NCBI GenBank assembly: GCA_026391835.1
Contig: JAPLDF010000075.1
Span: forward strand, 384,422 to 448,421
Length of the DNA stretch: 64,000 nucleotides
DNA from: Bacteroidota bacterium
GTDB lineage: Bacteria > Bacteroidota > Bacteroidia > Bacteroidales > FEN-979
Direction of reading: 5' to 3'
Part shown: positions 1-64,000 of the stretch, one piece after another
Numbering within the stretch: the stretch's first letter is position 1
Layout of the letters: every line of letters begins with the position of its first letter
Notes under the pieces: model-generated
The model's input: only the letters and a program-made list of their open reading frames with translations
What the model was told of the DNA's origin: nothing
The model's database searches: none
Position numbers and translations under genes: made by a program

Positions 1-517
1 CGGTAACTGCCGAACGGTCGCCGCCGCTTTCCCGGATGACCGGGGCCGATTCGCCCGTGATGGCCGATTCGTCGACACTGGCAATGCCTTCAATCACCTC
101 ACCATCGGAGGGAATAACATCCCCTGTTTCGCAAACCACGATGTCGCCCTTTTTCAGTTCGGTCGCAAATGTTGAGACTTCCTGCCTGCCAACCATCTTG
201 CGGGCTTTTGTCTGTGTCCGGTTGTTCCTGAGACTTTCAGCCTGGGCTTTCCCCCGGCCTTCGGCAATTGCTTCAGCAAAATTGGCAAACAATACAGTAA
301 ACCAAAGCCAGGTGGCAATCTGGAAGTTGAATGAGGAAAAGTTCCCCTGGAAAATGCCTGTAATAACGATAATGGTTGTCAGGAACGATCCGATGGCTAC
401 AATAAAAATGACAGGATTTTTAATTAGAACAACAGGGTTTACTTTAATCACACTGTCTTTGGCAGCCTGCAACAGGATTTTTTTATTGAACAGGCTTGTA
501 TTTAGTTTAGTACTCAT
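1..517 (-). CDS. kdpB: K+-transporting P-type ATPase subunit B, N-terminal part (gene runs off the left edge)
   Basis: Absent from the ORF track because it is open at the window edge. Reverse translation from the ATG at 515-517 gives [13 protein letters not shown]...[55 protein letters not shown], a KdpB-type P-type ATPase N-terminus. It starts 11 nt after the kdpA stop. Confidence 0.9.
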
Positions 518-528
518 TGTGTTGCAGG

Positions 529-2220
529 TTAAAAAGAGACGCCATTGTTCATCAGCAGATGTTCTGCTATTGGTCCAAGCGATAAAGCCGGGAAATAAGT
601 CAATCCGCCAACGATGAGGATGACCCCGATCAGCAAGCCGATAAACAGCCAGTTGTCCGTGCGAAAAGTTCCGGATGATGCAGGGGTTATATTCTTGCCT
701 GCCATGCTTCCTGCAATGGCCAGTACAGGAATAATAACGCCAAAGCGGCCAACCAGGATGACGAACCCGAGCGTCAGGTTATAAAACAAGGTGTTTGCAT
801 TTAACCCGGCAAAGGCACTGCCATTGTTCCCGGCTGCAGATGTATAGGCGTAAAGGATTTCAGAAAAACCATGCGGACCGGCATTGTTGAGGCCCGCCAA
901 CCCGTAACTGCTTACCGAGGCCCATGCAGTAAAAACCAGGATGGCAAAACTTGTTGCCAGGTTGGCGATGATGGCCATCTGCACCTCGAACGCGTTTATT
1001 TTTTTACCGAGGTATTCAGGTGTCCGGCCAACCATCAGGCCGGCAATGAAAACGGTCAGGATGATGAATATCACCATGCCATACAACCCGGCACCCACAC
1101 CGCCAAAAATAATCTCCCCCAGCATCATGTTGATCATTGCAACCATTCCTGATAACGGAGAAAGGCTGTCGTGCATGGCATTTACAGCACCGCAGGAAGC
1201 ATCGGTTGTGACTGTGGAAAACAACACGCTGTTGGTGATACCGAAACGCATCTCTTTCCCTTCCATCAGGGGTAAGTGTCCGAAAACAGGATTGCCCGAA
1301 TATTCAGCATACAGTGAAATGCTTAGCCCTGCCAGGAACATGATCAGCATCACCGAGAATATCGCCCATCCTTGTCGTGCGGAGCCCACCATTTTACCAT
1401 AGAGGTAAGTCAGGGATGCCGGGATGAGGAAAATGGCAAGTATTTGTAAAAAATTACTGAATGGTGTTGGGTTTTCGAACGGGTGGGCACTGTTGGCATT
1501 GAAAAATCCACCGCCGTTTGTGCCCAGCTGCTTTATTGCAATTTGCGAAGCTGCCGGTCCCATCGGGATTACCTGTTGTGTTCCTTGCAAGGTTAGAACC
1601 GTTTCATATGCTTTAAAATTCTGGACAACACCCTGGCCCACAAGTACAATGGCAAAAATAACCGACAGCGGCAAAAGCACATACAGCGTTGAGCGGGTCA
1701 GGTCCGTCCAGAAATTGCCGATTTTAGTGGTTGATTTCCGTGATAAACCCCGTATTACCGCCAATACTACTGCTATTCCGGTCGCTGCACTCACAAAATT
1801 CTGAACAGTGAGGCCGGTCATCTGTACGAAATAGCTCAATGTTGTTTCTCCGGAATACCCCTGCCAGTTGGTATTGGTCACAAAACTGACCGAGGTATTG
1901 ATGGCCGAATGCCATGAGACATTTGGGAGGTGTGCCGGGTTCAGCGGAAGATAGGCCTGGGAAATTTGAAACAGGAACAAAAATACAATTCCAATCAAAT
2001 TGAACATCAGCAAACTGAAGGTATACGACTTCCAGTTTGATTCTTCAACGGGGTCAACTCCGGCAAACCGGTAAATGAGCCTTTCAAGCCATCCGAATAC
2101 CGGCAGCATGACATGCTTTTTCCCGGTAAACACCTTTTCCATGTAGGTCCCCAGGATAGGAGTAAGCCCGATCAATATTGCGATAAATAGAATTATCTGG
2201 ATAAAATCCTGTGGTATCAT
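529..2220 (-). CDS. kdpA: K+-transporting ATPase subunit A
   Basis: 563-aa polytopic membrane ORF with the typical KdpA length and N-terminus ([31 protein letters not shown]). It lies between a KdpF-like micro-ORF and kdpB in canonical kdpFAB order. Confidence 0.92.
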
Positions 2221-2294
2221 CTTATATTACTGTATTAGAAATCATTATCCCGCTTAACCCGACTGAAAATTCAATGCCCATATTCAGCCTGGAA

Positions 2295-2390
2295 TTAAAA
2301 TTTTTCAGGTTTGATAAGTGAATAAACAAGGTATGCCAGGATAAAAAAAGCAATAATGGCTCCAATAACATACCCATGGGTGAAAGTCAT
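2295..2390 (-). CDS. kdpF: K+-transporting ATPase subunit F (31-aa micro-ORF; alternative in-frame ATG at 2432)
   Basis: Below the ORF-track size cutoff. Reverse translation gives MTFTHGYVIGAIIAFFILAYLVYSLIKPEKF*, a single TM helix with the KdpF-like C-terminal LVYxLIxPExF pattern. It lies 74 nt upstream of kdpA. Confidence 0.7.
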   Translation of the reverse strand: MTFTHGYVIGAIIAFFILAYLVYSLIKPEKF

Positions 2391-2551
2391 CCCGGTAGGT
2401 TTTGTTGTAAATGCCAAAAGCGTTGCGTTCATTTTACATCGTTTTTTTAACGGTACAAAATTGCAACGGAATTTATAAGGGTTTTATAAGGATGGGGCGG
2501 AAGGGATAAGGATTTTATAAAGATGCACTGTATAGAAGCATAGCTTTATTG

Positions 2552-3331
2552 TTATTTTTTATCATCTGTTTTTTCTAACATTGATTCAAAGGCAGCTAAG
2601 AATTTCAGTGTTTGAGGCCCTGGATTTGAAGCGTGTATGCGTTTTGCAGTACTTTTCCCGGCAAGTATTTGTTCTTTATTCCAGCCTTCCGGGTCAGTTG
2701 AACTAAGATAACTGAGCCCGTTTATGACCCCGCTGGCTGAAAGTTTTTTAATTTTATCCTCATCATACAACCTTAAAGCAAGCGTAATGGCTTGAGGAGA
2801 AGATTTATAATCCTTCTGCAACTGGGCAACAGCATGCTTTCGCACGTCAGCGGTACCTGCGTTCATTTGCGATACCAGGATAAAAATGGGTTCATTGTCA
2901 ATGGCATTGTTACCTTTCTGTCCCAGCGACTGCATCGTTGTATCAGAGGATGCCTGCAGTCCGGTGAACAACTGCTTGGCTTCATCTTCTGTCAAAGCAA
3001 GCCGGATCAGGTTTATAGTAAAATTCTTTTCCTTGTTGTCGCTCCCGTTTAAGTTAGGAAACAGGCTGATAACCCATTTGTAGCGTTCAACCCGTTCCTT
3101 CGACTCTTCTACGCCTGCCGACCTTTCCTTTAGCTTTAATTCCAAAGATTTTAATTCCGCCTCCCTTTCGTCGATGTGCATTTTTGTATTGGCATTCCAT
3201 GCCGTCAGGCAAATTGTGAGGACCGACCCTGCTATCCCAATCCAAAAGGATATTTTCTCATAAAATGATCTGTTCCCATTTGGCAATGGCTTTGAAGAGA
3301 TAGCGGAATTTATAATTTCATTTTCTTCCAT
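2552..3331 (-). CDS. hypothetical membrane-anchored protein (N-terminal TM helix, coiled coil, helical-repeat C-terminus)
   Basis: 259-aa ORF with a TM segment (ISFWIGIAGSVLTICLTAW) followed by a charged heptad-like stretch (EREAELKSLELKLKERSAGVEESKERVERYK). No recognisable catalytic motif. Confidence 0.55.
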   Translation of the reverse strand: MEENEIINSAISSKPLPNGNRSFYEKISFWIGIAGSVLTICLTAWNANTKMHIDEREAELKSLELKLKERSAGVEESKERVERYKWVISLFPNLNGSDNKEKNFTINLIRLALTEDEAKQLFTGLQASSDTTMQSLGQKGNNAIDNEPIFILVSQMNAGTADVRKHAVAQLQKDYKSSPQAITLALRLYDEDKIKKLSASGVINGLSYLSSTDPEGWNKEQILAGKSTAKRIHASNPGPQTLKFLAAFESMLEKTDDKK

Positions 3332-3721
3332 GATATACGGTTATAATTAATAGATGAAACATTAAATTAATTAATATAAAATATTGATTATGATAAAATA
3401 ACACACAATCTGTTTGGAAAATAATGGCCAAATATACAAATATATATTCCATAACAAACAACATACATTCAATAAAAGATGAAGACCATTTTCATAGTTC
3501 CCCCGGCACCTGTCTCCCCTTCTCCTTGAGGAGAAGGGGTCAGGGGGATGAGGTATATGATGCATAGGTCGTAGGGGTGAGGTATCCCATATTTTCTTCC
3601 CAGCAATCAAAGAATATTTGCTGGTCAAACCACATCGTAAGCAAAGTTTTACTAATTTGCCGGATGATTTGATGGTGCCTGTTTGCACCATGATCAAACA
3701 CTAATTCCGGGGTAAAAACGT

Positions 3722-4216
3722 ATGAGGAACCTGTTGTTTTTATTTGTCATCTTCACAATAACCTTTTCAGGGTGTGCCCGGTCGGCACAACAGTATGTCG
3801 CACAGGCAAAATCAAAATATGATGCCCAGGACTTCAAGGGGGCCATTTTTGACTATTCGAAGGCGATTGCAAAGGATCCGGGATTGCCGGAAGCTTATTA
3901 CAGCAGGGGGATTGCCAAAAGGACCTTCAGGAAGAATTGTGTCGGAATTTATTTTACACCTAAATCCAACACGGTACAACCCAAAAACCAGAGTTCCACT
4001 TCCTCTGTCGAAAAATTATTTCCGTTTTGCATGGGAGAAATAGATGACTATACCCGGGCCATCGGGTTGAACCCTGCCTATGCGGATGCCTACTTCAGCC
4101 GCGGATTGGCGGAAATTGATTTTGGCCTGCTGGACAGCGCATGCATTGACCTGAAAAAAGCCGGCTCACTCGGCAACGAAGAAGCCCAGGACCTGATACT
4201 GTTAAACTGCAGGTAA
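3722..4216 (+). CDS. TPR-repeat lipoprotein carrying an atypical internal insertion
   Basis: Signal peptide with lipobox (FTITFSGC). TPR-like strings AIFDYSKAIAKDPGLPEAYYSRGIAK and IDDYTRAIGLNPAYADAYFSRGLAE are separated by a non-TPR stretch (RTFRKNCVGIYFTPKSNTVQPKNQSSTSSVEKLFPFCM). Confidence 0.7.
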   Translation: MRNLLFLFVIFTITFSGCARSAQQYVAQAKSKYDAQDFKGAIFDYSKAIAKDPGLPEAYYSRGIAKRTFRKNCVGIYFTPKSNTVQPKNQSSTSSVEKLFPFCMGEIDDYTRAIGLNPAYADAYFSRGLAEIDFGLLDSACIDLKKAGSLGNEEAQDLILLNCR

Positions 4217-4458
4217 CCGGTTTAAGCATAACCCAATGGCTCTCTGGAGGGTTTTCTGCACTGTTAAGAGATGAACAACAAAAAATGTTTTATTTTTACC
4301 GTGACTTTATGTCCCGGCTGAAAAGATATTCGGCAGCCGGGCTCTAATAATAATCTTGTTTTCGTGATTACCGAGATAAAATTGCCGGCTGACAACGAGG
4401 ATTGGAATATCAATGGGGCACTACGAAACGTGGGTAATACAACGAAGAATCTTTCGAT

Positions 4459-6600
4459 ATGGACAATCTGAACAAAACCAGGGAAGAACTTATGGATGAC
4501 CTGATTAAAATTCAGCAGGAACGTGAATCATTGCACACAAAGTTCCAGGCTGAAACCATCAAACGGTTGCAGGCAGAGGAACGGTTGCGATTCAATGAAG
4601 AAAAATATGAATTAATCGCTCATTCTACCCTGGAAACGATTTTTATCCTTGATCAGCGTGGACACTGCATTTTTTTTAATGACAGCCTGGAATCACTCCT
4701 GGGCTATAAAAACGAAGATGTAGTTGGTCTCCCTTTCACCAAATTTGTGCCCATTAAGGAAATACCAAGGTTTCTCATACAGCTGAAAAATGTTTTCATG
4801 GATAAAATTGTCCATGATTTTGTTACCCAGGTCTATCACAAGGACGGCCATCTTGTGGATGTTGAAATCAACGGAAAACTGACAAGGTACAAAGGAGAGT
4901 TGGCGGGGCAGGGCACCATCAGGGATGTTTCGGCGCGGATGCAGGTTCAGAATGCGTTGGAGGACAGCCTTCAAAGTTACAAGGGACTGTTTGATTCTGT
5001 TTCCGAGGCAATCTATATTCACAAGGAAGACGGTGTATTCATCAATGTGAACACCGGGGCTGTCAAAATGTATGGGTATTCACGCAATGAACTTATTGGC
5101 AGAAGCCCGGAGTTGGTTTCCGCCCCCGGGTTGAACGACCTGCAGGAAGTATCCAGGCTTATTCACAAGACAATGACCACCGGAAAGCCGGAACAGATGG
5201 AGTTCTGGGGCCTGAGGAAAAACGGGGAAATATTTCCCAAGGATGTGATTTTTCACAAAGGACTCTATAAGGGGGAGGAGGTGATCATCACGACTGCACG
5301 CGATATCACGGAACATAAACTCGCCGAACAGAACCTCCGCCTCTATAAGGAGATCATTGACCATTCCGCCGACGGCATTGCCATTCTTGACCTGAATGGT
5401 TTTTATATAGAACAGAATGATTCACATAAGGTTCTCATCGGCTTTACTGACAAGGAACTGGAAGGCAAAACACCCGCCATCCATCTTGGGGATGATACCT
5501 TTTCGATTATACAGCAGGAACTTGCAACACATGGCAGGTTCAAGGGGGAAGTTGTATCCCATACACGAAACGGGGATGCCGTCATTGAACTCAATGCATT
5601 CACTTTGAAAAATGACCAGGGGGAGATATTGTGCCAGATCGTCATTCAACGGGATATCACCAAACGAAAAAAAGCGGAACAGGCTTTGCGTGAAAGCGAA
5701 GCAAAATACAGGATCCTTGCCGAAAAGATGCATGACGTTGTCTGGATACTCAACCTCGACCTGCAGGTTGTATATGTCAGCCCATCCACTGAATATATAC
5801 TTGGGTTTACGCCCGAAGAACGTATGTCGATGCGGATTGATGAATGCATGGTTCCGGAGTCGCTCGATTATGCCATGCAGGTTCTTATCAACGAGGCTGT
5901 TACCAGCCAGGAGGCCAGTGCCGACAAGGGCAGGGGGGTGCTCCTGGAACTGGAATATTACCACAAAGATGGTTCTACGCGCTGGCTTGAGCAAAGTATC
6001 AACGGCATCTATGACGAAAACGGGGAACTTACCGAAATCATGGGCGTTGCAAGAGACATCACCGAGCGCAAAAAGGCAAATGATGCCCTGCAGCAAAATG
6101 CTGAAAGTTATCGCGCATTGTTCAACAGCGTCACCGACGCCATCTATGTGCTCGACCAGGATGGCAAATTTATTGATGTCAACCTGGGTGCCATTGACAT
6201 GTATGGGTATCCTCATGAAGTCCTTGTCGGAAAAGATCCTGCCTTTGTTTCCGCTCCCGGCATGAATGATTTTGAAAAAATTACGGAAATGCTGAAATCT
6301 GCATTCAAAGGTAATCCGCAACAGTTTGAATTCTGGGGTAAAAAATCAAACAATGAACATTTTCTAAAAGATGTACGGCTTCGCAATGGCACCTATTTCG
6401 GGCAAAAGGTGATTGTTGCCATTGCCCGGGATATCACCACCCGTAAACAGGCTGAAATAGCATTGACAAACAAGGTCAATGAACTGGAATGTCTGAACAA
6501 ACGGCTGACAGGTGAGGAGCAGCAACTTGCCAGCCTGAAACATGAAGTGAATGAACTGCTGGCAAAAATGGGTGAGGAAAAAAAATATTATGACGTATGA
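4459..6600 (+). CDS. multi-PAS/PAC sensor protein with no recognisable output domain
   Basis: 713 aa with an N-terminal coiled coil. Five PAS/PAC-like modules each end in an RD(I/V)(T/S) motif: IRDVSARM, ARDITEHK, QRDITKRK, ARDITERK, ARDITTRK. The C-terminus is a coiled coil. No H-box/HATPase, GGDEF, EAL or HTH motif was seen. Confidence 0.8.
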   Translation: MDNLNKTREELMDDLIKIQQERESLHTKFQAETIKRLQAEERLRFNEEKYELIAHSTLETIFILDQRGHCIFFNDSLESLLGYKNEDVVGLPFTKFVPIKEIPRFLIQLKNVFMDKIVHDFVTQVYHKDGHLVDVEINGKLTRYKGELAGQGTIRDVSARMQVQNALEDSLQSYKGLFDSVSEAIYIHKEDGVFINVNTGAVKMYGYSRNELIGRSPELVSAPGLNDLQEVSRLIHKTMTTGKPEQMEFWGLRKNGEIFPKDVIFHKGLYKGEEVIITTARDITEHKLAEQNLRLYKEIIDHSADGIAILDLNGFYIEQNDSHKVLIGFTDKELEGKTPAIHLGDDTFSIIQQELATHGRFKGEVVSHTRNGDAVIELNAFTLKNDQGEILCQIVIQRDITKRKKAEQALRESEAKYRILAEKMHDVVWILNLDLQVVYVSPSTEYILGFTPEERMSMRIDECMVPESLDYAMQVLINEAVTSQEASADKGRGVLLELEYYHKDGSTRWLEQSINGIYDENGELTEIMGVARDITERKKANDALQQNAESYRALFNSVTDAIYVLDQDGKFIDVNLGAIDMYGYPHEVLVGKDPAFVSAPGMNDFEKITEMLKSAFKGNPQQFEFWGKKSNNEHFLKDVRLRNGTYFGQKVIVAIARDITTRKQAEIALTNKVNELECLNKRLTGEEQQLASLKHEVNELLAKMGEEKKYYDV

Positions 6601-7952
6601 CGGTTGATTCACGAAGGATTTTTACCCTGAAACAGGCTGATACCGAGCCGGGCACGGTGGTTTACTGGATGCAGCGTGATCAGCGGGCTGGCGACAACTG
6701 GGCGCTGCTCTATGCCCAGGAAAGGGCTATTGCATTGCAACAGCCATTGATGGTTGTTTTTTGCCTCGTACCCGGCTACCTCGGCGCAACTGCCAGGCAA
6801 TATGGTTTTATGTTGAAAGGATTGGCTGTGGCTGCCCGCAGACTTTCAAGGTACAATATCCCTTTTACCCTCCTGCATGGTTTGCCGCAGGATGTGATCC
6901 CCAGGTTCCTGGTTGAATATGGCGCAGGAATGCTCATCACCGATTTTAACCCCCTGCATGTTCCTATGAACTGGCAGAAAAGGCTTGCGGAGCGGGTGGA
7001 AGTGCCTTTTTATGAAGTGGATGCCCACAATATCATTCCTTCACGGTTTATTTCGGACAAGCAGGAATATGCCGCCTTCACCCTGCGAAAAAAGGTTGAA
7101 CGCCTCTTGCCTGAGTTTCTCACTGAATTCCCGCTCCTGGTCAAACACCCTGATTTTCCCGATTCGGCAGAAGTGCCGGCCACCGACTGGGCTGAAGTGA
7201 TGAAGTCGCTGCAGGCCGATCGGGCGGTTCCCGAGGTGGATTGGCTTGTCGCGGGAGAAACTGCCGCCGTTGGATCATTGTCCGATTTCATTGGCTCACG
7301 GCTCGACCAGTATGAAACCGGTCGTAACTTTCCCGACAGGAAAGGCCAGTCGGATATGTCGCCCTACCTCCATTTCGGACATCTCTCGCCCCAGCGCCTG
7401 GCGATGGAAGTCCGGCAAAACGAAGCCGATCCGGGATCGAGGAAGGCTTTCCTGGAGGAGTTGATCGTGCGCAGGGAACTGGCTGACAATTTCTGCCTTT
7501 ACAACGCCAGCTATGACCGTTTCAGCGGATTTCATGCGTGGGCGCAGGCTTCACTGAACAAACACCGTGACGATCCCCGCGAATACTGCTATTCGTTGGA
7601 TACCCTCGAAGAGGGGAGAACCCATGATCCTTTGTGGAATGCTGCCCAGTTCGAAATGGTCTCCAAAGGAAAGATGCATGGTTTCATGCGGATGTACTGG
7701 GCCAAAAAGATACTGGAATGGACCGCCTCCCCCGAGGAGGCCATGGAGGCCGCCATATTCCTGAACGATAAATATGAACTTGACGGAAGGGATCCGAACG
7801 GGTATGCAGGAATTGCCTGGTCAATCGGCGGCGTACACGACCGCCCCTGGGGCGAACGCAAAATATTCGGCATGATCCGGTATATGAACTACCAGGGATG
7901 CAAACGTAAATTTGACATCAACGCCTACATTTCCCCAAATCGTAAATCGTAA
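6597..7952 (+). CDS. phr: deoxyribodipyrimidine photolyase, class II
   Basis: 451 aa. The N-terminus VVYWMQRDQRAGDNWALLYAQ...FCLVPGYLGATARQYGFMLKGL...ITDFNPL...FYEVDAHNIIP matches the class II CPD photolyase pattern (Methanosarcina/plant type). ATGA overlap with the upstream PAS gene. Confidence 0.88.
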   Translation: MTVDSRRIFTLKQADTEPGTVVYWMQRDQRAGDNWALLYAQERAIALQQPLMVVFCLVPGYLGATARQYGFMLKGLAVAARRLSRYNIPFTLLHGLPQDVIPRFLVEYGAGMLITDFNPLHVPMNWQKRLAERVEVPFYEVDAHNIIPSRFISDKQEYAAFTLRKKVERLLPEFLTEFPLLVKHPDFPDSAEVPATDWAEVMKSLQADRAVPEVDWLVAGETAAVGSLSDFIGSRLDQYETGRNFPDRKGQSDMSPYLHFGHLSPQRLAMEVRQNEADPGSRKAFLEELIVRRELADNFCLYNASYDRFSGFHAWAQASLNKHRDDPREYCYSLDTLEEGRTHDPLWNAAQFEMVSKGKMHGFMRMYWAKKILEWTASPEEAMEAAIFLNDKYELDGRDPNGYAGIAWSIGGVHDRPWGERKIFGMIRYMNYQGCKRKFDINAYISPNRKS

Positions 7953-7978
7953 ATCGTAAATCGTAAATTGTAAATTGT
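7937..7978 (+). repeat. heptanucleotide tandem array, 4x AAATCGT plus 2x AAATTGT
   Basis: Read directly: aaatcgt x4 at 7937-7964 and aaattgt x2 at 7965-7978. The array contains the phr stop codon (7950-7952) and ends exactly at the tag ATG (7979). Confidence 0.95.
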
Positions 7979-8563
7979 ATGTCCGGTCTTACCACCTGCC
8001 CCTGGCCCTCCACCGATCCCCTGATGATCAGGTACCATGATGAAGAATGGGGTGTGCCTCTGCACGATGACCTCAAATTATTTGAATTCCTGGTGCTCGA
8101 TGCATTCCAGGCCGGTCTGAACTGGAAGACTATTTTGCACAAAAGGGAGAATTTCAGAAAAGCATTTCACGGGTTTGACCTGCTGAAAATATCAGGTTAT
8201 GACGAGAGTGATTTTGAGCGGCTGATGTCAGATGCCGGCATCATCAGGAACAAGGCAAAAATAAATGGCACCATCCGGAATGCCAGGTGTTTTCTCGAGG
8301 TGCAAAAGGAATTCGGAACATTCGACAAGTATATCTGGCAGTTCACCGGTGGGAAAACCATCGACCACAACCTGACCACCCTTGATGCAATGAGATCATC
8401 ATCGCCGGAATCTGATGCGATGAGCAAAGACTTGAAATCGAGGGGATTCAAATTTGTCGGCACTACAATTTGTTACGCTTTTATGCAAGCCGCCGGTATG
8501 GTCAACGACCACCTCACTTGCTGCCGCCATCGCAAATCTAAAATCGTAAATCGTAAATCGTAA
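7979..8563 (+). CDS. tag: DNA-3-methyladenine glycosylase I
   Basis: 194 aa with the Tag signature CPWPSTDPLMIRYHDEEWGVPLHDDLKLFEFLVLDAFQAGLNWKTIL. Confidence 0.9.
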   Translation: MSGLTTCPWPSTDPLMIRYHDEEWGVPLHDDLKLFEFLVLDAFQAGLNWKTILHKRENFRKAFHGFDLLKISGYDESDFERLMSDAGIIRNKAKINGTIRNARCFLEVQKEFGTFDKYIWQFTGGKTIDHNLTTLDAMRSSSPESDAMSKDLKSRGFKFVGTTICYAFMQAAGMVNDHLTCCRHRKSKIVNRKS

Positions 8564-8568
8564 ATTGG
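8534..8568 (+). repeat. heptanucleotide tandem array (AAATCTA, 3x AAATCGT, AAATTGG)
   Basis: Read directly. Same unit and orientation as the 7937-7978 array. It contains the tag stop codon (8561-8563) and sits 3 nt from the stop of the convergent gene at 8572. Confidence 0.95.
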
Positions 8569-8571
8569 ATC

Positions 8572-9477
8572 TTAATCCTTCGGCACCCTGGGCTTCACGA
8601 TCGTGAACATCCTGTTGATGTTGAAACCAAGGAAAATGTCGCCATTGGACCATTTTCCGCGGGTATCGGTTAAAATGGGCTGCTCATATTCGCCGTAAGA
8701 GTTCGTAAGGAAGATCTGGAAAACGTGCCCGCCTGTTTCGATATCCACGCCCAGTGAAAACGAGTTGTAGGCTTTGGTCGAGACGACCTGTCCCTTGAAG
8801 AGGTAGTTGTATTCTGCGTTGACTGACACCCGCTGGCTTATCTTGATCCGGCCGCCGGCACCAAGTGTGAAGATGTCATTCTTGTCCTTTGAATCGTGAA
8901 CCATGTTTTTATGCACATAGGAGGGGGTGATCTGCAGCGAAAGGCTGTTTCCGAATTTCCGGGCGGCCATCAGCTGAAGGGCATAGGTGACGCGGGAACT
9001 GAAATAATTCTTACGCGACGGATCAGTCCATTTTGTGGTATAGATGGCCGTATTGCCATAGATGTCAAGCGTCAGGGGCATGTTCTTTGCTCCTTTGCAT
9101 TGACGGAGCAGCTTCACTTTTGCTGAGCCATCCCATGTGTTCTGATCTGTATTGATCCCCACTCCAATTCCAAGCCACCTTGTCACGCCGTATTCAACCC
9201 CCAGCCTGATGCTGGCCTGCTTAAGCCCGTAAAGGTTTTCATACCCGGTATTCAGTGCCCCGAAATGGTGGGTAATTAAAAAGTTCAGGTTGCCGGCGGG
9301 GGCTGTTTCAATCGACTGCCCGATGACAATGTGCGTCGATTTAAATGTTGCCGTGGTGTAATCCACTGTTGGTTTTTCACCTTTTTCGATCATCGACAGG
9401 AGGTCATCCTGGCCCCTGGCTGTTGAAACGCACATTGCTCCGGCGAATGCGAGCAGGAATAAAATGTTATTCTTCAT
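8572..9477 (-). CDS. putative outer-membrane beta-barrel protein (DUF5777-like, assigned from memory of the family)
   Basis: Start trimmed to M37 of the ORF (MKNNILFLLAFAGAMCVSTARGQ, a signal peptide). Alternating beta-strand-like sequence ends in ...LGFNINRMFTI. Starts 1 nt after the YceI-like gene stop. Confidence 0.6.
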   Translation of the reverse strand: MKNNILFLLAFAGAMCVSTARGQDDLLSMIEKGEKPTVDYTTATFKSTHIVIGQSIETAPAGNLNFLITHHFGALNTGYENLYGLKQASIRLGVEYGVTRWLGIGVGINTDQNTWDGSAKVKLLRQCKGAKNMPLTLDIYGNTAIYTTKWTDPSRKNYFSSRVTYALQLMAARKFGNSLSLQITPSYVHKNMVHDSKDKNDIFTLGAGGRIKISQRVSVNAEYNYLFKGQVVSTKAYNSFSLGVDIETGGHVFQIFLTNSYGEYEQPILTDTRGKWSNGDIFLGFNINRMFTIVKPRVPKD

Positions 9478-9478
9478 G

Positions 9479-10033
9479 TTACATGTTTGCTTTGTCCAAT
9501 GTAATATCGACGGTAATTTCAATGGTCTTGGAAATATTGTTACCAACATTGCCGGGAATGGTGATTTTATAATCGGCAACAACAATGTTGAATTTTGCCT
9601 TCCCGATTATTTTTCCCTGCTTTACTTCAAAGGTACCTTTCTCAGTCAAATCCTTTGTCACACCATGCATGGTCATTTTACCTTCGACATTTGCGTCGTA
9701 CATGCCATCTTTTAAAAGGTTGACATCTTTAATATTGGTCACCTTGCCAACGAAAGTAGCTGCGGGGTATTTGTCGGATTCAACATAATTTTCATTGAAA
9801 TGCTCCTGCATCAGCGCCTTTTCGAATTCAAAGGATTTCATCAGCACTTTGAAGACAAAACCACCTGTAGAGAAATCGAGCACACTATTTACCTGGCGGT
9901 TGTGCGCTTCTATTTTCTCCAGCTGGCCGTCAGAATAAAATTTAATATGTCCGGTCTTGGTGATATACTTTTGAGCGCCTGCAGAAAAAGCAGTCATGAA
10001 GACCAGGAGGAAAATGATACAAGACTTAGACAT
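9479..10033 (-). CDS. YceI-family periplasmic polyisoprenoid-binding-like protein
   Basis: 184 aa with a signal peptide. YceI-like pattern: GHIKFYSDGQLEKIEAHN...FEFEKALMQEHFNENYVESDKYPAATFVGK...MHGVTK. Confidence 0.75.
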   Translation of the reverse strand: MSKSCIIFLLVFMTAFSAGAQKYITKTGHIKFYSDGQLEKIEAHNRQVNSVLDFSTGGFVFKVLMKSFEFEKALMQEHFNENYVESDKYPAATFVGKVTNIKDVNLLKDGMYDANVEGKMTMHGVTKDLTEKGTFEVKQGKIIGKAKFNIVVADYKITIPGNVGNNISKTIEITVDITLDKANM

Positions 10034-10048
10034 GAAACTATGATTTGA

Positions 10049-10486
10049 TTATTGGTTTATAATTGAACATTTCTCAAGCACTACATCGGTCTCATTGTAC
10101 CCGGTGCAATAGCCCTTTAATTTTACCTCTCCGTCAGGCTGAAGTTTGTCGGCCGCATCATTGAATTTCTTCAGCATCGTGCAGCGAAGCCCCTCATCCC
10201 CGAAATCGCCCTGGTTAAACACAAACACTGCTGTCACCAGTGAATCGGCTGTTTCCATCTTACTCAGTTTCCCGGTAAGGGCGATGATTTTGCCATTGTA
10301 TTTGGCAGAGGCTGCCTCCTTGTTTGTTTTGTACGCCTGGTATAGATCCTGGGCAGTGACGGTGAATGCCGGCTCCAGGTTTTCATAATCTGGGTGTTGC
10401 TTGTTGTAGACAAATTTGTACACCAGCAGCAGTGCGATGATTCCAACCACCACAAGCCCCAGTAATATTTTAATCCATGTTTTCAT
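10049..10486 (-). CDS. membrane-anchored OB-fold protein (tRNA_anti-like family)
   Basis: 145 aa with an N-terminal TM anchor. The pattern TAQDLYQAYKTNKEAASAKYNGKIIALTGKL...GEVKLKGYCTGY is typical of the Bacteroidota tRNA_anti-like OB-fold family. Confidence 0.6.
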   Translation of the reverse strand: MKTWIKILLGLVVVGIIALLLVYKFVYNKQHPDYENLEPAFTVTAQDLYQAYKTNKEAASAKYNGKIIALTGKLSKMETADSLVTAVFVFNQGDFGDEGLRCTMLKKFNDAADKLQPDGEVKLKGYCTGYNETDVVLEKCSIINQ

Positions 10487-10523
10487 TATGACAATGTTTT
10501 ATAAGTTAATTCAGCAGCTGTTG

Positions 10524-10904
10524 TTAATTGTTCGGTGCTCCTGCATCAATCCACTTTTTAATTTTTGTCCGGTCGCATACCGAAAGCGTATCCAGTGCTC
10601 CCTGGGGCATTCTTGTCTGCAATGCCCCTTCCCAATTCACCCCGTACCAGAGGTTCCCGCTGATCGCTTCTTTGCTCAGTCCTTCATAGGTACTGGTTAT
10701 AACATTCCCCGAAGGGTTGCCGGGGCTGTGGCAACGGTTGCATTGCAGGGCCATGATGGGCTTGACCGACAGTTCATACGTCACTATGGCAGTGTCACCG
10801 CATGCCGTGACAGGGTATAATTCATTTTCTTTATCATAATAACATCCCGAAAGTGACAAACTGAATAAAAGGATGATGGGAGTGAAGCGAATCAGGTTTT
10901 TCAT
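10524..10904 (-). CDS. lipoprotein with a single CxxCH haem-attachment-type motif
   Basis: Start trimmed to MKNLIRFTPIILLFSLSLSGC (lipobox). Contains LQCNRCHSPGNP. First gene of the 10904-8572 minus-strand operon. Confidence 0.6.
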   Translation of the reverse strand: MKNLIRFTPIILLFSLSLSGCYYDKENELYPVTACGDTAIVTYELSVKPIMALQCNRCHSPGNPSGNVITSTYEGLSKEAISGNLWYGVNWEGALQTRMPQGALDTLSVCDRTKIKKWIDAGAPNN

Positions 10905-11048
10905 ACTGCGTTTTATTTGGTTAGCCATCGGGTTTAACCAATGTTTTTAGCACTTCAAAGGTATGAATAATTAACGGTATGATTTTTTTAGTTAGATTTG
11001 TTTTGTTTGATCAGGTCTTATTTAAAATACTTATAAATAAATATCTGC

Positions 11049-12266
11049 ATGAATGCATTTGAAAACTACACGGGAAACATTTGGTTGAAAATCAACGCAG
11101 AACCGCTCGACATCATCAAGCAGGACCAGGCATACCGGATTTTCCAGGGAGCAAGTCCTTTGCTTACACTTCATGGCAATGAGTTTGTTCATGCTTCGGA
11201 GCGGATAGCCCAGCTGATCATTACCGACCTTATGTTCATGACAGGTAAAAAGGAACAACGAATTTCCGCCCCGTTCTTTTATGCATTTCAAAAAGATGTT
11301 GTTGAAGTAACCGGCGATCCGTTTCCCGGGGAATGGGAGGAATTGCTTGTTTCCGACGCATTTGTCACGATAAAAACAATGGGGAAATTCAATTTTCAAT
11401 CCTTCAGCCCAGAAGATGACCTCTTTTCCTTTGCATTCATTAGCCTGTCGGCGCTGATACGGGCGATCAATACATTCGTCAGCACAACCATGAGCGAGAT
11501 CACGGTCCTGGAAACAGATTCACACCCCTTTCCTGAACTGCTCAGGTTGGGCTATTCCCGGCTTTCTGATGAAAAAAAAGTCATCGTGCAGGCATTGAGT
11601 GGCTTGCATCATTCGGGCATCGTATTGCCGTTATTGCTCATCTCGGGCATTATCAGCCCTATTGAATATGCCAAAGGCTTGATTGCACTGAGAATTCAGA
11701 AGGATCACCAGATGCAGGATATGCTGCTCGACATTGCCCATGCCCGCGATTACCTGGAATGCCTGGAGCAGCGGATTGATGCAGGCCGGCAGGTTGCCTC
11801 GATCATCAGGGAAGGGGAAAATGAAACCATCGAATTCAAATCAACGCTGCGGTGGGATATCCGGGCGGGCAAAACAAACCAGGCTGTTGAGCGGGCATGC
11901 CTTAAAACAATCACCGCCTTTCTGAATTCGGCCGGGGGGTACCTGCTGATCGGCATCAGGGATGACGGCTCTGTTGAAGGGATTGAAAGTGATAAATTTG
12001 TGAACGAGGATAAATTCCTTCTGCATTTGTGGACGCTGATACGTACCTGCCTTGGCAGGGATGTCAGCCCGTATATCATTACAACGCTTGAAAAGATGGA
12101 TGAAAAAACCATCTGCATGGTTGAATGCCGGCAAAGCAGCAGGCCGGTATTTCTCAGGCAACCCGGGTTTGACGAGGCTTTCTATATCAGGGTAGGCCCC
12201 TCGAGCAACGCCATGGATATCAGCGAAGCGTTAAAATATATTGCGGATCATTTCAGCAGCCAGTGA
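11049..12266 (+). CDS. protein with an unknown 240-aa N-terminal region and a C-terminal AlbA_2 (Schlafen-like) domain
   Basis: 405 aa. The C-terminal half contains ENETIEFKSTLRWD...LKTITAFLNSAGGYLLIGIRDDGSVEGIE, the AlbA_2 core pattern (E-x-K ... AFxNxxGGxLxxGVxDxG). Confidence 0.65.
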   Translation: MNAFENYTGNIWLKINAEPLDIIKQDQAYRIFQGASPLLTLHGNEFVHASERIAQLIITDLMFMTGKKEQRISAPFFYAFQKDVVEVTGDPFPGEWEELLVSDAFVTIKTMGKFNFQSFSPEDDLFSFAFISLSALIRAINTFVSTTMSEITVLETDSHPFPELLRLGYSRLSDEKKVIVQALSGLHHSGIVLPLLLISGIISPIEYAKGLIALRIQKDHQMQDMLLDIAHARDYLECLEQRIDAGRQVASIIREGENETIEFKSTLRWDIRAGKTNQAVERACLKTITAFLNSAGGYLLIGIRDDGSVEGIESDKFVNEDKFLLHLWTLIRTCLGRDVSPYIITTLEKMDEKTICMVECRQSSRPVFLRQPGFDEAFYIRVGPSSNAMDISEALKYIADHFSSQ

Positions 12267-12270
12267 AATC

Positions 12271-12906
12271 CTACCACCGTGGCATCCCAAAACCTGAAGG
12301 CATGGCATAGGAATCGTTCAGGTAGGAATTCCGGTTAAACGGATCATTGTACCCGGGATTCAAGCCGTCGGAATATCGGAAGCCTGCCTCTATATAGATG
12401 TGTTCGCCGACTTTGTAGCCAACATTCAGGTTAATTCCCTGCGACCCTCTTGCCGAAACCGGGTTGAAAGGATTGTAAGGCAACGGATCCCGGCTGACGG
12501 GCAATTGTTTATAGGCCGAACCGGAAATGGTAAGCCGGTTATTCACGATGTACTGACCATCGATAAAGATCATGGCAGTTGAAAAATTGCCACTGGCTGT
12601 TGCACCCTGTTCATGTTGAAAATAGGACCGCGTCTTGAAATAATTGGTCTGCATGATGCTTATTCCGCCCCCGATCCGCAACCGCCTGTTCAGGTTATAG
12701 GAAACATGCGGTGTTACATAGGTGTTTAACCCCGAACCATATCCCGAAACAGAGGTAAATTCGGAACCCATGGTGAGGTTGTAATCAAATTTCTTTGGCT
12801 GAAAGAACCGTTCCCCGTTGCTGAACAGGGAATCGTTCCGCATGACCTGGCAGAATATGGAGGTCCCGAGGAAAAAAAGGATGGCCGATAAGGTTACTCG
12901 TCTCAT
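12271..12906 (-). CDS. hypothetical outer-membrane beta-barrel-like protein
   Basis: 211 aa with a signal peptide (MRRVTLSAILFFLGTSIFCQ). Glycine/aromatic-rich alternating sequence; no specific family recognised. Confidence 0.5.
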   Translation of the reverse strand: MRRVTLSAILFFLGTSIFCQVMRNDSLFSNGERFFQPKKFDYNLTMGSEFTSVSGYGSGLNTYVTPHVSYNLNRRLRIGGGISIMQTNYFKTRSYFQHEQGATASGNFSTAMIFIDGQYIVNNRLTISGSAYKQLPVSRDPLPYNPFNPVSARGSQGINLNVGYKVGEHIYIEAGFRYSDGLNPGYNDPFNRNSYLNDSYAMPSGFGMPRW

Positions 12907-12935
12907 TTATTGGCAACAAAGTTAACCAATCTCTG

Positions 12936-13574
12936 TCAGGTACGGGGCAGTGCCAGGGTGAAAAATGTTAAATTTTCGGTAAAATTAATCTTCAGCATTT
13001 TCAGAAGCATGAACCGTACAAGGATATTTTCAGCTTTATTGCGTGAAATCCCTGCAAGCCTCATGAACTTTGACAATGTTATCGAGTCGTTGGTCTCAAG
13101 GAACTCCAGCAGGAATTTTTCCGCATCGGTAAACTTCACATAAACACCTTTCGGGGCGTTGGCGAGTTTCCATACCCGCAGCAGGATCCGGTTTACCACG
13201 AAATTCTGATCCCCCACCCGGTGATAAGCCACCCAGTTGCCCTCCTTTTGCCGGGCGAAGTGCGGGCGGCCGGCACTTTTCAGGATGATGATCTCAAGGA
13301 TGTTCTTTTTGTTCAGGTTCCACTCTTTGACGCTGAAGTCGACTGGTGGTTTGCAATACATTTTAGCCGCGGCTTCAACCATATAATACTCCTCCTCCGA
13401 CCGCACCCCGGCAAGTACACCATTATCTTTCACACCAACCAGCAAACGTCCGCCATCGGTGTTTGCAAACGCGACCAGTGTACGGGCAATCTTGTGGGCA
13501 TCAGCAATTTCAAATTTAAAATCAAGTTGCTGATGTTCTCCCTCGGCAATCAGTTTTGTAATATGGTGCACCAT
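12936..13574 (-). CDS. AlbA_2 (Schlafen-like) domain protein with C-terminal winged-helix-like region
   Basis: 212 aa with EGEHQQLDFKFE...ARTLVAFANTDGGRLLVGVKDNGVLAGV. The ATG (13572-13574) overlaps the pyrI stop (13574-13576) by 1 nt. Confidence 0.7.
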   Translation of the reverse strand: MVHHITKLIAEGEHQQLDFKFEIADAHKIARTLVAFANTDGGRLLVGVKDNGVLAGVRSEEEYYMVEAAAKMYCKPPVDFSVKEWNLNKKNILEIIILKSAGRPHFARQKEGNWVAYHRVGDQNFVVNRILLRVWKLANAPKGVYVKFTDAEKFLLEFLETNDSITLSKFMRLAGISRNKAENILVRFMLLKMLKINFTENLTFFTLALPRT

Positions 13575-14041
13575 TATCTGAATGCAATATTTTTCCGGGC
13601 AGTGATTTTTTCACAGTAATGGCAGCGGAGTTTCAGGTCCTTCTTGTCGATCACCGTGAACAGGGTGCTGATCTCTTCATTGTTCGTAATACAGTTCGGG
13701 TTGAAACACTTTACAATGTTCTCGGCATAATCGGGAACTTCGACTTTTTTCTTTTCAACAACCTTGAAGTTCTGAATGATGATGAGGGTGGCAGTTGGAG
13801 CAAACAGTGCTATTTTATTGATTTCATCGCTTTTGAAAAACATGTTGCTCACCTTGATGATCCCCTTTTTTCCCATTTTCTGGCTGTCGAGGTTGGTGGC
13901 AATCAGCAGCTGGTCCTGGTATTCGGTCAGGTTCAATATTTTAATAACCTGGAATACACTTGCCGATGGAATATGGTCGATGACCGTGCCGTTTTCAATG
14001 GCCGATACCTGGAGCTCTTTTCTGAGAATTTCTTTTTCCAT
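13574..14041 (-). CDS. pyrI: aspartate carbamoyltransferase regulatory subunit
   Basis: Start trimmed to M46 of the ORF (MEKEILRKELQVSAIENGTVIDHIP...). C-terminal zinc-site cysteines are present (CFNPNCIT...RCHYCE). Lies 19 nt downstream of pyrB. Confidence 0.88.
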   Translation of the reverse strand: MEKEILRKELQVSAIENGTVIDHIPSASVFQVIKILNLTEYQDQLLIATNLDSQKMGKKGIIKVSNMFFKSDEINKIALFAPTATLIIIQNFKVVEKKKVEVPDYAENIVKCFNPNCITNNEEISTLFTVIDKKDLKLRCHYCEKITARKNIAFR

Positions 14042-14060
14042 GATTTTGATTTGTTTTCTG

Positions 14061-14972
14061 TTATTCGACAACACCAAGAATTGAGGCAAGCAAAGCCTGA
14101 CGAACGAACACCCCGTTGAGGGCCTGGGTAAAATAATAGGCCTTCGGATTGTTATCGACATCGGTGGTGATCTCATTCACCCGTGGCAGCGGGTGTAAAA
14201 TCTTCAGGTTTGGTTTGGCCGTGTCGAGCATGCTGTTGCGGAGGACATAGGCATTCTTAACCTTTTCATAATCGAGCGGATCGGAAAACCGTTCTTTCTG
14301 GATTCTCGTCATATACAGTATATCGACCTTCGAAATTACCTCCTGCAGGTCGGTGGACTGTGTATACTCGAGGTTGCGCTCCTTGATCGACATTTTAACG
14401 GCGCTCGGAAGTTTCAGCTCCAGGGGCGAAACAAGGTGGAAGGTCGTGTTGTAATTGCACAGTGCCTGTACAAGTGAATGAACGGTTCTACCGTATTTGA
14501 GGTCGCCTACAAAGGCAACATTCAGGTTATCCAGCGAACCCTGGGTTTTGCGGATGGAATAAAGGTCAAGCAGTGTTTGCGTGGGGTGCTGGTTTGCGCC
14601 GTCGCCGGCATTGATAACCGGAACTGTGGCAACCTCGCTGGCAAAACGGGCGCTTCCCTCCCTGGGATGGCGCATGACGATGATGTCGCAGTAATTGCTG
14701 ACCGTGAGGATGGTATCCCGAAGCGATTCTCCTTTTGTCACGCTGGAACTGGATGAATCGGTAAAACCGATCACGCGGGCTCCAAGGCGGGTGGCTGCAC
14801 TTTCAAAACTAAGGCGTGTACGGGTGGATGGTTCAAAAAAAAGGGTGGCCACCACGTAATCTTCCAGGATGCGTTGTTTGGGGCGCTTCTCAAAGGCACC
14901 GGCAAGTTCGAGGATACGGATGTGCTCTTCGCGGGTGAAATCGTTGATTGAAACCAGGCTTTTGTTTTTCAT
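14061..14972 (-). CDS. pyrB: aspartate carbamoyltransferase catalytic subunit
   Basis: 303 aa with the carbamoyl-phosphate site FFEPSTRTRLSFE and the HPTQ and HPLPR motifs. Confidence 0.92.
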   Translation of the reverse strand: MKNKSLVSINDFTREEHIRILELAGAFEKRPKQRILEDYVVATLFFEPSTRTRLSFESAATRLGARVIGFTDSSSSSVTKGESLRDTILTVSNYCDIIVMRHPREGSARFASEVATVPVINAGDGANQHPTQTLLDLYSIRKTQGSLDNLNVAFVGDLKYGRTVHSLVQALCNYNTTFHLVSPLELKLPSAVKMSIKERNLEYTQSTDLQEVISKVDILYMTRIQKERFSDPLDYEKVKNAYVLRNSMLDTAKPNLKILHPLPRVNEITTDVDNNPKAYYFTQALNGVFVRQALLASILGVVE

Positions 14973-15011
14973 TATCAGGGAATTAAGCGTTGATTACCTA
15001 TTAAACAAAAA

Positions 15012-15044
15012 TAAAAAAAAATCCCGGTGAAAACCGGGATTTTT
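15012..15044 (-). terminator. rho-independent terminator
   Basis: Perfect 8-bp stem atcccggt/accgggat with a gaaa loop at 15021-15040. On the minus strand it is followed by a T9 run. It lies 5 nt after the stop of the 15049-16386 gene. Confidence 0.8.
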
Positions 15045-15048
15045 AAAA

Positions 15049-16386
15049 CTATTTAATTTTATGTTTTTTCAGAAAACCATTCAGGATATCTGTCAGGTCA
15101 GGTTTCCCGATTTCCTGGAGATCATAGTAAACCCGTGTGTTTGGCTTCTTGATCTTCACGAGGCGGTTGAGGTCGATCGGGGTGGCAATGATCACGGAAT
15201 CGCATACGACCTTGTTGATGGTGGCTTCGAGATCTTTCACCTGCTGCTCACCGTAACCCATGGCGGGCAATAACTGGCCGATATTCGGGTAGATCCGGAA
15301 TGTTTCAGCCAATTTGCCAACCACGAACGGACGGGGATCAACCATTTCGGCTGCGCCATATTTCTGGGCAGCAACAGTACCGGCGCCGATCTTCATCTCA
15401 CCATGGGTAAGGGTAGGTCCATCCTCGATGACAAGCACCCTTTTACCGCGGATGATCGATTCGTCATCAACGCGAATGGGAGAGGCTCCGTCAACGACAA
15501 TCGCCTTGGGATTGATCTTCTGGATGTTGTTGCGAACGGCTGTAATGTTCTCGGGATAGGCTGTGTCAATTTTATTGAGAACCACAACGTCAGCAATACG
15601 GATATTGACTTCGCCGGGATAATAATTCATCTCTGCGCCCGGACGATGCGGGTCGGCAACGGTGACCATCAGGTCGGGTTTGTAGAAAGGGAAGTCATTG
15701 TTTCCGCCATCCCAGAGGATGATGTCGCAGCCATCGGGATCCTGTTCGGCAGCGCGCAGAATGGCTTCATAATCCACCCCTGCATAAATGACATTTCCAC
15801 GGTCGACATGCGGTTCATACTCTTCCATCTCTTCAATGGTGCATTTGTGCTTGGCCAGGTCTTTGACCGTGGCAAAACGCTGAACCTTCTGGGCAACCAG
15901 GTCACCATAAGGCATCGGGTGACGAACAGCAACGACCTTAAGGCCTTTTGCCATCAGTATCTCGATGATCCTGCGTGAAGTCTGGCTTTTACCGCAACCT
16001 GTACGTGTTGCGCCAACGGCGATCACCGGTTTTGAACTTTTGATCATGGTATCCTTAGGACCGAGCAGCAGAAAGTTTGAACCTGCTGCATTCACAATGG
16101 AACTGATGCTCATAACCCTCGGGTAAGGAACATCGCTGTAAGCGAAGTTGCATATTTCAACATTGTGTTTCTTGATCAGGGGAACCAGCTCTGATTCGGC
16201 ATAGATGGGAATGCCTTTGGGATACAGTTTTCCAGCCAGTGCGGCAGGATATTTTCGACCATCTATGTCCGGAATTTGCGCAGCTGTGAAAGCTACCACG
16301 TTAAAATTCGCGTTATCGCGATAATACGTGTTGAAATTGTGAAAATCTCTTCCGGCAGCACCAATAATGATTACATTTTTTTTCAT
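15049..16386 (-). CDS. COG2403-type P-loop protein (cyclic 2,3-diphosphoglycerate synthetase-like / predicted GTPase)
   Basis: 445 aa. The N-terminus IIGAAGRDFHNFNTYYRDN and the P-loop GATRTGCGKSQTS match this conserved family as recalled. Function in bacteria is not established. Confidence 0.65.
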   Translation of the reverse strand: MKKNVIIIGAAGRDFHNFNTYYRDNANFNVVAFTAAQIPDIDGRKYPAALAGKLYPKGIPIYAESELVPLIKKHNVEICNFAYSDVPYPRVMSISSIVNAAGSNFLLLGPKDTMIKSSKPVIAVGATRTGCGKSQTSRRIIEILMAKGLKVVAVRHPMPYGDLVAQKVQRFATVKDLAKHKCTIEEMEEYEPHVDRGNVIYAGVDYEAILRAAEQDPDGCDIILWDGGNNDFPFYKPDLMVTVADPHRPGAEMNYYPGEVNIRIADVVVLNKIDTAYPENITAVRNNIQKINPKAIVVDGASPIRVDDESIIRGKRVLVIEDGPTLTHGEMKIGAGTVAAQKYGAAEMVDPRPFVVGKLAETFRIYPNIGQLLPAMGYGEQQVKDLEATINKVVCDSVIIATPIDLNRLVKIKKPNTRVYYDLQEIGKPDLTDILNGFLKKHKIK

Positions 16387-16540
16387 GCTAACCTCGCTTT
16401 TTTGTGATTTTTAAATATAGTTTTGATATTAAAATTTCATGGGAGATTGTCTACAAATCTAGACATTTTTTACGAACCTGCAAAAACGTTGCTGAAATTT
16501 TCTCCTGAAAAGAAATTATCCGATTTTTCTGAAATCAGCC

Positions 16541-16548
16541 TAAATTTG
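16541..16548 (+). promoter_or_regulatory. Bacteroidota -7 promoter box (TAAATTTG)
   Basis: Matches the TAnnTTTG consensus; lies 18 nt upstream of the argS ATG. Confidence 0.5.
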
Positions 16549-16566
16549 CATTGAAATATTTGAGAC

Positions 16567-18357
16567 ATGATCGAAACGAAATTACGTGAACGGACCTGTG
16601 AAGCTGTTAAGACATTATATGGTCATGAACTTAACCCGGGCGCAGTCGGGCTGGAAAAAACAAACCGGGAGATAACCGGGGATTTTACCATCGTTGTATT
16701 CCCATTGCTGAAATTATCAAGAAAGTCCCCTGAAGCAACTGCCACGGAAATAGGCACTTTTCTTCAGCAACACATGCCGGAAATCGAATCCTTTCATGTG
16801 ATCAAAGGGTTCCTCAACCTGGTATTGAGCGATCATTTCTGGATGAAATTCCTTTCAAAGAACATGGTTAATCCGGATTTTGGATTCCTGAAAAGCCGCC
16901 ACGAACGTCCTGTTGTACTTGAATATTCCAGTCCAAACACCAACAAGCCACTGCATCTGGGCCATATCCGAAACAACCTGCTTGGTTTTTCCCTCGCCGA
17001 AATATTGAAGGCGAACGGGCATAAAGTGATAAAGGTGAACCTGGTGAACGACCGGGGCATCCACATCTGCAAGTCCATGCTGGCTTACATGAAGTGGGGC
17101 AACAATGAAACTCCCGGAACGACCGGGCTGAAAGGTGATCACCTTATCGGGAAATATTACGTACTGTTTAATAAAAACTACAAAACTGAAGTTCACGACC
17201 TGATTGAGAAAGGTCTTACCGAAGAAGAGGCAGAAAGGCAGGCGCCCCTCATCGTTGAAGCACAGGAGATTTTGCTGAAATGGGAAGCAAAAGATCCTGA
17301 AACAGTTGATTTATGGAAACGGATGAACGGATGGGCCTACGATGGGTTTGATGTCACCTACCGTCGCCTCGGCGTTGATTTCGACCATATTTATTATGAA
17401 AGTGAAACCTACCTCCTTGGTAAATATCTTGTGATGGGGGGACTTGAGCAGGGTGTGCTGGTTCAGAAGGAGGATGGCAGCATATGGGCCGACCTGAAAG
17501 ATGAGGGACTGGATGAAAAACTGCTGCTCCGGGCCGACGGTACTTCTGTTTACATGACGCAGGACCTCGGCACGGCCCAACTCCGTTTTGATGATTACCA
17601 TCCCTCATCCATGATTTATGTTGTGGGAAACGAACAGAATTATCACTTTGATGTACTCAAAAAAGTGCTGGCCCGTTTTGGCAAGGAATACAGCGAACAT
17701 ATCCTTCACCTTTCCTATGGGATGGTCGAACTTCCGCAGGGAAAGATGAAGTCACGCGAAGGTACCGTGGTAGATGCCGACGACCTGATGGACGAGATGT
17801 ACCAAACTGCCGAAGAAACCACCCGCGAACTTGGCAAAGCAAATGAACTTTCGGATGATGATGCAGCCGGTTTATTTAAAACCATCGGCATGGGGGCGTT
17901 AAAGTATTTTATACTGAAGGTCGATCCAAAAAAGAACATGCTGTTTGATCCTGCAGAGTCGATCGATTTCAACGGAAATACCGGCCCGTTTATGCAATAT
18001 ACCTATGCACGCATACAATCTTTGCTGGCCCGGGCCGGTTCGGCTGGTTATCTTTGGGAGGATGCAGTGCTTCCGGTACAAACACCTTTACTGCCGCTTG
18101 AAAAGGAGGCCATCAAACGATTATATCAGTTCCAGGAAACAATTATCACGGCCGGAGATGAGTTAAGCCCCGCCATCGTTGCCAACTATCTTTTTGACCT
18201 GGCCAAAGGCTTTAACCAGTTCTACCAGGAGCTTCCCGTTTTAAAGGAAGCCGACCAGCAAAAGGTGCTGCTGCGTATCTGGATCTCAAGGTTTACCGGC
18301 GACATCATTAAAAAATCAATGAAACTCCTGGGTATTGAAGTGCCGGAACGGATGTGA
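16567..18357 (+). CDS. argS: arginine--tRNA ligase
   Basis: 596 aa with the class I HIGH-type motif (SSPNTNKPLHLGHIRNN) and a C-terminal anticodon-binding region ending ...LGIEVPERM. Confidence 0.92.
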   Translation: MIETKLRERTCEAVKTLYGHELNPGAVGLEKTNREITGDFTIVVFPLLKLSRKSPEATATEIGTFLQQHMPEIESFHVIKGFLNLVLSDHFWMKFLSKNMVNPDFGFLKSRHERPVVLEYSSPNTNKPLHLGHIRNNLLGFSLAEILKANGHKVIKVNLVNDRGIHICKSMLAYMKWGNNETPGTTGLKGDHLIGKYYVLFNKNYKTEVHDLIEKGLTEEEAERQAPLIVEAQEILLKWEAKDPETVDLWKRMNGWAYDGFDVTYRRLGVDFDHIYYESETYLLGKYLVMGGLEQGVLVQKEDGSIWADLKDEGLDEKLLLRADGTSVYMTQDLGTAQLRFDDYHPSSMIYVVGNEQNYHFDVLKKVLARFGKEYSEHILHLSYGMVELPQGKMKSREGTVVDADDLMDEMYQTAEETTRELGKANELSDDDAAGLFKTIGMGALKYFILKVDPKKNMLFDPAESIDFNGNTGPFMQYTYARIQSLLARAGSAGYLWEDAVLPVQTPLLPLEKEAIKRLYQFQETIITAGDELSPAIVANYLFDLAKGFNQFYQELPVLKEADQQKVLLRIWISRFTGDIIKKSMKLLGIEVPERM

Positions 18358-18373
18358 AAACAGTAATGTAAAT

Positions 18374-18412
18374 AAAAAAGGCTGTCTCCGATTGAAAGAG
18401 ACAGCCTTTTTT
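18374..18412. terminator. bidirectional rho-independent terminator
   Basis: 10-bp stem aggctgtctc/gagacagcct flanked by an A-run (left) and a T-run (right). It sits between convergent argS and the T9SS-cargo gene. Confidence 0.8.
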
Positions 18413-18428
18413 ATTTAAAAGTAAAGTA

Positions 18429-19997
18429 CTATTTGATGACGATTTTCTTGTTGACAAGTCCGTCTGCCATTTTAAGTCTCAGGTTGTATACGCCTGATTT
18501 CAGATCAGATGTGTTGATGGTAACGTTTGTATTATCAGCCTTCTGGCTGATAACAATCTGTCCAACCATATTAGTAACGGTCACTTCCGAAATATTCACT
18601 GAACCCTGGATGTTAAGAACATCTTTGGCAGGATTTGGGAATACGGAAACAGTAGCTGCTGAATTTTCACCAACGCCTACACCGCCAACATAAATCAAAC
18701 CGGTTTTTACCTTCGTGGTTACTCCCCAAGAGTTGGTAACGGTCAAAGTAACATTATAGGTGCCAGGGGTGTTGTAAACAATTGAAGGATGCCTGTTTGT
18801 TGAGGTGGCAGGAGTTCCGCCCTGGAATGCCCAGCTGACGGTTGAGGTGGAATGGGCACCGTTGGTGATGGTATACTTCACAGTACCACCTTTGATAACG
18901 GCTACCAGGTCGGATGTAAAATCGCATGGGGCAAGAATGCCAATGAATTTAAACATACCACCGGTTGTAGCGTCGACATTGAATCCGCCGGCCCAGCCTG
19001 TTGAATCATTCACCCAGTCGGTTCCTAAGAATTGTGTGCCAATGGTAGCAGCCATGTCATTCCATGCAACTGCATCGTTAAAGGAATAGGTAACTCCCGT
19101 AAATCCGGTAGCAGCACCTGTTGAAACCCATGTACTTGGTGTGCCGGGGATGTAGCCCATGTCGTTTGTGAATACATTTCCTGTGGTTGTGATTGCAGCC
19201 CAGGTAGTTCCGCCATCAGTTGTTTTAACCATGGCGCCTGTTGTGGCAGCACTTCTGTCGGCACCAATGCCAACTGAACCGCTACGGAAGAAAGGCTGTG
19301 TGCCTTTGGCGCTCCAGCCTGTGATGGCTGACATTGTCCAGTTATGTCCGTTATCAATTGATTTAAATACGCGTCCTTTGGTTGTGCCAAACCAGGTGGT
19401 ATCACCTATTGAAGAATAATATCCGACGGTTCCGTATTCACCGCTCAGTGCATTGGGGATATTTGCACCCGGGACAGCAGTCCATGTGGTTCCGCCATCA
19501 TCTGTAGTGTAAATTTCAAACTCGCCGCCAATAGGATCTCCCATGCAATAACCAAGGTTCTGATCCCAGAAATAAACAACATTGATAAAAGATGAACTGC
19601 CGTATGCTGCAGTAGCCTGGCGTGTCCAGGTCAATCCGCCATCGGTGGTTTTGTAAACGCCCTGACCGGTCGTTACCGCTCCCGGGGGATACATGGCTAC
19701 CCATGCCTTGTCGGCATCATACGCACAAACGTTTGCAATGTCAAGGCCGGTTGCTCCGGTAATGGTGCGTGGTGTCCACAGGGTTCCTCCATTGGAGGTA
19801 ACAGTGACTTCCTGGCAGGGAGCAGCACCGCCACTGCCATCATAGGCAGTTGCCCATACAACCTGGTCATTAACAGCATAAACGCATCTGATCCCCCGGC
19901 TTGCTGTGGTAAAACCGGTGGCCTGTTCAGTCCATTGGGCAAGTACACCCAGAGACAATGCCATGATGGCAACGAATGAAAGTAAAATTTTCTTCAT
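18429..19997 (-). CDS. secreted BNR/Asp-box beta-propeller protein with PKD domain and T9SS C-terminal sorting domain
   Basis: Start trimmed to MKKILLSFVAIMALSLGVLAQ. Repeated SxDxGxTW boxes (TSNGGTLW, TTDGGLTW, TDDGGTTW, SIDNGHNW, TTDGGTTW). PKD-like NTPGTYNVTLTVTNSWG. C-terminal VFPNPAKDVLNI...GVYNLRLKM...KKIVIK. Confidence 0.8.
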   Translation of the reverse strand: MKKILLSFVAIMALSLGVLAQWTEQATGFTTASRGIRCVYAVNDQVVWATAYDGSGGAAPCQEVTVTSNGGTLWTPRTITGATGLDIANVCAYDADKAWVAMYPPGAVTTGQGVYKTTDGGLTWTRQATAAYGSSSFINVVYFWDQNLGYCMGDPIGGEFEIYTTDDGGTTWTAVPGANIPNALSGEYGTVGYYSSIGDTTWFGTTKGRVFKSIDNGHNWTMSAITGWSAKGTQPFFRSGSVGIGADRSAATTGAMVKTTDGGTTWAAITTTGNVFTNDMGYIPGTPSTWVSTGAATGFTGVTYSFNDAVAWNDMAATIGTQFLGTDWVNDSTGWAGGFNVDATTGGMFKFIGILAPCDFTSDLVAVIKGGTVKYTITNGAHSTSTVSWAFQGGTPATSTNRHPSIVYNTPGTYNVTLTVTNSWGVTTKVKTGLIYVGGVGVGENSAATVSVFPNPAKDVLNIQGSVNISEVTVTNMVGQIVISQKADNTNVTINTSDLKSGVYNLRLKMADGLVNKKIVIK

Positions 19998-20172
19998 AAT
20001 TTGAAATTTTGTGAGGTTTGAATATTTAGACAAAAATACAATGTTTTTTATTGCTGTCAATGGCTGGCGAAAAAAAAAACGCTATAAATAGGTATTTATA
20101 AACCTGGCCGGCGAAAATGGGCAAAAACCCCGGGCTTTGCCGCGGTCGTTGTTCAGAGTCAAGATAAATTCC

Positions 20173-20180
20173 TAATTTTG
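20173..20180 (+). promoter_or_regulatory. Bacteroidota -7 promoter box (TAATTTTG)
   Basis: Matches TAnnTTTG; lies about 145 nt upstream of the ffh ATG. Confidence 0.4.
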
Positions 20181-20251
20181 CAAAAAATTCCGGATCGGCG
20201 GCCTTAGTTACCCTGTTACTTTTTGACACAGCAACCTCGTTGCCCTATTAC

Positions 20252-20283
20252 CTTGTCACCATGTCACCTTGTAACCCTGTCAC
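20252..20283 (+). repeat. octanucleotide tandem array, 4 units (CTTGTCAC CATGTCAC CTTGTAAC CCTGTCAC)
   Basis: Read directly. It sits in the presumed ffh 5' leader and generates the spurious LSPCHLVTLSP N-terminal extension of ORF 20223. Confidence 0.9.
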
Positions 20284-20324
20284 CATTCAGTTCGCTGTTC
20301 ACCGGAAAACTAACAAATCATAAA

Positions 20325-21662
20325 ATGTTTGAAGGATTAAGTGATAAACTCGACCGTGCGTTCAAAGTCCTCAAAGGACATGGACACATCACGGAGATCA
20401 ATGTGGCTGATACGCTGAAAGATGTCAGAAAAGCGCTGCTCGATGCCGACGTAAGTTTTAAAATTGCCAAGCAGTTTACCGATTCGGTCAAGGATAAGGC
20501 GCTTGGGCAAAACGTATTGACCGCTGTTTCTCCCGGCCAGCTCATGGTTAAAATCGTTCACGACGAACTTGTCAGCCTCATGGGGGGACAGAAATCGGAA
20601 CTGAATATAAAGGGGGAACCTGCCGTCATCCTGGTTGCAGGATTGCAGGGGTCTGGGAAGACCACCTTTACCGCCAAACTGGCAAATTACCTTAAAACAA
20701 AAAAAGGAAAACGCCCATTGCTTGTTGCCTGCGACGTTTACCGCCCCGCCGCCATCGAGCAGCTGAAAGTGCTCGGTCAGCAGATCGAAGTGGATGTTTA
20801 TTCGGAGGATGCGGCCAATGACCCTGTAAAAATTGCCAAACGCTCAATCGCTCATGCGAAAGAGAAGGGATATAATGTAGTGATTGTTGATACTGCCGGC
20901 CGCCTGGCCATCGATGAGCAGATGATGGACGAGATCGCCAATATCAAGGGTGCCGTCAATCCCCAGGAAACGCTGTTTGTTGTGGATGCCATGACCGGGC
21001 AGGATGCTGTGAATACTGCAAAAGCCTTTAATGAACGCCTCGATTATGAAGGTGTTGTTTTAACCAAGCTGGATGGAGATACCCGGGGTGGAGCTGCGCT
21101 GAGTATAAAATCTATCGTCAACAAGCCCATTAAATTCGTCGGACTTGGCGAAAAGATGGAGGCCATCGATATTTTTTATCCCGAACGTATGGCCGACCGC
21201 ATCCTGGGCATGGGCGACATCGTTTCGCTGGTTGAAAAAGCCCAGGAACAGTTTGATGAAGAGGAAGCCCAGAAACTTCAGAAGAGGATCGCCCGGAACC
21301 AGTTCGATTTCAATGACTTTCTTGCCCAGATCAAGCAGATAAAGAAGATGGGCAATGTAAAAGACCTTCTGGGCATGATTCCCGGTATGGGAAAGGCCAT
21401 CAAGAACCTGGAGATCGACGACAACGCCTTCAAGGGGATCGAGGCCATCATCCATTCGATGACACCCGACGAACGGGTTAATCCTGCCGTGTTAAACGGG
21501 AGCAGGCGTAAACGCATTGCAACCGGATCGGGAACCAGCATCCAGGATGTAAACCGGCTGATCAAGCAATTTGATGATACCCGGAAAATGATGAAGATGG
21601 TCACTGCCAACAAGGGAAAAAACATGGCCAACGTCATGCGGAACATGAAAAACATGAACTAA
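20325..21662 (+). CDS. ffh: signal recognition particle protein Ffh
   Basis: Start moved to M35 of the ORF (MFEGLSDKLDRAFKVLKGHG, a canonical Ffh N-terminus). GTPase motifs GLQGSGKTT, DTAGR and TKLDGD, and a methionine-rich M domain. Confidence 0.93.
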   Translation: MFEGLSDKLDRAFKVLKGHGHITEINVADTLKDVRKALLDADVSFKIAKQFTDSVKDKALGQNVLTAVSPGQLMVKIVHDELVSLMGGQKSELNIKGEPAVILVAGLQGSGKTTFTAKLANYLKTKKGKRPLLVACDVYRPAAIEQLKVLGQQIEVDVYSEDAANDPVKIAKRSIAHAKEKGYNVVIVDTAGRLAIDEQMMDEIANIKGAVNPQETLFVVDAMTGQDAVNTAKAFNERLDYEGVVLTKLDGDTRGGAALSIKSIVNKPIKFVGLGEKMEAIDIFYPERMADRILGMGDIVSLVEKAQEQFDEEEAQKLQKRIARNQFDFNDFLAQIKQIKKMGNVKDLLGMIPGMGKAIKNLEIDDNAFKGIEAIIHSMTPDERVNPAVLNGSRRKRIATGSGTSIQDVNRLIKQFDDTRKMMKMVTANKGKNMANVMRNMKNMN

Positions 21663-21672
21663 GATTTATCAG

Positions 21673-22554
21673 ATGAAACTACTTGATGGCAAACTGATTG
21701 CAGACCAGATTAAAACTGAAATCGCCACAGAGGTCAAGGAACAGTTTTTGGACAAAGGAATTGAACCGCCACACATTGCGGCTGTTCTGGTGGGGGAGGA
21801 CCCTGCAAGCCTTACTTACGTTGCATCAAAAGAGAAAGCATGCCATGAAGTAGGCTTTGTCTCCTCCGTTTACCGCTATCCGGCAAATATTACCCAGGAA
21901 AAGCTGCTTGAGGTGGTCGATTTTCTGAATGCAGATAATGAAATCGATGGGTTCATCGTCCAGCTTCCGCTTCCTGACCATATCGACGAACATGTAATTA
22001 TTGAAAGAATCGATCCGCGCAAGGATATAGATGGGTTTCACCCGGTCAACCTCGGGAAAATGGTGCTGAACCTGCCCTGTTTTTTACCCGCGACCCCTTA
22101 TGGTATCATTACCCTGCTTGAACGGTACAACATCGAGACGGCAGGAAAAAACATCGTTGTGCTCGGGCGCAGTCACATCGTCGGAACCCCGGTCAGTATC
22201 CTGCTTTCGCGCAAGTCAAATCCGGGGAATGCAACTGTGACACTGTGTCACAGCTATTCAAAAGATATTCCAGCCATTGCAGCCCGGGCCGACATACTCA
22301 TCGTTGCGATGGGCAAACAGGGATTTGTCACAGCCGATATGGTGAAACAGGATGCCGTGGTTATCGATGTCGGGGTTCACCGCGTTCCTTCGACTGAAAC
22401 CAAGTCGGGGTTCAGGCTGATGGGTGATGTCGATTTTGACAGGGTTTCACGAAAATGCAGTTACATTACCCCGGTTCCGGGTGGCGTAGGGCCGATGACC
22501 ATCGTATCCCTGCTGCGGAATACGCTAAGGGCGGCAAAAAAGGAAGTAAATTAG
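21673..22554 (+). CDS. folD: bifunctional methylenetetrahydrofolate dehydrogenase/cyclohydrolase
   Basis: 293 aa: MKLLDGKLIA...YVASKEKAC...GFIVQLPLP...GRSHIVGTPV...PVPGGVGPMT. Confidence 0.92.
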   Translation: MKLLDGKLIADQIKTEIATEVKEQFLDKGIEPPHIAAVLVGEDPASLTYVASKEKACHEVGFVSSVYRYPANITQEKLLEVVDFLNADNEIDGFIVQLPLPDHIDEHVIIERIDPRKDIDGFHPVNLGKMVLNLPCFLPATPYGIITLLERYNIETAGKNIVVLGRSHIVGTPVSILLSRKSNPGNATVTLCHSYSKDIPAIAARADILIVAMGKQGFVTADMVKQDAVVIDVGVHRVPSTETKSGFRLMGDVDFDRVSRKCSYITPVPGGVGPMTIVSLLRNTLRAAKKEVN

Positions 22555-22559
22555 AGCTA

Positions 22560-23192
22560 TTGGAAGAAACAACATATAAGTTATTGCAGGAAGGCAGAGT
22601 TCTTCCTGTGATGGAGGAGTTTTACACCCTCCAGGGTGAAGGATTCAATACCGGGCAGGCAGCATATTTTATTCGTGTTGGCGGGTGCGATGTCGGGTGC
22701 AAATGGTGCGATGTGAAAGAGTCGTGGAATGCCACTGATTTCCCGCCGGTCTCTACAGACCTGGTAGTTGCGCATGCAACATCCTACCCGGCCAGGGCCA
22801 TCGTCGTAACAGGAGGAGAGCCCTTGTTGTACAACATGGATTACCTCTGCGGAGAGTTGCATATCAGGGGCATCCGGATTTTTCTTGAAACATCCGGGTC
22901 ACAGCCGCTCAGCGGAAACTGGGACTGGATTTGCGTTTCCCCGAAAAAAGATGCCCCTCCGATGAAAGAGGTCATCGCACAAGCCAGTGAACTGAAAGTG
23001 ATCATTCATGACAATACCGATTTTCAGTGGGGGGAGGAGAATGCATTGTTCGTTTCACAGGAATGCATCCTATTTCTGCAGCCTGAATGGAGCAAGCATG
23101 AAGTTATGATGCCCGAAATCATCAGCTATATCCAGGCGAATCCAAAATGGAGGATCTCCCTCCAGAGCCATAAATACATGCATATCCCATGA
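22560..23192 (+). CDS. queE: 7-carboxy-7-deazaguanine synthase (radical SAM)
   Basis: EEFYTLQGEGFNTGQAAYFIRVGGCDVGCKWCD (CxxxCxxC). The start is uncertain: TTG at 22560 just after the folD stop is favoured, ATG at 22611 is an alternative, and the ORF-track start at 22455 overlaps folD by 100 nt and is rejected. Confidence 0.8.
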   Translation: MEETTYKLLQEGRVLPVMEEFYTLQGEGFNTGQAAYFIRVGGCDVGCKWCDVKESWNATDFPPVSTDLVVAHATSYPARAIVVTGGEPLLYNMDYLCGELHIRGIRIFLETSGSQPLSGNWDWICVSPKKDAPPMKEVIAQASELKVIIHDNTDFQWGEENALFVSQECILFLQPEWSKHEVMMPEIISYIQANPKWRISLQSHKYMHIP

Positions 23193-25135
23193 TCCCCGCA
23201 CGATTTTTCCTTGCATTTGTCATTTGTCATTTGTCATTTGTCGTTGCCTTTGGCCAGGGACAACATTTTTCAACCCGTGACAAGAAAGCGGAGAAATTGT
23301 TTTACCAGGCAATTGATTCATACCAGGGACAATTTTTAGACAAAGCGGCTGCAGAAGTAAAGAAGGCGCTCGACCAGGATCCGCTTTTCACGGAAGCATA
23401 CATCCTGCAGGGGGATATCTTTGCGGATAAAAGGCAATATGAAAAGGCCATTGATTCGTACCAGTCGGCTGTCCAGACCAACAACCCGTTTTCGCCAAAT
23501 CTATATTATGTCCTGGCCAACATGCAGTTAACCATCGGCAGGTATGCCGATTCGAGATCAAATTTTCAACGTTTCCTTGAAACAGACCAGCTTCCCGAAC
23601 CAAAAAGGCAGCAGGCCGAAAAGGCCATGCGAAATTGTGAATTTGCGCTGAAATGCATTGCAAATCCTGTACCCTTCGCACCGGTGAACATGGGCGATAG
23701 CATCAATACCAGATACGATGAGTATATCAATGCTGTTACACCCGATGAAGAGTGGCTCTATTTTACCCGCAAAAATCCGCGGGATGCGCAAACCATTGAC
23801 CAGGCCCAGGAGTTTGAAGAGGAATTTTACTTTACAAGGCAGGTCGATTCCACCTGGCTAACAGCCTTGAACCTTGGCGCTCCCATAAACACACACGGCA
23901 ATGAAGGTGCACTCAACATTTCCCCCGATGGGAACTATCTTTTTTTTGCCGCCTGCAACCGCGATGACGGCTATGGGAGTTGTGATATTTACTGGTCCAG
24001 GCATGTCGGAAACAAGTGGTCGGAGCCTGAGAACCTTGGCGGGGTGGTAAATTCAGCCCAGTGGGATTCCCAGCCATCCTTCTCATCCGATGGCAAAACC
24101 CTCTATTTTGCCAGCAAGCGCCCGGGAGGCAAGGGAAGCTCGGATATCTGGAAATCGCAGCTTCAGCCTGATGGCCAATGGAGTGTGCCTGTCAACCTGG
24201 GTGACCTTGTAAATACCAGGGCTGAGGAGATGGCTCCGTTTATACATCCCGATGATCAGACGCTCTATTTTTCTTCAAAAGGGCACCCGGGGCTTGGCGG
24301 GTATGACCTCTATTTTTCCCGGAAGCAGGTGGACAGTGACTGGGGGCAGCCGGTAAACATGGGATACCCGATAAATACTTTTGCAGATGAGATCACCCTG
24401 GTGGTCAATGCAAAAGGGAACCTGGCCTATATTTCATCAGATAAGTTTGGCGGGAAAGGGCGGCAGGATGTCTACCAGTTCCCGCTTTACCGGGAGGCTA
24501 GGCCATTGCTGACGACCTATTTCAAGGGGATCGTCTATGATGTCGAAACAAAAGAAAAACTGGAGGCCAGTTTCGAACTGATCGACCTGACTAATTCAAA
24601 AACCTGCGCAAGGGCCTCGTCCGATAAAGTTACCGGGGCGTTTTTGCTGGTTCTGCCTACTGAGAAAAACTATGCGCTGAATGTTTCCAGGGAGGGCTAT
24701 CTCTTCTTTTCCGACAATTTTTTTCTGACAGGGACCAATTTACAGGGGAAACCGTTTTTGAAAAATATTCCGCTCAAACCGATCAAAATAGGCGAGACGG
24801 TTGTACTGAAAAACATTTTCTTTGACACGGATAAATATATCCTGAAAGATGAGTCACTTGCCGAACTCCAGAAACTTATCGGCTTTATCAGGGATAATCC
24901 GAAACTTAAAATCGAGATCAGCGGACATACCGACAACGTCGGGAGTGCCGAACACAACCTCGAACTTTCCAGGAACAGGGCAAATGCAGTCTGCGAATTT
25001 CTCATCCAGCATAACATCGCAAAGACCGCACTGTCTTATGCCGGTTATGGATTCAGCCAGCCCATCGACGTCAATACCACCGAGCAGGGGAGAGCGAATA
25101 ACCGCCGCACTGAATTTAAAGTAGTGGGGAATTAA
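23189..25135 (+). CDS. OmpA-family protein with TPR and PD40/TolB-like beta-propeller repeats
   Basis: 648 aa with a signal peptide. PD40-like repeats (SPDGNYLFFA, SSDGKTLYFAS, HPDDQTLYFSS). OmpA_C motif NIFFDTDKY...ISGHTDNVGSAEHNLELSRNRANAV...NRRTEFKV. ATGA overlap with queE. Confidence 0.85.
   Translation: MIPARFFLAFVICHLSFVVAFGQGQHFSTRDKKAEKLFYQAIDSYQGQFLDKAAAEVKKALDQDPLFTEAYILQGDIFADKRQYEKAIDSYQSAVQTNNPFSPNLYYVLANMQLTIGRYADSRSNFQRFLETDQLPEPKRQQAEKAMRNCEFALKCIANPVPFAPVNMGDSINTRYDEYINAVTPDEEWLYFTRKNPRDAQTIDQAQEFEEEFYFTRQVDSTWLTALNLGAPINTHGNEGALNISPDGNYLFFAACNRDDGYGSCDIYWSRHVGNKWSEPENLGGVVNSAQWDSQPSFSSDGKTLYFASKRPGGKGSSDIWKSQLQPDGQWSVPVNLGDLVNTRAEEMAPFIHPDDQTLYFSSKGHPGLGGYDLYFSRKQVDSDWGQPVNMGYPINTFADEITLVVNAKGNLAYISSDKFGGKGRQDVYQFPLYREARPLLTTYFKGIVYDVETKEKLEASFELIDLTNSKTCARASSDKVTGAFLLVLPTEKNYALNVSREGYLFFSDNFFLTGTNLQGKPFLKNIPLKPIKIGETVVLKNIFFDTDKYILKDESLAELQKLIGFIRDNPKLKIEISGHTDNVGSAEHNLELSRNRANAVCEFLIQHNIAKTALSYAGYGFSQPIDVNTTEQGRANNRRTEFKVVGN
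23214..23241 (+). repeat. heptanucleotide tandem array, 4x CATTTGT, inside the signal-peptide coding region
   Basis: Read directly; it encodes the FVICHLSFV part of the signal peptide, starting 25 nt after the ATG. Confidence 0.95.
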
Positions 25136-25138
25136 ATT

Positions 25139-25154
25139 TATATTTGTACCTTTG
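25139..25154 (+). promoter_or_regulatory. two adjacent -7 promoter boxes (TATATTTG, TACCTTTG)
   Basis: Both match TAnnTTTG; they lie 26-34 nt upstream of the thrS ATG. Confidence 0.5.
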
Positions 25155-25180
25155 CACCCCTTAAAATCCTACATTGTTAC

Positions 25181-27124
25181 ATGGTTGATATTACCTTACC
25201 CGATAATTCGGTTCGTCAATATCCTGAAGGAGTTACAGGAGTAGATATTGCTAAAAGCATCAGCGAAGGGCTTGCCCGCAATGTGCTTTCAGTGCTGGTA
25301 AATGATGAGATCTGGGATGCAACCCGCTCAATTCCAAATAATTCAAAAATCAGGTTGTTTACCTGGAGCGATCCCGAAGGGAAAGCGACCATGTGGCATT
25401 CCTCTGCACATTTGATGGCAGAAGCCATTGAATTGCTCTATCCCGGCGTGAAATTCGGCATAGGTCCTGATATTGAAAATGGATTCTACTACGACATAGA
25501 TTTCGGAGATTATTCGATTTCTTCCGATGATTTTCCTAAAATTGAAAAGAAAATTCTTGAACTGGCCAGGGAAAAGCAGAATTTCCTTAGGAAAGAGGTT
25601 GCCAAATCTGATGCAATTGATTATTTCACTGCCAAGGGCGATGAATATAAGGTAGAGTTGCTCCAGGGTTTGGAAGATGGCCAGATCACCTTTTACGAAT
25701 CAGGCAAATTTACCGACCTGTGCCGCGGACCGCACATACCCGATACCAGCTTCATCAAGGCCATTAAGCTTTTGAGCGTTGCCGGCGCCTACTGGCGCGG
25801 CGATGAAAAGCGCAAACAGCTCACACGCATCTACGGCATTACCTTCCCGAAACAAAAGGAGCTTGATGAGTTCCTGGTGTTCCTCGAGGAGGCTAAAAAA
25901 CGTGACCACCGGAAACTGGGCAAGGAACTTGAACTTTTTGCTTTTTCCCAAAAAGTAGGCCTTGGCCTGCCTTTATGGCTGCCAAGGGGCGCCGCCCTGC
26001 GCGAACGGCTGGAGATGTTCCTGAAAAAGGTGCAGAAAAAAGCCGGTTATGAACAGGTTATCTGTCCCCACATCGGCAATGTTGAATTGTATAAAACCTC
26101 CGGGCATTACCAGAAATACGGCGAGAGTTCATTTCGCCCCATCTCAACCCCCATCGAGGGAGAGGAGTTCTTTCTCAAACCCATGAATTGTCCTCACCAC
26201 TGTGAGATATACAAGGTAAAACCAAGATCCTACCGCGACCTGCCTGTCCGGCTTGCTGAATTCGGCACAGTATACCGGTATGAGCAAAGCGGGGAGTTGC
26301 ATGGATTGACGCGTGTCCGCGGGTTTACCCAGGATGATGCACATATCTTTTGTACCCCCGAACAGGTCAAGGATGAGTTCAAAGGTGTCATGGATATCGT
26401 GATGCTGATCTTTAAAGCCCTTAATTTCAAGGAGTTTATTGTTCAGATTTCGTTGCGTGACCCGGAACATAAAGAAAAATACATCGGTTCCGACGAAAAT
26501 TGGGAAAAGGCCGAACGTGCAATCATGGAAGTTGCCGAAGAGCGCGGCCTGAATACGGTCATCGAGCTTGGAGAAGCAGCCTTCTATGGTCCGAAAATGG
26601 ACTTCATGGTGAAGGATGCCCTTGGAAGAAAATGGCAGCTTGGAACAATCCAGGTGGATTACAATTTGCCTGAACGATTTGATCTTGAGTACATTGGAAG
26701 TGACAACCAGAAGCATCGCCCGGTGATGATCCACCGTGCCCCGTTCGGTTCAATGGAAAGGTTTGTAGCTGTCCTCCTTGAGCATACTGCGGGGAATTTT
26801 CCGTTGTGGCTTACACCTGATCAGGCTATTGTGTTGCCAATCAGTGAGAAATACCAGGAATATGCAAAAAAAGTTTTTAATTTGCTAAATAATTCCGAAA
26901 TTCGCACCCTGATTGACGACCGGAACGAAAAGGCAGGCAAGAAGATCCGCGATGCCGAAATGATGAAAATTCCTTTTATGCTCGTGGTGGGAGAACGTGA
27001 AGAGAGCGAAGGAACAGTGTCGGTTCGCAAACATGGCCAGGGTGACCTGGGACCACAGAAAATAGAAGATTTTGTCAAATTCGTTGAAGCAGAGATCAGA
27101 AACGAATTTGGTGAAATCAGTTGA
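25181..27124 (+). CDS. thrS: threonine--tRNA ligase
   Basis: 647 aa with an N-terminal TGS-like region, the editing-domain motif (HSSAHLMA) and class II core motifs (FRxE-like [26 protein letters not shown]). Confidence 0.93.
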
Positions 27125-27158
27125 TATAACGCGTTAGTATTCACTAATCATTGGAGGA

Positions 27159-27719
27159 ATTAAAATAGTAACACAATTCAGCGGCCCGCGACGTTATCCG
27201 AAACCGGGAAAAAAAGAAGAACCTTATAATATCAACCAGTGGATCAAGGCTCCGGTTGTACGTGTGGTTGGTGAAAATATCGAACCAGGCATCTACAACA
27301 TTCGTGAAGCCCTGAACATTGCCGAAGGAAAAGGTCTTGACCTTGTCGAAATATCACCCACTGCAAATCCTCCTGTTTGTAAGGTGATTGACTACAAAAA
27401 GTTTCTTTACGAGCTTAAAAAGAAGCAGAAAGAGATGAAGGCCAAAACCGCCAAGATCATTGTAAAGGAGATTCGCCTTGGACCGAATACCGATGAGCAT
27501 GATTTCAATTTTAAACTGAACCATGCGATCAAATTTCTGAAAGAAGGGGCAAAAGTGAAAGTGGATGTCTTCTTCAAAGGACGGTCAATCATCTACAAAG
27601 AACAGGGAGAGTTGATTTTACTGAAATTCGCACAATTGCTGGTGGAGGTAGGGAAAATCGAACAGATGCCCCGCCTCGAAGGCAAACGGATGATCATGAT
27701 CATCACGCCTAAAAAATAG
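27159..27719 (+). CDS. infC: translation initiation factor IF-3 (probable non-AUG start)
   Basis: The track ORF starts at GTG 27264 (VVGENIEPG...), but the frame is open back to 27138. The upstream in-frame codons encode ...[25 protein letters not shown], which includes the conserved N-terminal (R/N)IN-x-x-I-x-A-x-x-VR pattern of IF-3. The candidate starts in that upstream stretch are ATT 27159 and ATA 27165. Confidence 0.75.
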
Positions 27720-27728
27720 TTTTGGTAA

Positions 27729-27801
27729 GGGCGGGTTCAAAACCCGCCCGCACCATAGACGGGTAGGAACCCGCCCGCACCATAGACGGGTAGGAACCCG
27801 C
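27729..27801 (+). repeat. 9-bp-stem hairpin followed by 2.3 copies of a 27-nt tandem repeat in the infC-rpmI spacer
   Basis: Hairpin GGGCGGGTT-caa-AACCCGCCC at 27729-27749. Unit aacccgcccgcaccatagacgggtagg occurs at 27741-27767 and 27768-27794, with a partial third copy at 27795-27801. Confidence 0.9.
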
Positions 27802-27853
27802 AGGAAAAATAATCATCAGTTCACTGTATATATCAATCAACAAAAAAGGTATC

Positions 27854-28048
27854 ATGCCAAAAATGAAGACCAAATCCGGCGCAAAGAAAAGATTCGCTCT
27901 TACGGGCACCGGTAAAATCAAACGGAAGCATGCTTACAAAAGCCACATCCTGACCAAGAAGACCACGAAACGGAAACGTAATCTTACGTATTCGACCACG
28001 GTTCACAAGGCCGATGAAGCCAATGTAAAAGAGATGCTCCAGGGTTAA
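27854..28048 (+). CDS. rpmI: 50S ribosomal protein L35
   Basis: 64 aa, [14 protein letters not shown]... Confidence 0.93.
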
Positions 28049-28123
28049 TTTTTATTGTTTAACTTGTGCTTAGCTCCATAAGATTCCTGTAACCGGGAAC
28101 GCTAACGCAAAAAATCAGAAACC

Positions 28124-28471
28124 ATGCCAAGATCAGTAAATTCAGTCGCCTCGCGAGAGAGAAGGAAAAAAATCCTGAAGCGGGCCAAGGGACAATTCGG
28201 AAGAAGAAAGAATGTCCTGACCGTTGCGAAAAATTCAGTAGAAAAAGGGTTGTGCTATGCCTACAGGGATCGCCGCACGAAGAAACGGAACTTCCGGTCT
28301 TTGTGGATTACCCGTATCAATGCCGGTGTGCGGCTTTATGGAATGTCCTATTCCGTATTCATTGGAAAACTTGCTGAGAAGAACATCACCCTCAACAGGA
28401 AAACACTGGCCGATTTAGCCATGAACAACCCCGAGGCTTTCAAAGCCGTAGTTGACGAACTTAACAGTTAA
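28124..28471 (+). CDS. rplT: 50S ribosomal protein L20
   Basis: 115 aa, [23 protein letters not shown]... Confidence 0.93.
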
Positions 28472-28492
28472 TATACCAGGGAAAATCTTGTT

Positions 28493-28528
28493 AAAAGCCG
28501 TTCTGAGCAATCAGGACGGCTTTTTTTT
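28493..28528 (+). terminator. rho-independent terminator after rplT
   Basis: Stem gccgttctga/tcaggacggc (one G-U pair) with a gcaa loop, followed by T8. Confidence 0.8.
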
Positions 28529-29945
28529 ATTGCTTGCGGTATTTCAGATAGTTTTCAATAAACGTCCCTACTTTCTCCGCAGGCAACCGTTTGGCAATGA
28601 TCTCTTTCCTGTTGTTCAGAATGTAGATGACCGGCGTGGAAATGATATCGTATTGCTCATGGTAATCGCCTGTAAGTGTGCGCGGGCCATCAACATTGAT
28701 CCAGTTCATTTTCTTTTTCCGGATGGAGTTTTTCATTTTCACCATGGATGTATCTGAGCAGATTGCAAAAATCTCAATTTTGTATTTATCCTTGTTCTGA
28801 TCATAAAACTCTTTGATGAACGGGATCTCCTTTTCACAGTGACCGCAGTCTGGATCCCAAAACAATAAAATCAAAATTTCCGCATTGATGCTCTGCATGG
28901 AGACAAGGTTCAAATTTGTGTCCTGCATGATCATGTTGGGGGCGATGTGCCCGATCAGCAACGGGCGGATCTTGTTGGCTTTTTTAATGATATTTTCATT
29001 GACAGTTTGGGTTATCCAGGTTGTTTGTCCCGTAACGTAGTATTTGTCAACTATATGCACAAAAACTTTGTCGAATCCCATAAACTCGGGATTTTCATAC
29101 CGGTAGGTGGTAAACCAGACCAGGTACTTGAACATCTCGGGATTTGGTCTCGATTTTTCGATAAAGGCATCTACTTCCCGGATAACACTGTCGGGATTTT
29201 GAACCACGACATTGTCAAAGTACTTCTTTAACTTGTTGTGAAACACAGGTGTTCTAAGCAAACGATCATCGGTAAAATCGGAACCATCCCAGAAATGGGC
29301 CTTATAGTAACGGTAGCCAAACGTTGAATCGGGCCTTCCATTTGGAAGCAGCGGTGGTTCAGGAACTTCAGGTTCCTTCATGGCGTTGATCATGAAGGCC
29401 GTAAAACTGTCGGGATACCTGGCAACGATCCCGAGTTTGAATGCTATGAGGTCCTTGTTGATCGCATTGGCTTTATCCGAGTATATTTTTAATGTATCTT
29501 TCTGGTCTGCTGCAAGCTTTGATTTTTTCTCCAGCTCCTGGATATCGTCGAACCGGTCCCTGTTGTAGCGGAGATATTTATAAAACAGTTCATTTTCAGG
29601 CGAATCTTTAATGACCATCTTATTAACCGGATCGCTTTTAGCTGTTTCCATGGAGAATTTGTGATCGTTGTTGATCACAAAATCAAAGAAGATCTTATCG
29701 GTAATAACCATGACATACAACCCTTTGGGAAGATCGGCCGGGGCTTTATAGGTACAGCGCCCCGAGCCGTCAACTTTTAAGGTGTCCTTAATATAGGTCC
29801 CATTGCTATAGTAGTAGGCCACCAGGCAGGTTGTATCTTTTAATCCATTGATTTTGAACTTAATGTTATAGGTTGATTGTCCTATTCCCTGGTTCACCAG
29901 GGATATGAAAGTAAGGAACAGAATTGCAAGTTTAAGTTTCATCAT
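28527..29945 (-). CDS. secreted thioredoxin-fold (TlpA/AhpC-like) protein with N-terminal extension domains
   Basis: 472 aa with a signal peptide and a thioredoxin active site WDPDCGHCEKE near the C-terminus. Confidence 0.75.
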   Translation of the reverse strand: MMKLKLAILFLTFISLVNQGIGQSTYNIKFKINGLKDTTCLVAYYYSNGTYIKDTLKVDGSGRCTYKAPADLPKGLYVMVITDKIFFDFVINNDHKFSMETAKSDPVNKMVIKDSPENELFYKYLRYNRDRFDDIQELEKKSKLAADQKDTLKIYSDKANAINKDLIAFKLGIVARYPDSFTAFMINAMKEPEVPEPPLLPNGRPDSTFGYRYYKAHFWDGSDFTDDRLLRTPVFHNKLKKYFDNVVVQNPDSVIREVDAFIEKSRPNPEMFKYLVWFTTYRYENPEFMGFDKVFVHIVDKYYVTGQTTWITQTVNENIIKKANKIRPLLIGHIAPNMIMQDTNLNLVSMQSINAEILILLFWDPDCGHCEKEIPFIKEFYDQNKDKYKIEIFAICSDTSMVKMKNSIRKKKMNWINVDGPRTLTGDYHEQYDIISTPVIYILNNRKEIIAKRLPAEKVGTFIENYLKYRKQ

Positions 29946-29963
29946 GAATCTTGTAGTTAAGAA

Positions 29964-31517
29964 TTAAGCGGGGAGGTGTTCCCTCCTTAAAAGATCATTG
30001 ACAGTTTTTACCGGGTTAAAAGTTATAATGGGAACTTCTGCGAAAATGGTGATCCATTTTGCCATGGCGCCATTCCAGAGTCCGGGTAATTCCTGCGCTT
30101 TCAGTATTTTCCCCCCGCTCGACTTCAGGGAGATGAACCCGGTATTTTCATCTGCAAATTGAGCCAGGTCAAACGATTCCCCTTCAAAATTTTTGGTACT
30201 GCATACCAGGTCGACCGGGTTGAAATGGGTTGACTGGTGTACAATTGCCTTCTGGGCCGGATCATTCGCATCCACCTGCGATGCTTCAACGATCTGAAGT
30301 GACAACTTCTGATCATCTCCCATCACCCAAAATGGCCCCCCGCCAGGTTCTCCTTCATTTTTAACCATGCCGCATACCCGGATCGGCCGGTTTAAAGCTT
30401 CAAAAAGGAAACCAGCCTGGTCATTCAGTGGTTGCCGTGCCAGGTCGGCAGGCAGGTCGAGGAATAGTTTTTCACGGGAAAAGGTGATGATTTCATGCAG
30501 TTCTTCCTGGCTGACCTGCTGTTTATCTAATTTGACCAAAAACCCCGAAATAGTATCTTTTAAAAACAGCAGGTACCCGCCAAGCAGTTTTTTATATTGA
30601 AATGTTGTATTTTTCAGATGATCTGGCACAATGTTGTCGATGTTTTTAATGAAGATAAGGTCAGCGTCAATTTCATTCAGGTTTTCGAGCAAAGCACCAT
30701 GTCCGCCCGGCCTGAACAGGAGGGAACCATCCGGATTGCGCACAGGCTGGTTCGTTTCATCCACCGCAATCGTATCGGTTGAGGGTTTCTGGATGGAAAA
30801 GGTGATGTCGAAAGTTACGTCAAACCTTGATTCATAACTGCTTTTGACCTTTGCGAAAAGTTCCATGAATTTTTCCCGGTGTTCGGGAGAGATGGTAAAA
30901 TGAATTCGTGCAACCCCCTCGTGATCTCTGGTATATGCTGCTGCTTCAACAAGGTGCTCCTCTGCCGCAGTTCTCGAACCTTCTGCATATTGATGAAATT
31001 TCAGTAGCGCCTTTGGCAGGTTGGCGTAGTTGAGACCTTCCGATGAAAGTATATAATCGATGATGGCAGCGTATTCATGAATTTCCATGAGTTGACCGAT
31101 GGTCTTGCCCGAAGAGGCGACCACGGCCGACAAATCATTGCAAAATGCAATATCACGCAGGTGGGTTATAAAATAATGGACTGAATTGAAATGCTGATTT
31201 TGCAGGAAAAGAGCCTCTCCGGCAGCACCGGGAGCATAATCATCCCTGAACTCAAAGAGGTGCTTGAACATCCGGCTTGCGGCTCCTGAGGCAGGCACAA
31301 ATTTCACAACCGTTAATCCGGGTAACTCCTTTTCAAAATACTGGGGATAGAATTTTTGCTCCTCTTCGTTGAACATTAGCAGGCCATCACCGGTAACTGC
31401 AGGTCGTACAAGGCGGATAAATGGGAAACCGGTTGTGAAATGGCCGATTTGCTTCTGAATGAGTTGCAACTCCATTCCTCTTTGGTTGATTTGCAGAAAA
31501 TCCTGGTTATTGAACAT
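29964..31517 (-). CDS. conserved hypothetical protein (DUF4301-like, assigned from memory)
   Basis: 517 aa; N-terminal region FVPASGAASRMFKHLF. No characterised function known to me. Confidence 0.55.
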   Translation of the reverse strand: MFNNQDFLQINQRGMELQLIQKQIGHFTTGFPFIRLVRPAVTGDGLLMFNEEEQKFYPQYFEKELPGLTVVKFVPASGAASRMFKHLFEFRDDYAPGAAGEALFLQNQHFNSVHYFITHLRDIAFCNDLSAVVASSGKTIGQLMEIHEYAAIIDYILSSEGLNYANLPKALLKFHQYAEGSRTAAEEHLVEAAAYTRDHEGVARIHFTISPEHREKFMELFAKVKSSYESRFDVTFDITFSIQKPSTDTIAVDETNQPVRNPDGSLLFRPGGHGALLENLNEIDADLIFIKNIDNIVPDHLKNTTFQYKKLLGGYLLFLKDTISGFLVKLDKQQVSQEELHEIITFSREKLFLDLPADLARQPLNDQAGFLFEALNRPIRVCGMVKNEGEPGGGPFWVMGDDQKLSLQIVEASQVDANDPAQKAIVHQSTHFNPVDLVCSTKNFEGESFDLAQFADENTGFISLKSSGGKILKAQELPGLWNGAMAKWITIFAEVPIITFNPVKTVNDLLRREHLPA

Positions 31518-32213
31518 AAAGGGTACCTTAATAATTTCAGGACAAATTTATTTAAAAATAAAATGAAAACGGCGTCTATTATAAAGGTATTGTTCTCATT
31601 TTCGATAAACCTGTTTTCTCCAGGTGCCGACCTCCACTCTTATGCTTCCTGATCCGGGTCTCAAAACTGGAAGCCGGTTGGGCATGGATCCCATGCTTTT
31701 ACAGTCAGAAATAAGCTGAATTGGTCTTATCCATTTGTAAATGGTGATTTTGCAAGCAGAAATAAATTGACTATATTTATTTATTATTCAGTAATATATA
31801 TTGTTTATAAGAAGTTTTGCATCAAGTAAATAATAATTTGTTTTTCCTTTGGAATTCCAGATTCAAGGTGAATCCGGATGCTCTGAGATCATTCCCTGAA
31901 CAAGCCAGGACCGTGTATTTCCAAAGGACTTGAAAATAGTGTGTGTGCCATGCCCGGCAGTGAATTTGCTCACTTTTCATTCGTAACCGGGCACTAACAG
32001 GAATAAAGTCAAGGTATAACACAGTTTTTGCCGATCTTCAGCCATTGTCAGGGTAGGGTGGACAGATGAAAGATCGACAGAAAAAAGATCGCAAAACTAG
32101 AAAGGCTTGTTCAATGGTAAAAAAGTTTAATGGATTACTGGCAGTTTCCACTTTGAATAACCGGGAAATTCATCCATATTCTCGCCTGATTAAGAAAAAA
32201 AGAGCATGATTCA

Positions 32214-32245
32214 CTGTTTACAAATGTAATTACATTTGTAAACAG
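32214..32245. repeat. perfect 32-bp palindrome CTGTTTACAAATGTAA/TTACATTTGTAAACAG
   Basis: Read directly. Each arm contains TACATTTG, a match to the TAnnTTTG -7 box, pointing outward on each strand. A degenerate copy lies at 32546-32579. Confidence 0.95.
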
Positions 32246-32699
32246 TACACTTTCGAATGTAACATGTTGATAATTATCAATATTATGACAATGCACTTTT
32301 TGGTATATACAAGCAATAAAGGAACCGGGCTGAAGCTTGATCTCTATAAATTATAAGCTGGTATTCGGTTCCGGGACAATAACAACTATCAAAGTCCAGG
32401 ATAATGGTGTGTAATATTAATGAAAATGAATTAGTTACATGCATTGTTTGCAATGATTGTGTACTTTGTGCCAGATTAAGCATGGTTCCTGGATTTTTAT
32501 CACCGGTTATAAGACAATTGTTATTTAAATGAATAATAATGTGATTATACAAATGTAAATTACAATCGTAAACTGTATAAATTTATAAAAATTGATATGA
32601 TATTAAACATTATAACAGTGAATTATAGAATACATATAATGCAATAGTTTATGTATATGATATTTTTGTTTGTTGTAAACCGATGTCACCATATTTTAT

Positions 32700-32707
32700 T
32701 ACTTTTG
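32700..32707 (+). promoter_or_regulatory. -7 promoter box (TACTTTTG)
   Basis: Matches TAnnTTTG; lies 14 nt upstream of the ATG at 32722. Confidence 0.45.
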
Positions 32708-32721
32708 TAAAAAGCTTTAAA

Positions 32722-33129
32722 ATGGTTGACCGGATTTTGGAGTTGATGAAGGAGAAAAATCTTACACCTTCGCAGTTTGCTGATGAGATTGGGATACAGC
32801 GATCGGGAATGTCACACCTGATTTCCGGACGCAACAATCCCAGCCTTGAATTTATCATGAAGGTGTTGAAACGGTTTCCGGAAGTTAAGGCAGACTATTT
32901 GCTGTATGGCATCAGTGAAAGCTCACAGACAGCCAAAGAAACACCGGGGAATGAAAATGAATTCATCCCCAAAATTTCTCCTACGCTGTTTGACCAGCCC
33001 GAAATACCGGAAAGCAAAACTGAACCTAAGCCTCAGCGACCGGTTAAAAGGGAAAGGACGGAGCGGAAAATTGAGAAAATTGTTGTTTTTTACGATGATA
33101 AAACATTCAGGGAATACGAACCTGAATGA
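32722..33129 (+). CDS. XRE-family helix-turn-helix protein with a charged low-complexity tail
   Basis: Start moved to M14 of the ORF (MVDRILELMKEKNLTPSQFADEIGIQRSGMSHLISGRNNPSLEFIMKVL, an HTH_3-type pattern). Confidence 0.75.
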   Translation: MVDRILELMKEKNLTPSQFADEIGIQRSGMSHLISGRNNPSLEFIMKVLKRFPEVKADYLLYGISESSQTAKETPGNENEFIPKISPTLFDQPEIPESKTEPKPQRPVKRERTERKIEKIVVFYDDKTFREYEPE

Positions 33130-33133
33130 CGAT

Positions 33134-33553
33134 TTACACGCGTTCCAGTAAAGAAAAGAAGAAACTGGCTTCTCGCTCGGCGCTTTCATCGCTGTCTGAT
33201 CCATGTACTGCGTTTTCACTCAGGCTTTTACCATAAATTTTACGGATAGTTCCTTCTTCCGCCTTGGCTGGATCGGTAGCACCGATGAATTTACGGAAGG
33301 ATTCCACGGCATTGTCCTTTTCAAGGATTGCGGCGATGATAGGACCTGAGGACATAAAATCTGTCAATTCCCCGTAAAACGGCCGCTCCCTGTGCATTTC
33401 ATAAAAATAACCGGCCTGTTCCTTGCTCAGGGTTGTTTTTTTCAGGGCAATGATCTTATAGCCGCCTTCTTCAAATTTTGTAAGGATATTTCCGGTGTAA
33501 CCAGCCTTGAATGCGGATGGTTTTATCATGGTAAACGTAAGTTTTCCTGTCAT
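33134..33553 (-). CDS. ndk: nucleoside diphosphate kinase
   Basis: 139 aa, FTMIKPSAF...NAVHGSDS. Confidence 0.92.
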   Translation of the reverse strand: MTGKLTFTMIKPSAFKAGYTGNILTKFEEGGYKIIALKKTTLSKEQAGYFYEMHRERPFYGELTDFMSSGPIIAAILEKDNAVESFRKFIGATDPAKAEEGTIRKIYGKSLSENAVHGSDSDESAEREASFFFSLLERV

Positions 33554-33606
33554 AATACGATGTTATATTTGAGCAAACAAAATTACAATTATATTTTAAT
33601 TATCCT

Positions 33607-33614
33607 TAATTTTG
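33607..33614 (+). promoter_or_regulatory. -7 promoter box (TAATTTTG)
   Basis: Matches TAnnTTTG; lies 22 nt upstream of the TTG start of nrnA. Confidence 0.5.
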
Positions 33615-33636
33615 CACCCTTTAAATACCGAACTAT

Positions 33637-34656
33637 TTGGAAAATACTGACTTTACCCTTATTTCTGAGAAGATTTCACAACCTTTACGGATAATGATTA
33701 CCACCCATTCCAACCCGGATGGGGATGCAATTGGCTCAAGCCTGGCGCTTGCAGCATACCTGAAAAAGAAAAACCATTCAGTGAAAGTGATGGTTCCCGA
33801 TCCTTACCCTGATTTTCTGGCCTGGATGGACGGACACGAGGAAATCTTAATTTTCTCTGAAAAGGAAGGTGAATGCAAACTTGCAATTGATCAGGCTGAA
33901 ATGATCATTGCGGCAGACTACAATAACCTGGGGCGTCTCAACGCTGCAGGTGAGCTGGTGCGTCAATCAAAAGCCATTAAAGTTCTCATCGATCATCATT
34001 TAAATCCTTCAGACGAGTTTGATTACCAGATCTCCATCTCGAAAATTTCATCGACTTCTGAGATCATTTATAATTTTATTGAGAAGATGGGCGATCTGCA
34101 CCTGCTCGATAAAGGGATCGCGGAATGCATTTATGCCGGGATCATTACCGACACCGGCTCCTTGAGTTATGCCTGCAATTACATTAAAACATACCTGATC
34201 ATGGCCGACCTGTTCAGGCTGGGGATTGACGGAGAACACCTGCACAGGCTGATTTATGATACATATTCCGAAAGCAGGTTGCGGTTGCTTGGATATTCCA
34301 TCAGCGACCAGCTCGTTGTTCTGCAGGAATACCATACAGCTTTCATCACCCTGTCAAAGGAGGACCTGGCAAGGTTTAATCACCAGATAGGTGATACAGA
34401 AGGGGTGGTTAACTATGGGCTTTCCATCAAGGGTATTAATTTAGCTGCCCTGTTCATGGAACGTGATGGAATTGTAAAGGTTTCATTCCGGTCAAAAGGC
34501 TCATTTGCTGTCAACACCCTTGCCGCTGAGTATTTTAACGGAGGTGGCCACCGCAATGCCGCAGGAGCAAATTGTAAAACAACGCTCGAAGAGACTGTAA
34601 GTAAATTCAGGAAAATTTTGCCGTTGTATCAAACAATGCTTAAATCTGTATACTGA
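33637..34656 (+). CDS. nrnA: DHH-family oligoribonuclease / pAp phosphatase
   Basis: 339 aa with HSNPDGDAIGS, LIDHH and GGGHRNAAG motifs. The start is a TTG. Confidence 0.85.
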   Translation: MENTDFTLISEKISQPLRIMITTHSNPDGDAIGSSLALAAYLKKKNHSVKVMVPDPYPDFLAWMDGHEEILIFSEKEGECKLAIDQAEMIIAADYNNLGRLNAAGELVRQSKAIKVLIDHHLNPSDEFDYQISISKISSTSEIIYNFIEKMGDLHLLDKGIAECIYAGIITDTGSLSYACNYIKTYLIMADLFRLGIDGEHLHRLIYDTYSESRLRLLGYSISDQLVVLQEYHTAFITLSKEDLARFNHQIGDTEGVVNYGLSIKGINLAALFMERDGIVKVSFRSKGSFAVNTLAAEYFNGGGHRNAAGANCKTTLEETVSKFRKILPLYQTMLKSVY

Positions 34657-34657
34657 T

Positions 34658-35221
34658 TTGAACACCATCACATCCATTTCCTCCAGGTTGGTTTTGTGGC
34701 AGTTGTTTTTCCTGTTTTCAATTTTTTTTGTTGCATGCATTCAGACGCCCGACAAGGTCTCTTCCGGCACGGACATCAAACCGGCAGCAGATTCAATTGT
34801 TGCATTTAACCATGAGATTGTCAGGACTGAAATGCAGGAGATTGATGATTTTATCAACCGTTATCACTGGGAAATGACCAGGACGGAAACCGGTTTGCGA
34901 TACATGATTTACAATGCGGGGAAAGGTCCTTTCGTTAAAAAAGGCGACCTTGTGGAGCTAAAGTATAAAATCAGCCTGCTGAATGGCGATGTGGTCGGAT
35001 CCTCGGAATCTTCTTCAACATTGAGTGTTGAAATCGGAAAAAGAAATGTCGTCAGCGGACTCGAAGAGGGGCTTATGTTTATGAATAAAGGGACACATGC
35101 CAAACTGATCGTGCCTTCACACCTTGCATATGGTCTGCTTGGCGACATGGCAAAGATCCCGGCAAGAGCCGCACTTGTGATTGATGTTGAACTTTGTTCG
35201 GTCAGGACACCGAAAAAATAA
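34658..35221 (+). CDS. FKBP-type peptidyl-prolyl cis-trans isomerase lipoprotein
   Basis: 187 aa with lipobox FFVAC and an FKBP core (GDLVELKYKISLLNGDVV...GLEEGLMFMNKGTHAKLIVPSHLAYG). Confidence 0.85.
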   Translation: MNTITSISSRLVLWQLFFLFSIFFVACIQTPDKVSSGTDIKPAADSIVAFNHEIVRTEMQEIDDFINRYHWEMTRTETGLRYMIYNAGKGPFVKKGDLVELKYKISLLNGDVVGSSESSSTLSVEIGKRNVVSGLEEGLMFMNKGTHAKLIVPSHLAYGLLGDMAKIPARAALVIDVELCSVRTPKK

Positions 35222-35299
35222 TATTTTTCCCCTGGATTCATTGACATACAATATTGAAAAATCAATTGGCTCATTGTATATAGGTAAAGAGGAGTTTAC

Positions 35300-35307
35300 T
35301 ATCTTTG
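35300..35307 (+). promoter_or_regulatory. -7 promoter box (TATCTTTG)
   Basis: Matches TAnnTTTG; lies about 128 nt upstream of the ATG at 35436, implying a long leader. Confidence 0.4.
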
Positions 35308-35435
35308 CACGCCAAATGAAACCAAACATCTCGTAACGTGCGGTGTGCGCAATGGGTGCTTGCTTAAACCGGTTATCAGTGATTAAACAGAGATAAAGTA
35401 AATCAGTTCATAAATTATTAACCAAAACTTTTAAA

Positions 35436-36743
35436 ATGCGAAGTATGAAAAAAATGATTGTAAATCCATTGGTCATTGTAATGTTGGTTGCTTTGACAAT
35501 GCTGGCTTGTTCTTCAAAGTATCCTGGTTATGATAAAACTACGTCAGGTTTGTATTACAAACTATATAAAGTAAGCAAGGACACGACCAAGGCAAAGCTC
35601 GGAGACTGGGTTTCGTTGAATATGAGTTACAAATACAAGGATTCGACCCTGTTTGACAGCAAAAAAGCAATGCAGGCTCCGGTAAGGTTCCAGCTTCCTG
35701 CATCTGAGTTCAAAGGTGATATTTATGAAGGTATCCGCATGCTTTCACCTGGTGACAGTGCCGATTTTATTATCAATGCCGACTCCCTGTTTACCAAGAC
35801 CTTCCGTCAGCCAAAACGTCCCCCGTTCATTGACAGCAACAGCGTGATCCATTTTTATATCACGATGCTTTCGATTGATTCGCCGGCAAGCATGATGCAA
35901 AAGGAGGAAGAATCTCTGAAGAAATACATTGAGGAGAAGAAAATTGCAATTTCCCCTGCTGCTTCAGGATTATACTTTATTGAGACATTAGCTGGCAAAG
36001 GTGCTAAAATCGACTCCGGTGTATGGGTGAAAGCTCATTTCAGCGTATCGCTCATCGATGGGAAACAGGTGTTTTCAACACAGGAACGTGGCGAACCGAT
36101 GGAATTTGAATTTGGAAAGAAATTTGACACCCCTGGATTTGAGGAAGGTGTCTCCAAAATGCTCAAAGGCGGTAAAGCCACTTTTATCGTTCCATCAAAA
36201 ATAGCCTTCGGCGAAACTGGTCGTGGTGCTATGGTTCCTCCCTATTCAACAGTCATATATAATGTGGAAATTGTTGATATTCAATCAAAAGCTGACCATG
36301 ACAAGCAGGCAGCCGAGAAGAAGAAAACAGAGGGGGCTAAACTCGAAACAAATAAAAAACAAGAAGGAGAACTCATGAAAAAATATCTGGTTGATCACAA
36401 AATCACTGCAAAGCCAACTGCAAGCGGGTTGATTTATGTTGAGAAAGTAAAGGGTACCGGCGCCAAAGCTGCAGCCGGAAAAAAGGTGAAAGTTCATTAC
36501 ACGGGAACTTTGTTGAATGGCACCAAATTTGATTCATCACGCGACCGCAATGAGCCTTTTGAATTTGTTTTAGGACAAGGCCAGGTCATCAAAGGCTGGG
36601 ATGAAGGTATTGCCATGATGAATGTTGGCGGCAAGGCCACACTGGTGATTCCATCAAACATTGCTTACGGTGAACGTGATATGGGACAGATTCCTCCCTA
36701 TTCCACACTGGTATTTGATGTTGAACTTATGGATGTAAAATAA
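35436..36743 (+). CDS. triple-FKBP-domain peptidyl-prolyl isomerase lipoprotein
   Basis: 435 aa with lipobox (LTMLAC). Three FKBP-like modules; the last has the canonical VKVHYTGTLLNGTKFDSS...VIKGWDEGIAMMNVGGKATLVIPSNIAYG. Confidence 0.85.
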   Translation: MRSMKKMIVNPLVIVMLVALTMLACSSKYPGYDKTTSGLYYKLYKVSKDTTKAKLGDWVSLNMSYKYKDSTLFDSKKAMQAPVRFQLPASEFKGDIYEGIRMLSPGDSADFIINADSLFTKTFRQPKRPPFIDSNSVIHFYITMLSIDSPASMMQKEEESLKKYIEEKKIAISPAASGLYFIETLAGKGAKIDSGVWVKAHFSVSLIDGKQVFSTQERGEPMEFEFGKKFDTPGFEEGVSKMLKGGKATFIVPSKIAFGETGRGAMVPPYSTVIYNVEIVDIQSKADHDKQAAEKKKTEGAKLETNKKQEGELMKKYLVDHKITAKPTASGLIYVEKVKGTGAKAAAGKKVKVHYTGTLLNGTKFDSSRDRNEPFEFVLGQGQVIKGWDEGIAMMNVGGKATLVIPSNIAYGERDMGQIPPYSTLVFDVELMDVK

Positions 36744-36764
36744 CATTAAGAATCTAATGTTGAG

Positions 36765-36797
36765 AAAGGCTGGTTGCTTTCGCAACCAGCCTTTTCT
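36765..36797. terminator. bidirectional rho-independent terminator
   Basis: Stem ggctggttgc/gcaaccagcc with a tttc loop, flanked by AAA and TTTT. It sits between the convergent FKBP gene and uvrB. Confidence 0.8.
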
Positions 36798-36801
36798 GTT
36801 T

Positions 36802-38832
36802 TTACCCAGCCCCGGATTTATCAAGCAAACCCTGCAGCGCTTTCAACTCATCCCTCAGGCGTGCCGCTTCCAAGAAATCAAGGCTCTTTACGGCATCTTC
36901 CATTGCTTTCCGGTTTCGCGTTACAAGTTTCTGCAGTTTTTCCTTTGAAAGGTATTGGATCAGCGGATCGGCTGCCACATCGGTTTTTTCACTTTCATAA
37001 TATGGAACAGGATGTGGCCTGTTGCCATCAGCAACAGCAGTTTGTCCCATGATATCACGCGTGCTCTTGACGATCTGGGTAGGGGTGATGCCGTGTTTGG
37101 TATTATAGGCAATCTGCTTCTCCCGCCTGCGGTTTGTTTCATCCATCATCCTGCGCATAGATTCCGTTACCTTGTCGGCATACATGATCACCTTGCTGTT
37201 GATATTCCTTGCAGCACGGCCGGCTGTCTGGGTCAGGGAGCGTTCAGACCTCAGAAATCCTTCCTTATCGGCATCCAGGATTGCCACAAGTGAAACTTCG
37301 GGCAGATCCAATCCTTCGCGCAGGAGATTCACGCCAACCAGCACATCGAAGACACCAAGCCGCAGATCTCTCAGAATTTCAACCCGCTCCATGGTATCGA
37401 CGTCAGAATGGATGTACCGGCAGCGGATATCGATTTTTGTAAAGTAATTGGTAAGTTCTTCCGCCATCCTTTTGGTCAGGGTAGTTACCAGTGTACGTTC
37501 ATTCTTGATGATGCGCTGGTTGATCTCGTCAAGCAGGTCATCTATTTGCCTTAAACTGGGCCTTACCTCCACGTATGGATCGAGCAGGCCTGTCGGGCGG
37601 ATGACCTGTTCAACCATGATCCCTTCGCATTGCTGCAATTCGAAATCAGCCGGCGTTGCGCTGACATAGATGGTTTGCGGGACAATCGTCTCAAATTCCT
37701 CAAATTTCAAAGGCCTGTTATCCATGGCCGACGGCAGCCTGAAGCCATACTCAACAAGCGTTTGCTTGCGGGAACGGTCACCACCGAACATAGCCCTGAT
37801 CTGAGGAATGCTGACATGGCTTTCATCAATGACCATTAGAAAATCTTCAGGGAAAAAATCCAGCAGGCAGAATGGCCGGGATCCCGAGGTACGGCCATCA
37901 AAATACCTTGAATAGTTTTCAATGCCGGAACAATAGCCCAGTTCCCTCATCATTTCGATGTCGTAGCTCACCCGGTCCTCAAGCCGCTTTGCTTCCAACT
38001 CCTTGCCGTTTTCCCTGAAATAGGCGCATTGCCTGATAAGGTCATCCTGTATGTCGACAAGGGCCTCGCGCATTTTATCCTGTGATGTAACAAATATGTT
38101 GGCCGGATAGAGCGTCATCAGGTCCATTTTTTCGATCTTTCGCCCGGTCAGCGGATCAAATGACTCAATACTCTCTACTTCGTTGCCAAGGAAAATAACC
38201 CTGTAGGCAATATCGAGATAGGCAGGGAAAATATCAACGGAGTCACCCTTTACGCGGAACCGGCCACGGGTGAATTCTGCTTCTGTCCTTGAGTACAGAC
38301 TGTTAACGAGCGTGTTGAGTAATTTTTTACGACCAAGCTGGTCCCCGGGCTGAAGGCGAATGACATTCTCGCTGAAATCCTCCGGGTTGCCAATGCCGTA
38401 AATGCAGGAAACCGATGAGACCACGATGATGTCACGACGCCCCGACAACAGGGCTGAAGATGCGCTCAATCTCAATTTCTCGATCTCTTCGTTTATCGAA
38501 AGATCTTTTTCAATATAGGTGTTGGTCACCGGGATAAAGGCTTCCGGCTGGTAGTAGTCATAATAGGAAACGAAAAATTCCACCGCGTTATCGGGGAAAA
38601 ACTGCTTGAACTCACCATAAAGCTGGGCTGCCAGTGTTTTATTATGGCTCAGCACCAGCGTGGGCTTTTGAACCTGCTGGATGACGTTGGCAATGGTAAA
38701 GGTTTTACCGGAACCTGTCACGCCCAGAAGTACTTGCCCCGGATCGCCGCGCTCAACGCCTTCAACAAGCTGCCTGATGGCTTCGGGCTGATCGCCGGTA
38801 GGTTTGAATTCAGATGTAAGTTTAAATTCCAA
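36802..38832 (-). CDS. uvrB: excinuclease ABC subunit B
   Basis: 676 aa: FKPTGDQPEAI, Walker A GVTGSGKTFT, and a C-terminal UVR domain (LDFLEAARLRDEL). Confidence 0.95.
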   Translation of the reverse strand: MEFKLTSEFKPTGDQPEAIRQLVEGVERGDPGQVLLGVTGSGKTFTIANVIQQVQKPTLVLSHNKTLAAQLYGEFKQFFPDNAVEFFVSYYDYYQPEAFIPVTNTYIEKDLSINEEIEKLRLSASSALLSGRRDIIVVSSVSCIYGIGNPEDFSENVIRLQPGDQLGRKKLLNTLVNSLYSRTEAEFTRGRFRVKGDSVDIFPAYLDIAYRVIFLGNEVESIESFDPLTGRKIEKMDLMTLYPANIFVTSQDKMREALVDIQDDLIRQCAYFRENGKELEAKRLEDRVSYDIEMMRELGYCSGIENYSRYFDGRTSGSRPFCLLDFFPEDFLMVIDESHVSIPQIRAMFGGDRSRKQTLVEYGFRLPSAMDNRPLKFEEFETIVPQTIYVSATPADFELQQCEGIMVEQVIRPTGLLDPYVEVRPSLRQIDDLLDEINQRIIKNERTLVTTLTKRMAEELTNYFTKIDIRCRYIHSDVDTMERVEILRDLRLGVFDVLVGVNLLREGLDLPEVSLVAILDADKEGFLRSERSLTQTAGRAARNINSKVIMYADKVTESMRRMMDETNRRREKQIAYNTKHGITPTQIVKSTRDIMGQTAVADGNRPHPVPYYESEKTDVAADPLIQYLSKEKLQKLVTRNRKAMEDAVKSLDFLEAARLRDELKALQGLLDKSGAG

Positions 38833-38843
38833 TGGTAAATGAT

Positions 38844-39965
38844 TTAAGGGATTTTTACAAGCGTGGTAGTAATGGGGTAATGGTCGGATAAATCCACGTC
38901 GAAGGTCCGGTATGAAACGGATTTGAACTTCTCGGAATGGAGAATATAGTCGATCCGGAAGGAAGGGAATTTTCCGGCATAGGTGCTTTCAAACAGGCCA
39001 TCGCCGCTCTCAATAAATGAATCTGTTAATTTGGAAGTCAACTGATGATAAGTATATGAGGAGGGTGTGTCGTTGAAATCGCCTGAAAGGATTACAGGGT
39101 ACCGGCAGGCGGCAATGTGTTCCTTCAGGATGTTTACTTGTGTTGATCTGAGAATAAATGCTTTACGAAGTTTCCACAACATCCGCTTCGATCCTTCCTT
39201 TATAGGTGTTGACTCTTCGACATCGGGTTCGGTCAGGTGTGAATAAAATGTGTAATCCTGGTTCCCGAACCGGATTGATTCGAGGTGCAGGTTGTAAACC
39301 CTTATGGTATCCCTGTCCATGACAATATCGCTGAAGATGGCATAAAGACTATGCCCTGGAAGCCGCAAATACCCGAAATTCACAATGGGAAATCGTGAAA
39401 ATGTAGCGATTGCATTGATTTTACGCTTGTTCGTGAAATCCTGGTAATTTTTGAATGCGTTAAAATCGTGATGAATTGAGTTTGCAAATTTGGTAAGGGT
39501 TTTTGAGAAATCCTCTCCGGTGGCAAAGAACTCCTGGACACAAACGATGTCGGCATGTTGCCTGGCCAGGAACTCGGTTACCTTGCTTTTCGTTGCCTGT
39601 TTGCTGTCCGCCCTTTGATTCCCGTAAAGCGAATGCACATTGAAACTGACGATCTTGATTGTTTCATAGGTTGATGGCTTCGGATGGGTAAACCGGAAGG
39701 GATAGATGGCCCGTAGGTTGGTAAATCCGGCGAGGATGGTGATCAGCGAAACAAAAATAAACCGCTTCCACGTAATCAGCCATAAAAACACAAACGCAAG
39801 GTTGAGGATCAGGAAAACCGGGTATGCCAGGCCAAAGAATGCCAGCAGCCAGAACTTGTCCGGACTGATATAACCTGCAAGGTAGGAGGCGATTAAACCG
39901 GCTACAACACAAATATTGAGAAAATACAATATCTTTTTCAGGATTGACAGGCTTTTCATCATCAA
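38844..39965 (-). CDS. membrane-anchored endonuclease/exonuclease/phosphatase (EEP) family protein
   Basis: 373 aa with three N-terminal TM helices and EEP motifs SFNVHS, VQEF, GDFND and SDHYPI. Confidence 0.8.
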   Translation of the reverse strand: MMMKSLSILKKILYFLNICVVAGLIASYLAGYISPDKFWLLAFFGLAYPVFLILNLAFVFLWLITWKRFIFVSLITILAGFTNLRAIYPFRFTHPKPSTYETIKIVSFNVHSLYGNQRADSKQATKSKVTEFLARQHADIVCVQEFFATGEDFSKTLTKFANSIHHDFNAFKNYQDFTNKRKINAIATFSRFPIVNFGYLRLPGHSLYAIFSDIVMDRDTIRVYNLHLESIRFGNQDYTFYSHLTEPDVEESTPIKEGSKRMLWKLRKAFILRSTQVNILKEHIAACRYPVILSGDFNDTPSSYTYHQLTSKLTDSFIESGDGLFESTYAGKFPSFRIDYILHSEKFKSVSYRTFDVDLSDHYPITTTLVKIP

Positions 39966-39979
39966 ACCTTTGGATTATA

Positions 39980-40918
39980 TCAGCGTTTATTCGATGTTTT
40001 AAAAAGAAACTCTTTTTCCTCCTTTGTCAGGCAATCATATCCTCCCCTTGAAATTTTATCTAGGATTTCATCCACCCTGTTTTGCGCTTCCCGTTTTTTC
40101 AAATTGTACTCTTCATCTGAAACAGGCCTGGCCTGATTTACAAAGGGGTCATGCCGGGTGCCATTCCTCTTCCTGAAAAGGTTGAAGAAATTCCGGATGA
40201 ATTCGGGTGGATTCCCGCGTTGGAACGATGTTTTTGAGAACCTGAACAGTGATATATACATCGCGCCAAAAAGTGCGCCACCGATATGGGCGATATGTCC
40301 GCCGGCATTTCCCGACGGGATCATAAAAAAATCAAACACAAAAAGGATGATGGCAAGATATAGGATTTTCAATCTTCCGAAAAGAAAAAGCTGGATGGTG
40401 TAATTTGGCACGTAAACCGCCACTGAGGCCACGATGGCCATGACCGAAGCAGAGGCGCCAAGCGCGAAGGATACCGGAACAATGGCCGAAAAAACCGGGA
40501 AAACATTAAAGGCAAACACATAAAAAAGGCCTCCGCAGATTCCCCCGAGAAAATAGATCAGGACCAGTTGCCTGGAGGGCAGGAATTCCAGGAATATCCG
40601 TCCAAACCAGTATAGCCATAACATGTTGAACAGGATGTGCCATATATCGAAATGGAGGAACATATAGGTTAACACCGTCCATGGCTTCATATACAAAACG
40701 GGAACAGAAGCGGGAATTGCCAGTGCGTGAAGCAACATGGTATTCACAATGTCACCGTCGGGGCTGTTATAAAAGAAAAAAACGACTTTTACTGCCTGCA
40801 CCAATACCCAAACAGCGACATTCACAAGGATCAACACCGATAAGGCAGAGCCTTGCCTGAAAAACCGTTTTATTTCGTCGAATGGGTTTCGGTTCTGGTT
40901 GTAATTATAATTTGTCAT
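39980..40918 (-). CDS. rhomboid-family intramembrane serine protease
   Basis: 312 aa: HFDIWHILFNM and GASASVMAIV (GxSx) motifs, with a C-terminal soluble tail. Confidence 0.8.
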   Translation of the reverse strand: MTNYNYNQNRNPFDEIKRFFRQGSALSVLILVNVAVWVLVQAVKVVFFFYNSPDGDIVNTMLLHALAIPASVPVLYMKPWTVLTYMFLHFDIWHILFNMLWLYWFGRIFLEFLPSRQLVLIYFLGGICGGLFYVFAFNVFPVFSAIVPVSFALGASASVMAIVASVAVYVPNYTIQLFLFGRLKILYLAIILFVFDFFMIPSGNAGGHIAHIGGALFGAMYISLFRFSKTSFQRGNPPEFIRNFFNLFRKRNGTRHDPFVNQARPVSDEEYNLKKREAQNRVDEILDKISRGGYDCLTKEEKEFLFKTSNKR

Positions 40919-41748
40919 GTATACAATCCTGTTTTTTTCTTCCAGTAGAGGATTAAAAAGAAACCAAATATCATGCCGCCAAGATGTGCAAAATGTGCCA
41001 CATTGTCGTTGGGGTTGTTGGAAATGCCCGAGAAGAGTTCAAATGCCCCGTAAATGATCACGATCCACTTGGCCTTGATTGGGAAAAGGAAATAGACATA
41101 AACGAGCATGTTCGGGAACATCATCCCGAAGGCAAGCAGGATTCCGTATACCGCCCCTGAGGCACCGACGGTGGGCACATCCATTTGCAGTTTTAATAGC
41201 TGGTTGATATAGTCCAGCGACTGGCTGGAATAACCCGGACTATTCTTTGCCAGGGACCATTCACCGATAAAACTTTTAAGTGTTCCTTCTGCTTCGTAAT
41301 ATCCCGGGTAATAGTGCCTGATAAAGCCAACAAAACCATCCAGCGTGGGATTTGCAGCATATGCATGGGCTGCAGACTGTACAGCAGATATGTCTATCCA
41401 GTGAACCAGCATTTGGATGACTGCGGCACCCATACCCGTAACGATATAGTAGATTAAAAATCGTTTGGAACCCCATACATTTTCAAGCAGGTAGCCAAAC
41501 ATCCAAAGTGCGAACATGTTCCACACGACATGCGGAATACTGCTGTGCATGAACATATAGGATACAAACTGGTACGGGCGGAATAAATCCGACTGGAAAT
41601 AGTGGAGCCCGAGCAGGTTCACAAGGTCAATTCCAAACGCAGATTCAAATGAAATTGTTGCCAGGTAAAATAACCCGTTGATGATCAACAGATTTTTTAC
41701 GACCGGGGGAAGCAGGTTGAATCCGGCAGGACTGTATTGTTGCGACAT
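40915..41748 (-). CDS. rhomboid-family intramembrane serine protease
   Basis: 277 aa: HSSIPHVVWNM and GASGAVYGIL motifs. 4-nt overlap with the downstream rhomboid paralog. Confidence 0.8.
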   Translation of the reverse strand: MSQQYSPAGFNLLPPVVKNLLIINGLFYLATISFESAFGIDLVNLLGLHYFQSDLFRPYQFVSYMFMHSSIPHVVWNMFALWMFGYLLENVWGSKRFLIYYIVTGMGAAVIQMLVHWIDISAVQSAAHAYAANPTLDGFVGFIRHYYPGYYEAEGTLKSFIGEWSLAKNSPGYSSQSLDYINQLLKLQMDVPTVGASGAVYGILLAFGMMFPNMLVYVYFLFPIKAKWIVIIYGAFELFSGISNNPNDNVAHFAHLGGMIFGFFLILYWKKKTGLYT

Positions 41749-41762
41749 AGAGGTAATAACCG

Positions 41763-43625
41763 TTAAATTTTAAATTTGGTATTCAACTCGTCATAAGAAA
41801 TGACCAGCATTGTTGGTTTCCCATCCGGAGAAATTCCCGGTACTTTGCAGGCAAACAGGTTCTCAACCAAAGAATCCATCTCTTCCTGGTAGAGCTTTTT
41901 TCCCCTTTTTATAGAAAGTTTTTTAGCCATGGCTTTGGCCAGCACCTGGCTTTGATCATTTTTTTGCTCTTGACCCGGAGATTTGAGAGACTCAAGAACT
42001 GATTCGATGAAAGTGCTGATATCCGAAGTTTCAAGGTGTGCAGGGATTGCATGGATGACAAAACTTCCCTTCCCGAAATCGTCGATTTCAAAGCCAAGTT
42101 TCCGGAAATGGCTTTCCCATTCCTGAAAAAACTGGGCATCATCCGGGCTCAGTGTGATTGTTTGGGGGATGAGCTGGTGCTGCCCGGGATTTGTTTCTGC
42201 CAGGTTTGCTTCTAAAAACCGCTCATATAACACCCGTTCATGCGCATGTTGCTGATCGATGATAATTACCCCAGATTGCGTATTTGTAACAATAAATGAA
42301 TTTTGAACCTGGACTCCTCTTTTCCTGTTTGTTGTTTCACTGGAGTCAGCGCCTGATTCCCCGAAATTACCCGTCCTGGCAGAGGGGAAATCAATGATCT
42401 CACCCTGCGCAGGCGTAGTATTGTACAATTCACGCCATCCCTGGATTGATGGCGGTGGCTTTTGCGGGAAGGAGAAACTCGTTTGGGGTTGTATTTTCTT
42501 TTCAAACGGGTTATAGTTCGGGTTGACGGTTATGACAGGCTGCCTGATCGGATGATTGTCGGGAAGCGGGGGGAAGTTCATGCTTTGTTCTGTCTCAAAG
42601 TCCAGGGTAGGCGACAGGCTGAATTTGCCGATGGCCTGTTTGACTGCTGCATGCAGAATTGCATAGATACTTTTGATATCCTGGAAATTGATTTCAGTTT
42701 TGGTTGGATGGATGTTGACATCAATTGTCTGGGGATCAACTTCCATAAAAATAAAGTAGGAGGGAATTGAATCATCCGGGATCAATTCCTTAAAAGCACT
42801 GTCAACAGCATGGTGCAGGTATGAGCTTTTAATGAACCTGCCATTTGTAAAGAAGTATTGCTCACCTCTTGTTTTTTTTGCGAATTCAGGTTTGCCGATA
42901 AATCCCGAAATATTGACAAGGTCCGTTTGTTGTTCGACGGGAATCAGGCGTTGCGTGTACGATGGTCCGTAAAGGTTGATGATTCGCTGCTTAAGGTTGG
43001 CTGCAGGCAGCTGGAAGAGGATTTTATCCTGGTTGTAAAAAGTGAACGCCAGGTCTGGGTTTACCATTGCTACACGGAAAAACTCCTCGATGATGTATTT
43101 TAATTCGAGTGTGTTGGATTTCAGGAAATTCCTGCGTGCGGGAACATTAAAGAACAGGTTTTTTACGCTGATGGTGGTTCCGTTCTGGCAGTTGACAGGC
43201 GACTGTCCTTTGAATTCTGTACCTTCGATCAGGATGGAAGTGCCAACTTCATCCTCATGCCGTTTTGTTTTAAGTTCCACCTGGGCAATTGAGGCGATTG
43301 AAGCGAGCGCCTCACCGCGGAATCCAAGGGTCCTGATCGCCAGCAGATCATCGGCTTTCTGAATTTTAGAGGTCGCATGCCGTTCAAAGCACATCCTGGC
43401 GTCGCGTTCCGACATACCACAACCATTGTCGGTAACCTGGATAAGCATTTTTCCTGATTCTTTGATAATCAGTTTGATATCCGTAGCACCGGCATCAATG
43501 GTATTTTCCAGCAACTCCTTCACTGCCGAAGCGGGCCGCTGAACAACTTCGCCCGCAGCAATCTGGTTTGCCACGGCATCAGGTAAAAGACGAATAATAT
43601 CAGTCATCTCAGCAAAAGTACCCAT
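41763..43625 (-). CDS. mutL: DNA mismatch repair protein MutL
   Basis: 620 aa: VANQIAAGEVVQRPASAVKELLENTIDAG...DNGCGM (GHKL ATPase). Confidence 0.95.
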   Translation of the reverse strand: MGTFAEMTDIIRLLPDAVANQIAAGEVVQRPASAVKELLENTIDAGATDIKLIIKESGKMLIQVTDNGCGMSERDARMCFERHATSKIQKADDLLAIRTLGFRGEALASIASIAQVELKTKRHEDEVGTSILIEGTEFKGQSPVNCQNGTTISVKNLFFNVPARRNFLKSNTLELKYIIEEFFRVAMVNPDLAFTFYNQDKILFQLPAANLKQRIINLYGPSYTQRLIPVEQQTDLVNISGFIGKPEFAKKTRGEQYFFTNGRFIKSSYLHHAVDSAFKELIPDDSIPSYFIFMEVDPQTIDVNIHPTKTEINFQDIKSIYAILHAAVKQAIGKFSLSPTLDFETEQSMNFPPLPDNHPIRQPVITVNPNYNPFEKKIQPQTSFSFPQKPPPSIQGWRELYNTTPAQGEIIDFPSARTGNFGESGADSSETTNRKRGVQVQNSFIVTNTQSGVIIIDQQHAHERVLYERFLEANLAETNPGQHQLIPQTITLSPDDAQFFQEWESHFRKLGFEIDDFGKGSFVIHAIPAHLETSDISTFIESVLESLKSPGQEQKNDQSQVLAKAMAKKLSIKRGKKLYQEEMDSLVENLFACKVPGISPDGKPTMLVISYDELNTKFKI

Positions 43626-43680
43626 AATTTTCTAATGTTCAATGGCAGCCAGGAGGAGCTTGTTGACAGATTCATTTACC

Positions 43681-43718
43681 ATATAAAATAAAGCACCATT
43701 GAATATTTCTTCAATGGT
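43681..43718 (-). terminator. rho-independent terminator
   Basis: 11-bp stem gcaccattgaa/ttcaatggtgc. On the minus strand it is followed by tttatttta. Downstream of the membrane-protein gene ending at 43785. Confidence 0.7.
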
Positions 43719-43784
43719 GCAAAACGATTAAGTGCTTTTCAGAATGTTCTTCCTTTTGTCCGCAAAGGATCAAAAGTCATTCAG

Positions 43785-44345
43785 TCAGAATCTGGATCTG
43801 TCCAGAACCGGGAACCTCATCTGAACCAGATAGAAGGCTCCATAGAATGCCGCACTGAAAAAAGTGGTTCCGAGGAGATCATTCATAAAGAATGAAAGCC
43901 CGTTGGCAGTATCACGAAAAAACATCAGGCCTGCAACATAACATTCAGCAAGACCTGCTGCGGTTTGCGGGTAATAGGGACTGGCAACCCATGAGAAAAA
44001 ATTTGTTATCAGGAAAAAGATAACAGCTGAAGAAAATGAAGCCAGTACAACGGATCCCACATTCACTTTTTTCCGGATCGCAATACCAATAAGAACCGTG
44101 ATGGCAAAACTCATGTAAACAGCAGGCATATTGGCATGCAGACCAATAACGAGATCGCTTATGAACATCGCGGCGATCGGAATGGCGAAAGCAAACTGCT
44201 TTCTGTCGAAATAGGTACCAGCAAAAAGAGCCATGGCTGCAATCGGCGTAAAGTTCGGCCAATGCGGCAGCAGCCTCAACAGGGCTGCGACAAGAACAAC
44301 TGAAAAAACAACGATAAATCTAGGGTTGATAGACTTATATCTCAT
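43785..44345 (-). CDS. polytopic membrane protein (DUF6580 / ECF S-component-like, low-confidence family call)
   Basis: Start trimmed to M10 of the ORF. About 6 predicted TM helices; no catalytic motif. Confidence 0.5.
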   Translation of the reverse strand: MRYKSINPRFIVVFSVVLVAALLRLLPHWPNFTPIAAMALFAGTYFDRKQFAFAIPIAAMFISDLVIGLHANMPAVYMSFAITVLIGIAIRKKVNVGSVVLASFSSAVIFFLITNFFSWVASPYYPQTAAGLAECYVAGLMFFRDTANGLSFFMNDLLGTTFFSAAFYGAFYLVQMRFPVLDRSRF

Positions 44346-44421
44346 TAATATATTAGGTTTAGAATGATACAAAAATAGTAAATCATTTTAACAAAAGTCA
44401 AGTCTTGTGAAAAATAGTTTC

Positions 44422-44429
44422 TATTTTTG
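44422..44429 (+). promoter_or_regulatory. -7 promoter box (TATTTTTG)
   Basis: Matches TAnnTTTG; lies 29 nt upstream of the ATG at 44459. Confidence 0.45.
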
Positions 44430-44458
44430 GCGAACAATCATTAAACCAATACCTTAAA

Positions 44459-46099
44459 ATGAGTTATCACCTGCTATTTTCATCGTTGCTCTTCGTATGG
44501 CTGTTCAATGTAAACCCTCAGATGAAAGAAAAAGCTGACCTGGTTGTCAAAAACGGCATCATATACACCGCAGACCCTGTCAATTCCCGGGCTGAAGCCA
44601 TGGCGATTCACGATGGAACAATCGTTGCAATTGGGACAAACAAATCAATTTCAGGGCACTACGATGCTACAAGGGTAATTGACGCGAAGGGAAAATACAT
44701 TTATCCCGGATTTATTGATGCACATTGCCATTTTATTGGTTATGCTGCCGGGTTGCAGTATGTTGACCTGTTCGGTTGTAAATCATTTGATGAAGTTCTT
44801 GAACGTTTAAGGAAAGCAGGGGCACCGTTTCCCGGGAAATGGCTTGTAGGCAGGGGATGGGACCAGAATCTGTGGGAGGAAAAGAATTTTCCCGACAACA
44901 GCCGGCTGAATGCCGCATACCCCGATATCCCCGTCATGCTGATCAGGGTTGACGGCCATGTGGTCCTGGCAAACCGGGAGGCATTGAGAAGAGCAGGGAT
45001 AGGTTTAATCAACCGGTTTGGCGAAGCGCAGGTCGCAATAAAAGAGGGCAGCTTGACGGGAATCTTAAGCGAATCGGCAGCAGATCTCATGCGCGAAACT
45101 GTTCCTGCTCCAAAAGGCGCGGAAATGCTTGGCCTTTTAAAACGTGCTGAACAGCAATGCTTCGCTGTTGGTCTTACCCTGGTATGTGATGCCGGGCTTG
45201 ACTACCTGCAGGTGATGACAATTGATTCGCTCCAGAAGTGTGGGCAGCTGAAAATGCAGGTCTATGCAATGCTGACGCCAAATGAAAAGAACATCAATGC
45301 GTTTGTCAAAGAAGGTCCGTATAAAACGGGTAAACTGGTTGTTCGGTCAATTAAAATCTACGCGGATGGCAGCCTGGGCAGCAGGACTGCAAAGTTGAAG
45401 CTTCCCTATTCGGATGCCTCTTCCGTATCAGGGATCGTGGTAACTTCGCCTGACTCAATCAGAAAGTTATGTGAAATTGCCTATAAATATGGTTACCAGG
45501 TTAATACACATTGCATCGGAGATTCGGCAAACAGTCTTGTCCTGGGGATATACGGATCATTTTTGAAAGGCCGCAATGACCTGCGTTGGAGGATTGAACA
45601 TGCCCAGGTGGTTGATCCTGCCGATGTCCACCTGTTTGGCGATTATTCTGTCATCCCTTCCGTCCAGGCCACACACGCCACGTCGGACATGAAATGGGCG
45701 CAGGATCGGCTCGGGCCTGTGCGGATCCGGGGGGCATATGCATACAAAAGCCTGATGCAACAGAACGGATGGATTGCCAACGGAACGGATTTCCCTATTG
45801 AAAATATTTCCCCGGTTTTTACCTTTTATGCCGCTGTTGCACGGCGGGACATGGATGGATTCCCGGAGGGCGGCTATATGATGGAGAACGCATTGACGCG
45901 TGAGGATGCATTACGCTCCATCACAATTTGGGCAGCAAAAGCGGGCTTTATGGAACATTCAAAAGGAAGCCTGGAGATAGGGAAGGATGCTGATTTTATC
46001 ATCCTCAGTGAGGATATTATGAATATTCCGGCTCGTAAAATTCCTGAAGTCAAAGTTTTGCAGACTATTATCGGTGGCGAGGCAGTGTTGAGCAAATAA
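44459..46099 (+). CDS. secreted metal-dependent amidohydrolase (Amidohydro_3-type)
   Basis: 546 aa with a signal peptide. GFIDAHCHF metal-binding motif; later HCIGD and a C-terminal GKDADFIIL. Confidence 0.8.
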   Translation: MSYHLLFSSLLFVWLFNVNPQMKEKADLVVKNGIIYTADPVNSRAEAMAIHDGTIVAIGTNKSISGHYDATRVIDAKGKYIYPGFIDAHCHFIGYAAGLQYVDLFGCKSFDEVLERLRKAGAPFPGKWLVGRGWDQNLWEEKNFPDNSRLNAAYPDIPVMLIRVDGHVVLANREALRRAGIGLINRFGEAQVAIKEGSLTGILSESAADLMRETVPAPKGAEMLGLLKRAEQQCFAVGLTLVCDAGLDYLQVMTIDSLQKCGQLKMQVYAMLTPNEKNINAFVKEGPYKTGKLVVRSIKIYADGSLGSRTAKLKLPYSDASSVSGIVVTSPDSIRKLCEIAYKYGYQVNTHCIGDSANSLVLGIYGSFLKGRNDLRWRIEHAQVVDPADVHLFGDYSVIPSVQATHATSDMKWAQDRLGPVRIRGAYAYKSLMQQNGWIANGTDFPIENISPVFTFYAAVARRDMDGFPEGGYMMENALTREDALRSITIWAAKAGFMEHSKGSLEIGKDADFIILSEDIMNIPARKIPEVKVLQTIIGGEAVLSK

Positions 46100-46160
46100 A
46101 AAACGAGACTGCAAAAGGTGCAGCCTCGTTTAATTCATGGCCTGTCTTTGAAGGATACTT

Positions 46161-47975
46161 TTAATTTTTCTCCAGCCTTGATATCAACATTTTATCTCCC
46201 CTGGTTGTTTCGCTAAAAAAATAGAGGTAGCTATTGGTTGATAATACATTATGGCTGGGATAAAGATAATATTTCCTGTTTTCATCCTCACCAAGTGTTT
46301 TAAAGTCTGATGCCTTTTTACTTTGCACGTCGATATTGCCATATTCAATGGAGTACAGCGGGGTATACGTGGTGGTGGTCGTAGTTGTGCCACTGAAATA
46401 ATCATGATCGGAACTTGACTCCTTTTCAATGGCCTTGACAATATGCAGGATCCAGTTTAATTTGGTTTTATCTTCACTTTCGTAAACGGCACTGCTGGTA
46501 GGGATCATGTCGGAAGTTAATGGTGAATGGTTGAAAAATCCCTTTTTCCCTTTCTGATCAATGCTGACCGTATAGTTTTTGATCAGCTCCCCCTGCTGTG
46601 TAAAATGCAGCAAAAACATGCCCTTATAAATGTAGGGGCGGTATTCTGATTTGCTTTTTTTAAAGTCCTGGATACTCAGTACAATGCTTTTATCACTTAG
46701 AAAATCAACATTGGAAACTGTAAACATTTTACCATCGAATTTTAATGGTTTTTTCATGTCGGGAGGACAAACAGCTTTTTCATTAACTTCATCGATTTCT
46801 GTTATTTTACTGCCAACTTTCCCGTCTGTGAGTTTGCAGAAAACAAATGAATTATAGGTTAACAAATCCAGTCCTTCGTCAATTTTTTCTTGCGTTACGC
46901 CAACTTCATCTTTGCCTGAAAGGGAGGCACCAAGCTTGGCGAATCCGCCAAATGCCCCGGCTTTCGAAGTGTTCGCCTGTGCCTGGTCTTCAGCATCGTT
47001 GCTGGTTGTGGCAACACATCCCGTTTTAAAGATCTGGTTGACGAATTTACTCTCCTTACCGCTGCCCATTCCATAAATTAGCACGGAATTATCTTTTTCA
47101 TAGGCATCGATGATGCGCCATCCAACGGTTGGTGCCGAAAACTTTACACGTTCCGTTATTTTTCCTTCCGGTGTTATCCTGAGGTACTCAAATCCATGTG
47201 CGTCGGGGGCCGTGTTGTTTTTCACCACATTGGTGGGTGCATAAATCAGGATCCAATCCCTGGGCAAATCGTCGTTTTCAATAGATTCGCTCTGGTCATC
47301 CTTTAACGGTTGAGAATAAACACAGGTCATGGAATAGGGGAATTCAACTTTTTCAAGTACGGTGATGTTGAGTTCGTTGTCACTTTTCAACAAGTCGAAA
47401 CTGCCGTATAATTTGTCCTTTGGATCTGCTGCATTGAGGGCCATCACCAAAATGGTACTGTCGCGCTCTATTTCATACACACCGCCAAAAAATTTATATT
47501 TTTTCCCACTTTCATTGCGTGGCTTCACTTTATCAAGCATCTTGACTTTCCTTTCATATTGACCGGTCCACCAGTTATATTTGGCAGTGATCCTTTTTTT
47601 TCTGAATACCAGGTCCGCTGAATAATTGGCGGATGCAGATATATTATTGGCTAAAAAATAGTCGCCCTTGTAATTGAACCATTTCCATTTTTTCCTGGCT
47701 TTTTCAATTTCAAGTTCATCCTTTTCAACATTCAGCAGGGTGGCTTCTTTATCAAAATGGTAAATTTCCGATTTGATTTTACGCTGGGAGGAGGGCAGGA
47801 TGAAGATCATATCGAAATTCCCGCCTTCTTTTTCTTCGACATTTCCCAGGTATCCTTTTTTTGCCTTCCTTGATATTTCATAATCTTTTTCCAACATCAT
47901 TTTTTGTGCAAAAACAGATGTTAAATTACTGAGAATTAGAAAAATAATTGCAGTTAAGTAGTTGGTGTGTTTCAT
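46161..47975 (-). CDS. hypothetical secreted protein
   Basis: 604 aa with a signal peptide (MKHTNYLTAIIFLILSNLTSVFAQ). Lysine-rich; no motif recognised. Confidence 0.6.
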   Translation of the reverse strand: MKHTNYLTAIIFLILSNLTSVFAQKMMLEKDYEISRKAKKGYLGNVEEKEGGNFDMIFILPSSQRKIKSEIYHFDKEATLLNVEKDELEIEKARKKWKWFNYKGDYFLANNISASANYSADLVFRKKRITAKYNWWTGQYERKVKMLDKVKPRNESGKKYKFFGGVYEIERDSTILVMALNAADPKDKLYGSFDLLKSDNELNITVLEKVEFPYSMTCVYSQPLKDDQSESIENDDLPRDWILIYAPTNVVKNNTAPDAHGFEYLRITPEGKITERVKFSAPTVGWRIIDAYEKDNSVLIYGMGSGKESKFVNQIFKTGCVATTSNDAEDQAQANTSKAGAFGGFAKLGASLSGKDEVGVTQEKIDEGLDLLTYNSFVFCKLTDGKVGSKITEIDEVNEKAVCPPDMKKPLKFDGKMFTVSNVDFLSDKSIVLSIQDFKKSKSEYRPYIYKGMFLLHFTQQGELIKNYTVSIDQKGKKGFFNHSPLTSDMIPTSSAVYESEDKTKLNWILHIVKAIEKESSSDHDYFSGTTTTTTTYTPLYSIEYGNIDVQSKKASDFKTLGEDENRKYYLYPSHNVLSTNSYLYFFSETTRGDKMLISRLEKN

Positions 47976-48137
47976 GTTTTGAGTTTTTGAAATAGTTTTG
48001 AAGAATAAATTAATTTAACATAAAGTCATAGGTATAAACCGTTAAAAAATCCCACATAGCATACCAATGCTGCAAATGCGGACGTTGCCAACAGTTTATT
48101 TAGACAAAATTAACTTAATATTTGAAAATACCAACTA

Positions 48138-49460
48138 TTAACCCGAGAAATTTCCGTTTTTTTCCCGGTTGTCGATGAATTTGACAGGTTTCCGGCTGAT
48201 TTCAGGAAACTGCATTTTTTGAATTGTGCTTTCGGAAGCAAAGGTGATCAATGGGGCTACACGCAATTTTGCACGGAAATGGTCTTTGATGTCCTTCTCT
48301 TTTTCTTCGCCAATTCCTTTACCACTCAAGTGCATGAGAATTTCGTCGGTACCGATCTGGTTTGTATATACCTCAACAATGTAATTTGAAATGTAGTCGA
48401 TGTTGTCAAGAATATCATAGAGGGCGGGAGGGAACAAGGTGGTTCCTTTGTATTTGATCATCTGGTTCTTTCTGCCTACAACCGGGCCGAGCCGCATGGT
48501 GTTTCTGCCGCAGGGGCAGGGACTTGTAAAATGGTGGCAAACATCGCCTGTTTTAAACCGAAGAAGGGGCATTCCTTTCACACCCAGGGTGGTAACGGTA
48601 ACTTCGCCAAGTTCACCTTCTCTGACGGGCATGTTGTTATCATCCAGGAATTCAACAATAATCAGTTCCGGGTGATGATGCCCTCCGGTACCTTGCCGGC
48701 ATTCGGTAAATGTTGTGCCCATTTCGGTGGATGCATAGGTGGAAAACAGCTGGAGGGGCCATTTTTCCTCAATTTTTCTTCCCAGGGTATTGAGCGAAAG
48801 ATCGCTTTTCCGCAAAGGTTCACCGATGCAAATGGCACTTTTGATGCTGCTCGACCTGTAATCGATGCCTTGTTGCTCGGCATATTCAATGATCTTCAGG
48901 ATAAAGGAGGGGACGGCAATGATGGCATTGGGTTTGATCCTTTGAATTGTATCCCACTGAAGTTCGGGTATCCCGTTGCCCACCCTGACAACGCTTGCAC
49001 CAAGCATCCTGATTCCCAGGAAATAAGCCAGACCTGCCATAAACCGCCGGTCCATGGTGGTCATCAGCTGATAAACATCCGATTCACTTCCGCCTGCACA
49101 CGTAAAGGAGACTGCCTCATTGTAAGCAAGCCGGTCCAGGTCGAGATCGGTCATGGCAAAGGTTACTGGTTCACCCGATGTTCCTGAGGTGGTGATATAA
49201 TCGATAATTTTATTTTTTGAAACACACAGGAAATCCTCATTCCGTTGTTGCAGGTCATCTTTTGTGGTGACCGGGATACGCACAAGGTCCGCCACAGTTT
49301 TAATTTCACGGATATCAATATGATTTTTGTTAAACAGGTCTCCATAGAATGGAGAATTGGCCTTGAGATATCCGAGTGCATCGTGTAGCCTTAAGTTTTG
49401 ATATGCAGCAATATCCGAAAGTTGTTCACATTCAATTGGCGGAAAAAAGGGTGTGTTCAT
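48138..49460 (-). CDS. PaaK / coenzyme F390 synthetase-like adenylate-forming ligase
   Basis: 440 aa: TSGTSGEPVTF (adenylation P-loop-like), YASTEMG, and GDV...C-x-CGR near the C-terminal domain. Confidence 0.75.
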   Translation of the reverse strand: MNTPFFPPIECEQLSDIAAYQNLRLHDALGYLKANSPFYGDLFNKNHIDIREIKTVADLVRIPVTTKDDLQQRNEDFLCVSKNKIIDYITTSGTSGEPVTFAMTDLDLDRLAYNEAVSFTCAGGSESDVYQLMTTMDRRFMAGLAYFLGIRMLGASVVRVGNGIPELQWDTIQRIKPNAIIAVPSFILKIIEYAEQQGIDYRSSSIKSAICIGEPLRKSDLSLNTLGRKIEEKWPLQLFSTYASTEMGTTFTECRQGTGGHHHPELIIVEFLDDNNMPVREGELGEVTVTTLGVKGMPLLRFKTGDVCHHFTSPCPCGRNTMRLGPVVGRKNQMIKYKGTTLFPPALYDILDNIDYISNYIVEVYTNQIGTDEILMHLSGKGIGEEKEKDIKDHFRAKLRVAPLITFASESTIQKMQFPEISRKPVKFIDNREKNGNFSG

Positions 49461-49668
49461 GTTTCTGTAATAAGTTTAAAATCAATCCAGAGGTCAGATG
49501 CTCCCTCAATTCGAGTTCAAGGCTCCTGCGTTTATAAACATAATCATCCATGTAGTTGGCCGAAATGTAAGATCCTATCAGCATAGGTCCGTATTTTCCG
49601 GCATCTTTTTCAACAAAGAGGATCACCTGTTATGCCGGATAATCCACGAAACCTTCTTTCTCCTTCAT
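49432..49668 (-). other. small ORF interrupted by an in-frame TAA (possible decayed gene or GTG-initiated 64-aa ORF)
   Basis: The minus strand reads ATG(49668) MKEKEGFVDYPA, then TAA (49630-49632), then in frame Q-V(GTG 49626)ILFVEKDAGKYGPMLIGSYISANYMDDYVYKRRSLELELREHL... It overlaps the ligase start. Confidence 0.3.
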
Positions 49669-49717
49669 GGGGTGCAACCGTTATTTCCGCTTTAGCATGA
49701 AGCAAAAGTAGGAAGAT

Positions 49718-50570
49718 TCAGCCAATCTTCCGGGCTTCGATCAGGCTGACAGGTGCAATAGTCGGTATTATCCTGTTCATCATGAACCCCGAATGTTCCA
49801 GCAGATCCCTGTATTCAGCGGCTGTCCGTTCTTTTGCTCCCTGCAGCGTTGCCATCATCTGGATATCAAGCAATTTGGCGAGTGATGGCGAATTGCCTGA
49901 CGGAACAACCATTTCGATGATCAGCACGGAGGCGCCGGGTTTCATATCCTCCTCCGATATCCGCGATCAGCGGAAATTTTGAAAAATCACAGGCATTGAG
50001 AATGGGTGCAAGCCCGAGATCGGAAAGATTGGACATGGATTTATCGAAAAGGGCATATTCCCCGGGATGGTCTTTGAGAAACAAATAAATCTCTTTTCCA
50101 TATTTATCAGCAAATGCATCTTTTCCTGTCCTGACGGCATATTCCAGGTTGCTCATCAGGTTCCAGTTGACAGGGCCCAGGTGATGGAGTATCGCATGAC
50201 GCATAGAACCCGGCTCGTCAAGAAGGGCCCTGGTCATCCTGTTCAGGGCAAAACGCCCGCCGCGCTTCTCTGTAAAAATTCCCTGGCTGGAAAGGGCTCT
50301 CAGTATCCGTGAAATGTTGGAAGTGTCAAGGTTAAGGTGTTTTGAGATTTCCTCTGCAGTTAATGGCTTGTCCTTAAGGAGTGTGGCGATATCAAGTTTG
50401 GCAGCAACGTACATGGCCGGCATAAGCCAGAAATACTGAAACTGTTCATACAGTACGACATTCCCGGGGAACAGCCTCTTGTTCAGCTGAATTAAAAAAG
50501 TCCGGAAAGTGTTGATGGCTTTAATGAACCAAACGGGCGGAAGTTTTTGAATGCGCGGTGGTTTTGCCAT
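49718..50570 (-). pseudogene. class I SAM-dependent O-methyltransferase (family 2 type) remnant with internal deletion and frameshift
   Basis: ORF 49866-50570 encodes the dimerisation/wHTH N-domain up to the SAM motif I (LIADIGGG) and then runs into nonsense. ORF 49718-49945, in another frame, begins at the post-motif region (MKPGASVLIIEMVVP...) and ends like an O-MT C-terminus. The roughly 90 residues normally lying between these are absent. Confidence 0.7.
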
Positions 50571-50590
50571 GGGAAACAGCGCTCGTCAAT

Positions 50591-52378
50591 CTATCGGACA
50601 GGCAGGTTTTTCAGCTGGACCTCAAATTTTTCAAGATCTGCGATCAGCTTTGATTTTTTATCCTGGAAGTTCAGTTTGACGGTTGAAAACAGCTCTTTAT
50701 AATACTGAATGCCTTTGCCAAGATTATCCCTGAAGGTAGTAAAATACTCCTCCTGTTTTTCTGACCATGGGTGCGCAGTTTCATCGAGCTTGCTTTTGAG
50801 GTAATCAATGTATATCATCAGTTCCTTGATGAACATGTGGGGGCGGTCTTTTCGTTTTATGACATTGATTTTACCGTAAATATGATCAACCATCTCCTTC
50901 AGCGTCATCACTTCGGAAAAATAGGCCATGTTGGGGCCCGGGCAAACTGAAACGCCTGGTTTTTCTATCCTGGTATCAAGGTGGTTTACCAGCAGGGCAG
51001 AAGTTCCAAGGCCGACACAGATGCACGATTTGTCAACCACTTTATTGTATTCAGCCTGAAATTCATCCTCAGGCAACCCACTGGCTTTTAATGAATCAAT
51101 TTTCAGTTTCTGGTATTTCCTGGAAGCAGTGCAAAGCGTTGGTTCCCCAAATTCGTTGCTCAGTGCCGCATATTTTTTAGGGCAGGGGTTGCCGGGGGTA
51201 TGATGTTGAATATATACCTCTTTTTCAATGTCTTTGGTATTACCTCTCAGGTTATTGAATGGAACACCAAGCGGGCTGATGTTGCTGATGAACAGGTCTT
51301 CTTCCTTGGCCTTACATAAAAGTTCGAGCGTTTTTTCATCAACGTTTACCACTTCAGGAACAAGCAGGAATGGTGTGCCCCAGCCAATGGAGTCAAGTTG
51401 ATAATGTTCGGTGAGAAACTGATGTTCTTCAGCTGTTCCCACGCCACCCTGGGCAGTAATTTTAATATCAAGAGGTTCTTCCGGGCAGGGACGGTTTTTA
51501 GCTTTGAGAGCTGTCTTCAATAAGGTAAACGTTTGCTGGATGAGGTCCTCACGGTTGCGATTGATCTCTTCGAGCACCGGACCAAGCAGGAAACCGGTTG
51601 TCGGAAAAGCATGGCCACCACAATTCAGGCCTGATTCGATACGGTATTCAGAAACCCATAGTCCTTTTTTTGCAAGGTACTTTCCCTGGATCAGTGCCGA
51701 CCTGTGGTCACTCACCTTCAGGGTAATTTTTTTCTTTAACCTGAAATCCTTGTCTGGATAAAATTCATCAAAGGTTTCAAGATAATTATATAAACGGGGA
51801 CTCATCCCGGCCGATAAAATAACCGACGAGGAGAGGTCGCTGTTGACAAATCCACGCAAAGCCGCATGGCCGTCATTGTATTCGATAGGAAGTTTTTCGT
51901 GATTGCGGTAATTTTCCTTGTCAACCTTGGTCATGATGTTCACATCAATGTTTCCCAGGGAAAGATTTTCATGGATCCATTCCTTCACATCGAGTTTGTC
52001 CCAATCTTTTTTAAGCCGTTCAAATTTTTGCTTCACATGAGACGAATCGTGAAGCATTTCAATATATTTTGAAAATTCACTGCTTTTTTGATCAAATGTT
52101 GATTTTAGCTCCTCAAACTTATCCCTGGCTATCTTGTCCATCATATTCAGATAGGCAGTGATGCGTTTTGCCCTGAAATCGTCAATTTTTTCAGAAATAG
52201 CCTGGAAAGGAAGGTCGAATTTTTTGCTGTAGAATTCTCTGAGTCGTTCCATCAGCATATCGTCCAGCAATGAAATCACAGAGGAGATTCCGAGGTGGGC
52301 CACCTTTACGGGTGTATCAATTGAATAACCAATTCCCAATACAGGAATATGGAAAGAATGAGGGGTCTCTTTATTCAT
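50591..52378 (-). CDS. hypothetical 595-aa protein, possibly a TIM-barrel flavoenzyme-like fold
   Basis: Start trimmed to M34 of the ORF (MNKETPHSFHIPVLGIGYSIDTPVKV). The internal strings ESGLNCGGHAF and ITAQGGVGTAEEHQFL...GWGTPFLLVPE resemble, by eye only, phosphate-binding segments of FMN TIM barrels (glutamate-synthase / NMO / PfaD-ER type). Confidence 0.55.
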   Translation of the reverse strand: MNKETPHSFHIPVLGIGYSIDTPVKVAHLGISSVISLLDDMLMERLREFYSKKFDLPFQAISEKIDDFRAKRITAYLNMMDKIARDKFEELKSTFDQKSSEFSKYIEMLHDSSHVKQKFERLKKDWDKLDVKEWIHENLSLGNIDVNIMTKVDKENYRNHEKLPIEYNDGHAALRGFVNSDLSSSVILSAGMSPRLYNYLETFDEFYPDKDFRLKKKITLKVSDHRSALIQGKYLAKKGLWVSEYRIESGLNCGGHAFPTTGFLLGPVLEEINRNREDLIQQTFTLLKTALKAKNRPCPEEPLDIKITAQGGVGTAEEHQFLTEHYQLDSIGWGTPFLLVPEVVNVDEKTLELLCKAKEEDLFISNISPLGVPFNNLRGNTKDIEKEVYIQHHTPGNPCPKKYAALSNEFGEPTLCTASRKYQKLKIDSLKASGLPEDEFQAEYNKVVDKSCICVGLGTSALLVNHLDTRIEKPGVSVCPGPNMAYFSEVMTLKEMVDHIYGKINVIKRKDRPHMFIKELMIYIDYLKSKLDETAHPWSEKQEEYFTTFRDNLGKGIQYYKELFSTVKLNFQDKKSKLIADLEKFEVQLKNLPVR

Positions 52379-52397
52379 TGTTAGGGTTAAGGAATTG

Positions 52398-52405
52398 CAA
52401 ATATA
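52398..52405 (-). promoter_or_regulatory. -7 promoter box (TATATTTG on the minus strand)
   Basis: Matches TAnnTTTG; lies 19 nt upstream of the ATG at 52378. Confidence 0.45.
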
Positions 52406-52541
52406 CGGCTTTTTATCCACAATCGGAATTACGGGTAAGTCATCATAAATTCGCCTGCGGCAATAGCATTCAAGCAAGATAAAAGGGTGAGTTCCGATAG
52501 GAGTGTTAAGCTGTGGGGGAGAAAACCGGTCGGCGAAAAGA

Positions 52542-52928
52542 TCAGGCTTCCATCATTTCATCCACCTGTTCGGGAAGGAGCCTGGACCAGGTGGGATTAA
52601 CAAGTGCCTTACCATCGACATTAAACGTCACAAGGTCAAAGGTCTCACCATAAAAGGTGAGTTTGCTCCCCATATCAGGTGTGTGTTCAATAAATATAAA
52701 TTTTTCTGCAGGGCACCGGAGCTCGCTCATGATCTGGGTTGCCAGCGGGGCGCACCATTCTGTCACAGGTGTCCCGGGATTTTGCCGGTAGATCTCGGTA
52801 GCTATGGCCAGTATTTTGCCATCATTCCGGTTTATTACCTTTAAGCCGCAGATGGATGGACTGTCCCATTGTCCGGAGTAGGTGAAATAGCGGTCCATGT
52901 ATTTGTTGAAGTCGGGATTGGTCTCCAT
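52542..52928 (-). CDS. hypothetical 128-aa cytoplasmic protein
   Basis: ORF with no signal peptide and no recognised motif. It lies 47 nt downstream of the radical SAM gene. Confidence 0.5.
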   Translation of the reverse strand: METNPDFNKYMDRYFTYSGQWDSPSICGLKVINRNDGKILAIATEIYRQNPGTPVTEWCAPLATQIMSELRCPAEKFIFIEHTPDMGSKLTFYGETFDLVTFNVDGKALVNPTWSRLLPEQVDEMMEA

Positions 52929-52975
52929 AAGTTAAAAAGCGAAATGGTGAAAAAGCGAAAGGATGAAATAATATG

Positions 52976-54247
52976 TCAGACAAGTTTAGGGACTTTTTTT
53001 CCAAAGCTGAGATCGGCGATGTCGCGCCGGCGGGGGGTATATGTACCGTCTGCAATTTCCCTGGAAACCACCTTGTTGATCAGGTTAAACATCTTCATTG
53101 TCTGAGGTTCATCCTTATAGAAGGTATCCCATGCATACTGGTAGAGTTCAGTCAGTCTTTCGGCCGACATGTGCTTGGGATGGTATACGACTTTCCCTGC
53201 ATTATAGTGGTTCCAGTCTGTATCAAAAATGCGTCCCTGTTTCAGAAGGTCGCTGTAGGCCTTTGTGTGGGGAAAGGGGGCAAGCACCGTGAACTCAGCC
53301 AGGTCAAGTTCAATTTCGAGGAGGAAGTCAACCAGCCGCTTGATATCATCTTCGGTCTGGTTGTCAAGCCCCAGTAAAATTGTGCCTTCAACGGCAATGC
53401 CGTACTGGTGATATTGCTTAATGCGGTTCTTTATGTAATCAGACGTATCAAACACTGCCTGATATACATACCATGCGCCTGCCTGGGCAGCTAAATCAAG
53501 TACCTCGTCTTTGTCTTCAATGGTGTGGCTCACCCATTTCTTTTTTAATGGGATCATCTCCCTGAAAAGATCCTTTTCCCATTGGGTATCGAGGGCAAGC
53601 GAGTTATCAACGATGAACAGGCGGTTGTTGTCCATTTGTGACAGTTCTTCCACAACACGGTCGATCGGGCGGGGGCGGAAGCCCCTTCCTCCAAGGTAGC
53701 GCACGGCGCAGGGATAGCAATCGTAAATACATCCACGGGAGGCGTGGAAGAGATCGACCATTCGGAATCCTTTGTGATAGTAAAGGTCTTTTTTAAGGAT
53801 ATCCCTTTTGGCCGGCCCGATAAGGCTCATATCGGGAGGTTTGCTCATGAAATTATAGATCTTTTTCAGGTCATTCTTATGAAAATCCTGGAAGACCTGG
53901 TCCAGCCGGCCTTCAACTTCACCAAGGAAGACCGAATCGGCATGCATCATGGTCTCTTCGGCATGCAACATGGTGGAGATACCGCCGAAAATAACTTTCT
54001 TGCCGAGTTTACGGTACTGGTCTGCAATTTCCCAGCCACGTTTGACCTGTGTGGTCAGCATCATCGAAATTCCTACAAAGTCAGGACTTTCGTCAATTAC
54101 CAGGTCTTCGACATTTTCGTCGGTAAAGTCGATTTCGATGTTGTGAGGGATTTCAGCAGCCATTACCACCGGTCCGTGTGGCGGCAGGTTAAATATGGTT
54201 TGTCCCTCAAGTTTTTCCCAGCGGGGATATATCAATTTGAATTTCAT
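52976..54247 (-). CDS. B12-binding-domain radical SAM enzyme (class B)
   Basis: 423 aa. N-terminal cobalamin-binding-like Rossmann segment (DFVGISMMLTTQ...KVIFGGISTM), then SRGCIYDCYPCAV (CxxxCxxC). Confidence 0.8.
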   Translation of the reverse strand: MKFKLIYPRWEKLEGQTIFNLPPHGPVVMAAEIPHNIEIDFTDENVEDLVIDESPDFVGISMMLTTQVKRGWEIADQYRKLGKKVIFGGISTMLHAEETMMHADSVFLGEVEGRLDQVFQDFHKNDLKKIYNFMSKPPDMSLIGPAKRDILKKDLYYHKGFRMVDLFHASRGCIYDCYPCAVRYLGGRGFRPRPIDRVVEELSQMDNNRLFIVDNSLALDTQWEKDLFREMIPLKKKWVSHTIEDKDEVLDLAAQAGAWYVYQAVFDTSDYIKNRIKQYHQYGIAVEGTILLGLDNQTEDDIKRLVDFLLEIELDLAEFTVLAPFPHTKAYSDLLKQGRIFDTDWNHYNAGKVVYHPKHMSAERLTELYQYAWDTFYKDEPQTMKMFNLINKVVSREIADGTYTPRRRDIADLSFGKKVPKLV

Positions 54248-54342
54248 TTGTCGGTTGTTTGTTGTTTACTGCCCCGGCAGGGCCGTGCCTGATAACCGTT
54301 TCACCTCACAAATGTTCAGCATTCACCGGATTGGCAGCGCGG

Positions 54343-54350
54343 CAAAGTTA
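54343..54350 (-). promoter_or_regulatory. -7 promoter box (TAACTTTG on the minus strand)
   Basis: Matches TAnnTTTG; lies about 95 nt upstream of the radical SAM ATG, within the 170-nt spacer. Confidence 0.4.
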
Positions 54351-54417
54351 TAAAAAAAATCAAATAGGTAATAAGATACATATCCAGGAATCTGTCCCAG
54401 TGAAGTTCTACTGAATT

Positions 54418-55608
54418 TCAGCCATTGCGCTGTTTCCGGAACAACTGCAGGAGGAGATAAGTGGCTGGTCCAAGGACAACTGCAAGTGTTACTCCAAAGA
54501 AAAGGCTGCCGATAAGGTACTGTACCAGGTTCTCCTTAACCCATTGTAATCCTAAACCCGGCGTGTATTGCATGTTCGACATATTGGCCCCCATTACCCA
54601 TCCGCCGATGATGTAACTCAGGAAGATTACAAACGGAAGCATGGGAGGGAGGCTGATATTGGAAACCGTCACTGCTACAAACTTGTTTAATTTGAAGAGA
54701 TGCGCCAGTCCCAGGGTTGTAACAATCTGCCATCCCCAGATCGGCGTCACCCCGATGAAAAGTCCAAGCGCCACGGATTTTGCCAGTTTGGCATTTGAAT
54801 CCTGGCTGTTGACCACGTATTCCATGAAAAATTCACGGACTGACTTTTTCCGGAGCCCTTTAAAAAAAGACAATGGACGAACCCAAAGCAAGGCCAGGAA
54901 GACCAGGATGCTGTTGGCGATGCTTACCCGGGTAAAATCCCTGAATTTCCTGAAATGAGAAACACGGGTTTCTTTTGGTGCATAGTATACCTTAACAGGA
55001 ACAGATAGGATGCTCACGTTTCGCCATGCAAGCCGCACAAGGATTTCAACTTCGTATTCATATTTTTTGGAAATGATCCCCCTGATTTCCCGTATTTTAT
55101 CCAGAGGATAGAGGCGAAAGCCGGTTTGAACATCCAGTACGGTCATACCGGTTTCAACTTTAAACCAGAAAATAGAAAATTTGTGTCCGAAACTGCTGGT
55201 TCCGGGAACCTCCTCCTGTGTCATATTGCGGGCACCCAGGATCATAGAATCAGGATGTTTCTCAGCCATTTCAAGGAACAACGGTAGATCTTCAGGGTAA
55301 TGCTGGCCATCGCTGTCGATGGTTACAGCGTACCTGTATCCATGTTCAATGGCAGATGCGAATCCCTGGCGCAGGGCCCAGCCCTTGCCCGTGTTTACCG
55401 GAATATTGATTTTCTGAACTGAAGGAAACCTCTCCAGGATTGACCTGGTGGAATCAGTTGATCCGTCGTTCACCACGATAACATTACCGGTGTACGACAA
55501 AACCCCGTTGATTACCTCTTCAAGGGCATGGTCGTTGTTGTAAGTCGGAATGATGATACAACAATTGAGGTCACTGAATTTTTGTCGTACCAGGGGTAAA
55601 CTGAGCAT
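54418..55608 (-). CDS. family 2 glycosyltransferase fused to a DUF2062-like membrane domain
   Basis: Start moved to M17 of the ORF to remove the overlap with the upstream gene. GT2 motifs IIIPTYNN, VVNDGSTD and TIDSDGQH. C-terminal TM domain (GLFIGVTPIWGWQIVTTLGLAHLF...). Confidence 0.8.
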   Translation of the reverse strand: MLSLPLVRQKFSDLNCCIIIPTYNNDHALEEVINGVLSYTGNVIVVNDGSTDSTRSILERFPSVQKINIPVNTGKGWALRQGFASAIEHGYRYAVTIDSDGQHYPEDLPLFLEMAEKHPDSMILGARNMTQEEVPGTSSFGHKFSIFWFKVETGMTVLDVQTGFRLYPLDKIREIRGIISKKYEYEVEILVRLAWRNVSILSVPVKVYYAPKETRVSHFRKFRDFTRVSIANSILVFLALLWVRPLSFFKGLRKKSVREFFMEYVVNSQDSNAKLAKSVALGLFIGVTPIWGWQIVTTLGLAHLFKLNKFVAVTVSNISLPPMLPFVIFLSYIIGGWVMGANMSNMQYTPGLGLQWVKENLVQYLIGSLFFGVTLAVVLGPATYLLLQLFRKQRNG

Positions 55609-55625
55609 TTGTGTTGTCAAACGAA

Positions 55626-56018
55626 TTATTTCTGCAACCCTTTTGCCCATTTGCAAACCATGTCAATTTCAGCCTGGGTGGGGACATCATTGGGATTGTT
55701 GGCACGCCATTTTTTTGGCGGCATTGAGCTTTTGGTCAGCACTTTGCACATTGCGCCGGCCTTACTGATTTGTTTTTCAGAATCATATTTTTCCCAGGCT
55801 GAGAAATTGATTTTCCCCTTTGCCATGAAATTTCCGTCATCGGAATGACAATCCATGCAAGCTTTCTGAACGATTTTGTGAATGCTGTCGGGCAGTGCTG
55901 TTCCGGGACCGCCGGCATTGGTTTTTTTTGATCCACTGGCCGTTTGGGGGTTCATGACAATGGCAACGGCAAAAAGGACACTCGTTGCAAGGAGGGACAC
56001 TAATGCAATCTTTTTCAT
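55626..56018 (-). CDS. small secreted/anchored haem-binding-domain-like protein (CxxCH)
   Basis: 130 aa with a signal/anchor. Contains KACMDCHSDDG and MPPKKW..., typical of the Haem_bd family as recalled. Confidence 0.65.
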   Translation of the reverse strand: MKKIALVSLLATSVLFAVAIVMNPQTASGSKKTNAGGPGTALPDSIHKIVQKACMDCHSDDGNFMAKGKINFSAWEKYDSEKQISKAGAMCKVLTKSSMPPKKWRANNPNDVPTQAEIDMVCKWAKGLQK

Positions 56019-56086
56019 GGGTTATGGTTTTTATTTTTACAAAGATAGGCTGAATTAACAAAGCACAGCAATATAATATTTTATAC

Positions 56087-57115
56087 TTAATGCTCAAAAG
56101 GGCCCTTGGAAATCTCAAAAAACTCCCTTATCGCATGGTTCGCATCATCAATCGGTGCATGTGCCTGTGCTGTATATCTTTTCGCTGAAGAGAACCAGGT
56201 TTGTCTCAGGTATCCGATGATTTCCAAACTGTTTTCAGGTTCTTCACCAGCTATTTCTACCTGTGGATAATTGTAAAACCCTTGATGGGTTTTCACACCG
56301 AGTTTCCCCTGAGAGACAAGTTCCGACATGGCTGCTGTCAATTGGAAAAAGTAACTTTTATGGGGATAGTTCCGCAGGTAATTCAGTATAGCAGTAAGCA
56401 TGGTGTCCAGCCCGGTGCGATCGCAAAAGCCAAAGATGCCAATGGGGAATAAATGTGTTATAACCAGTTGATCCATTTGCCCGTAACTGCAATTACCAGC
56501 ATGAACGAGCAGGAATGCTTCATTCAGAACATCCAGAAAAATCCGGTTTAATATGAAACTGTTCGTTTCCTCAAGGGTAATAAAACGTCTTCCGATTTCA
56601 GAGAGAAATGATTCAAGGTGTGATTGTGTTTGTGCGGTTGTATCTTGATTAACAGTAATTTCGACAATATTCTTCAGGTGAACAGGATAGAAAAAAAGAA
56701 GGCCGGTAAATTTCGCTTTGCGCTGACCTGCAGGAGCCATTTCAGATGGATTAAATGAAGATGAATTGGAAGCAAAAATGGCCCCGGGCTTGACAACCCG
56801 GTCTAGCAGCAAGAACATGTTTTTTTTCAGGTCACCGGTTTCAGGTAAAGCTTCAATAACCATGTCGCATAAAGCAAGGTCAGTTAAATTCCGGGAAATG
56901 ACAGTTCGTTTCACTTTATCAAACCGGTGCCGGCCGGTTATTCCTGCATCAAACGATTGTTTGACATATGTGTTCAACTGCCAGGTGAGCTTTTCAATAT
57001 CTGCTTCGGGACTGCAAACCCAAACCAGTTCAAAATGAAAATCAAGAAGATAGGTGAGGATGTCTGTCCCCATTTTACCTTCGCCAAGGATGCCAACCTG
57101 ACTGATTTGCGACAT
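56087..57115 (-). CDS. 3-hydroxyacyl-CoA dehydrogenase-like protein with a non-canonical active site
   Basis: 342 aa. Rossmann N-terminus (VGILGEGKMG), ASNSSS and SFILNRIF are present. The canonical G-L-H-F-F-N-P reads GLLFFYP. Confidence 0.7.
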   Translation of the reverse strand: MSQISQVGILGEGKMGTDILTYLLDFHFELVWVCSPEADIEKLTWQLNTYVKQSFDAGITGRHRFDKVKRTVISRNLTDLALCDMVIEALPETGDLKKNMFLLLDRVVKPGAIFASNSSSFNPSEMAPAGQRKAKFTGLLFFYPVHLKNIVEITVNQDTTAQTQSHLESFLSEIGRRFITLEETNSFILNRIFLDVLNEAFLLVHAGNCSYGQMDQLVITHLFPIGIFGFCDRTGLDTMLTAILNYLRNYPHKSYFFQLTAAMSELVSQGKLGVKTHQGFYNYPQVEIAGEEPENSLEIIGYLRQTWFSSAKRYTAQAHAPIDDANHAIREFFEISKGPFEH

Positions 57116-57123
57116 CGTTCGTT

Positions 57124-57510
57124 TTATGAACCTGGAACAAATTTCCCTTTGAATTTGAAAAATATGGTTGTCCCTGAACCAATGGAAGCAGTGGCAGAAA
57201 GTTGCTGATCACTCAGGAGCCTGATGAGGATATCGAACTCAATGACCTTGTTTGTGGTGGGATTGATCATCGACAGAAACTTGATGTTGTCGGACTCTTT
57301 GAGAAGCAGGGCGCGATTCACGGCCAATTCAACGAGTTCCTTGACCATCTGAACCTGGCACACCCCCGGTACTACCGGGTTTCCGGGGAAATGTCCCTGG
57401 AAAATCGGGTGATTGTCATTCAGGGATGCCACTGCCCGGAGCCTCAAATGTGTCTCATCAGGGTTATCAATTGTAAACGATTGAATTTCAAAAAAGGATC
57501 CCGAAAGCAT
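57124..57510 (-). CDS. FabZ/FabA-like hot-dog fold dehydratase
   Basis: 128 aa: HPIFQGHFPGNPVVPGVCQVQMVKE (the HFPxxPxxPGV motif). Confidence 0.75.
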   Translation of the reverse strand: MLSGSFFEIQSFTIDNPDETHLRLRAVASLNDNHPIFQGHFPGNPVVPGVCQVQMVKELVELAVNRALLLKESDNIKFLSMINPTTNKVIEFDILIRLLSDQQLSATASIGSGTTIFFKFKGKFVPGS

Positions 57511-57576
57511 GGCTGAGGAGGTTTATTTTGGGTGCACCCGCAAAAATAGGAAAAAAAGCAAACCGGTAAAAAAAGG

Positions 57577-57610
57577 AAACCCCAAAAAAGCAATTGCTTT
57601 CAGGGGTTTC
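57577..57610 (-). terminator. rho-independent terminator
   Basis: 8-bp stem gaaacccc/ggggtttc enclosing an inner agcaattgct palindrome. On the minus strand it is followed by ctttttttacc. Downstream of the FISUMP gene. Confidence 0.7.
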
Positions 57611-57692
57611 GCAGGGAGAGAATTTTCTAAACCAACCACAATTTAGAAAAGCATCATTGAAAAGGTTAAATTCCTTTTTCCGTATTTTAAAA

Positions 57693-58772
57693 TCAGTCTT
57701 TAATGCAACGGACCGAATATCCTTCTGCACGAAAATCATCGATGGTGGAGGCTCCGCTGGCTGAAATCTCAAGGAACATTGACTTGGTTGTGTTGGCAAC
57801 GGTACTTGTCCAAATACGACCATAGGTTCCTGCATCATAAACCACACCATCATAGAATTCGCGGCATCCGGCAACTGCCCATTTCAGGGACGAACCATAC
57901 GCACCAGCAGTATTCTGGCTGCTCCAGGAGGCAACTTCAGTGGTCATTTCAGTTGCCGTTGGAAGCCGGTATCCGGAAGGGCAAGGGTTATTTGCTCCTG
58001 AAACACCCTGCCAAAGATTGTTGTTCTGAGGCACACGCCAATCGCTGGCTGCATGCAACCCTTTAATATACATCGAATGGCCCGGAACATTTGTAGAACT
58101 TGTCGTTGTTGTGGCTCCATTCAGGCCAACTCCGGTATAGGCATTCGCCCAGGTAATGCATTGATGTCCATCGGCTAAACGTCCCCACTGGTACATGGAA
58201 CCATATGCCAGGAAATCAATGGCAGACAGAGCCACCTGCGCAGCACCCAGGTTGCGGTCGAGCCAAACTTTCTGTGTCTTGTGATTTGCAACCTGATAAT
58301 AGGTATAACTGGTGTTGCAGCCACTTTGGACAATAGGGGTGTTGTTTACAGCTACAACATTGAAACTGAACGCTGTTCCCATCGATACACTGAAGGAGTT
58401 AACGCCGGTTGTTACCGGTGTCCCATTGCCATATAAAATAACATCCTGGAGTCCTTTGAAAGTAAAGCTTCCGCTTTTGGTAAATGTAATTCCGTTGGCA
58501 GTGTTGCTGATTAAATTATAATAGCCGATCGTGTAAACATTTATTTTTAAGGTAACAGTGTTGGTCAGGTTTAATTTTAATCCGGTTCTGTAATTCCCAT
58601 TGACGGTACCAGACATGATTTTTCCGGTGGCAGTGGCCTTCAAGCCTGATTGAGACTGGCCTGCATTCGGAACTGGTTGTACCTCCTCAACCTCTTTTTT
58701 GCAACTTACGAGAAAAAGACAAGTTACAAGAGCCAGGGCGATTCCGCTGTTGAGTAATTTTCTTGTTTTCAT
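57693..58772 (-). CDS. lipoprotein with Fibrobacter succinogenes major paralogous (FISUMP) domain
   Basis: 359 aa with lipobox (LFLVSC). C-terminal domain KVWLDRNLGA...YGSMYQWGR...WRVPQ...GYRLPT...GRIWTST...GYSVRCIKD. Confidence 0.8.
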   Translation of the reverse strand: MKTRKLLNSGIALALVTCLFLVSCKKEVEEVQPVPNAGQSQSGLKATATGKIMSGTVNGNYRTGLKLNLTNTVTLKINVYTIGYYNLISNTANGITFTKSGSFTFKGLQDVILYGNGTPVTTGVNSFSVSMGTAFSFNVVAVNNTPIVQSGCNTSYTYYQVANHKTQKVWLDRNLGAAQVALSAIDFLAYGSMYQWGRLADGHQCITWANAYTGVGLNGATTTTSSTNVPGHSMYIKGLHAASDWRVPQNNNLWQGVSGANNPCPSGYRLPTATEMTTEVASWSSQNTAGAYGSSLKWAVAGCREFYDGVVYDAGTYGRIWTSTVANTTKSMFLEISASGASTIDDFRAEGYSVRCIKD

Positions 58773-59453
58773 CTGAGTAAGTGTTAGAGTTGGTTGTTGG
58801 TTTTACGATAGCCCATTGGTGTTTTATTTCTATCCCAGTTGATTATTCCTCATCCGGAACATATTGGTAAAGATCGTTTTTAATGGCCCCCTGCGCAATT
58901 GGGGATATTTGTAAAATGCCTTTCCGGGAAACCACAATACGTTTTCGTAATTTGTAAAATTATAATGCAATATATCAGCATATTGAAGAAATACTATGGC
59001 GTACCATGTCCACGCCCATAAAGATGAGGTTTGTATGAATTCCGCCATTAATCCTGAAAAGCCGGTTCACCCGGTAATCAGATAAAAAACACTTGACTTA
59101 GTGGTGTTTTTAATGTATATTTGCTACTGTTAGGTAATTAAACGAATTAAAGCATTGCTGAATTATTGCCTTCTACGACTCTCCATCCGCTGATACAGCT
59201 GATTAATATCACCTTTAATTCGTAATTGTTTGGTTTTCAAATTTTTCAAATTTGATTGAAAAATGGATAAAACTAAACCATTTATTAGGGAGCAGAACAG
59301 TCTTTTCCATGAACCCTGTATTTGGGAGAAAATACAGGGCTCTCCTATATACAATCCATTTTCAATCCTGGATCCGGCTATTATGCTGGTGCTTGGGAAT
59401 TCTATGGTTTAACGAATTATATAGTTACACATTAATATCAAAAACAAAAACCT

Positions 59454-62400
59454 ATGAAAAGACTAATACTTTCATTTATTGCGCTGACAATGTGCAGTTT
59501 AAGTTTTGGGCAGTTGTCGGGGCAGAAATTCATCCCGGGAATAACCGGTGATCCCAATTCCTATGCGACACTCGCCCTGGCCATTTCGGATCTTAATTCG
59601 GTTGGTGTTGGCCCGGGAGGAGTAACCTTCAATGTTGCAACAGGTTATACTGAATTCACTGTGATTCCCCTGCTGATTACAGCGACCGGGACGCTGGCGG
59701 ATCCTATCCTTTTTCGCAAGGACCCTGCCCTGGTCGGCGTCCACCCTGTTGTGCACCGGACTGATGCAGGTACCATTGCCACATCCACGCTGGGTGGACA
59801 GGGAGATGCCGTGATCATCATACAGGGGAGTGATTACATTACGTTTGATGCCATCGATGTCTTAGCAGACAATGCGGGTGTAGAATATGGCTATTACCTG
59901 CGAAAAGCCTCCGTTACAGACGGATGTAAATTTGTGACCATCAAAAATGCCGCAATAACCATGACAAAAGGGACCAGCTCTTTTGTGGCAGGCATCTATT
60001 CCTCAAATAACGATGTATCTTCACTTCCATCCTCGGCAACCGGGATAACCGTTACGACCGTCGGGGGAAGAAATGAGAGCGTGACGCTCACAGGAAATAC
60101 AATTGGCAATGTTTTTGCCGGCATTTTGCTCCGGGGATACAATCATACAACAACACCATATGACCTGCAGGATCAGAACAATGTAGTGGGTACGTCCGGA
60201 GCAGGCAATACGATTCAGAATTTTGCCGGCAATTTTGCAGCTGCTTCTTATGGCGTTTACCTGATCTACCAGACAAACCCAAGCGTATGCTACAACGTGA
60301 TAAACAACGTAGCCGGGGGAGGAACCAACGCCACTCTCACTGTTTACGGTATTTTTATGTCAAGCACAAACGCCGGTGGAAATTTTGTTGCCAACAACAA
60401 TGAGATCAGCCTTGGACAAGGCTCTGCATCGGGAGCACACTGTATTTACAATGCCCAGCCCTGTAATTCGATCACAATAAACAACAACATGTTCAGCTAT
60501 GGGACATTTGCTTCAACCACAACCTCCTATCTTATCAACTGCAGCAATGCAACCCCGAACATCATGGTTAGTGGGAATTCAACGGTTGGAACGATTACCA
60601 AAACCGGGATCGGTCAACTGGAAGGTTATTACAATTTCGGGAGCCCCTTAAGCGGAACGGCAACAATCAGCAACAATACCTTCTCGAACATAGTACTTAC
60701 AGGTGCTTCGGCTTTCTATGGAATTCGCCAGTATTCATCGGTCAACCAGGTGGAGATTATTTCCAACAACACCATCAGCAATATAACCGGCGGGACTTCG
60801 ACCCTGTATGGAATATACCAGGGGTATGGCGCTGCAGGCAGCCTCGTGAACAGCAACATGATTACAAACTGGACAGGTTCCGGTGCCATGGTTGGCATCT
60901 ACGTTGGAGCAAGCATTGCACCGGTTTCCCTGAATGTTGTCAACAATACCATCAACGGGCTGAGTACCACAGGCACCTCTATTTATGGCATACAGAATCT
61001 CCTTGGTACTGCAACCAACATACAAAAGAACAGGGTATGCAACCTGCAGGCCAATAATGCCAGTGGAATTGTTTATGGTATCTACCTTTCAGGAGGCACA
61101 ACCACAAATGTGTATAACAACTTTATAAGTTCCCTGGGCACACCCATTGCCAATGCGGCCATTCCACTTGCCGGCATTTATGTGTCGGGAGGAACAAATG
61201 CCAACGTGTTTTTTAACTCGGTTAACCTATACGCGAGCAGTACCGGCGCATTGTTCGGCAGCGCTGCAGTATATGCATCGACTGCTGTGAACCTTGATAT
61301 GCGGAATAACATTCTGATCAATAAATCCACACCTAAAGGTGCTACAGGTTACACCGTGGCATACAGAAGAACAACCACAACCCTGGCAACCTATTCGAAC
61401 AGTTCCAATGCCAACAATTTCTATGCGGGGCCTCCGGGGCCTGCCAACCTTATCTTTTATGACGGCACCAATGCCGATCAAACCCTGGCGGCATATAAGC
61501 TAAGGGTGGGGCCTGTAAGGGACAATTCATCGTTTTCCGAAGATACTCCATTTGTAGCCCCACTTTGCGATCTCCATCTGAATCCTGCTATTCCGACATT
61601 TTGCGAAAGCGGGGGCGTGCAGATACTCAATCCCATTTCTATCACGGACGATATTGATGGAAATGTCCGGACCATAGTCCCTGACGTCGGGGCCGATGAA
61701 TTTGACGGCATTTTTGCAGGTGTGGTCAATCCCGGAAATGTAACCGCCACGCCAATCAGCTCGCAGCAAATCAACCTTGGCTTCATCCCCAATCCATCAA
61801 ATAACAATGTGCTGATTGTGTGGAATTTAACAGGAATTTTCACACCTCCTGCCGGGCTACCACCTGCACCGGGAAACTCATTTGCAGGCGGAACTGTACT
61901 TTCCTACGGGATCACTTCACCCGTTATACATACGGGCCTCACCTGGGGAACGACTTACTACTATAAACTATTCTCCTACAATGGATCAAGTTATTCAGCA
62001 GGACTTTCGACCTTTGCAGTTCCTTCCGTTTTACAACCAGCCTCCCTGACAGCTGTCGCATCCGGGCCAAACCAGATTGACCTTAGCTGGGCGCGGAATA
62101 TTTTCCTGAATAATGTAATCATCGCCACCAACACCGTCAATACATTCGGAGATCCTGTAAATGGAAATGCGTACATGGCCGGAAGCCCTTTGGCGGGGGG
62201 CGGAACCATCATCTATGTGGGTCCGTTGACTTCGTTCAGCCATACAGGCTTGAACCCTGTTACCACCTATTACTACAAGGCCTGGTCGGTTGATGGTTTT
62301 ACCTATTATTCCGGCGCGGGTGTTATTGCAAATGCCACTACCCCATGCCTCCCGGTATCAACGTATCCGTGGACTGAAGGGTTTGAGCCACCCACTGTTA

Positions 62401-64000
62401 TTCCTGCCATGCCGATTTGCTGGTTTAAGGAAAACGGGGATTGGGTTACCACCAACAATGCCAATGCCACATATGATGCCGATGCACGTTCAGGCATACA
62501 ATTTTTGAGAGAATCATACATGGCCACCAACGAATATGTATGGACTCCGGGGTTTTTACTTTCACCCGGATTTTCATATGACTTTTCATTCTGGTGGGCT
62601 GGAGATACTTTTGCAGGCTGGCAGGGTGATGTCTTTTGCAATACAACCCAGTCTTCGGTGGGGGCGGTGCAACTTGGGTTGCCTTTTGTGGAATTGTCCA
62701 CGGTCACTACCAAAACCTATGCCCAGGTTACCCGGACTTTTACCCCGCCCACAGCAGGTATATACTTTTTTGCAATAAGGGTCAATTGCCCGACAACGAC
62801 GCCGTGGTACCTTAGTTTTGACGACTTCCAGGTGGTTGAACGGCAACAGGTGGTTGTCACCGGCCAGGTTGTCGATTCGCTGGGTATTGCACCCCCGGTC
62901 CAACAAATGTATATTTGTGCCCACAGGGCATGCGGCCCCAATGACACATTAAGTACGCTCAACGGAGGGATTGAGTATCACGTTGCGGGCGGAATAGGAA
63001 CATACACCATTCACTGCAACAACTTCACGAATCCACCTGCTGTAGGAGAGGAGTTGTTTATTAATTTCAGCAACCGGTCAACCCTTGAGTTTGAAGCGGC
63101 AACAGTGGTTGTCGGGCCTCTGCCGACGATTTATTATAATCCGGTGATACGTTTTGCTGTCCATAAATACCTGCCATCCAGAACTTCCTATACCTGGGTA
63201 GTTGTACCACCTCATACTTCACTCAAAGTCCATTACCGATGGACCGGTACCTGCGGCAATACAGATGTGTATTACTGGAATGGCTTTTCCTGGGTGAAGT
63301 ATGTCCAGTGGAACCACAACCACTATTGTACCTGGCGATATATCTATAACAGCAGCAATAACTGGCGGTATTTTAAGATTCACAACGATTCCCAAAGTTA
63401 TATATGGTTCGACCTGATTTATGACCTGGCTGTTTTTGCCAATACACCTGGCAATTATGCCGAATATGCTACTGTTGATGTGGGCTGGCGAAACCGGCCT
63501 TACACTTCATGTGAGTTGGGTAATATCGTTGCACCTACACATACGTTTGTCAACCAGGAAGGTGCGGTCCTGTCAGGTTTTCCATCAAGACTGGGCACCG
63601 ATGGCGTTCAAAACCTCACCATCCAGTTTGAGAGTTACAACAACATGTTCTGGAATGATATGAACCTCATGATCGACCTGGTTAACGTCACCCAGCCCGG
63701 CACCCTTGAACTTTACATACCGGATGCCACGATTCCGCATACCACTGCTTCTATAAATGCAGGGGATACCGTGTGTTACTTCAATCCCGGAGGAATACTC
63801 GCCCCCGGGACACATACAATGACCTTATCCGTCTCGGGCGGGCTTTCAATCGGGTTGGATGCGTTCAACTTCACTTCTGTGGTGCCTTATCCGGCACTGC
63901 CGTCTGTAACCACAACCCCGGTCAGCGGCATTACCTCCACATCTGCAACCAGCGGGGGTAATGTAACATCCGTGGGAGGCGCCCCGGTAACGGAAAGAGG
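59454..64000 (+). CDS. giant secreted surface protein, N-terminal 1515+ codons (open at the right edge): beta-helix repeats, FN3-like modules, MAM/choice-of-anchor-J-like module
   Basis: Absent from the ORF track because there is no stop before the window end. ATG at 59454 gives MKRLILSFIALTMCSLSFGQ (signal peptide). Many N-N-x-I/G-I-Y type beta-helix turns from about 59.9 to 61.4 kb. YYYK-containing FN3-like modules from about 61.7 to 62.3 kb. The frame was verified at the end (…PSVTTTPVSGITSTSATSGGNVTSVGGAPVTER). Confidence 0.8.
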   Translation, partial: MKRLILSFIALTMCSLSFGQLSGQKFIPGITGDPNSYATLALAISDLNSVGVGPGGVTFNVATGYTEFTVIPLLITATGTLADPILFRKDPALVGVHPVVHRTDAGTIATSTLGGQGDAVIIIQGSDYITFDAIDVLADNAGVEYGYYLRKASVTDGCKFVTIKNAAITMTKGTSSFVAGIYSSNNDVSSLPSSATGITVTTVGGRNESVTLTGNTIGNVFAGILLRGYNHTTTPYDLQDQNNVVGTSGAGNTIQNFAGNFAAASYGVYLIYQTNPSVCYNVINNVAGGGTNATLTVYGIFMSSTNAGGNFVANNNEISLGQGSASGAHCIYNAQPCNSITINNNMFSYGTFASTTTSYLINCSNATPNIMVSGNSTVGTITKTGIGQLEGYYNFGSPLSGTATISNNTFSNIVLTGASAFYGIRQYSSVNQVEIISNNTISNITGGTSTLYGIYQGYGAAGSLVNSNMITNWTGSGAMVGIYVGASIAPVSLNVVNNTINGLSTTGTSIYGIQNLLGTATNIQKNRVCNLQANNASGIVYGIYLSGGTTTNVYNNFISSLGTPIANAAIPLAGIYVSGGTNANVFFNSVNLYASSTGALFGSAAVYASTAVNLDMRNNILINKSTPKGATGYTVAYRRTTTTLATYSNSSNANNFYAGPPGPANLIFYDGTNADQTLAAYKLRVGPVRDNSSFSEDTPFVAPLCDLHLNPAIPTFCESGGVQILNPISITDDIDGNVRTIVPDVGADEFDGIFAGVVNPGNVTATPISSQQINLGFIPNPSNNNVLIVWNLTGIFTPPAGLPPAPGNSFAGGTVLSYGITSPVIHTGLTWGTTYYYKLFSYNGSSYSAGLSTFAVPSVLQPASLTAVASGPNQIDLSWARNIFLNNVIIATNTVNTFGDPVNGNAYMAGSPLAGGGTIIYVGPLTSFSHTGLNPVTTYYYKAWSVDGFTYYSGAGVIANATTPCLPVSTYPWTEGFEPPTVIPAMPICWFKENGDWVTTNNANATYDADARSGIQFLRESYMATNEYVWTPGFLLSPGFSYDFSFWWAGDTFAGWQGDVFCNTTQSSVGAVQLGLPFVELSTVTTKTYAQVTRTFTPPTAGIYFFAIRVNCPTTTPWYLSFDDFQVVERQQVVVTGQVVDSLGIAPPVQQMYICAHRACGPNDTLSTLNGGIEYHVAGGIGTYTIHCNNFTNPPAVGEELFINFSNRSTLEFEAATVVVGPLPTIYYNPVIRFAVHKYLPSRTSYTWVVVPPHTSLKVHYRWTGTCGNTDVYYWNGFSWVKYVQWNHNHYCTWRYIYNSSNNWRYFKIHNDSQSYIWFDLIYDLAVFANTPGNYAEYATVDVGWRNRPYTSCELGNIVAPTHTFVNQEGAVLSGFPSRLGTDGVQNLTIQFESYNNMFWNDMNLMIDLVNVTQPGTLELYIPDATIPHTTASINAGDTVCYFNPGGILAPGTHTMTLSVSGGLSIGLDAFNFTSVVPYPALPSVTTTPVSGITSTSATSGGNVTSVGGAPVTER

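Follow-up and report, generated by a model that had tools for sequence, protein, structure and literature searches.

Why should tag, the gene for DNA-3-methyladenine glycosylase I, lie between two directly repeated arrays of the same heptamer, each of which contains the stop codon of a gene? The preliminary description of this locus offered several answers, among them that the arrays might mark a cassette-like insertion, mediate the deletion or duplication of tag, or act as slippage-prone spacers that tune its coupling to phr. The locus forms part of a window (the whole stretch of DNA that was analysed) of 64,000 nucleotides, and its features are as follows.

6597..7952, forward strand: phr (deoxyribodipyrimidine photolyase), from the ORF call; PF00875, E = 6.8e-27.
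7937..7978, forward strand: array 1, AAATCGT x4 then AAATTGT x2, from the sequence and TRF; a start-anchored solo module.
7979..8563, forward strand: tag (DNA-3-methyladenine glycosylase I), from the ORF call; PF03352, E = 6.3e-80, residues 9-183.
8534..8568, forward strand: array 2, AAATCTA, AAATCGT x3 and AAATTGG, from the sequence and TRF; a solo module in a tail-to-tail spacer.
8572..9477, reverse strand: DUF5777 outer-membrane beta-barrel gene, convergent with tag; PF19089, E = 7.6e-90; stop codon at 8572-8574.

The description of two heptamer arrays flanking tag in direct orientation was confirmed in every detail from the sequence, TRF and the ORFs. TRF places array 1 at 7937-7979 (6.1 copies, 97% match) and array 2 at 8529-8565 (5.3 copies), and both close with the identical AAATCGTAAATTG variant. 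When up to two mismatches are allowed, AAATCGTAAATCGT has 10 matches in the window against 0.68 expected, a number reached in 0 of 100 shuffles. Array 1 constitutes the entire 26-nt spacer between phr and tag, shares 16 nt with the 3' end of phr and, as claimed, abuts the tag ATG at 7979 with no spacer at all. The ORF translations likewise bear out the claim that both genes terminate inside an array with a common tail: array 1 encodes the last five codons of phr plus its stop (...ISPNRKS-stop), roughly the last 10 residues of the tag product (RKSKIVNRKS-stop, within ...KSKIVNRKS-stop) come from array 2, and both stop codons are TAA. AAATCGT modules carry TAA in all three forward frames, so that any ORF entering one ends within 21 nt. 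The statement that the reverse strand of the arrays is free of stops also holds, since ACGATTT and ACAATTT are stop-free in every frame by inspection and two reverse-strand ORFs (7918..8142 and 8399..8653) run unbroken through the arrays ("FTIYDLRFTIYDL"). Beyond tag, the distance from the 3' end of array 2 to the DUF5777 stop codon is 3 nt by inspection, or 6 nt from the TRF end at 8565; the DUF5777 gene probably starts at the ATG of MKNNILF... rather than at the TTG further upstream with which the longest ORF (8572..9585) begins. The C-termini of Tag orthologues in congeners are variable, stopping near ...HLxxC plus 3-15 residues, and array-encoded protein tails are not conserved. The shared NRKS tails and array-encoded stops are best read as by-products.

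Neither array is predicted to form a structure. The RNA of array 1 is unstructured (MFE -3.4 kcal/mol, z = +1.05 versus shuffles, centroid unpaired), as is array 2 on both strands (z = +1.67, with an MFE of -8.9 kcal/mol, and z = +1.26 versus shuffled controls). A role as a terminator or REP-like hairpin was considered for both arrays and rejected, their folding being weaker than that of the shuffled controls.

Nothing ties the two arrays to tag in particular: they are two of about 125 AAATCGT copies in the genome. A TRF census of the genome gave 738 arrays of period 7 or 8 (459 and 279, respectively), against at most 75 for any other period, and a separate count of arrays with at least three perfect copies gave 144 (period 7) and 116 (period 8), with no more than seven for each of periods 5, 6, 9, 10 and 11. 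Several dozen families of 7- and 8-nt tandem repeats coexist in the intergenic spacers of this Bacteroidales MAG and its congeners, the largest in the TRF census being AAATCGT with 125 arrays, found in 110 of 3775 spacers. Most TRF arrays are mainly intergenic (586 of 738), though genes make up 88% of the genome; for perfect arrays, the figure is 220 of 248 (89%). The lengths of AAATCGT arrays cluster sharply between 29 and 36 nt, most often at 32-33 nt, and there is a recurring layout, AAATCGT AAATCnn AAATCGT AAATCGT AAATC; a module holds about 4.6 units. Different copies have in common not only this inner layout but also their end variants. The family as a whole does give rise to hairpins with inverted arms: among arrays of the same family that lie no more than 100 bp apart, 21 pairs are inverted and one is direct. 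We consider it probable that both arrays at tag are ordinary members of this dispersed, approximately 32-nt (AAATCGT)n family, which resembles the STRR and TAACTGA repeats, that the copy between phr and tag acts as an intercistronic leader, and that the spread of the family is linked to PF05635 genes.

A connection with tag itself, either as a cassette whose ends are the arrays or as a target of RecA-mediated deletion or duplication between them, appears highly improbable. Two direct repeats of 25-30 nt with the same end variant do surround the one gene, as such a reading would have it. In the genome G055, moreover, tag is flanked on both sides by composite direct repeats of about 80 nt with unique flanks in common, which indicates that arrays of this kind do recombine or duplicate locally. 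Genes with AAATCGT arrays on both sides are also more frequent than chance (nine against 3.06 expected, P = 0.004; four in direct orientation), although the existence of nine such genes also counts against a cassette particular to tag. The preliminary interpretation is partly supported: it stands as a description of the locus, and the view that the arrays bracket tag specifically, as a unit, is not supported. Against a cassette, phr-tag-DUF5777 synteny is found both with and without arrays: phr and tag are adjacent in approximately 23 of 30 congeneric loci, whatever lies between them, and many congeners keep the 3' end of the DUF5777 gene on the far side of tag. The Tag protein is itself an ordinary member of PF03352, having orthologues of 71-82% identity in 32 of 39 congeners, and orthologous junctions in other species bear unrelated units. 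The comparison that had been proposed for deletion, the presence or absence of tag between the arrays in relatives, revealed no loss of tag alone at the congener level; all five tag-less congeners tested are also without phr. On these sequence comparisons, a mobile tag cassette with the arrays as its boundaries is largely refuted at the species level. No contig with the exact Tag protein was found on record, and a 28-nt pattern at the start of tag matched 0 metagenome contigs.

What changes between species is the arrays. At the phr-tag junction, other species have arrays of different units or none, and arrays also occur in several species in the leaders of pckG, trpS and argF, again with species-specific units (AAATCGT, AAGTGAC, TCGTCAC, TTTGTCA, TAATTAG and others). 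In some congeners (G050, G015, G016 and G007) there is no array between phr and tag, and the array must therefore be dispensable there. Species also differ in unit number, both between phr and tag and in the leaders of trpS and argF. It could be supposed from this that the locus is a phase-variable contingency system, in which slippage in unit number switches or grades the expression of tag. The precedent would be hmw1A and hmw2A of H. influenzae, whose upstream 7-bp repeats are phase-variable with documented population heterogeneity (PMC8262952, PMC12721329). The likeness lies in a tandem 7-nt tract in the 5' region, where unit number at hmw1A and hmw2A can modulate downstream expression; at tag, the tract stands between the upstream stop codon and the start codon, and the breaks in congener assemblies at such arrays would suit this explanation as well. 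We nevertheless regard phase variation as very unlikely. The hmw genes are a single-locus adhesin contingency system, whereas the present repeats are found in more than 100 copies, approximately 125 for AAATCGT, before housekeeping rather than surface or restriction genes, and their narrow length distribution, with its mode at 32-33 nt, does not favour free variation in unit number.

The census of arrays relative to start and stop codons that the preliminary description had proposed gave a clearly non-random result. The modules are polar, the 3' end of AAATCGT adjoining an ORF boundary, most commonly with an ATG 3-9 nt further on. Solo AAATCGT arrays come closer to an ORF boundary with their 3' end than with their 5' end (median distances of 4 and 45 nt, respectively; Wilcoxon p = 3e-8). 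What lies beyond the 3' end is a start codon for 57 of the 87 solo arrays (p = 0.005), at a median distance of 6 nt and within 20 nt for 48 of them, and a stop codon for the other 30, array 2 among them; it should be noted that genes were called crudely, by longest ORF and codon log-odds, and that some calls of orientation are wrong. Since 30 arrays face stops, no more than a part of the copies could serve as leaders. An artefact of choosing the longest ORF was considered as the source of the proximity to starts and rejected, both because the median distance is 56 nt in AAGTGAC, a control family whose unit also bears a stop, and because the AAATCGT arrays themselves lie far from the boundary on their 5' side.

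The genes led by arrays begin with ATG in 43 of 48 cases, and their leaders fold weakly (MFE -2.7 versus -6.0 kcal/mol, p = 2e-10). Among these genes are pckG, trpS, argF, mnmE, nfo, phoU and tag. The start context of the genome as a whole has no Shine-Dalgarno (SD) motif, with 50% A at -14 to -11 and G at no more than 15% from -16 to -6. The last AAAT of an array stands in a preferred phase relative to the ATG, its offset peaking at -8 (15 of 49 arrays), with 23 of 49 at -7 to -9. In array 1, the last AAAT begins at -7 from the tag ATG and there are A-triplets at -7 to -5 and -14 to -12, near the A-rich patch (-14 to -11) favoured at start sites. Array 1 fits the start-facing pattern in the absence of an SD motif and array 2, which faces a stop codon, does not. 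Given that array 1 is the whole of the phr-tag spacer and that unit number there varies between species, a putative role in coupling or as a leader is plausible; array 1 may serve tag in this way. The module would be an intercistronic spacer that ends the translation of phr and provides tag with an unstructured, A-rich leader without an SD motif. The module after tag, by comparison, may simply have settled in the tail-to-tail spacer of 8 nt, replacing the variable C-terminus of Tag.

An alternative that makes fewer demands is that the arrays are neutral or selfish SSRs produced by slippage or conversion, with no role in the expression of phr or tag, that they survive only where no gene is disrupted, and that their placement and orientation reflect purifying selection and not function. 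A passage in Rehm (2015, PMC4692102), citing Mrazek 2007, has long heptamer SSRs over-represented in many bacteria, with polymerase slippage as the proposed cause. The lack of an array between phr and tag in several congeners, the fast turnover of units between species, the third of solo arrays that face stop codons and the non-conserved protein tails are all compatible with neutrality. We consider this explanation possible and yet rather doubtful. Free slippage predicts broad lengths, in contrast to the tight peak and the common layout and end variants observed; anchoring to ORF boundaries is one-sided, with a preferred phase of the distance to ATG; the same leaders keep an array from species to species although its unit changes; and the identity of the unit genome-wide follows the arms of the PF05635 cassettes described below.

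Reports of intergenic heptamer repeats go back to 1990, with the short tandemly repeated repetitive (STRR) sequences; the excess of long simple-sequence repeats (LSSRs) was quantified in 2007, and a detailed description of TAACTGA followed in 2015. To our knowledge, these bacterial repeats are a known class for which neither origin nor function has been established. The AAATCGT modules belong to this known, unexplained class of bacterial 7-base repeats, and are of the same kind as the cyanobacterial STRRs, the TAACTGA repeats of Beggiatoaceae and the heptamers of Xanthomonas and Nostoc. TAACTGA occurs as intergenic direct repeats in marine Beggiatoaceae, Cyanobacteria and five Bacteroidetes (MacGregor 2015, PMC4679880). 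In both cases, tandem 7-nt units are arranged in short sets (2-6 copies), with more than 100 sets per genome, in intergenic regions; the sets are in forward orientation a few nucleotides upstream of starts without SD, and the unit includes stop codons. Sporadic phylogenetic distribution and indels in 7-nt steps between strains are further points of likeness. Strictly, the present repeats are another family of the same kind, the unit AAATCGT being absent from PMC4679880; they also differ in the coexistence of many 7- and 8-nt families, in the sharp quantization of length at about 32 nt and in the link to PF05635 cassettes, which is not reported in that paper. The STRR heptamers of heterocystous cyanobacteria and the GGGAATC and GGGGA(C/T)T heptamers of Xanthomonas and Nostoc (Rehm 2015, PMC4692102) share the period of 7, strong intergenic enrichment, some copies as inverted repeats, and location in the same spacers of related species with extensive variation in length and sequence. 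The units in PMC4692102 are G-rich and were studied as formers of G-quadruplexes, whereas AAATCGT is A/T-rich, unstructured and anchored to start codons. The present genome is an unusually clean case, having dozens of coexisting unit families, quantized length, strict anchoring to ORF boundaries with fixed polarity and, within its genus, the natural experiment described below.

The genome contains 12 PF05635 genes ("23S rRNA IVS protein", Avd-like), of which at least 10 lie between inverted arms of 7- or 8-mers (odds ratio 56, p = 4e-6). A small PF05635 gene in a loop between inverted arms recalls the ORF-bearing IVS of 23S rRNA (PF05635, PDB 2RLD); the cassettes here differ in being located between protein genes, not in rRNA, with no adjacent reverse transcriptase. 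An association of the PF05635 genes with DGRs was rejected, as there are only two RT genes, on contigs without PF05635. Each of the 12 genes has its own arm unit, and five of the top seven array families match an arm. One cassette (C72:160293-160799 of the present genome, G000) has ACGATTT/AAATCGT arms and encodes a protein that ends, like Tag, in ...KSKIVNRKS-stop; its 3' arm and array 2 have the same 5' variant, AAATCTA, and the same 3' end, AAATTG. The tag locus shares its unit with this cassette and is otherwise unlike one: both arrays are AAATCGT on the forward strand and hence direct, the window has no ACGATTT array and no predicted stem, and what the arrays enclose is tag (PF03352), with no PF05635 ORF.

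Comparison within the genus provides a natural experiment: a syntenic PF05635 cassette and the genome that carries it switch together, the first in its arm unit and the second in its dominant array family. Eight genomes with AAATCGT arms have 10-337 matches to AAATCGTx3 and 0-8 to AAGTGACx3, except for G000 with 53; four with AAGTGAC arms have 0-2 and 7-48, respectively. G006 and G014 are exceptions. On the phr plus tag tree, a two-gene tree that stands for the species tree, genomes with the same arm type do not form monophyletic groups; the related genomes are not independent. We suggest that the modules are spread or homogenized by a copying process tied to the PF05635 cassettes and not by site-by-site slippage. 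Across phyla, a PF05635 ORF was present at six of 119 AAATCGT loci, a weak association at approximately three times the base rate.

It has to be asked whether the arrays might instead be sites for a trans-acting factor. MacGregor proposed a single-strand binder of the Csp or S1 type for TAACTGA (PMC4679880), and the AAATCGT arrays could similarly be candidate operator-like sites in mRNA or DNA, forming a post-transcriptional regulon whose factor would be either such a protein or the cognate PF05635 protein. The start-proximal forward orientation, as for TAACTGA in 'Maribeggiatoa' (PMC4679880), is in line with this, and so are the covariation of arm unit and genome-wide family, the possession by each PF05635 gene of its own arm unit with the matches among the top families, and the approximately 4.6 units per module, the closest solved PF05635 homologue (2RLD) having five chains in its PDB entry. 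A regulon is nevertheless unlikely in our judgement: the downstream genes (pckG, trpS, argF, mnmE, nfo and tag) are unrelated housekeeping genes; no AAGTGAC-armed cassette was found in G000 despite its 59 AAGTGAC arrays, a fragment on C47 being of the GTACRAA type; and the density of PF05635 genes shows only a positive, non-significant trend with that of 7/8-mer arrays among 13 congeners (rho = 0.41, p = 0.16). The case of AAGTGAC in G000 and the lack of significance in this trend, like the small share of cross-phylum loci with a PF05635 ORF, also weigh against the link between modules and PF05635 itself.

Returning to the reading of the arrays as members of a dispersed family, we tentatively propose, as a conjecture with the odds against it, that PF05635 proteins (Avd-like, probably pentameric four-helix bundles) are the trans-acting partners or propagators of the heptamer and octamer repeats, the arm unit defining the family that is copied or homogenized throughout the genome as modules of about five units with fixed polarity at ORF boundaries. 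If this were true, it would account both for the over-abundance of 7-nt repeats that has long been noted in bacteria and for their scattered occurrence across phyla, and the AAATCGT modules before tag and about 50 other genes would constitute a protein-addressable layer on translation-initiation regions. A causal link to PF05635 would provide a protein handle on the repeats and possibly a new form of SD-independent control of translation in Bacteroidota.

There is also a consequence for annotation, in that the arrays create spurious C-terminal tails, the stop codons of approximately 3% of genes and breaks in assemblies. Five proteins of the genome end in NRKS-stop, and the stop codons of 99 genes fall within 7/8-mer arrays. 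The assemblies of congeners break at such arrays.

The composition and positions given for the two AAATCGT-type arrays in the preliminary description agree with the sequence, and both arrays are recovered by TRF. The features concerned are as follows.

7937-7978, + strand: array 1, AAATCGT x4 and then AAATTGT x2, between phr and tag
8534-8568, + strand: array 2, with AAATCTA, AAATCGT x3 and AAATTGG in order, at the 3' end of tag
6597-7952: phr, deoxyribodipyrimidine photolyase (PF00875), protein ending ...NRKS-stop
7979-8563: tag, DNA-3-methyladenine glycosylase I (PF03352), protein ending ...KSKIVNRKS-stop

The tag ATG at 7979 directly follows array 1, and the ORF calls confirm that phr and tag are both stopped by an in-array TAA and share the NRKS ending. 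On the reverse strand, also as described, ORFs span both arrays uninterrupted, in agreement with ACGATTT having no stop codons. A two-unit probe allowing up to two mismatches finds 10 matches in the window against 0.68 expected (0 of 100 shuffles reach 10), and both arrays are less structured on folding than shuffled sequences. The start of phr overlaps the stop of an upstream ORF for a 713-aa PAS-domain sensor (4459-6600) by 4 nt (ATGA, 6597-6600); on the strength of this overlap, sensor, phr and tag may be a single transcription unit.

The AAATCGT family, arrays 1 and 2 included, consists of dispersed, polar, length-quantised heptamer modules. A view of the arrays as specific to tag is not supported: the census of the source genome places 125 arrays in this family, the largest, ahead of AAGTGAC (59), ACAGGCGG (47), AATTACG (29) and ACGGGCGG (25). 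In that assembly (5.35 Mb, 86 contigs, 47.7% GC; the window is C86:384422-448421), perfect arrays of at least three copies number 144 at period 7 and 116 at period 8, with at most 7 at each of periods 5, 6, 9, 10 and 11; the TRF census (at least 2.8 copies) counts 459 arrays of heptamers, 279 of octamers and at most 75 for every other period. Intergenic DNA holds 220 of 248 perfect arrays, while genes make up 88% of the DNA; this and all boundary counts rest on the calls of a crude, purpose-written gene caller. By the same calls, three further arrays in the window are intergenic.

20250-20286: ACCATGTC x4.6
23214-23242: CATTTGT x4.1 (AAATGAC family)
52934-52960: AAAAAGCG x3.4

A perfect 27-nt tandem repeat at 27732-27801 (AACCCGCCCGCACCATAGACGGGTAGG, 2.3 copies, 100% match), which overlaps a second 27-nt register, is not related to the heptamer families. 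AAATCGT arrays are mostly 29-36 nt long (mode 32-33 nt), with a recurring layout of AAATCGT AAATCnn AAATCGT AAATCGT AAATC; in many, as in those of the window, an AAATCTA variant comes first and AAATTG last. Congener contigs often begin or finish within AAATCGT arrays (C94, C133, C145 and C190 of G011; G012:C122:1-665), and pckG of G012 starts 5 nt from a contig end. Short-read assemblies therefore break there, and arrays are undercounted.

Where two arrays of one family lie no more than 100 bp apart, 21 pairs are inverted and one is direct, and close AAATCGT pairs invariably run 5'-(ACGATTT)n-loop-(AAATCGT)n-3'. Placement at gene boundaries proved non-random: for 87 solo intergenic AAATCGT arrays, the median gap to an ORF boundary is 4 nt on the 3' side and 45 nt on the 5' side (p=3e-8). 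In 57 of the 87 (p=0.005) the boundary at the 3' end is a start codon, 6 nt away at the median and no more than 20 nt away in 48. ATG is the start codon of 43 among 48 array-led genes. Such proximity could be an artefact of calling the longest ORF, but the AAGTGAC family, which also bears stops and for which the same artefact is expected, has a median gap of 56 nt. Folding of the array-led regions (-40 to +20) is weaker than that of controls (-2.7 vs -6.0 kcal/mol, p=2e-10). Genome-wide, start sites have no Shine-Dalgarno (SD) motif and 50% A at -14 to -11; the last AAAT of an array begins most commonly at -8 (15/49 arrays), and at -7 to -9 in 23/49. At tag it begins at -7, and in position and weak folding array 1 is thus typical of start-anchored modules. 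Array 2 belongs to the 30 copies with a stop codon next to their 3' end, here that of a convergent DUF5777 outer-membrane protein gene. Families differ in their neighbour: AAATCGT arrays finish just ahead of start codons, and AAGTGAC, AAATGAC, ACAGGCGG, ACGGGCGG and AAACGGGT arrays start 0-1 nt past, or within, the stop codon of an upstream gene that runs in the same direction. At trpS and mnmE the spacers are composite, for example [CTTGTCA]n[AAATCGT]n-ATG.

The array-supplied stop codons and NRKS tails are by-products. A stop codon lies within a 7/8-mer array in 99 genes (2.7%) of the source genome, where five proteins end in NRKS, and the C-termini of orthologous Phr and Tag diverge in length and sequence exactly where the arrays begin.

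It had also been proposed that tag was inserted as a cassette, or could be deleted or duplicated by recombination between its arrays. Of 39 congeners, 32 have a Tag orthologue (71-82% identity); phr is its immediate upstream neighbour in about 23 of 30 loci, the DUF5777 gene follows downstream in many, and the five tag-less genomes tested lack phr too. This synteny and joint absence contradict insertion as a cassette, and the joint absence speaks against deletion of tag alone; tag is an ordinary gene of vertical descent. At the phr-tag junction, about 10 species have AAATCGT-type arrays, others have other units (TCGTCAC, AAGTGAC, TTTGTCA, GAAATCT, CGTCACC, TAATTTT), and about 10 have no array, four of which (G050, G015, G016, G007) have phr directly upstream. 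AAATCGT arrays lie on both sides of nine genes in the source genome (3.06 expected, P=0.004), so the arrangement at tag is recurrent and local clustering modest; four of the nine pairs are direct, all co-oriented with the enclosed gene. In G055 (NCBI label uncultured Draconibacterium sp.; locus L022, contig C138, CAZPWZ010000138), tag has on either side a composite direct repeat some 80 nt long, [CGGGACA]n-cgaaaaa-[AAATCGT]n-actccctcat, with unique flanks, tag leader included, common to both copies. Local duplication between arrays therefore happens, and these flanks are evidence that a segment was duplicated or converted locally.

The source genome has 12 genes for PF05635 ('23S rRNA IVS protein', 23S_rRNA_IVP; Avd-like), at least 10 of which are enclosed by inverted tandem arms of 7/8-mers, every cassette with its own unit (odds ratio 56, p=4e-6, by a strict automatic criterion). 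Among the seven largest array families, five have a match in the arms. One cassette, outside the window, is armed with AAATCGT.

C72:160293-160799: PF05635 cassette, ACGATTT and AAATCGT inverted arms

Its protein ends ...PKSKIVNRKS-stop, the array-encoded tail of Tag, and has as nearest solved structure 2RLD (E=6.5e-20), an entry with five chains; no reverse transcriptase was found in the surroundings. The cassette is syntenic genus-wide, its outer flanks kept and its arm unit species-dependent.

Arm unit of the cassette and whole-genome matches to the three-unit probes AAATCGTx3 and AAGTGACx3, per species; the congeners are related and hence not independent data points.
Genome; arm; AAATCGTx3; AAGTGACx3
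G000 (source); AAATCGT; 54; 53
G002; AAATCGT; 337; 8
G023; AAATCGT; 131; 0
G048; AAATCGT; 10; 1
G012; AAATCGT; 171; 0
G011; AAATCGT; 162; 0
G045; AAATCGT; 39; 0
G021; AAATCGT; 58; 0
G005; AAGTGAC; 1; 23
G051; AAGTGAC; 0; 48
G004; AAGTGAC; 2; 7
G052; AAGTGAC; 1; 7

G006 is an exception to the pattern of arm unit and abundant family, and no AAGTGAC-armed cassette was found to match the many AAGTGAC arrays of G000 and G014. Arm types are intermixed on the phr+tag tree (G012 with G051, G045 with G013, for example). The leaders of pckG, trpS and argF carry arrays in most of five congeners, with species-specific units and never AAATCGT in G051. PF05635 density and array density do not correlate significantly across 13 genomes (rho=0.41, p=0.16). 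We found no publication connecting PF05635 with heptamer arrays; a figure legend in a CRISPR-discovery study counts '23S rRNA IVP' as a protein associated with CRISPR-like arrays (PMC10910872), an association that may reflect detection of cassette tandem arms as repeat arrays.

Of 24 congeners, 16 contain AAATCGTx3, and counts range from 0 to 337 matches per genome; the pattern is absent from all 16 genomes taken from other families of the order and present in 20 of 401 genomes sampled phylum-wide (reversed control pattern, 1). Outside the phylum, exact AAATCGTx4 is found in MAGs (loci L035-L153) of Chloroflexota (Chloroflexia, Anaerolineales), Verrucomicrobiota including Akkermansia, Acidobacteriota, Planctomycetota, Desulfobacterota (Desulfococcaceae), Gammaproteobacteria, Chromatiales, Ignavibacteria, Armatimonadota and Sedimentisphaerales. 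In 44 of 147 cross-phylum arrays an ATG with an ORF behind it is no more than 30 nt from the 3' end, against 8 of 147 for the 5'-end control; a PF05635 ORF is present at only 6 of 119 such loci.

We suggest that the array at the phr-tag junction is a functional intercistronic spacer: array 1 would end phr translation whatever the frame, and would offer tag an unstructured, A-rich leader of the type favoured by Bacteroidota ribosomes, which initiate without SD. Array 2 would be a passenger within a tail-to-tail spacer. A copying process linked to PF05635 cassettes may have spread or homogenised the family. The closest published description is that of MacGregor's TAACTGA repeats (PMC4679880), which share with AAATCGT arrays the heptamer period, short sets, patchy distribution and an intergenic, forward-oriented position a few nucleotides ahead of SD-less start codons. 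STRR elements and the heptamers of Xanthomonas and Nostoc are of the same general kind (PMC4692102).

Follow-up and report, generated by a model that had tools for sequence, protein, structure and literature searches.

A probable eroded flexirubin-type gene block carrying a B12 radical SAM enzyme and its 128-aa partner in a Bacteroidota bacterium

A block of ten genes on the minus strand (48138-57510) of a 64-kb stretch of Bacteroidota DNA, hereafter the window, is very probably the distal (flxS-to-flxY) part of a variant of the flexirubin-type aryl-polyene pigment cluster, reduced by several deletions. The initial annotation had left it unclassified, seeing in it a tailoring system of its own and ranking it first in the window as a possible undescribed system. 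This reading fails, because the ligase falls within the FlxY equivalog family, the relatives carry flx and dar genes and the window holds flxW- and darG-like remnants. The annotation itself had named this outcome, a piece of a cluster of characterised type, as speaking against its proposal. The block thus represents no new kind of system: its cluster type is known, and it is an eroded copy of a variant that is itself undescribed and occurs in uncultured Bacteroidota, mostly Bacteroidales-like. The B12-binding radical SAM enzyme (rSAM) and the 128-aa protein next to it (u128) constitute an undescribed component of flexirubin-type clusters in these related organisms.

Results

Layout of the gene block

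An ORF check confirmed ten co-directional minus-strand genes, all at the positions first given, and Pfam/NCBIfam family scans upheld the initial domain calls, with families assigned to most genes and none to u128 or to a 595-aa protein (u595). The features are, in the direction of transcription:

57124-57510, minus strand: hot-dog (FabA/FabZ-like) dehydratase, 128 aa, FlxS/ApeI-type counterpart (PF07977 FabA, 32.3 bits)
56087-57115, minus strand: 3-hydroxyacyl-CoA-dehydrogenase-like (HADH-like) protein, 342 aa (3HCDH_N, 108 bits; 3HCDH, 56 bits)
55626-56018, minus strand: small exported CxxCH haem-binding-domain protein, 130 aa (PF14376 Haem_bd, 48 bits)
54418-55656, minus strand: GT2-DUF2062 fusion, FlxT-like glycosyltransferase (PF00535, 85 bits; PF09835, 75 bits)
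54336-54383, minus strand: 3' remnant of flxW (C45 acyltransferase gene), 48 nt, in the GT2-rSAM spacer (blastn)
52976-54247, minus strand: B12-binding radical SAM enzyme, 423 aa, intact (PF02310 and PF04055; CIYDCYPC)
52542-52928, minus strand: u128, 128 aa, rSAM partner (ORF, no family match)
50591-52378, minus strand: u595, 595-aa orphan protein (ORF, no family match)
49718-50570, minus strand: O-methyltransferase (O-MT) pseudogene, two pieces in different frames
49480-49668, minus strand: 5' remnant of a DarG-like gene, 63 codons, first described as an interrupted small ORF (blastn/tblastn)
48138-49460, minus strand: FlxY-type aryl-acid (4-coumarate)-CoA ligase, 440 aa, intact (AMP-binding, PaaK-like; NF053551)

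The dehydratase and HADH-like genes are separated by 8 nt. The proposed -7 boxes correspond to a minus-strand TAnnTTTG box in each of the two spacers, the 170-nt one between GT2 and rSAM (box at 54343-54350) and the 163-nt one between u128 and u595 (52398-52405); a further TAnnTTTG box lies at 57541-57548, by the dehydratase gene. The GT2-DUF2062 reading frame probably starts slightly downstream of its TTG.

The source is apparently a metagenome-assembled genome (MAG), with a 100%-identical u128 on a 459-kb NCBI MAG contig, and layouts differ among the relatives, which would fit a mis-assembled or wrongly binned contig as the origin of the gene losses and of the O-MT gap. Such an artefact is extremely unlikely, given that in a separate assembly (Logan, run SRR20698638) the 10.6-kb layout is identical down to the O-MT deletion with its 234-aa fragment and the region of the DarG remnant, that a second run, SRR20698639, carries an identical u128, and that the junctions are clean, with a premature stop codon rather than a contig break.

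The ligase and the gene order are of flexirubin type

The ligase aligns over its full length with the NCBIfam equivalog NF053551 (FlxY_rubin) at 709.7 bits (cutoff 520; E 1e-213). FlxY of Chitinophaga pinensis is a biochemically proven 4-coumarate-CoA ligase (PMC3992019); with this enzyme flexirubin synthesis begins. The succession in the window of a hot-dog dehydratase of FlxS/FlxF type, a FlxT GT2 and FlxY is collinear with the published order flxS (dehydratase)-flxT (GT2)-flxU-flxV-flxW-flxX-flxY. The dehydratase retains an intact HFPGNPVVPG motif, and its orthologue in locus L096 (2570-3031) also displays a weak ApeI-like match. The GT2-DUF2062 protein is 60% identical to the one encoded at 1712-2929 of locus L085, itself immediately before a FlxU-like MMPL/acyltransferase gene; FlxU follows GT2 in 29-30 of 44 loci.

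The remainder of the pathway is missing from the window. Using tblastn with the relatives' proteins and family scans of the flanking genes, we found no homologue of the ketosynthase (KS), ACP, ketoreductase (KR), tyrosine ammonia-lyase (TAL), LolA or MMPL proteins in the 64 kb, as first reported: FlxA TAL gave no tblastn match, and the relatives' KS, KR and three ACPs matched nothing. DarH is also absent from the window, and tblastn recovered no FlxU, FlxV or FlxW, the last being represented by the 48-nt remnant.

Related loci carry the complete distal operon

Co-occurrence was counted over 44 metagenome loci, each of at least 12 kb. The relatives share a conserved operon of ~20 kb, FlxT(GT2-DUF2062)-FlxU-FlxV-FlxW-rSAM-u128-OMP-(u595)-OMT-ABC2-DarG-DarH-ACP-sulfotransferase-229aa-FlxY, and the rSAM gene is found in all 44 loci, FlxV in 41, FlxW in 39, OMT in 36, the outer-membrane protein (OMP) in 35, the DarG-like gene in 34, DarH in 33, ACP in 32, FlxU in 30 and GT2 in 29. 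The resemblance to aryl-polyene/flexirubin clusters noticed at the outset is thus borne out by the FlxY equivalog and by the relatives' flx and dar genes.

Locus L007 contains FlxV, FlxW (C45, 221 bits), rSAM, u128, OMP, u595 and an intact OMT, together with ABC-2, a DarG-like gene (matching NF053545/NF053536), DarH (NF053550, 324 bits, above 300), ACP, sulfotransferase and FlxY, and L008 has GT2, a 1291-aa FlxU-like gene, FlxV, FlxW, rSAM, u128, u595 and OMT. The same module is present in L085, L086 and L087, where the rSAM is 75-85% identical to that of the window. L087 additionally encodes FlxA TAL (NF053541, 846 bits, above 700), an LpxL-type acyltransferase, an ApeP-like dehydratase, ACPS and FabD, and both L087 and L127 carry KS, KR and ACP genes.

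The radical SAM enzyme and u128 form a constant pair

The 423-aa enzyme combines an N-terminal B12-binding domain (PF02310, 38 bits, above 32.1) with an intact CxxxCxxC core, CIYDCYPC, as in class B radical SAM enzymes; PF04055 scores 28.3 bits, slightly below the cutoff of 29.5. It reaches the cutoff of no curated NCBIfam subfamily, the best being TIGR04013 (60 bits vs 251). More than 6000 homologues were found, with 74-96% identity among the best 120 listed. Its partner u128, which matches no Pfam or NCBIfam family, has 337 homologues, every one named 'hypothetical'; its AF2 model (pLDDT 80, pTM 0.79) has no significant Foldseek match in the PDB (best E 0.015, TM 0.29).

The two genes are adjacent in 44/44 loci, with flexirubin-type genes alongside in nearly all of them. 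The rSAM belongs to a paralogous family of its own, set apart by the u128 that always accompanies it. The pair would most likely perform an oxygen-independent tailoring reaction, for instance C-methylation, either on the polyene itself or on the lipid joined to it.

Of the proposed trio of rSAM, u128 and u595, synteny supports the first two members and not the third, u595 being present in just 12 of the 44 loci. This protein, without a Pfam, NCBIfam or PDB match, has more than 8000 homologues, ~60% identical across phyla, and stands alone, without a conserved partner, in ~75 of 80 genome loci. Given this wide and solitary occurrence, u595 is a passenger unrelated to the cluster, rather than a core member.

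These counts bear on the idea of an independent lipid or small-molecule tailoring system, acting on a pre-made acyl chain, built around rSAM, u128 and u595 and unrelated to flexirubin or aryl polyene. The window does lack KS and ACP, a search of one literature library returned no paper joining a flexirubin gene cluster with a radical SAM enzyme, and, as partly anticipated by the initial annotation for the B12-rSAM, the CxxCH protein and u595, neither these three nor u128 and the HADH-like protein figure in the published flx/dar lists. Such a system is nevertheless very improbable: the ligase scores within the FlxY equivalog family, the rSAM/u128 pair sits beside flexirubin-type genes, FlxV and FlxW foremost, in nearly all loci, u595 has no conserved partner elsewhere, and the window spacers contain flxW and darG-like remnants. 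Synteny and remnants together largely refute it.

Deletion scars mark the missing genes

Decay, suspected from the start, is visible at three places. The flxW remnant, which contains the box at 54343-54350, matches by blastn, at 81-85% identity, the corresponding stretch of flxW from seven independent loci (L007, L088, L092, L113, L120, L125 and L134). The O-MT gene has lost ~88 codons of its SAM-binding core: the N-terminal piece (49866-50570, 234 aa) comprises the dimerisation domain and the first ~70 positions of Methyltransf_2, and the C-terminal piece (49718-49945, 75 aa) is out of frame. Intact orthologues measure 365-368 aa; on the 365-aa O-MT of L085 the tblastn alignment spans aa 1-208 and 297-362, and blastn leaves a gap of ~270 nt against L007 (12405-12678). 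The interrupted small ORF is real, with an ATG at 49668 and an in-frame TAA at codon 13 read from the sequence, and it corresponds to the start of a DarG-like gene, at 80.6% nucleotide identity to L007 14116-14285 and 49-59% amino acid identity to the DarG-like proteins of L087 and L085; the spacer holding it has 40 blastn matches among the fetched loci.

The degenerate catalytic residue reported earlier was also found. In the HADH-like protein, the motif that we take, from human HADH (His158/Glu170), to hold the catalytic His (HFFNP, paired with Glu) reads GLLFFYP, vs GLHFYYP in L005 and SLHIS in L085; among the three proteins compared, only the window copy has the His-to-Leu change, and its catalytic His thus appears lost. 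This protein is just 46% identical to its L005 orthologue, vs 77-92% for neighbouring genes. The haem-binding-domain protein has a CMDCH motif and a signal-like N-terminal segment; its homologues occur in L005/L096 and adjoin KS in L127/L132.

By comparison with the relatives, the window has lost flxU, flxV, flxW, darH, the genes for ACP, the outer-membrane protein and the ABC-2 permease, the sulfotransferase (or 229-aa) gene and the thioesterase, and of the darG-like gene the larger part. FlxY, FlxT, the dehydratase, the haem-binding protein, rSAM/u128 and u595 are still intact. The locus by itself would be unable to make or export pigment, and we lean towards an impaired pigment pathway in the source organism.

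The short layout might instead be one of at least two loci of a split but working cluster, with KS, ACP, TAL and export genes elsewhere in the genome and pigment still made. The flx and dar genes of C. pinensis lie in separate loci (PMC3992019). Loci L005 and L096, from another species with the same amidohydrolase/MutL chromosomal flank, have a similarly short layout in which every gene is intact (DH-TE-HADH-Haem-GT2-FlxV-rSAM-u128-u595-OMT-234aa-FlxY), so a short layout can be stable and possibly functional. FlxY, FlxT, rSAM and u128 of the window are intact, the rSAM being 96% identical to that of its nearest relative among the matches listed, and we found no excess of lineage-specific substitutions in the surviving window genes, which may therefore still be in use. 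On the evidence of the 64 kb, a split cluster is nonetheless unlikely, though worth considering. L005/L096 still have the FlxV-like gene, the thioesterase, the 234-aa gene and a complete O-MT, all of which are lost or truncated in the window, whose HADH-like protein also differs at the catalytic His; and the flxW and darG remnants show that genes formerly here were deleted, not relocated.

Discussion

Proposed pathway

For the intact relatives of this eroded flexirubin-type locus, we propose that FlxA tyrosine ammonia-lyase would supply 4-coumarate, which FlxY would convert into its CoA thioester, as the enzyme of C. pinensis has been shown to do. A type II FAS-like set (KS, KR, hot-dog dehydratase and ACP) could then elongate this starter to an aryl polyene, with tailoring by the O-methyltransferase, the sulfotransferase and the cobalamin radical SAM enzymes. 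Attachment to a lipid anchor and export may involve FlxW (C45 acyltransferase), DarG/DarH with ACP, FlxT (GT2-DUF2062), FlxU (MMPL and acyltransferase), the ABC-2 permease and the TonB-like outer-membrane protein.

Comparison with known systems

The closest known systems are the flexirubin clusters of C. pinensis DSM 2588 (flxA-flxY, Cpin_1853-1877; dar locus, Cpin_6843-6852) and of Flavobacterium johnsoniae UW101 (Fjoh_1074-1110), with which the window shares a FlxY-type ligase and the dehydratase...GT2...ligase order of flxS-flxT-...-flxY. The likeness extends, in the relatives, to the FlxU-like MMPL/acyltransferase, the FlxV-like CrtI-family reductase, the FlxW C45 acyltransferase, DarG/DarH, ACPs, ABC-2 permease, FlxA TAL, KS and KR, whereas the window lacks KS, ACP, KR, TAL, FlxU/V/W and DarH. 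Compared with the published flx/dar lists, the lineage variant adds the B12-rSAM/u128 pair, up to three further B12-rSAM paralogues, a Methyltransf_2-type O-MT, a sulfotransferase, a CarboxypepD_reg/Plug outer-membrane protein, the HADH-like protein and the Haem_bd protein. No halogenase was found in the fetched flanks of relatives.

A true flexirubin is an aryl-polyene ester of a dialkylresorcinol. The dar-type genes that we recognised are DarG-like, DarH and ACP in the relatives and the DarG-like remnant in the window. Neither the window nor the fetched flanks showed DarA or DarB, in searches whose queries included neither; the product of the variant may therefore not be a true flexirubin.

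Gram-negative aryl-polyene (APE) clusters, e.g. of the E. coli CFT073 / Vibrio fischeri type, share the type II FAS-like logic, with a dedicated KS, KR, ApeI/ApeP-type hot-dog dehydratases, ACPs, an adenylating starter enzyme, a glycosyl/acyltransferase and an MMPL exporter; one relative's dehydratase matches PF22817 (ApeP-like) and another's is weakly ApeI-like. They differ in their starter-activating enzyme and have neither the TAL/FlxY pair nor DarG/DarH, and by its scores the window ligase is of FlxY rather than APE type.

TIGR04072, 'lipid biosynthesis B12-binding/radical SAM protein', was first noted in ladderane-type and APE-like lipid clusters and offers the same setting of a B12-rSAM inside a KS/ACP/acyltransferase lipid cluster. 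The window rSAM is not a member (39.5 bits vs a cutoff of 360), whereas L087 encodes a true one (428 bits), adjoining its LpxL-type acyltransferase and ApeP-like dehydratase genes.

Gene content of the block and assignment of the ligase

The ten co-directional minus-strand ORFs that the initial annotation had described between 48138 and 57510 are present, and its domain calls were borne out by Pfam and NCBIfam. A separately assembled Logan contig displays a layout identical to that of the window, truncated O-methyltransferase included.

Genes of the block (Pfam/NCBIfam assignments)
57124-57510, minus: FabA-like hot-dog protein (dehydratase, DH)
56087-57115, minus: 3HCDH_N/3HCDH protein (HADH-like), 8 nt downstream of the hot-dog gene
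55626-56018, minus: PF14376 haem-binding-domain protein with a CMDCH motif
54418-55656, minus: GT2-DUF2062 fusion
52976-54247, minus: B12-binding radical SAM protein (rSAM), CxxxCxxC motif intact
52542-52928, minus: 128-aa protein (u128), no family match
50591-52378, minus: 595-aa protein (u595), start at 52378, no family match
49866-50570, minus: O-methyltransferase (O-MT) ending after the DIGGG motif, its final 75 residues in another frame at 49718-49945
48138-49460, minus: PaaK-like ligase, 440 aa, NCBIfam FlxY

The 440-aa ligase matches NF053551, "flexirubin biosynthesis putative acyl-CoA ligase FlxY", over its full length with 709.7 bits (curated cutoff, 520 bits), and is shown by this profile to be a member of the FlxY family. 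FlxY of Chitinophaga pinensis is a 4-coumarate-CoA ligase in vitro and primes the flexirubin aryl-polyene chain (PMC3992019). The published gene order is flxS-flxT-flxU-flxV-flxW-flxX-flxY, in which flxS encodes a dehydratase-like protein, flxT a family-2 glycosyltransferase, flxU an exporter/acyltransferase, flxV a reductase and flxW a C45 acyltransferase (PMC3992019, supplementary tables). The window shares with it the order DH ... GT2 ... FlxY and the direction.

Gene neighbourhoods of related loci

We then fetched related loci with u595, rSAM and u128 as queries. L008, from a close relative, carries GT2, a 1291-aa FlxU-like gene, FlxV, FlxW, rSAM, u128, u595 and an intact O-MT. L007, from the closest relative, begins with a FlxV-like CrtI-family oxidoreductase, a C45 acyltransferase (NF040521, 221 bits), rSAM and u128, continues with a 795-aa CarboxypepD_reg/Plug outer-membrane protein, u595, an intact 365-aa O-MT and an ABC-2 permease, and ends with a DarG-like gene (NF053536/NF053545), DarH (NF053550, 324 bits against a cutoff of 300), an ACP, a sulfotransferase and FlxY, after which come a 604-aa gene and an amidohydrolase gene, both also found flanking the block in the window. 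In three more distant genomes (L085 to L087; rSAM 75-85% identical) the module is the same: L085 reads FlxT-FlxU-FlxV-FlxW-rSAM-u128-3HCDH-...-OMT-ABC2-DarG-DarH-ACP-229aa-FlxY, and L086 (Lentimicrobiaceae) FlxT-U-V-W-rSAM-u125-OMT. L087 contains an ApeP-like DH, a TIGR04072 B12-rSAM, an LpxL-type acyltransferase, ACP, KS, KR and the tyrosine ammonia-lyase (TAL) FlxA (NF053541, 846 bits against a cutoff of 700), and beside this set a DarG-like gene, DarH, ACP, sulfotransferase, rSAM, u125, ACP, ACPS and FabD.

Scanning metagenomes with the u128 alignment yielded 44 loci, each of at least 12 kb. In all 44, rSAM adjoins u128; FlxV is found in 41, FlxW in 39, O-MT in 36, the outer-membrane protein in 35, a DarG-like gene in 34, DarH in 33 and an ACP in 32. 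FlxU (30 of 44) and GT2 (29 of 44) have counts limited by the 10-kb flank, as does FlxY. Overall, these neighbourhoods, read from gene content, show that the relatives' cluster is of the flexirubin type.

Among the closest relatives (L005, L007, L008 and L096 compared with the window; u595 ~87% identical), at least four layouts of one cluster are seen. L007 has a GH2 gene in the place expected for FlxT/FlxU, and in L005 and L096, FlxU, FlxW, DarG/H and the outer-membrane protein are missing. In this clade the cluster is evolutionarily unstable.

Losses and remnants in the window

With the relatives' proteins as tblastn queries, no match to KS or ACP was obtained anywhere in the 64-kb window, in agreement with the initial annotation, nor any within it to KR, TAL, FlxU/V/W, DarH, ABC-2, sulfotransferase or acyltransferase. 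Physical remnants show that the locus formerly held, at the least, flxW and a darG-like gene. The segment 54336-54383, inside the GT2-rSAM spacer, corresponds to the same flxW 3' segment of seven independent loci (blastn, 81-85% identity). What had been noted as an interrupted small ORF is the remnant of a DarG-like gene, 49668-49480, comprising its first 63 codons with an in-frame TAA at codon 13 (80.6% nucleotide identity to L007; 49-59% protein identity to L085 and L087). The deletion proposed for O-MT also holds: measured against intact orthologues, the window protein covers residues 1-208 and 297-362 and has lost ~88 codons (~270 nt). In L096 a 4HBT thioesterase lies between the DH and HADH-like genes, which are 8 nt apart in the window. 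The HADH-like motif reads GLLFFYP in the window versus GLHFYYP and SLHIS in orthologues, and among the proteins compared the catalytic His is lost in the window only. Judged from these alignments, many cluster members are shown to have been lost from the window. The O-MT remnant displays no excess of window-specific changes indicative of relaxed selection, and its deletion thus looks recent.

We consider a different reading rather unlikely. Here, rSAM/u128 together with O-MT, sulfotransferase, HADH-like and haem-binding proteins and the extra B12-rSAM paralogues would form an undescribed, oxygen-independent aryl-polyene/flexirubin branch of Bacteroidales-like bacteria, in which cobalamin radical chemistry carries out tailoring steps that aerobes either skip or achieve by other means; the short layout common to the window and L005/L096 could then be a working module for a different, smaller coumaroyl-derived product. 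Two observations make a complete loss less likely: lineage-specific substitutions are not in excess in the surviving window genes, and a sister species (L005/L096) holds a similar short layout, intact, at the same chromosomal site. We favor erosion: on the gene content and remnants, the copy in the window represents an eroded form of the lineage's flexirubin-type variant. The initial view of the block as an unclassified, possibly undescribed system, which was to fall if the block were a fragment of a known cluster type, is refuted on that ground.

The rSAM/u128 pair and the 595-aa protein

The initial annotation had grouped rSAM, u595 and u128 as a trio. The rSAM/u128 pair stands (44 of 44 metagenome loci), but u595 is present in only 12 of these 44 and lies mostly alone, with no other window gene within 10 kb of it in ~75 of 80 genome loci. 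It has more than 8000 homologues, none named, with ~60% identity across at least five phyla (Bacteroidota, Ignavibacteriota, Calditrichota, Latescibacterota and Planctomycetota). Clustering of its neighbours in 64 genomes gave no conserved partner, and u595 was rejected as a cluster component. The trio is thus a pair plus an inserted gene, and u595, judging from this distribution, is a passenger from a large orphan family. Its commonest neighbours in the 64 genomes are NadA/NadB-like genes (14 loci), PEP carboxylase (12) and AmtB/P-II (~10), a weak hint of a tie to central carbon/nitrogen metabolism. Profile searches of Pfam, NCBIfam and PDB gave no match pointing to a function. A 10-sequence AF2 model is poor (pLDDT 55), and its Foldseek matches to TIM-barrel enzymes are not significant (E > 0.05). 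A TIM-barrel enzyme is suggested by the alternation of strands and helices and by conserved motifs rich in Cys and Gly (ESGLNCGGHAF, AQGGVGT, CICVGLGT).

The rSAM falls below the cutoff of every curated NCBIfam subfamily, and the u128 model, though confident (pLDDT 80), has no significant PDB neighbour. Our working guess is that the pair performs an oxygen-independent C-methylation or similar tailoring. Related clusters hold between two and four paralogous B12-binding radical SAM genes (L087 541-1899 and 14628-15974; L085 149-1489; L127 2864-5660), of which L087 541-1899 is a true TIGR04072 "lipid biosynthesis B12-binding/radical SAM protein" (428 bits against a cutoff of 360). Several cobalamin radical SAM enzymes in one aryl-polyene cluster are unusual.

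Promoter motifs and flanking genes

The Bacteroidota -7 motif TAnnTTTG occurs 73 times in the window against 49.8 expected, a count reached in 0 of 100 shuffles. Minus-strand boxes found by motif search at 57541, 56040, 54343, 52398, 49703 and 48105 lie just upstream of the DH, Haem_bd, rSAM, u595, DarG-remnant and 604-aa genes, respectively; the boxes initially annotated in the 170-nt and 163-nt spacers are thereby confirmed. The rSAM box lies inside the flxW remnant, so a putative internal promoter outlasted the deletion. An Rfam scan of the window gave no match.

The flanks are housekeeping (MutL, UvrB, rhomboid proteases, amidohydrolase, Ffh, FolD, ThrRS, ArgRS). Directly downstream of FlxY, a predicted exported 604-aa protein without family match (46161-47975, minus) is conserved (86%) only in L007 and absent from all 44 metagenome loci, and is thus probably not a cluster member. 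Past the dehydratase come a FISUMP lipoprotein and, on the plus strand, a giant ORF (59436-64000) that has a signal-like segment at its N terminus, spans at least 1521 codons and runs past the window end. It fills the seemingly ORF-free 58.8-64 kb, and the idea that decayed KS genes lie there was rejected. Two further uncharacterised proteins are unrelated to the cluster: a 245-aa small radical SAM protein adjoining FolD (22455-23192, plus) and a full-length DUF4301 protein (29964-31517, minus; 709 bits).

Proposed pathway and comparison with known clusters

Pigments of the flexirubin type serve as chemotaxonomic markers of Bacteroidota, and few families of bacterial biosynthetic gene clusters are as widespread as those for aryl polyenes. 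In relatives with an intact cluster, 4-coumaroyl-CoA would be supplied by FlxA and FlxY, and KS, KR, DH and ACP would extend it to an aryl polyene; O-MT, sulfotransferase and the B12-rSAM enzymes may tailor it, and FlxW, DarG/DarH-ACP, FlxT, FlxU, ABC-2 and the outer-membrane protein may serve attachment and export. The window locus would be unable to run this pathway on its own.

A strictly conserved B12-rSAM with its partner in such clusters is a concrete target for a new tailoring reaction. The lead worth pursuing is the rSAM/u128 module of the intact relatives, not the decayed window copy, whose erosion makes it a less useful specimen. The value of the window is a documented stepwise cluster decay with identifiable scars, and it cautions that a cluster is not new just because core genes are missing.

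Among known systems, the flexirubin clusters of C. pinensis and F. johnsoniae come closest, followed by the wider aryl-polyene family. Of their features, the window retains FlxY and DH/FlxT, whereas TAL, KS/ACP/KR and FlxU/V/W are missing. The published flx/dar gene lists consulted contain no radical SAM enzyme, and a literature search for radical SAM in flexirubin gene clusters found no paper. No description of the lineage's cluster variant was found in the literature searched; besides rSAM/u128 and further B12-rSAMs (one TIGR04072), it carries a Methyltransf_2 O-MT, a sulfotransferase and a TonB-like outer-membrane protein.
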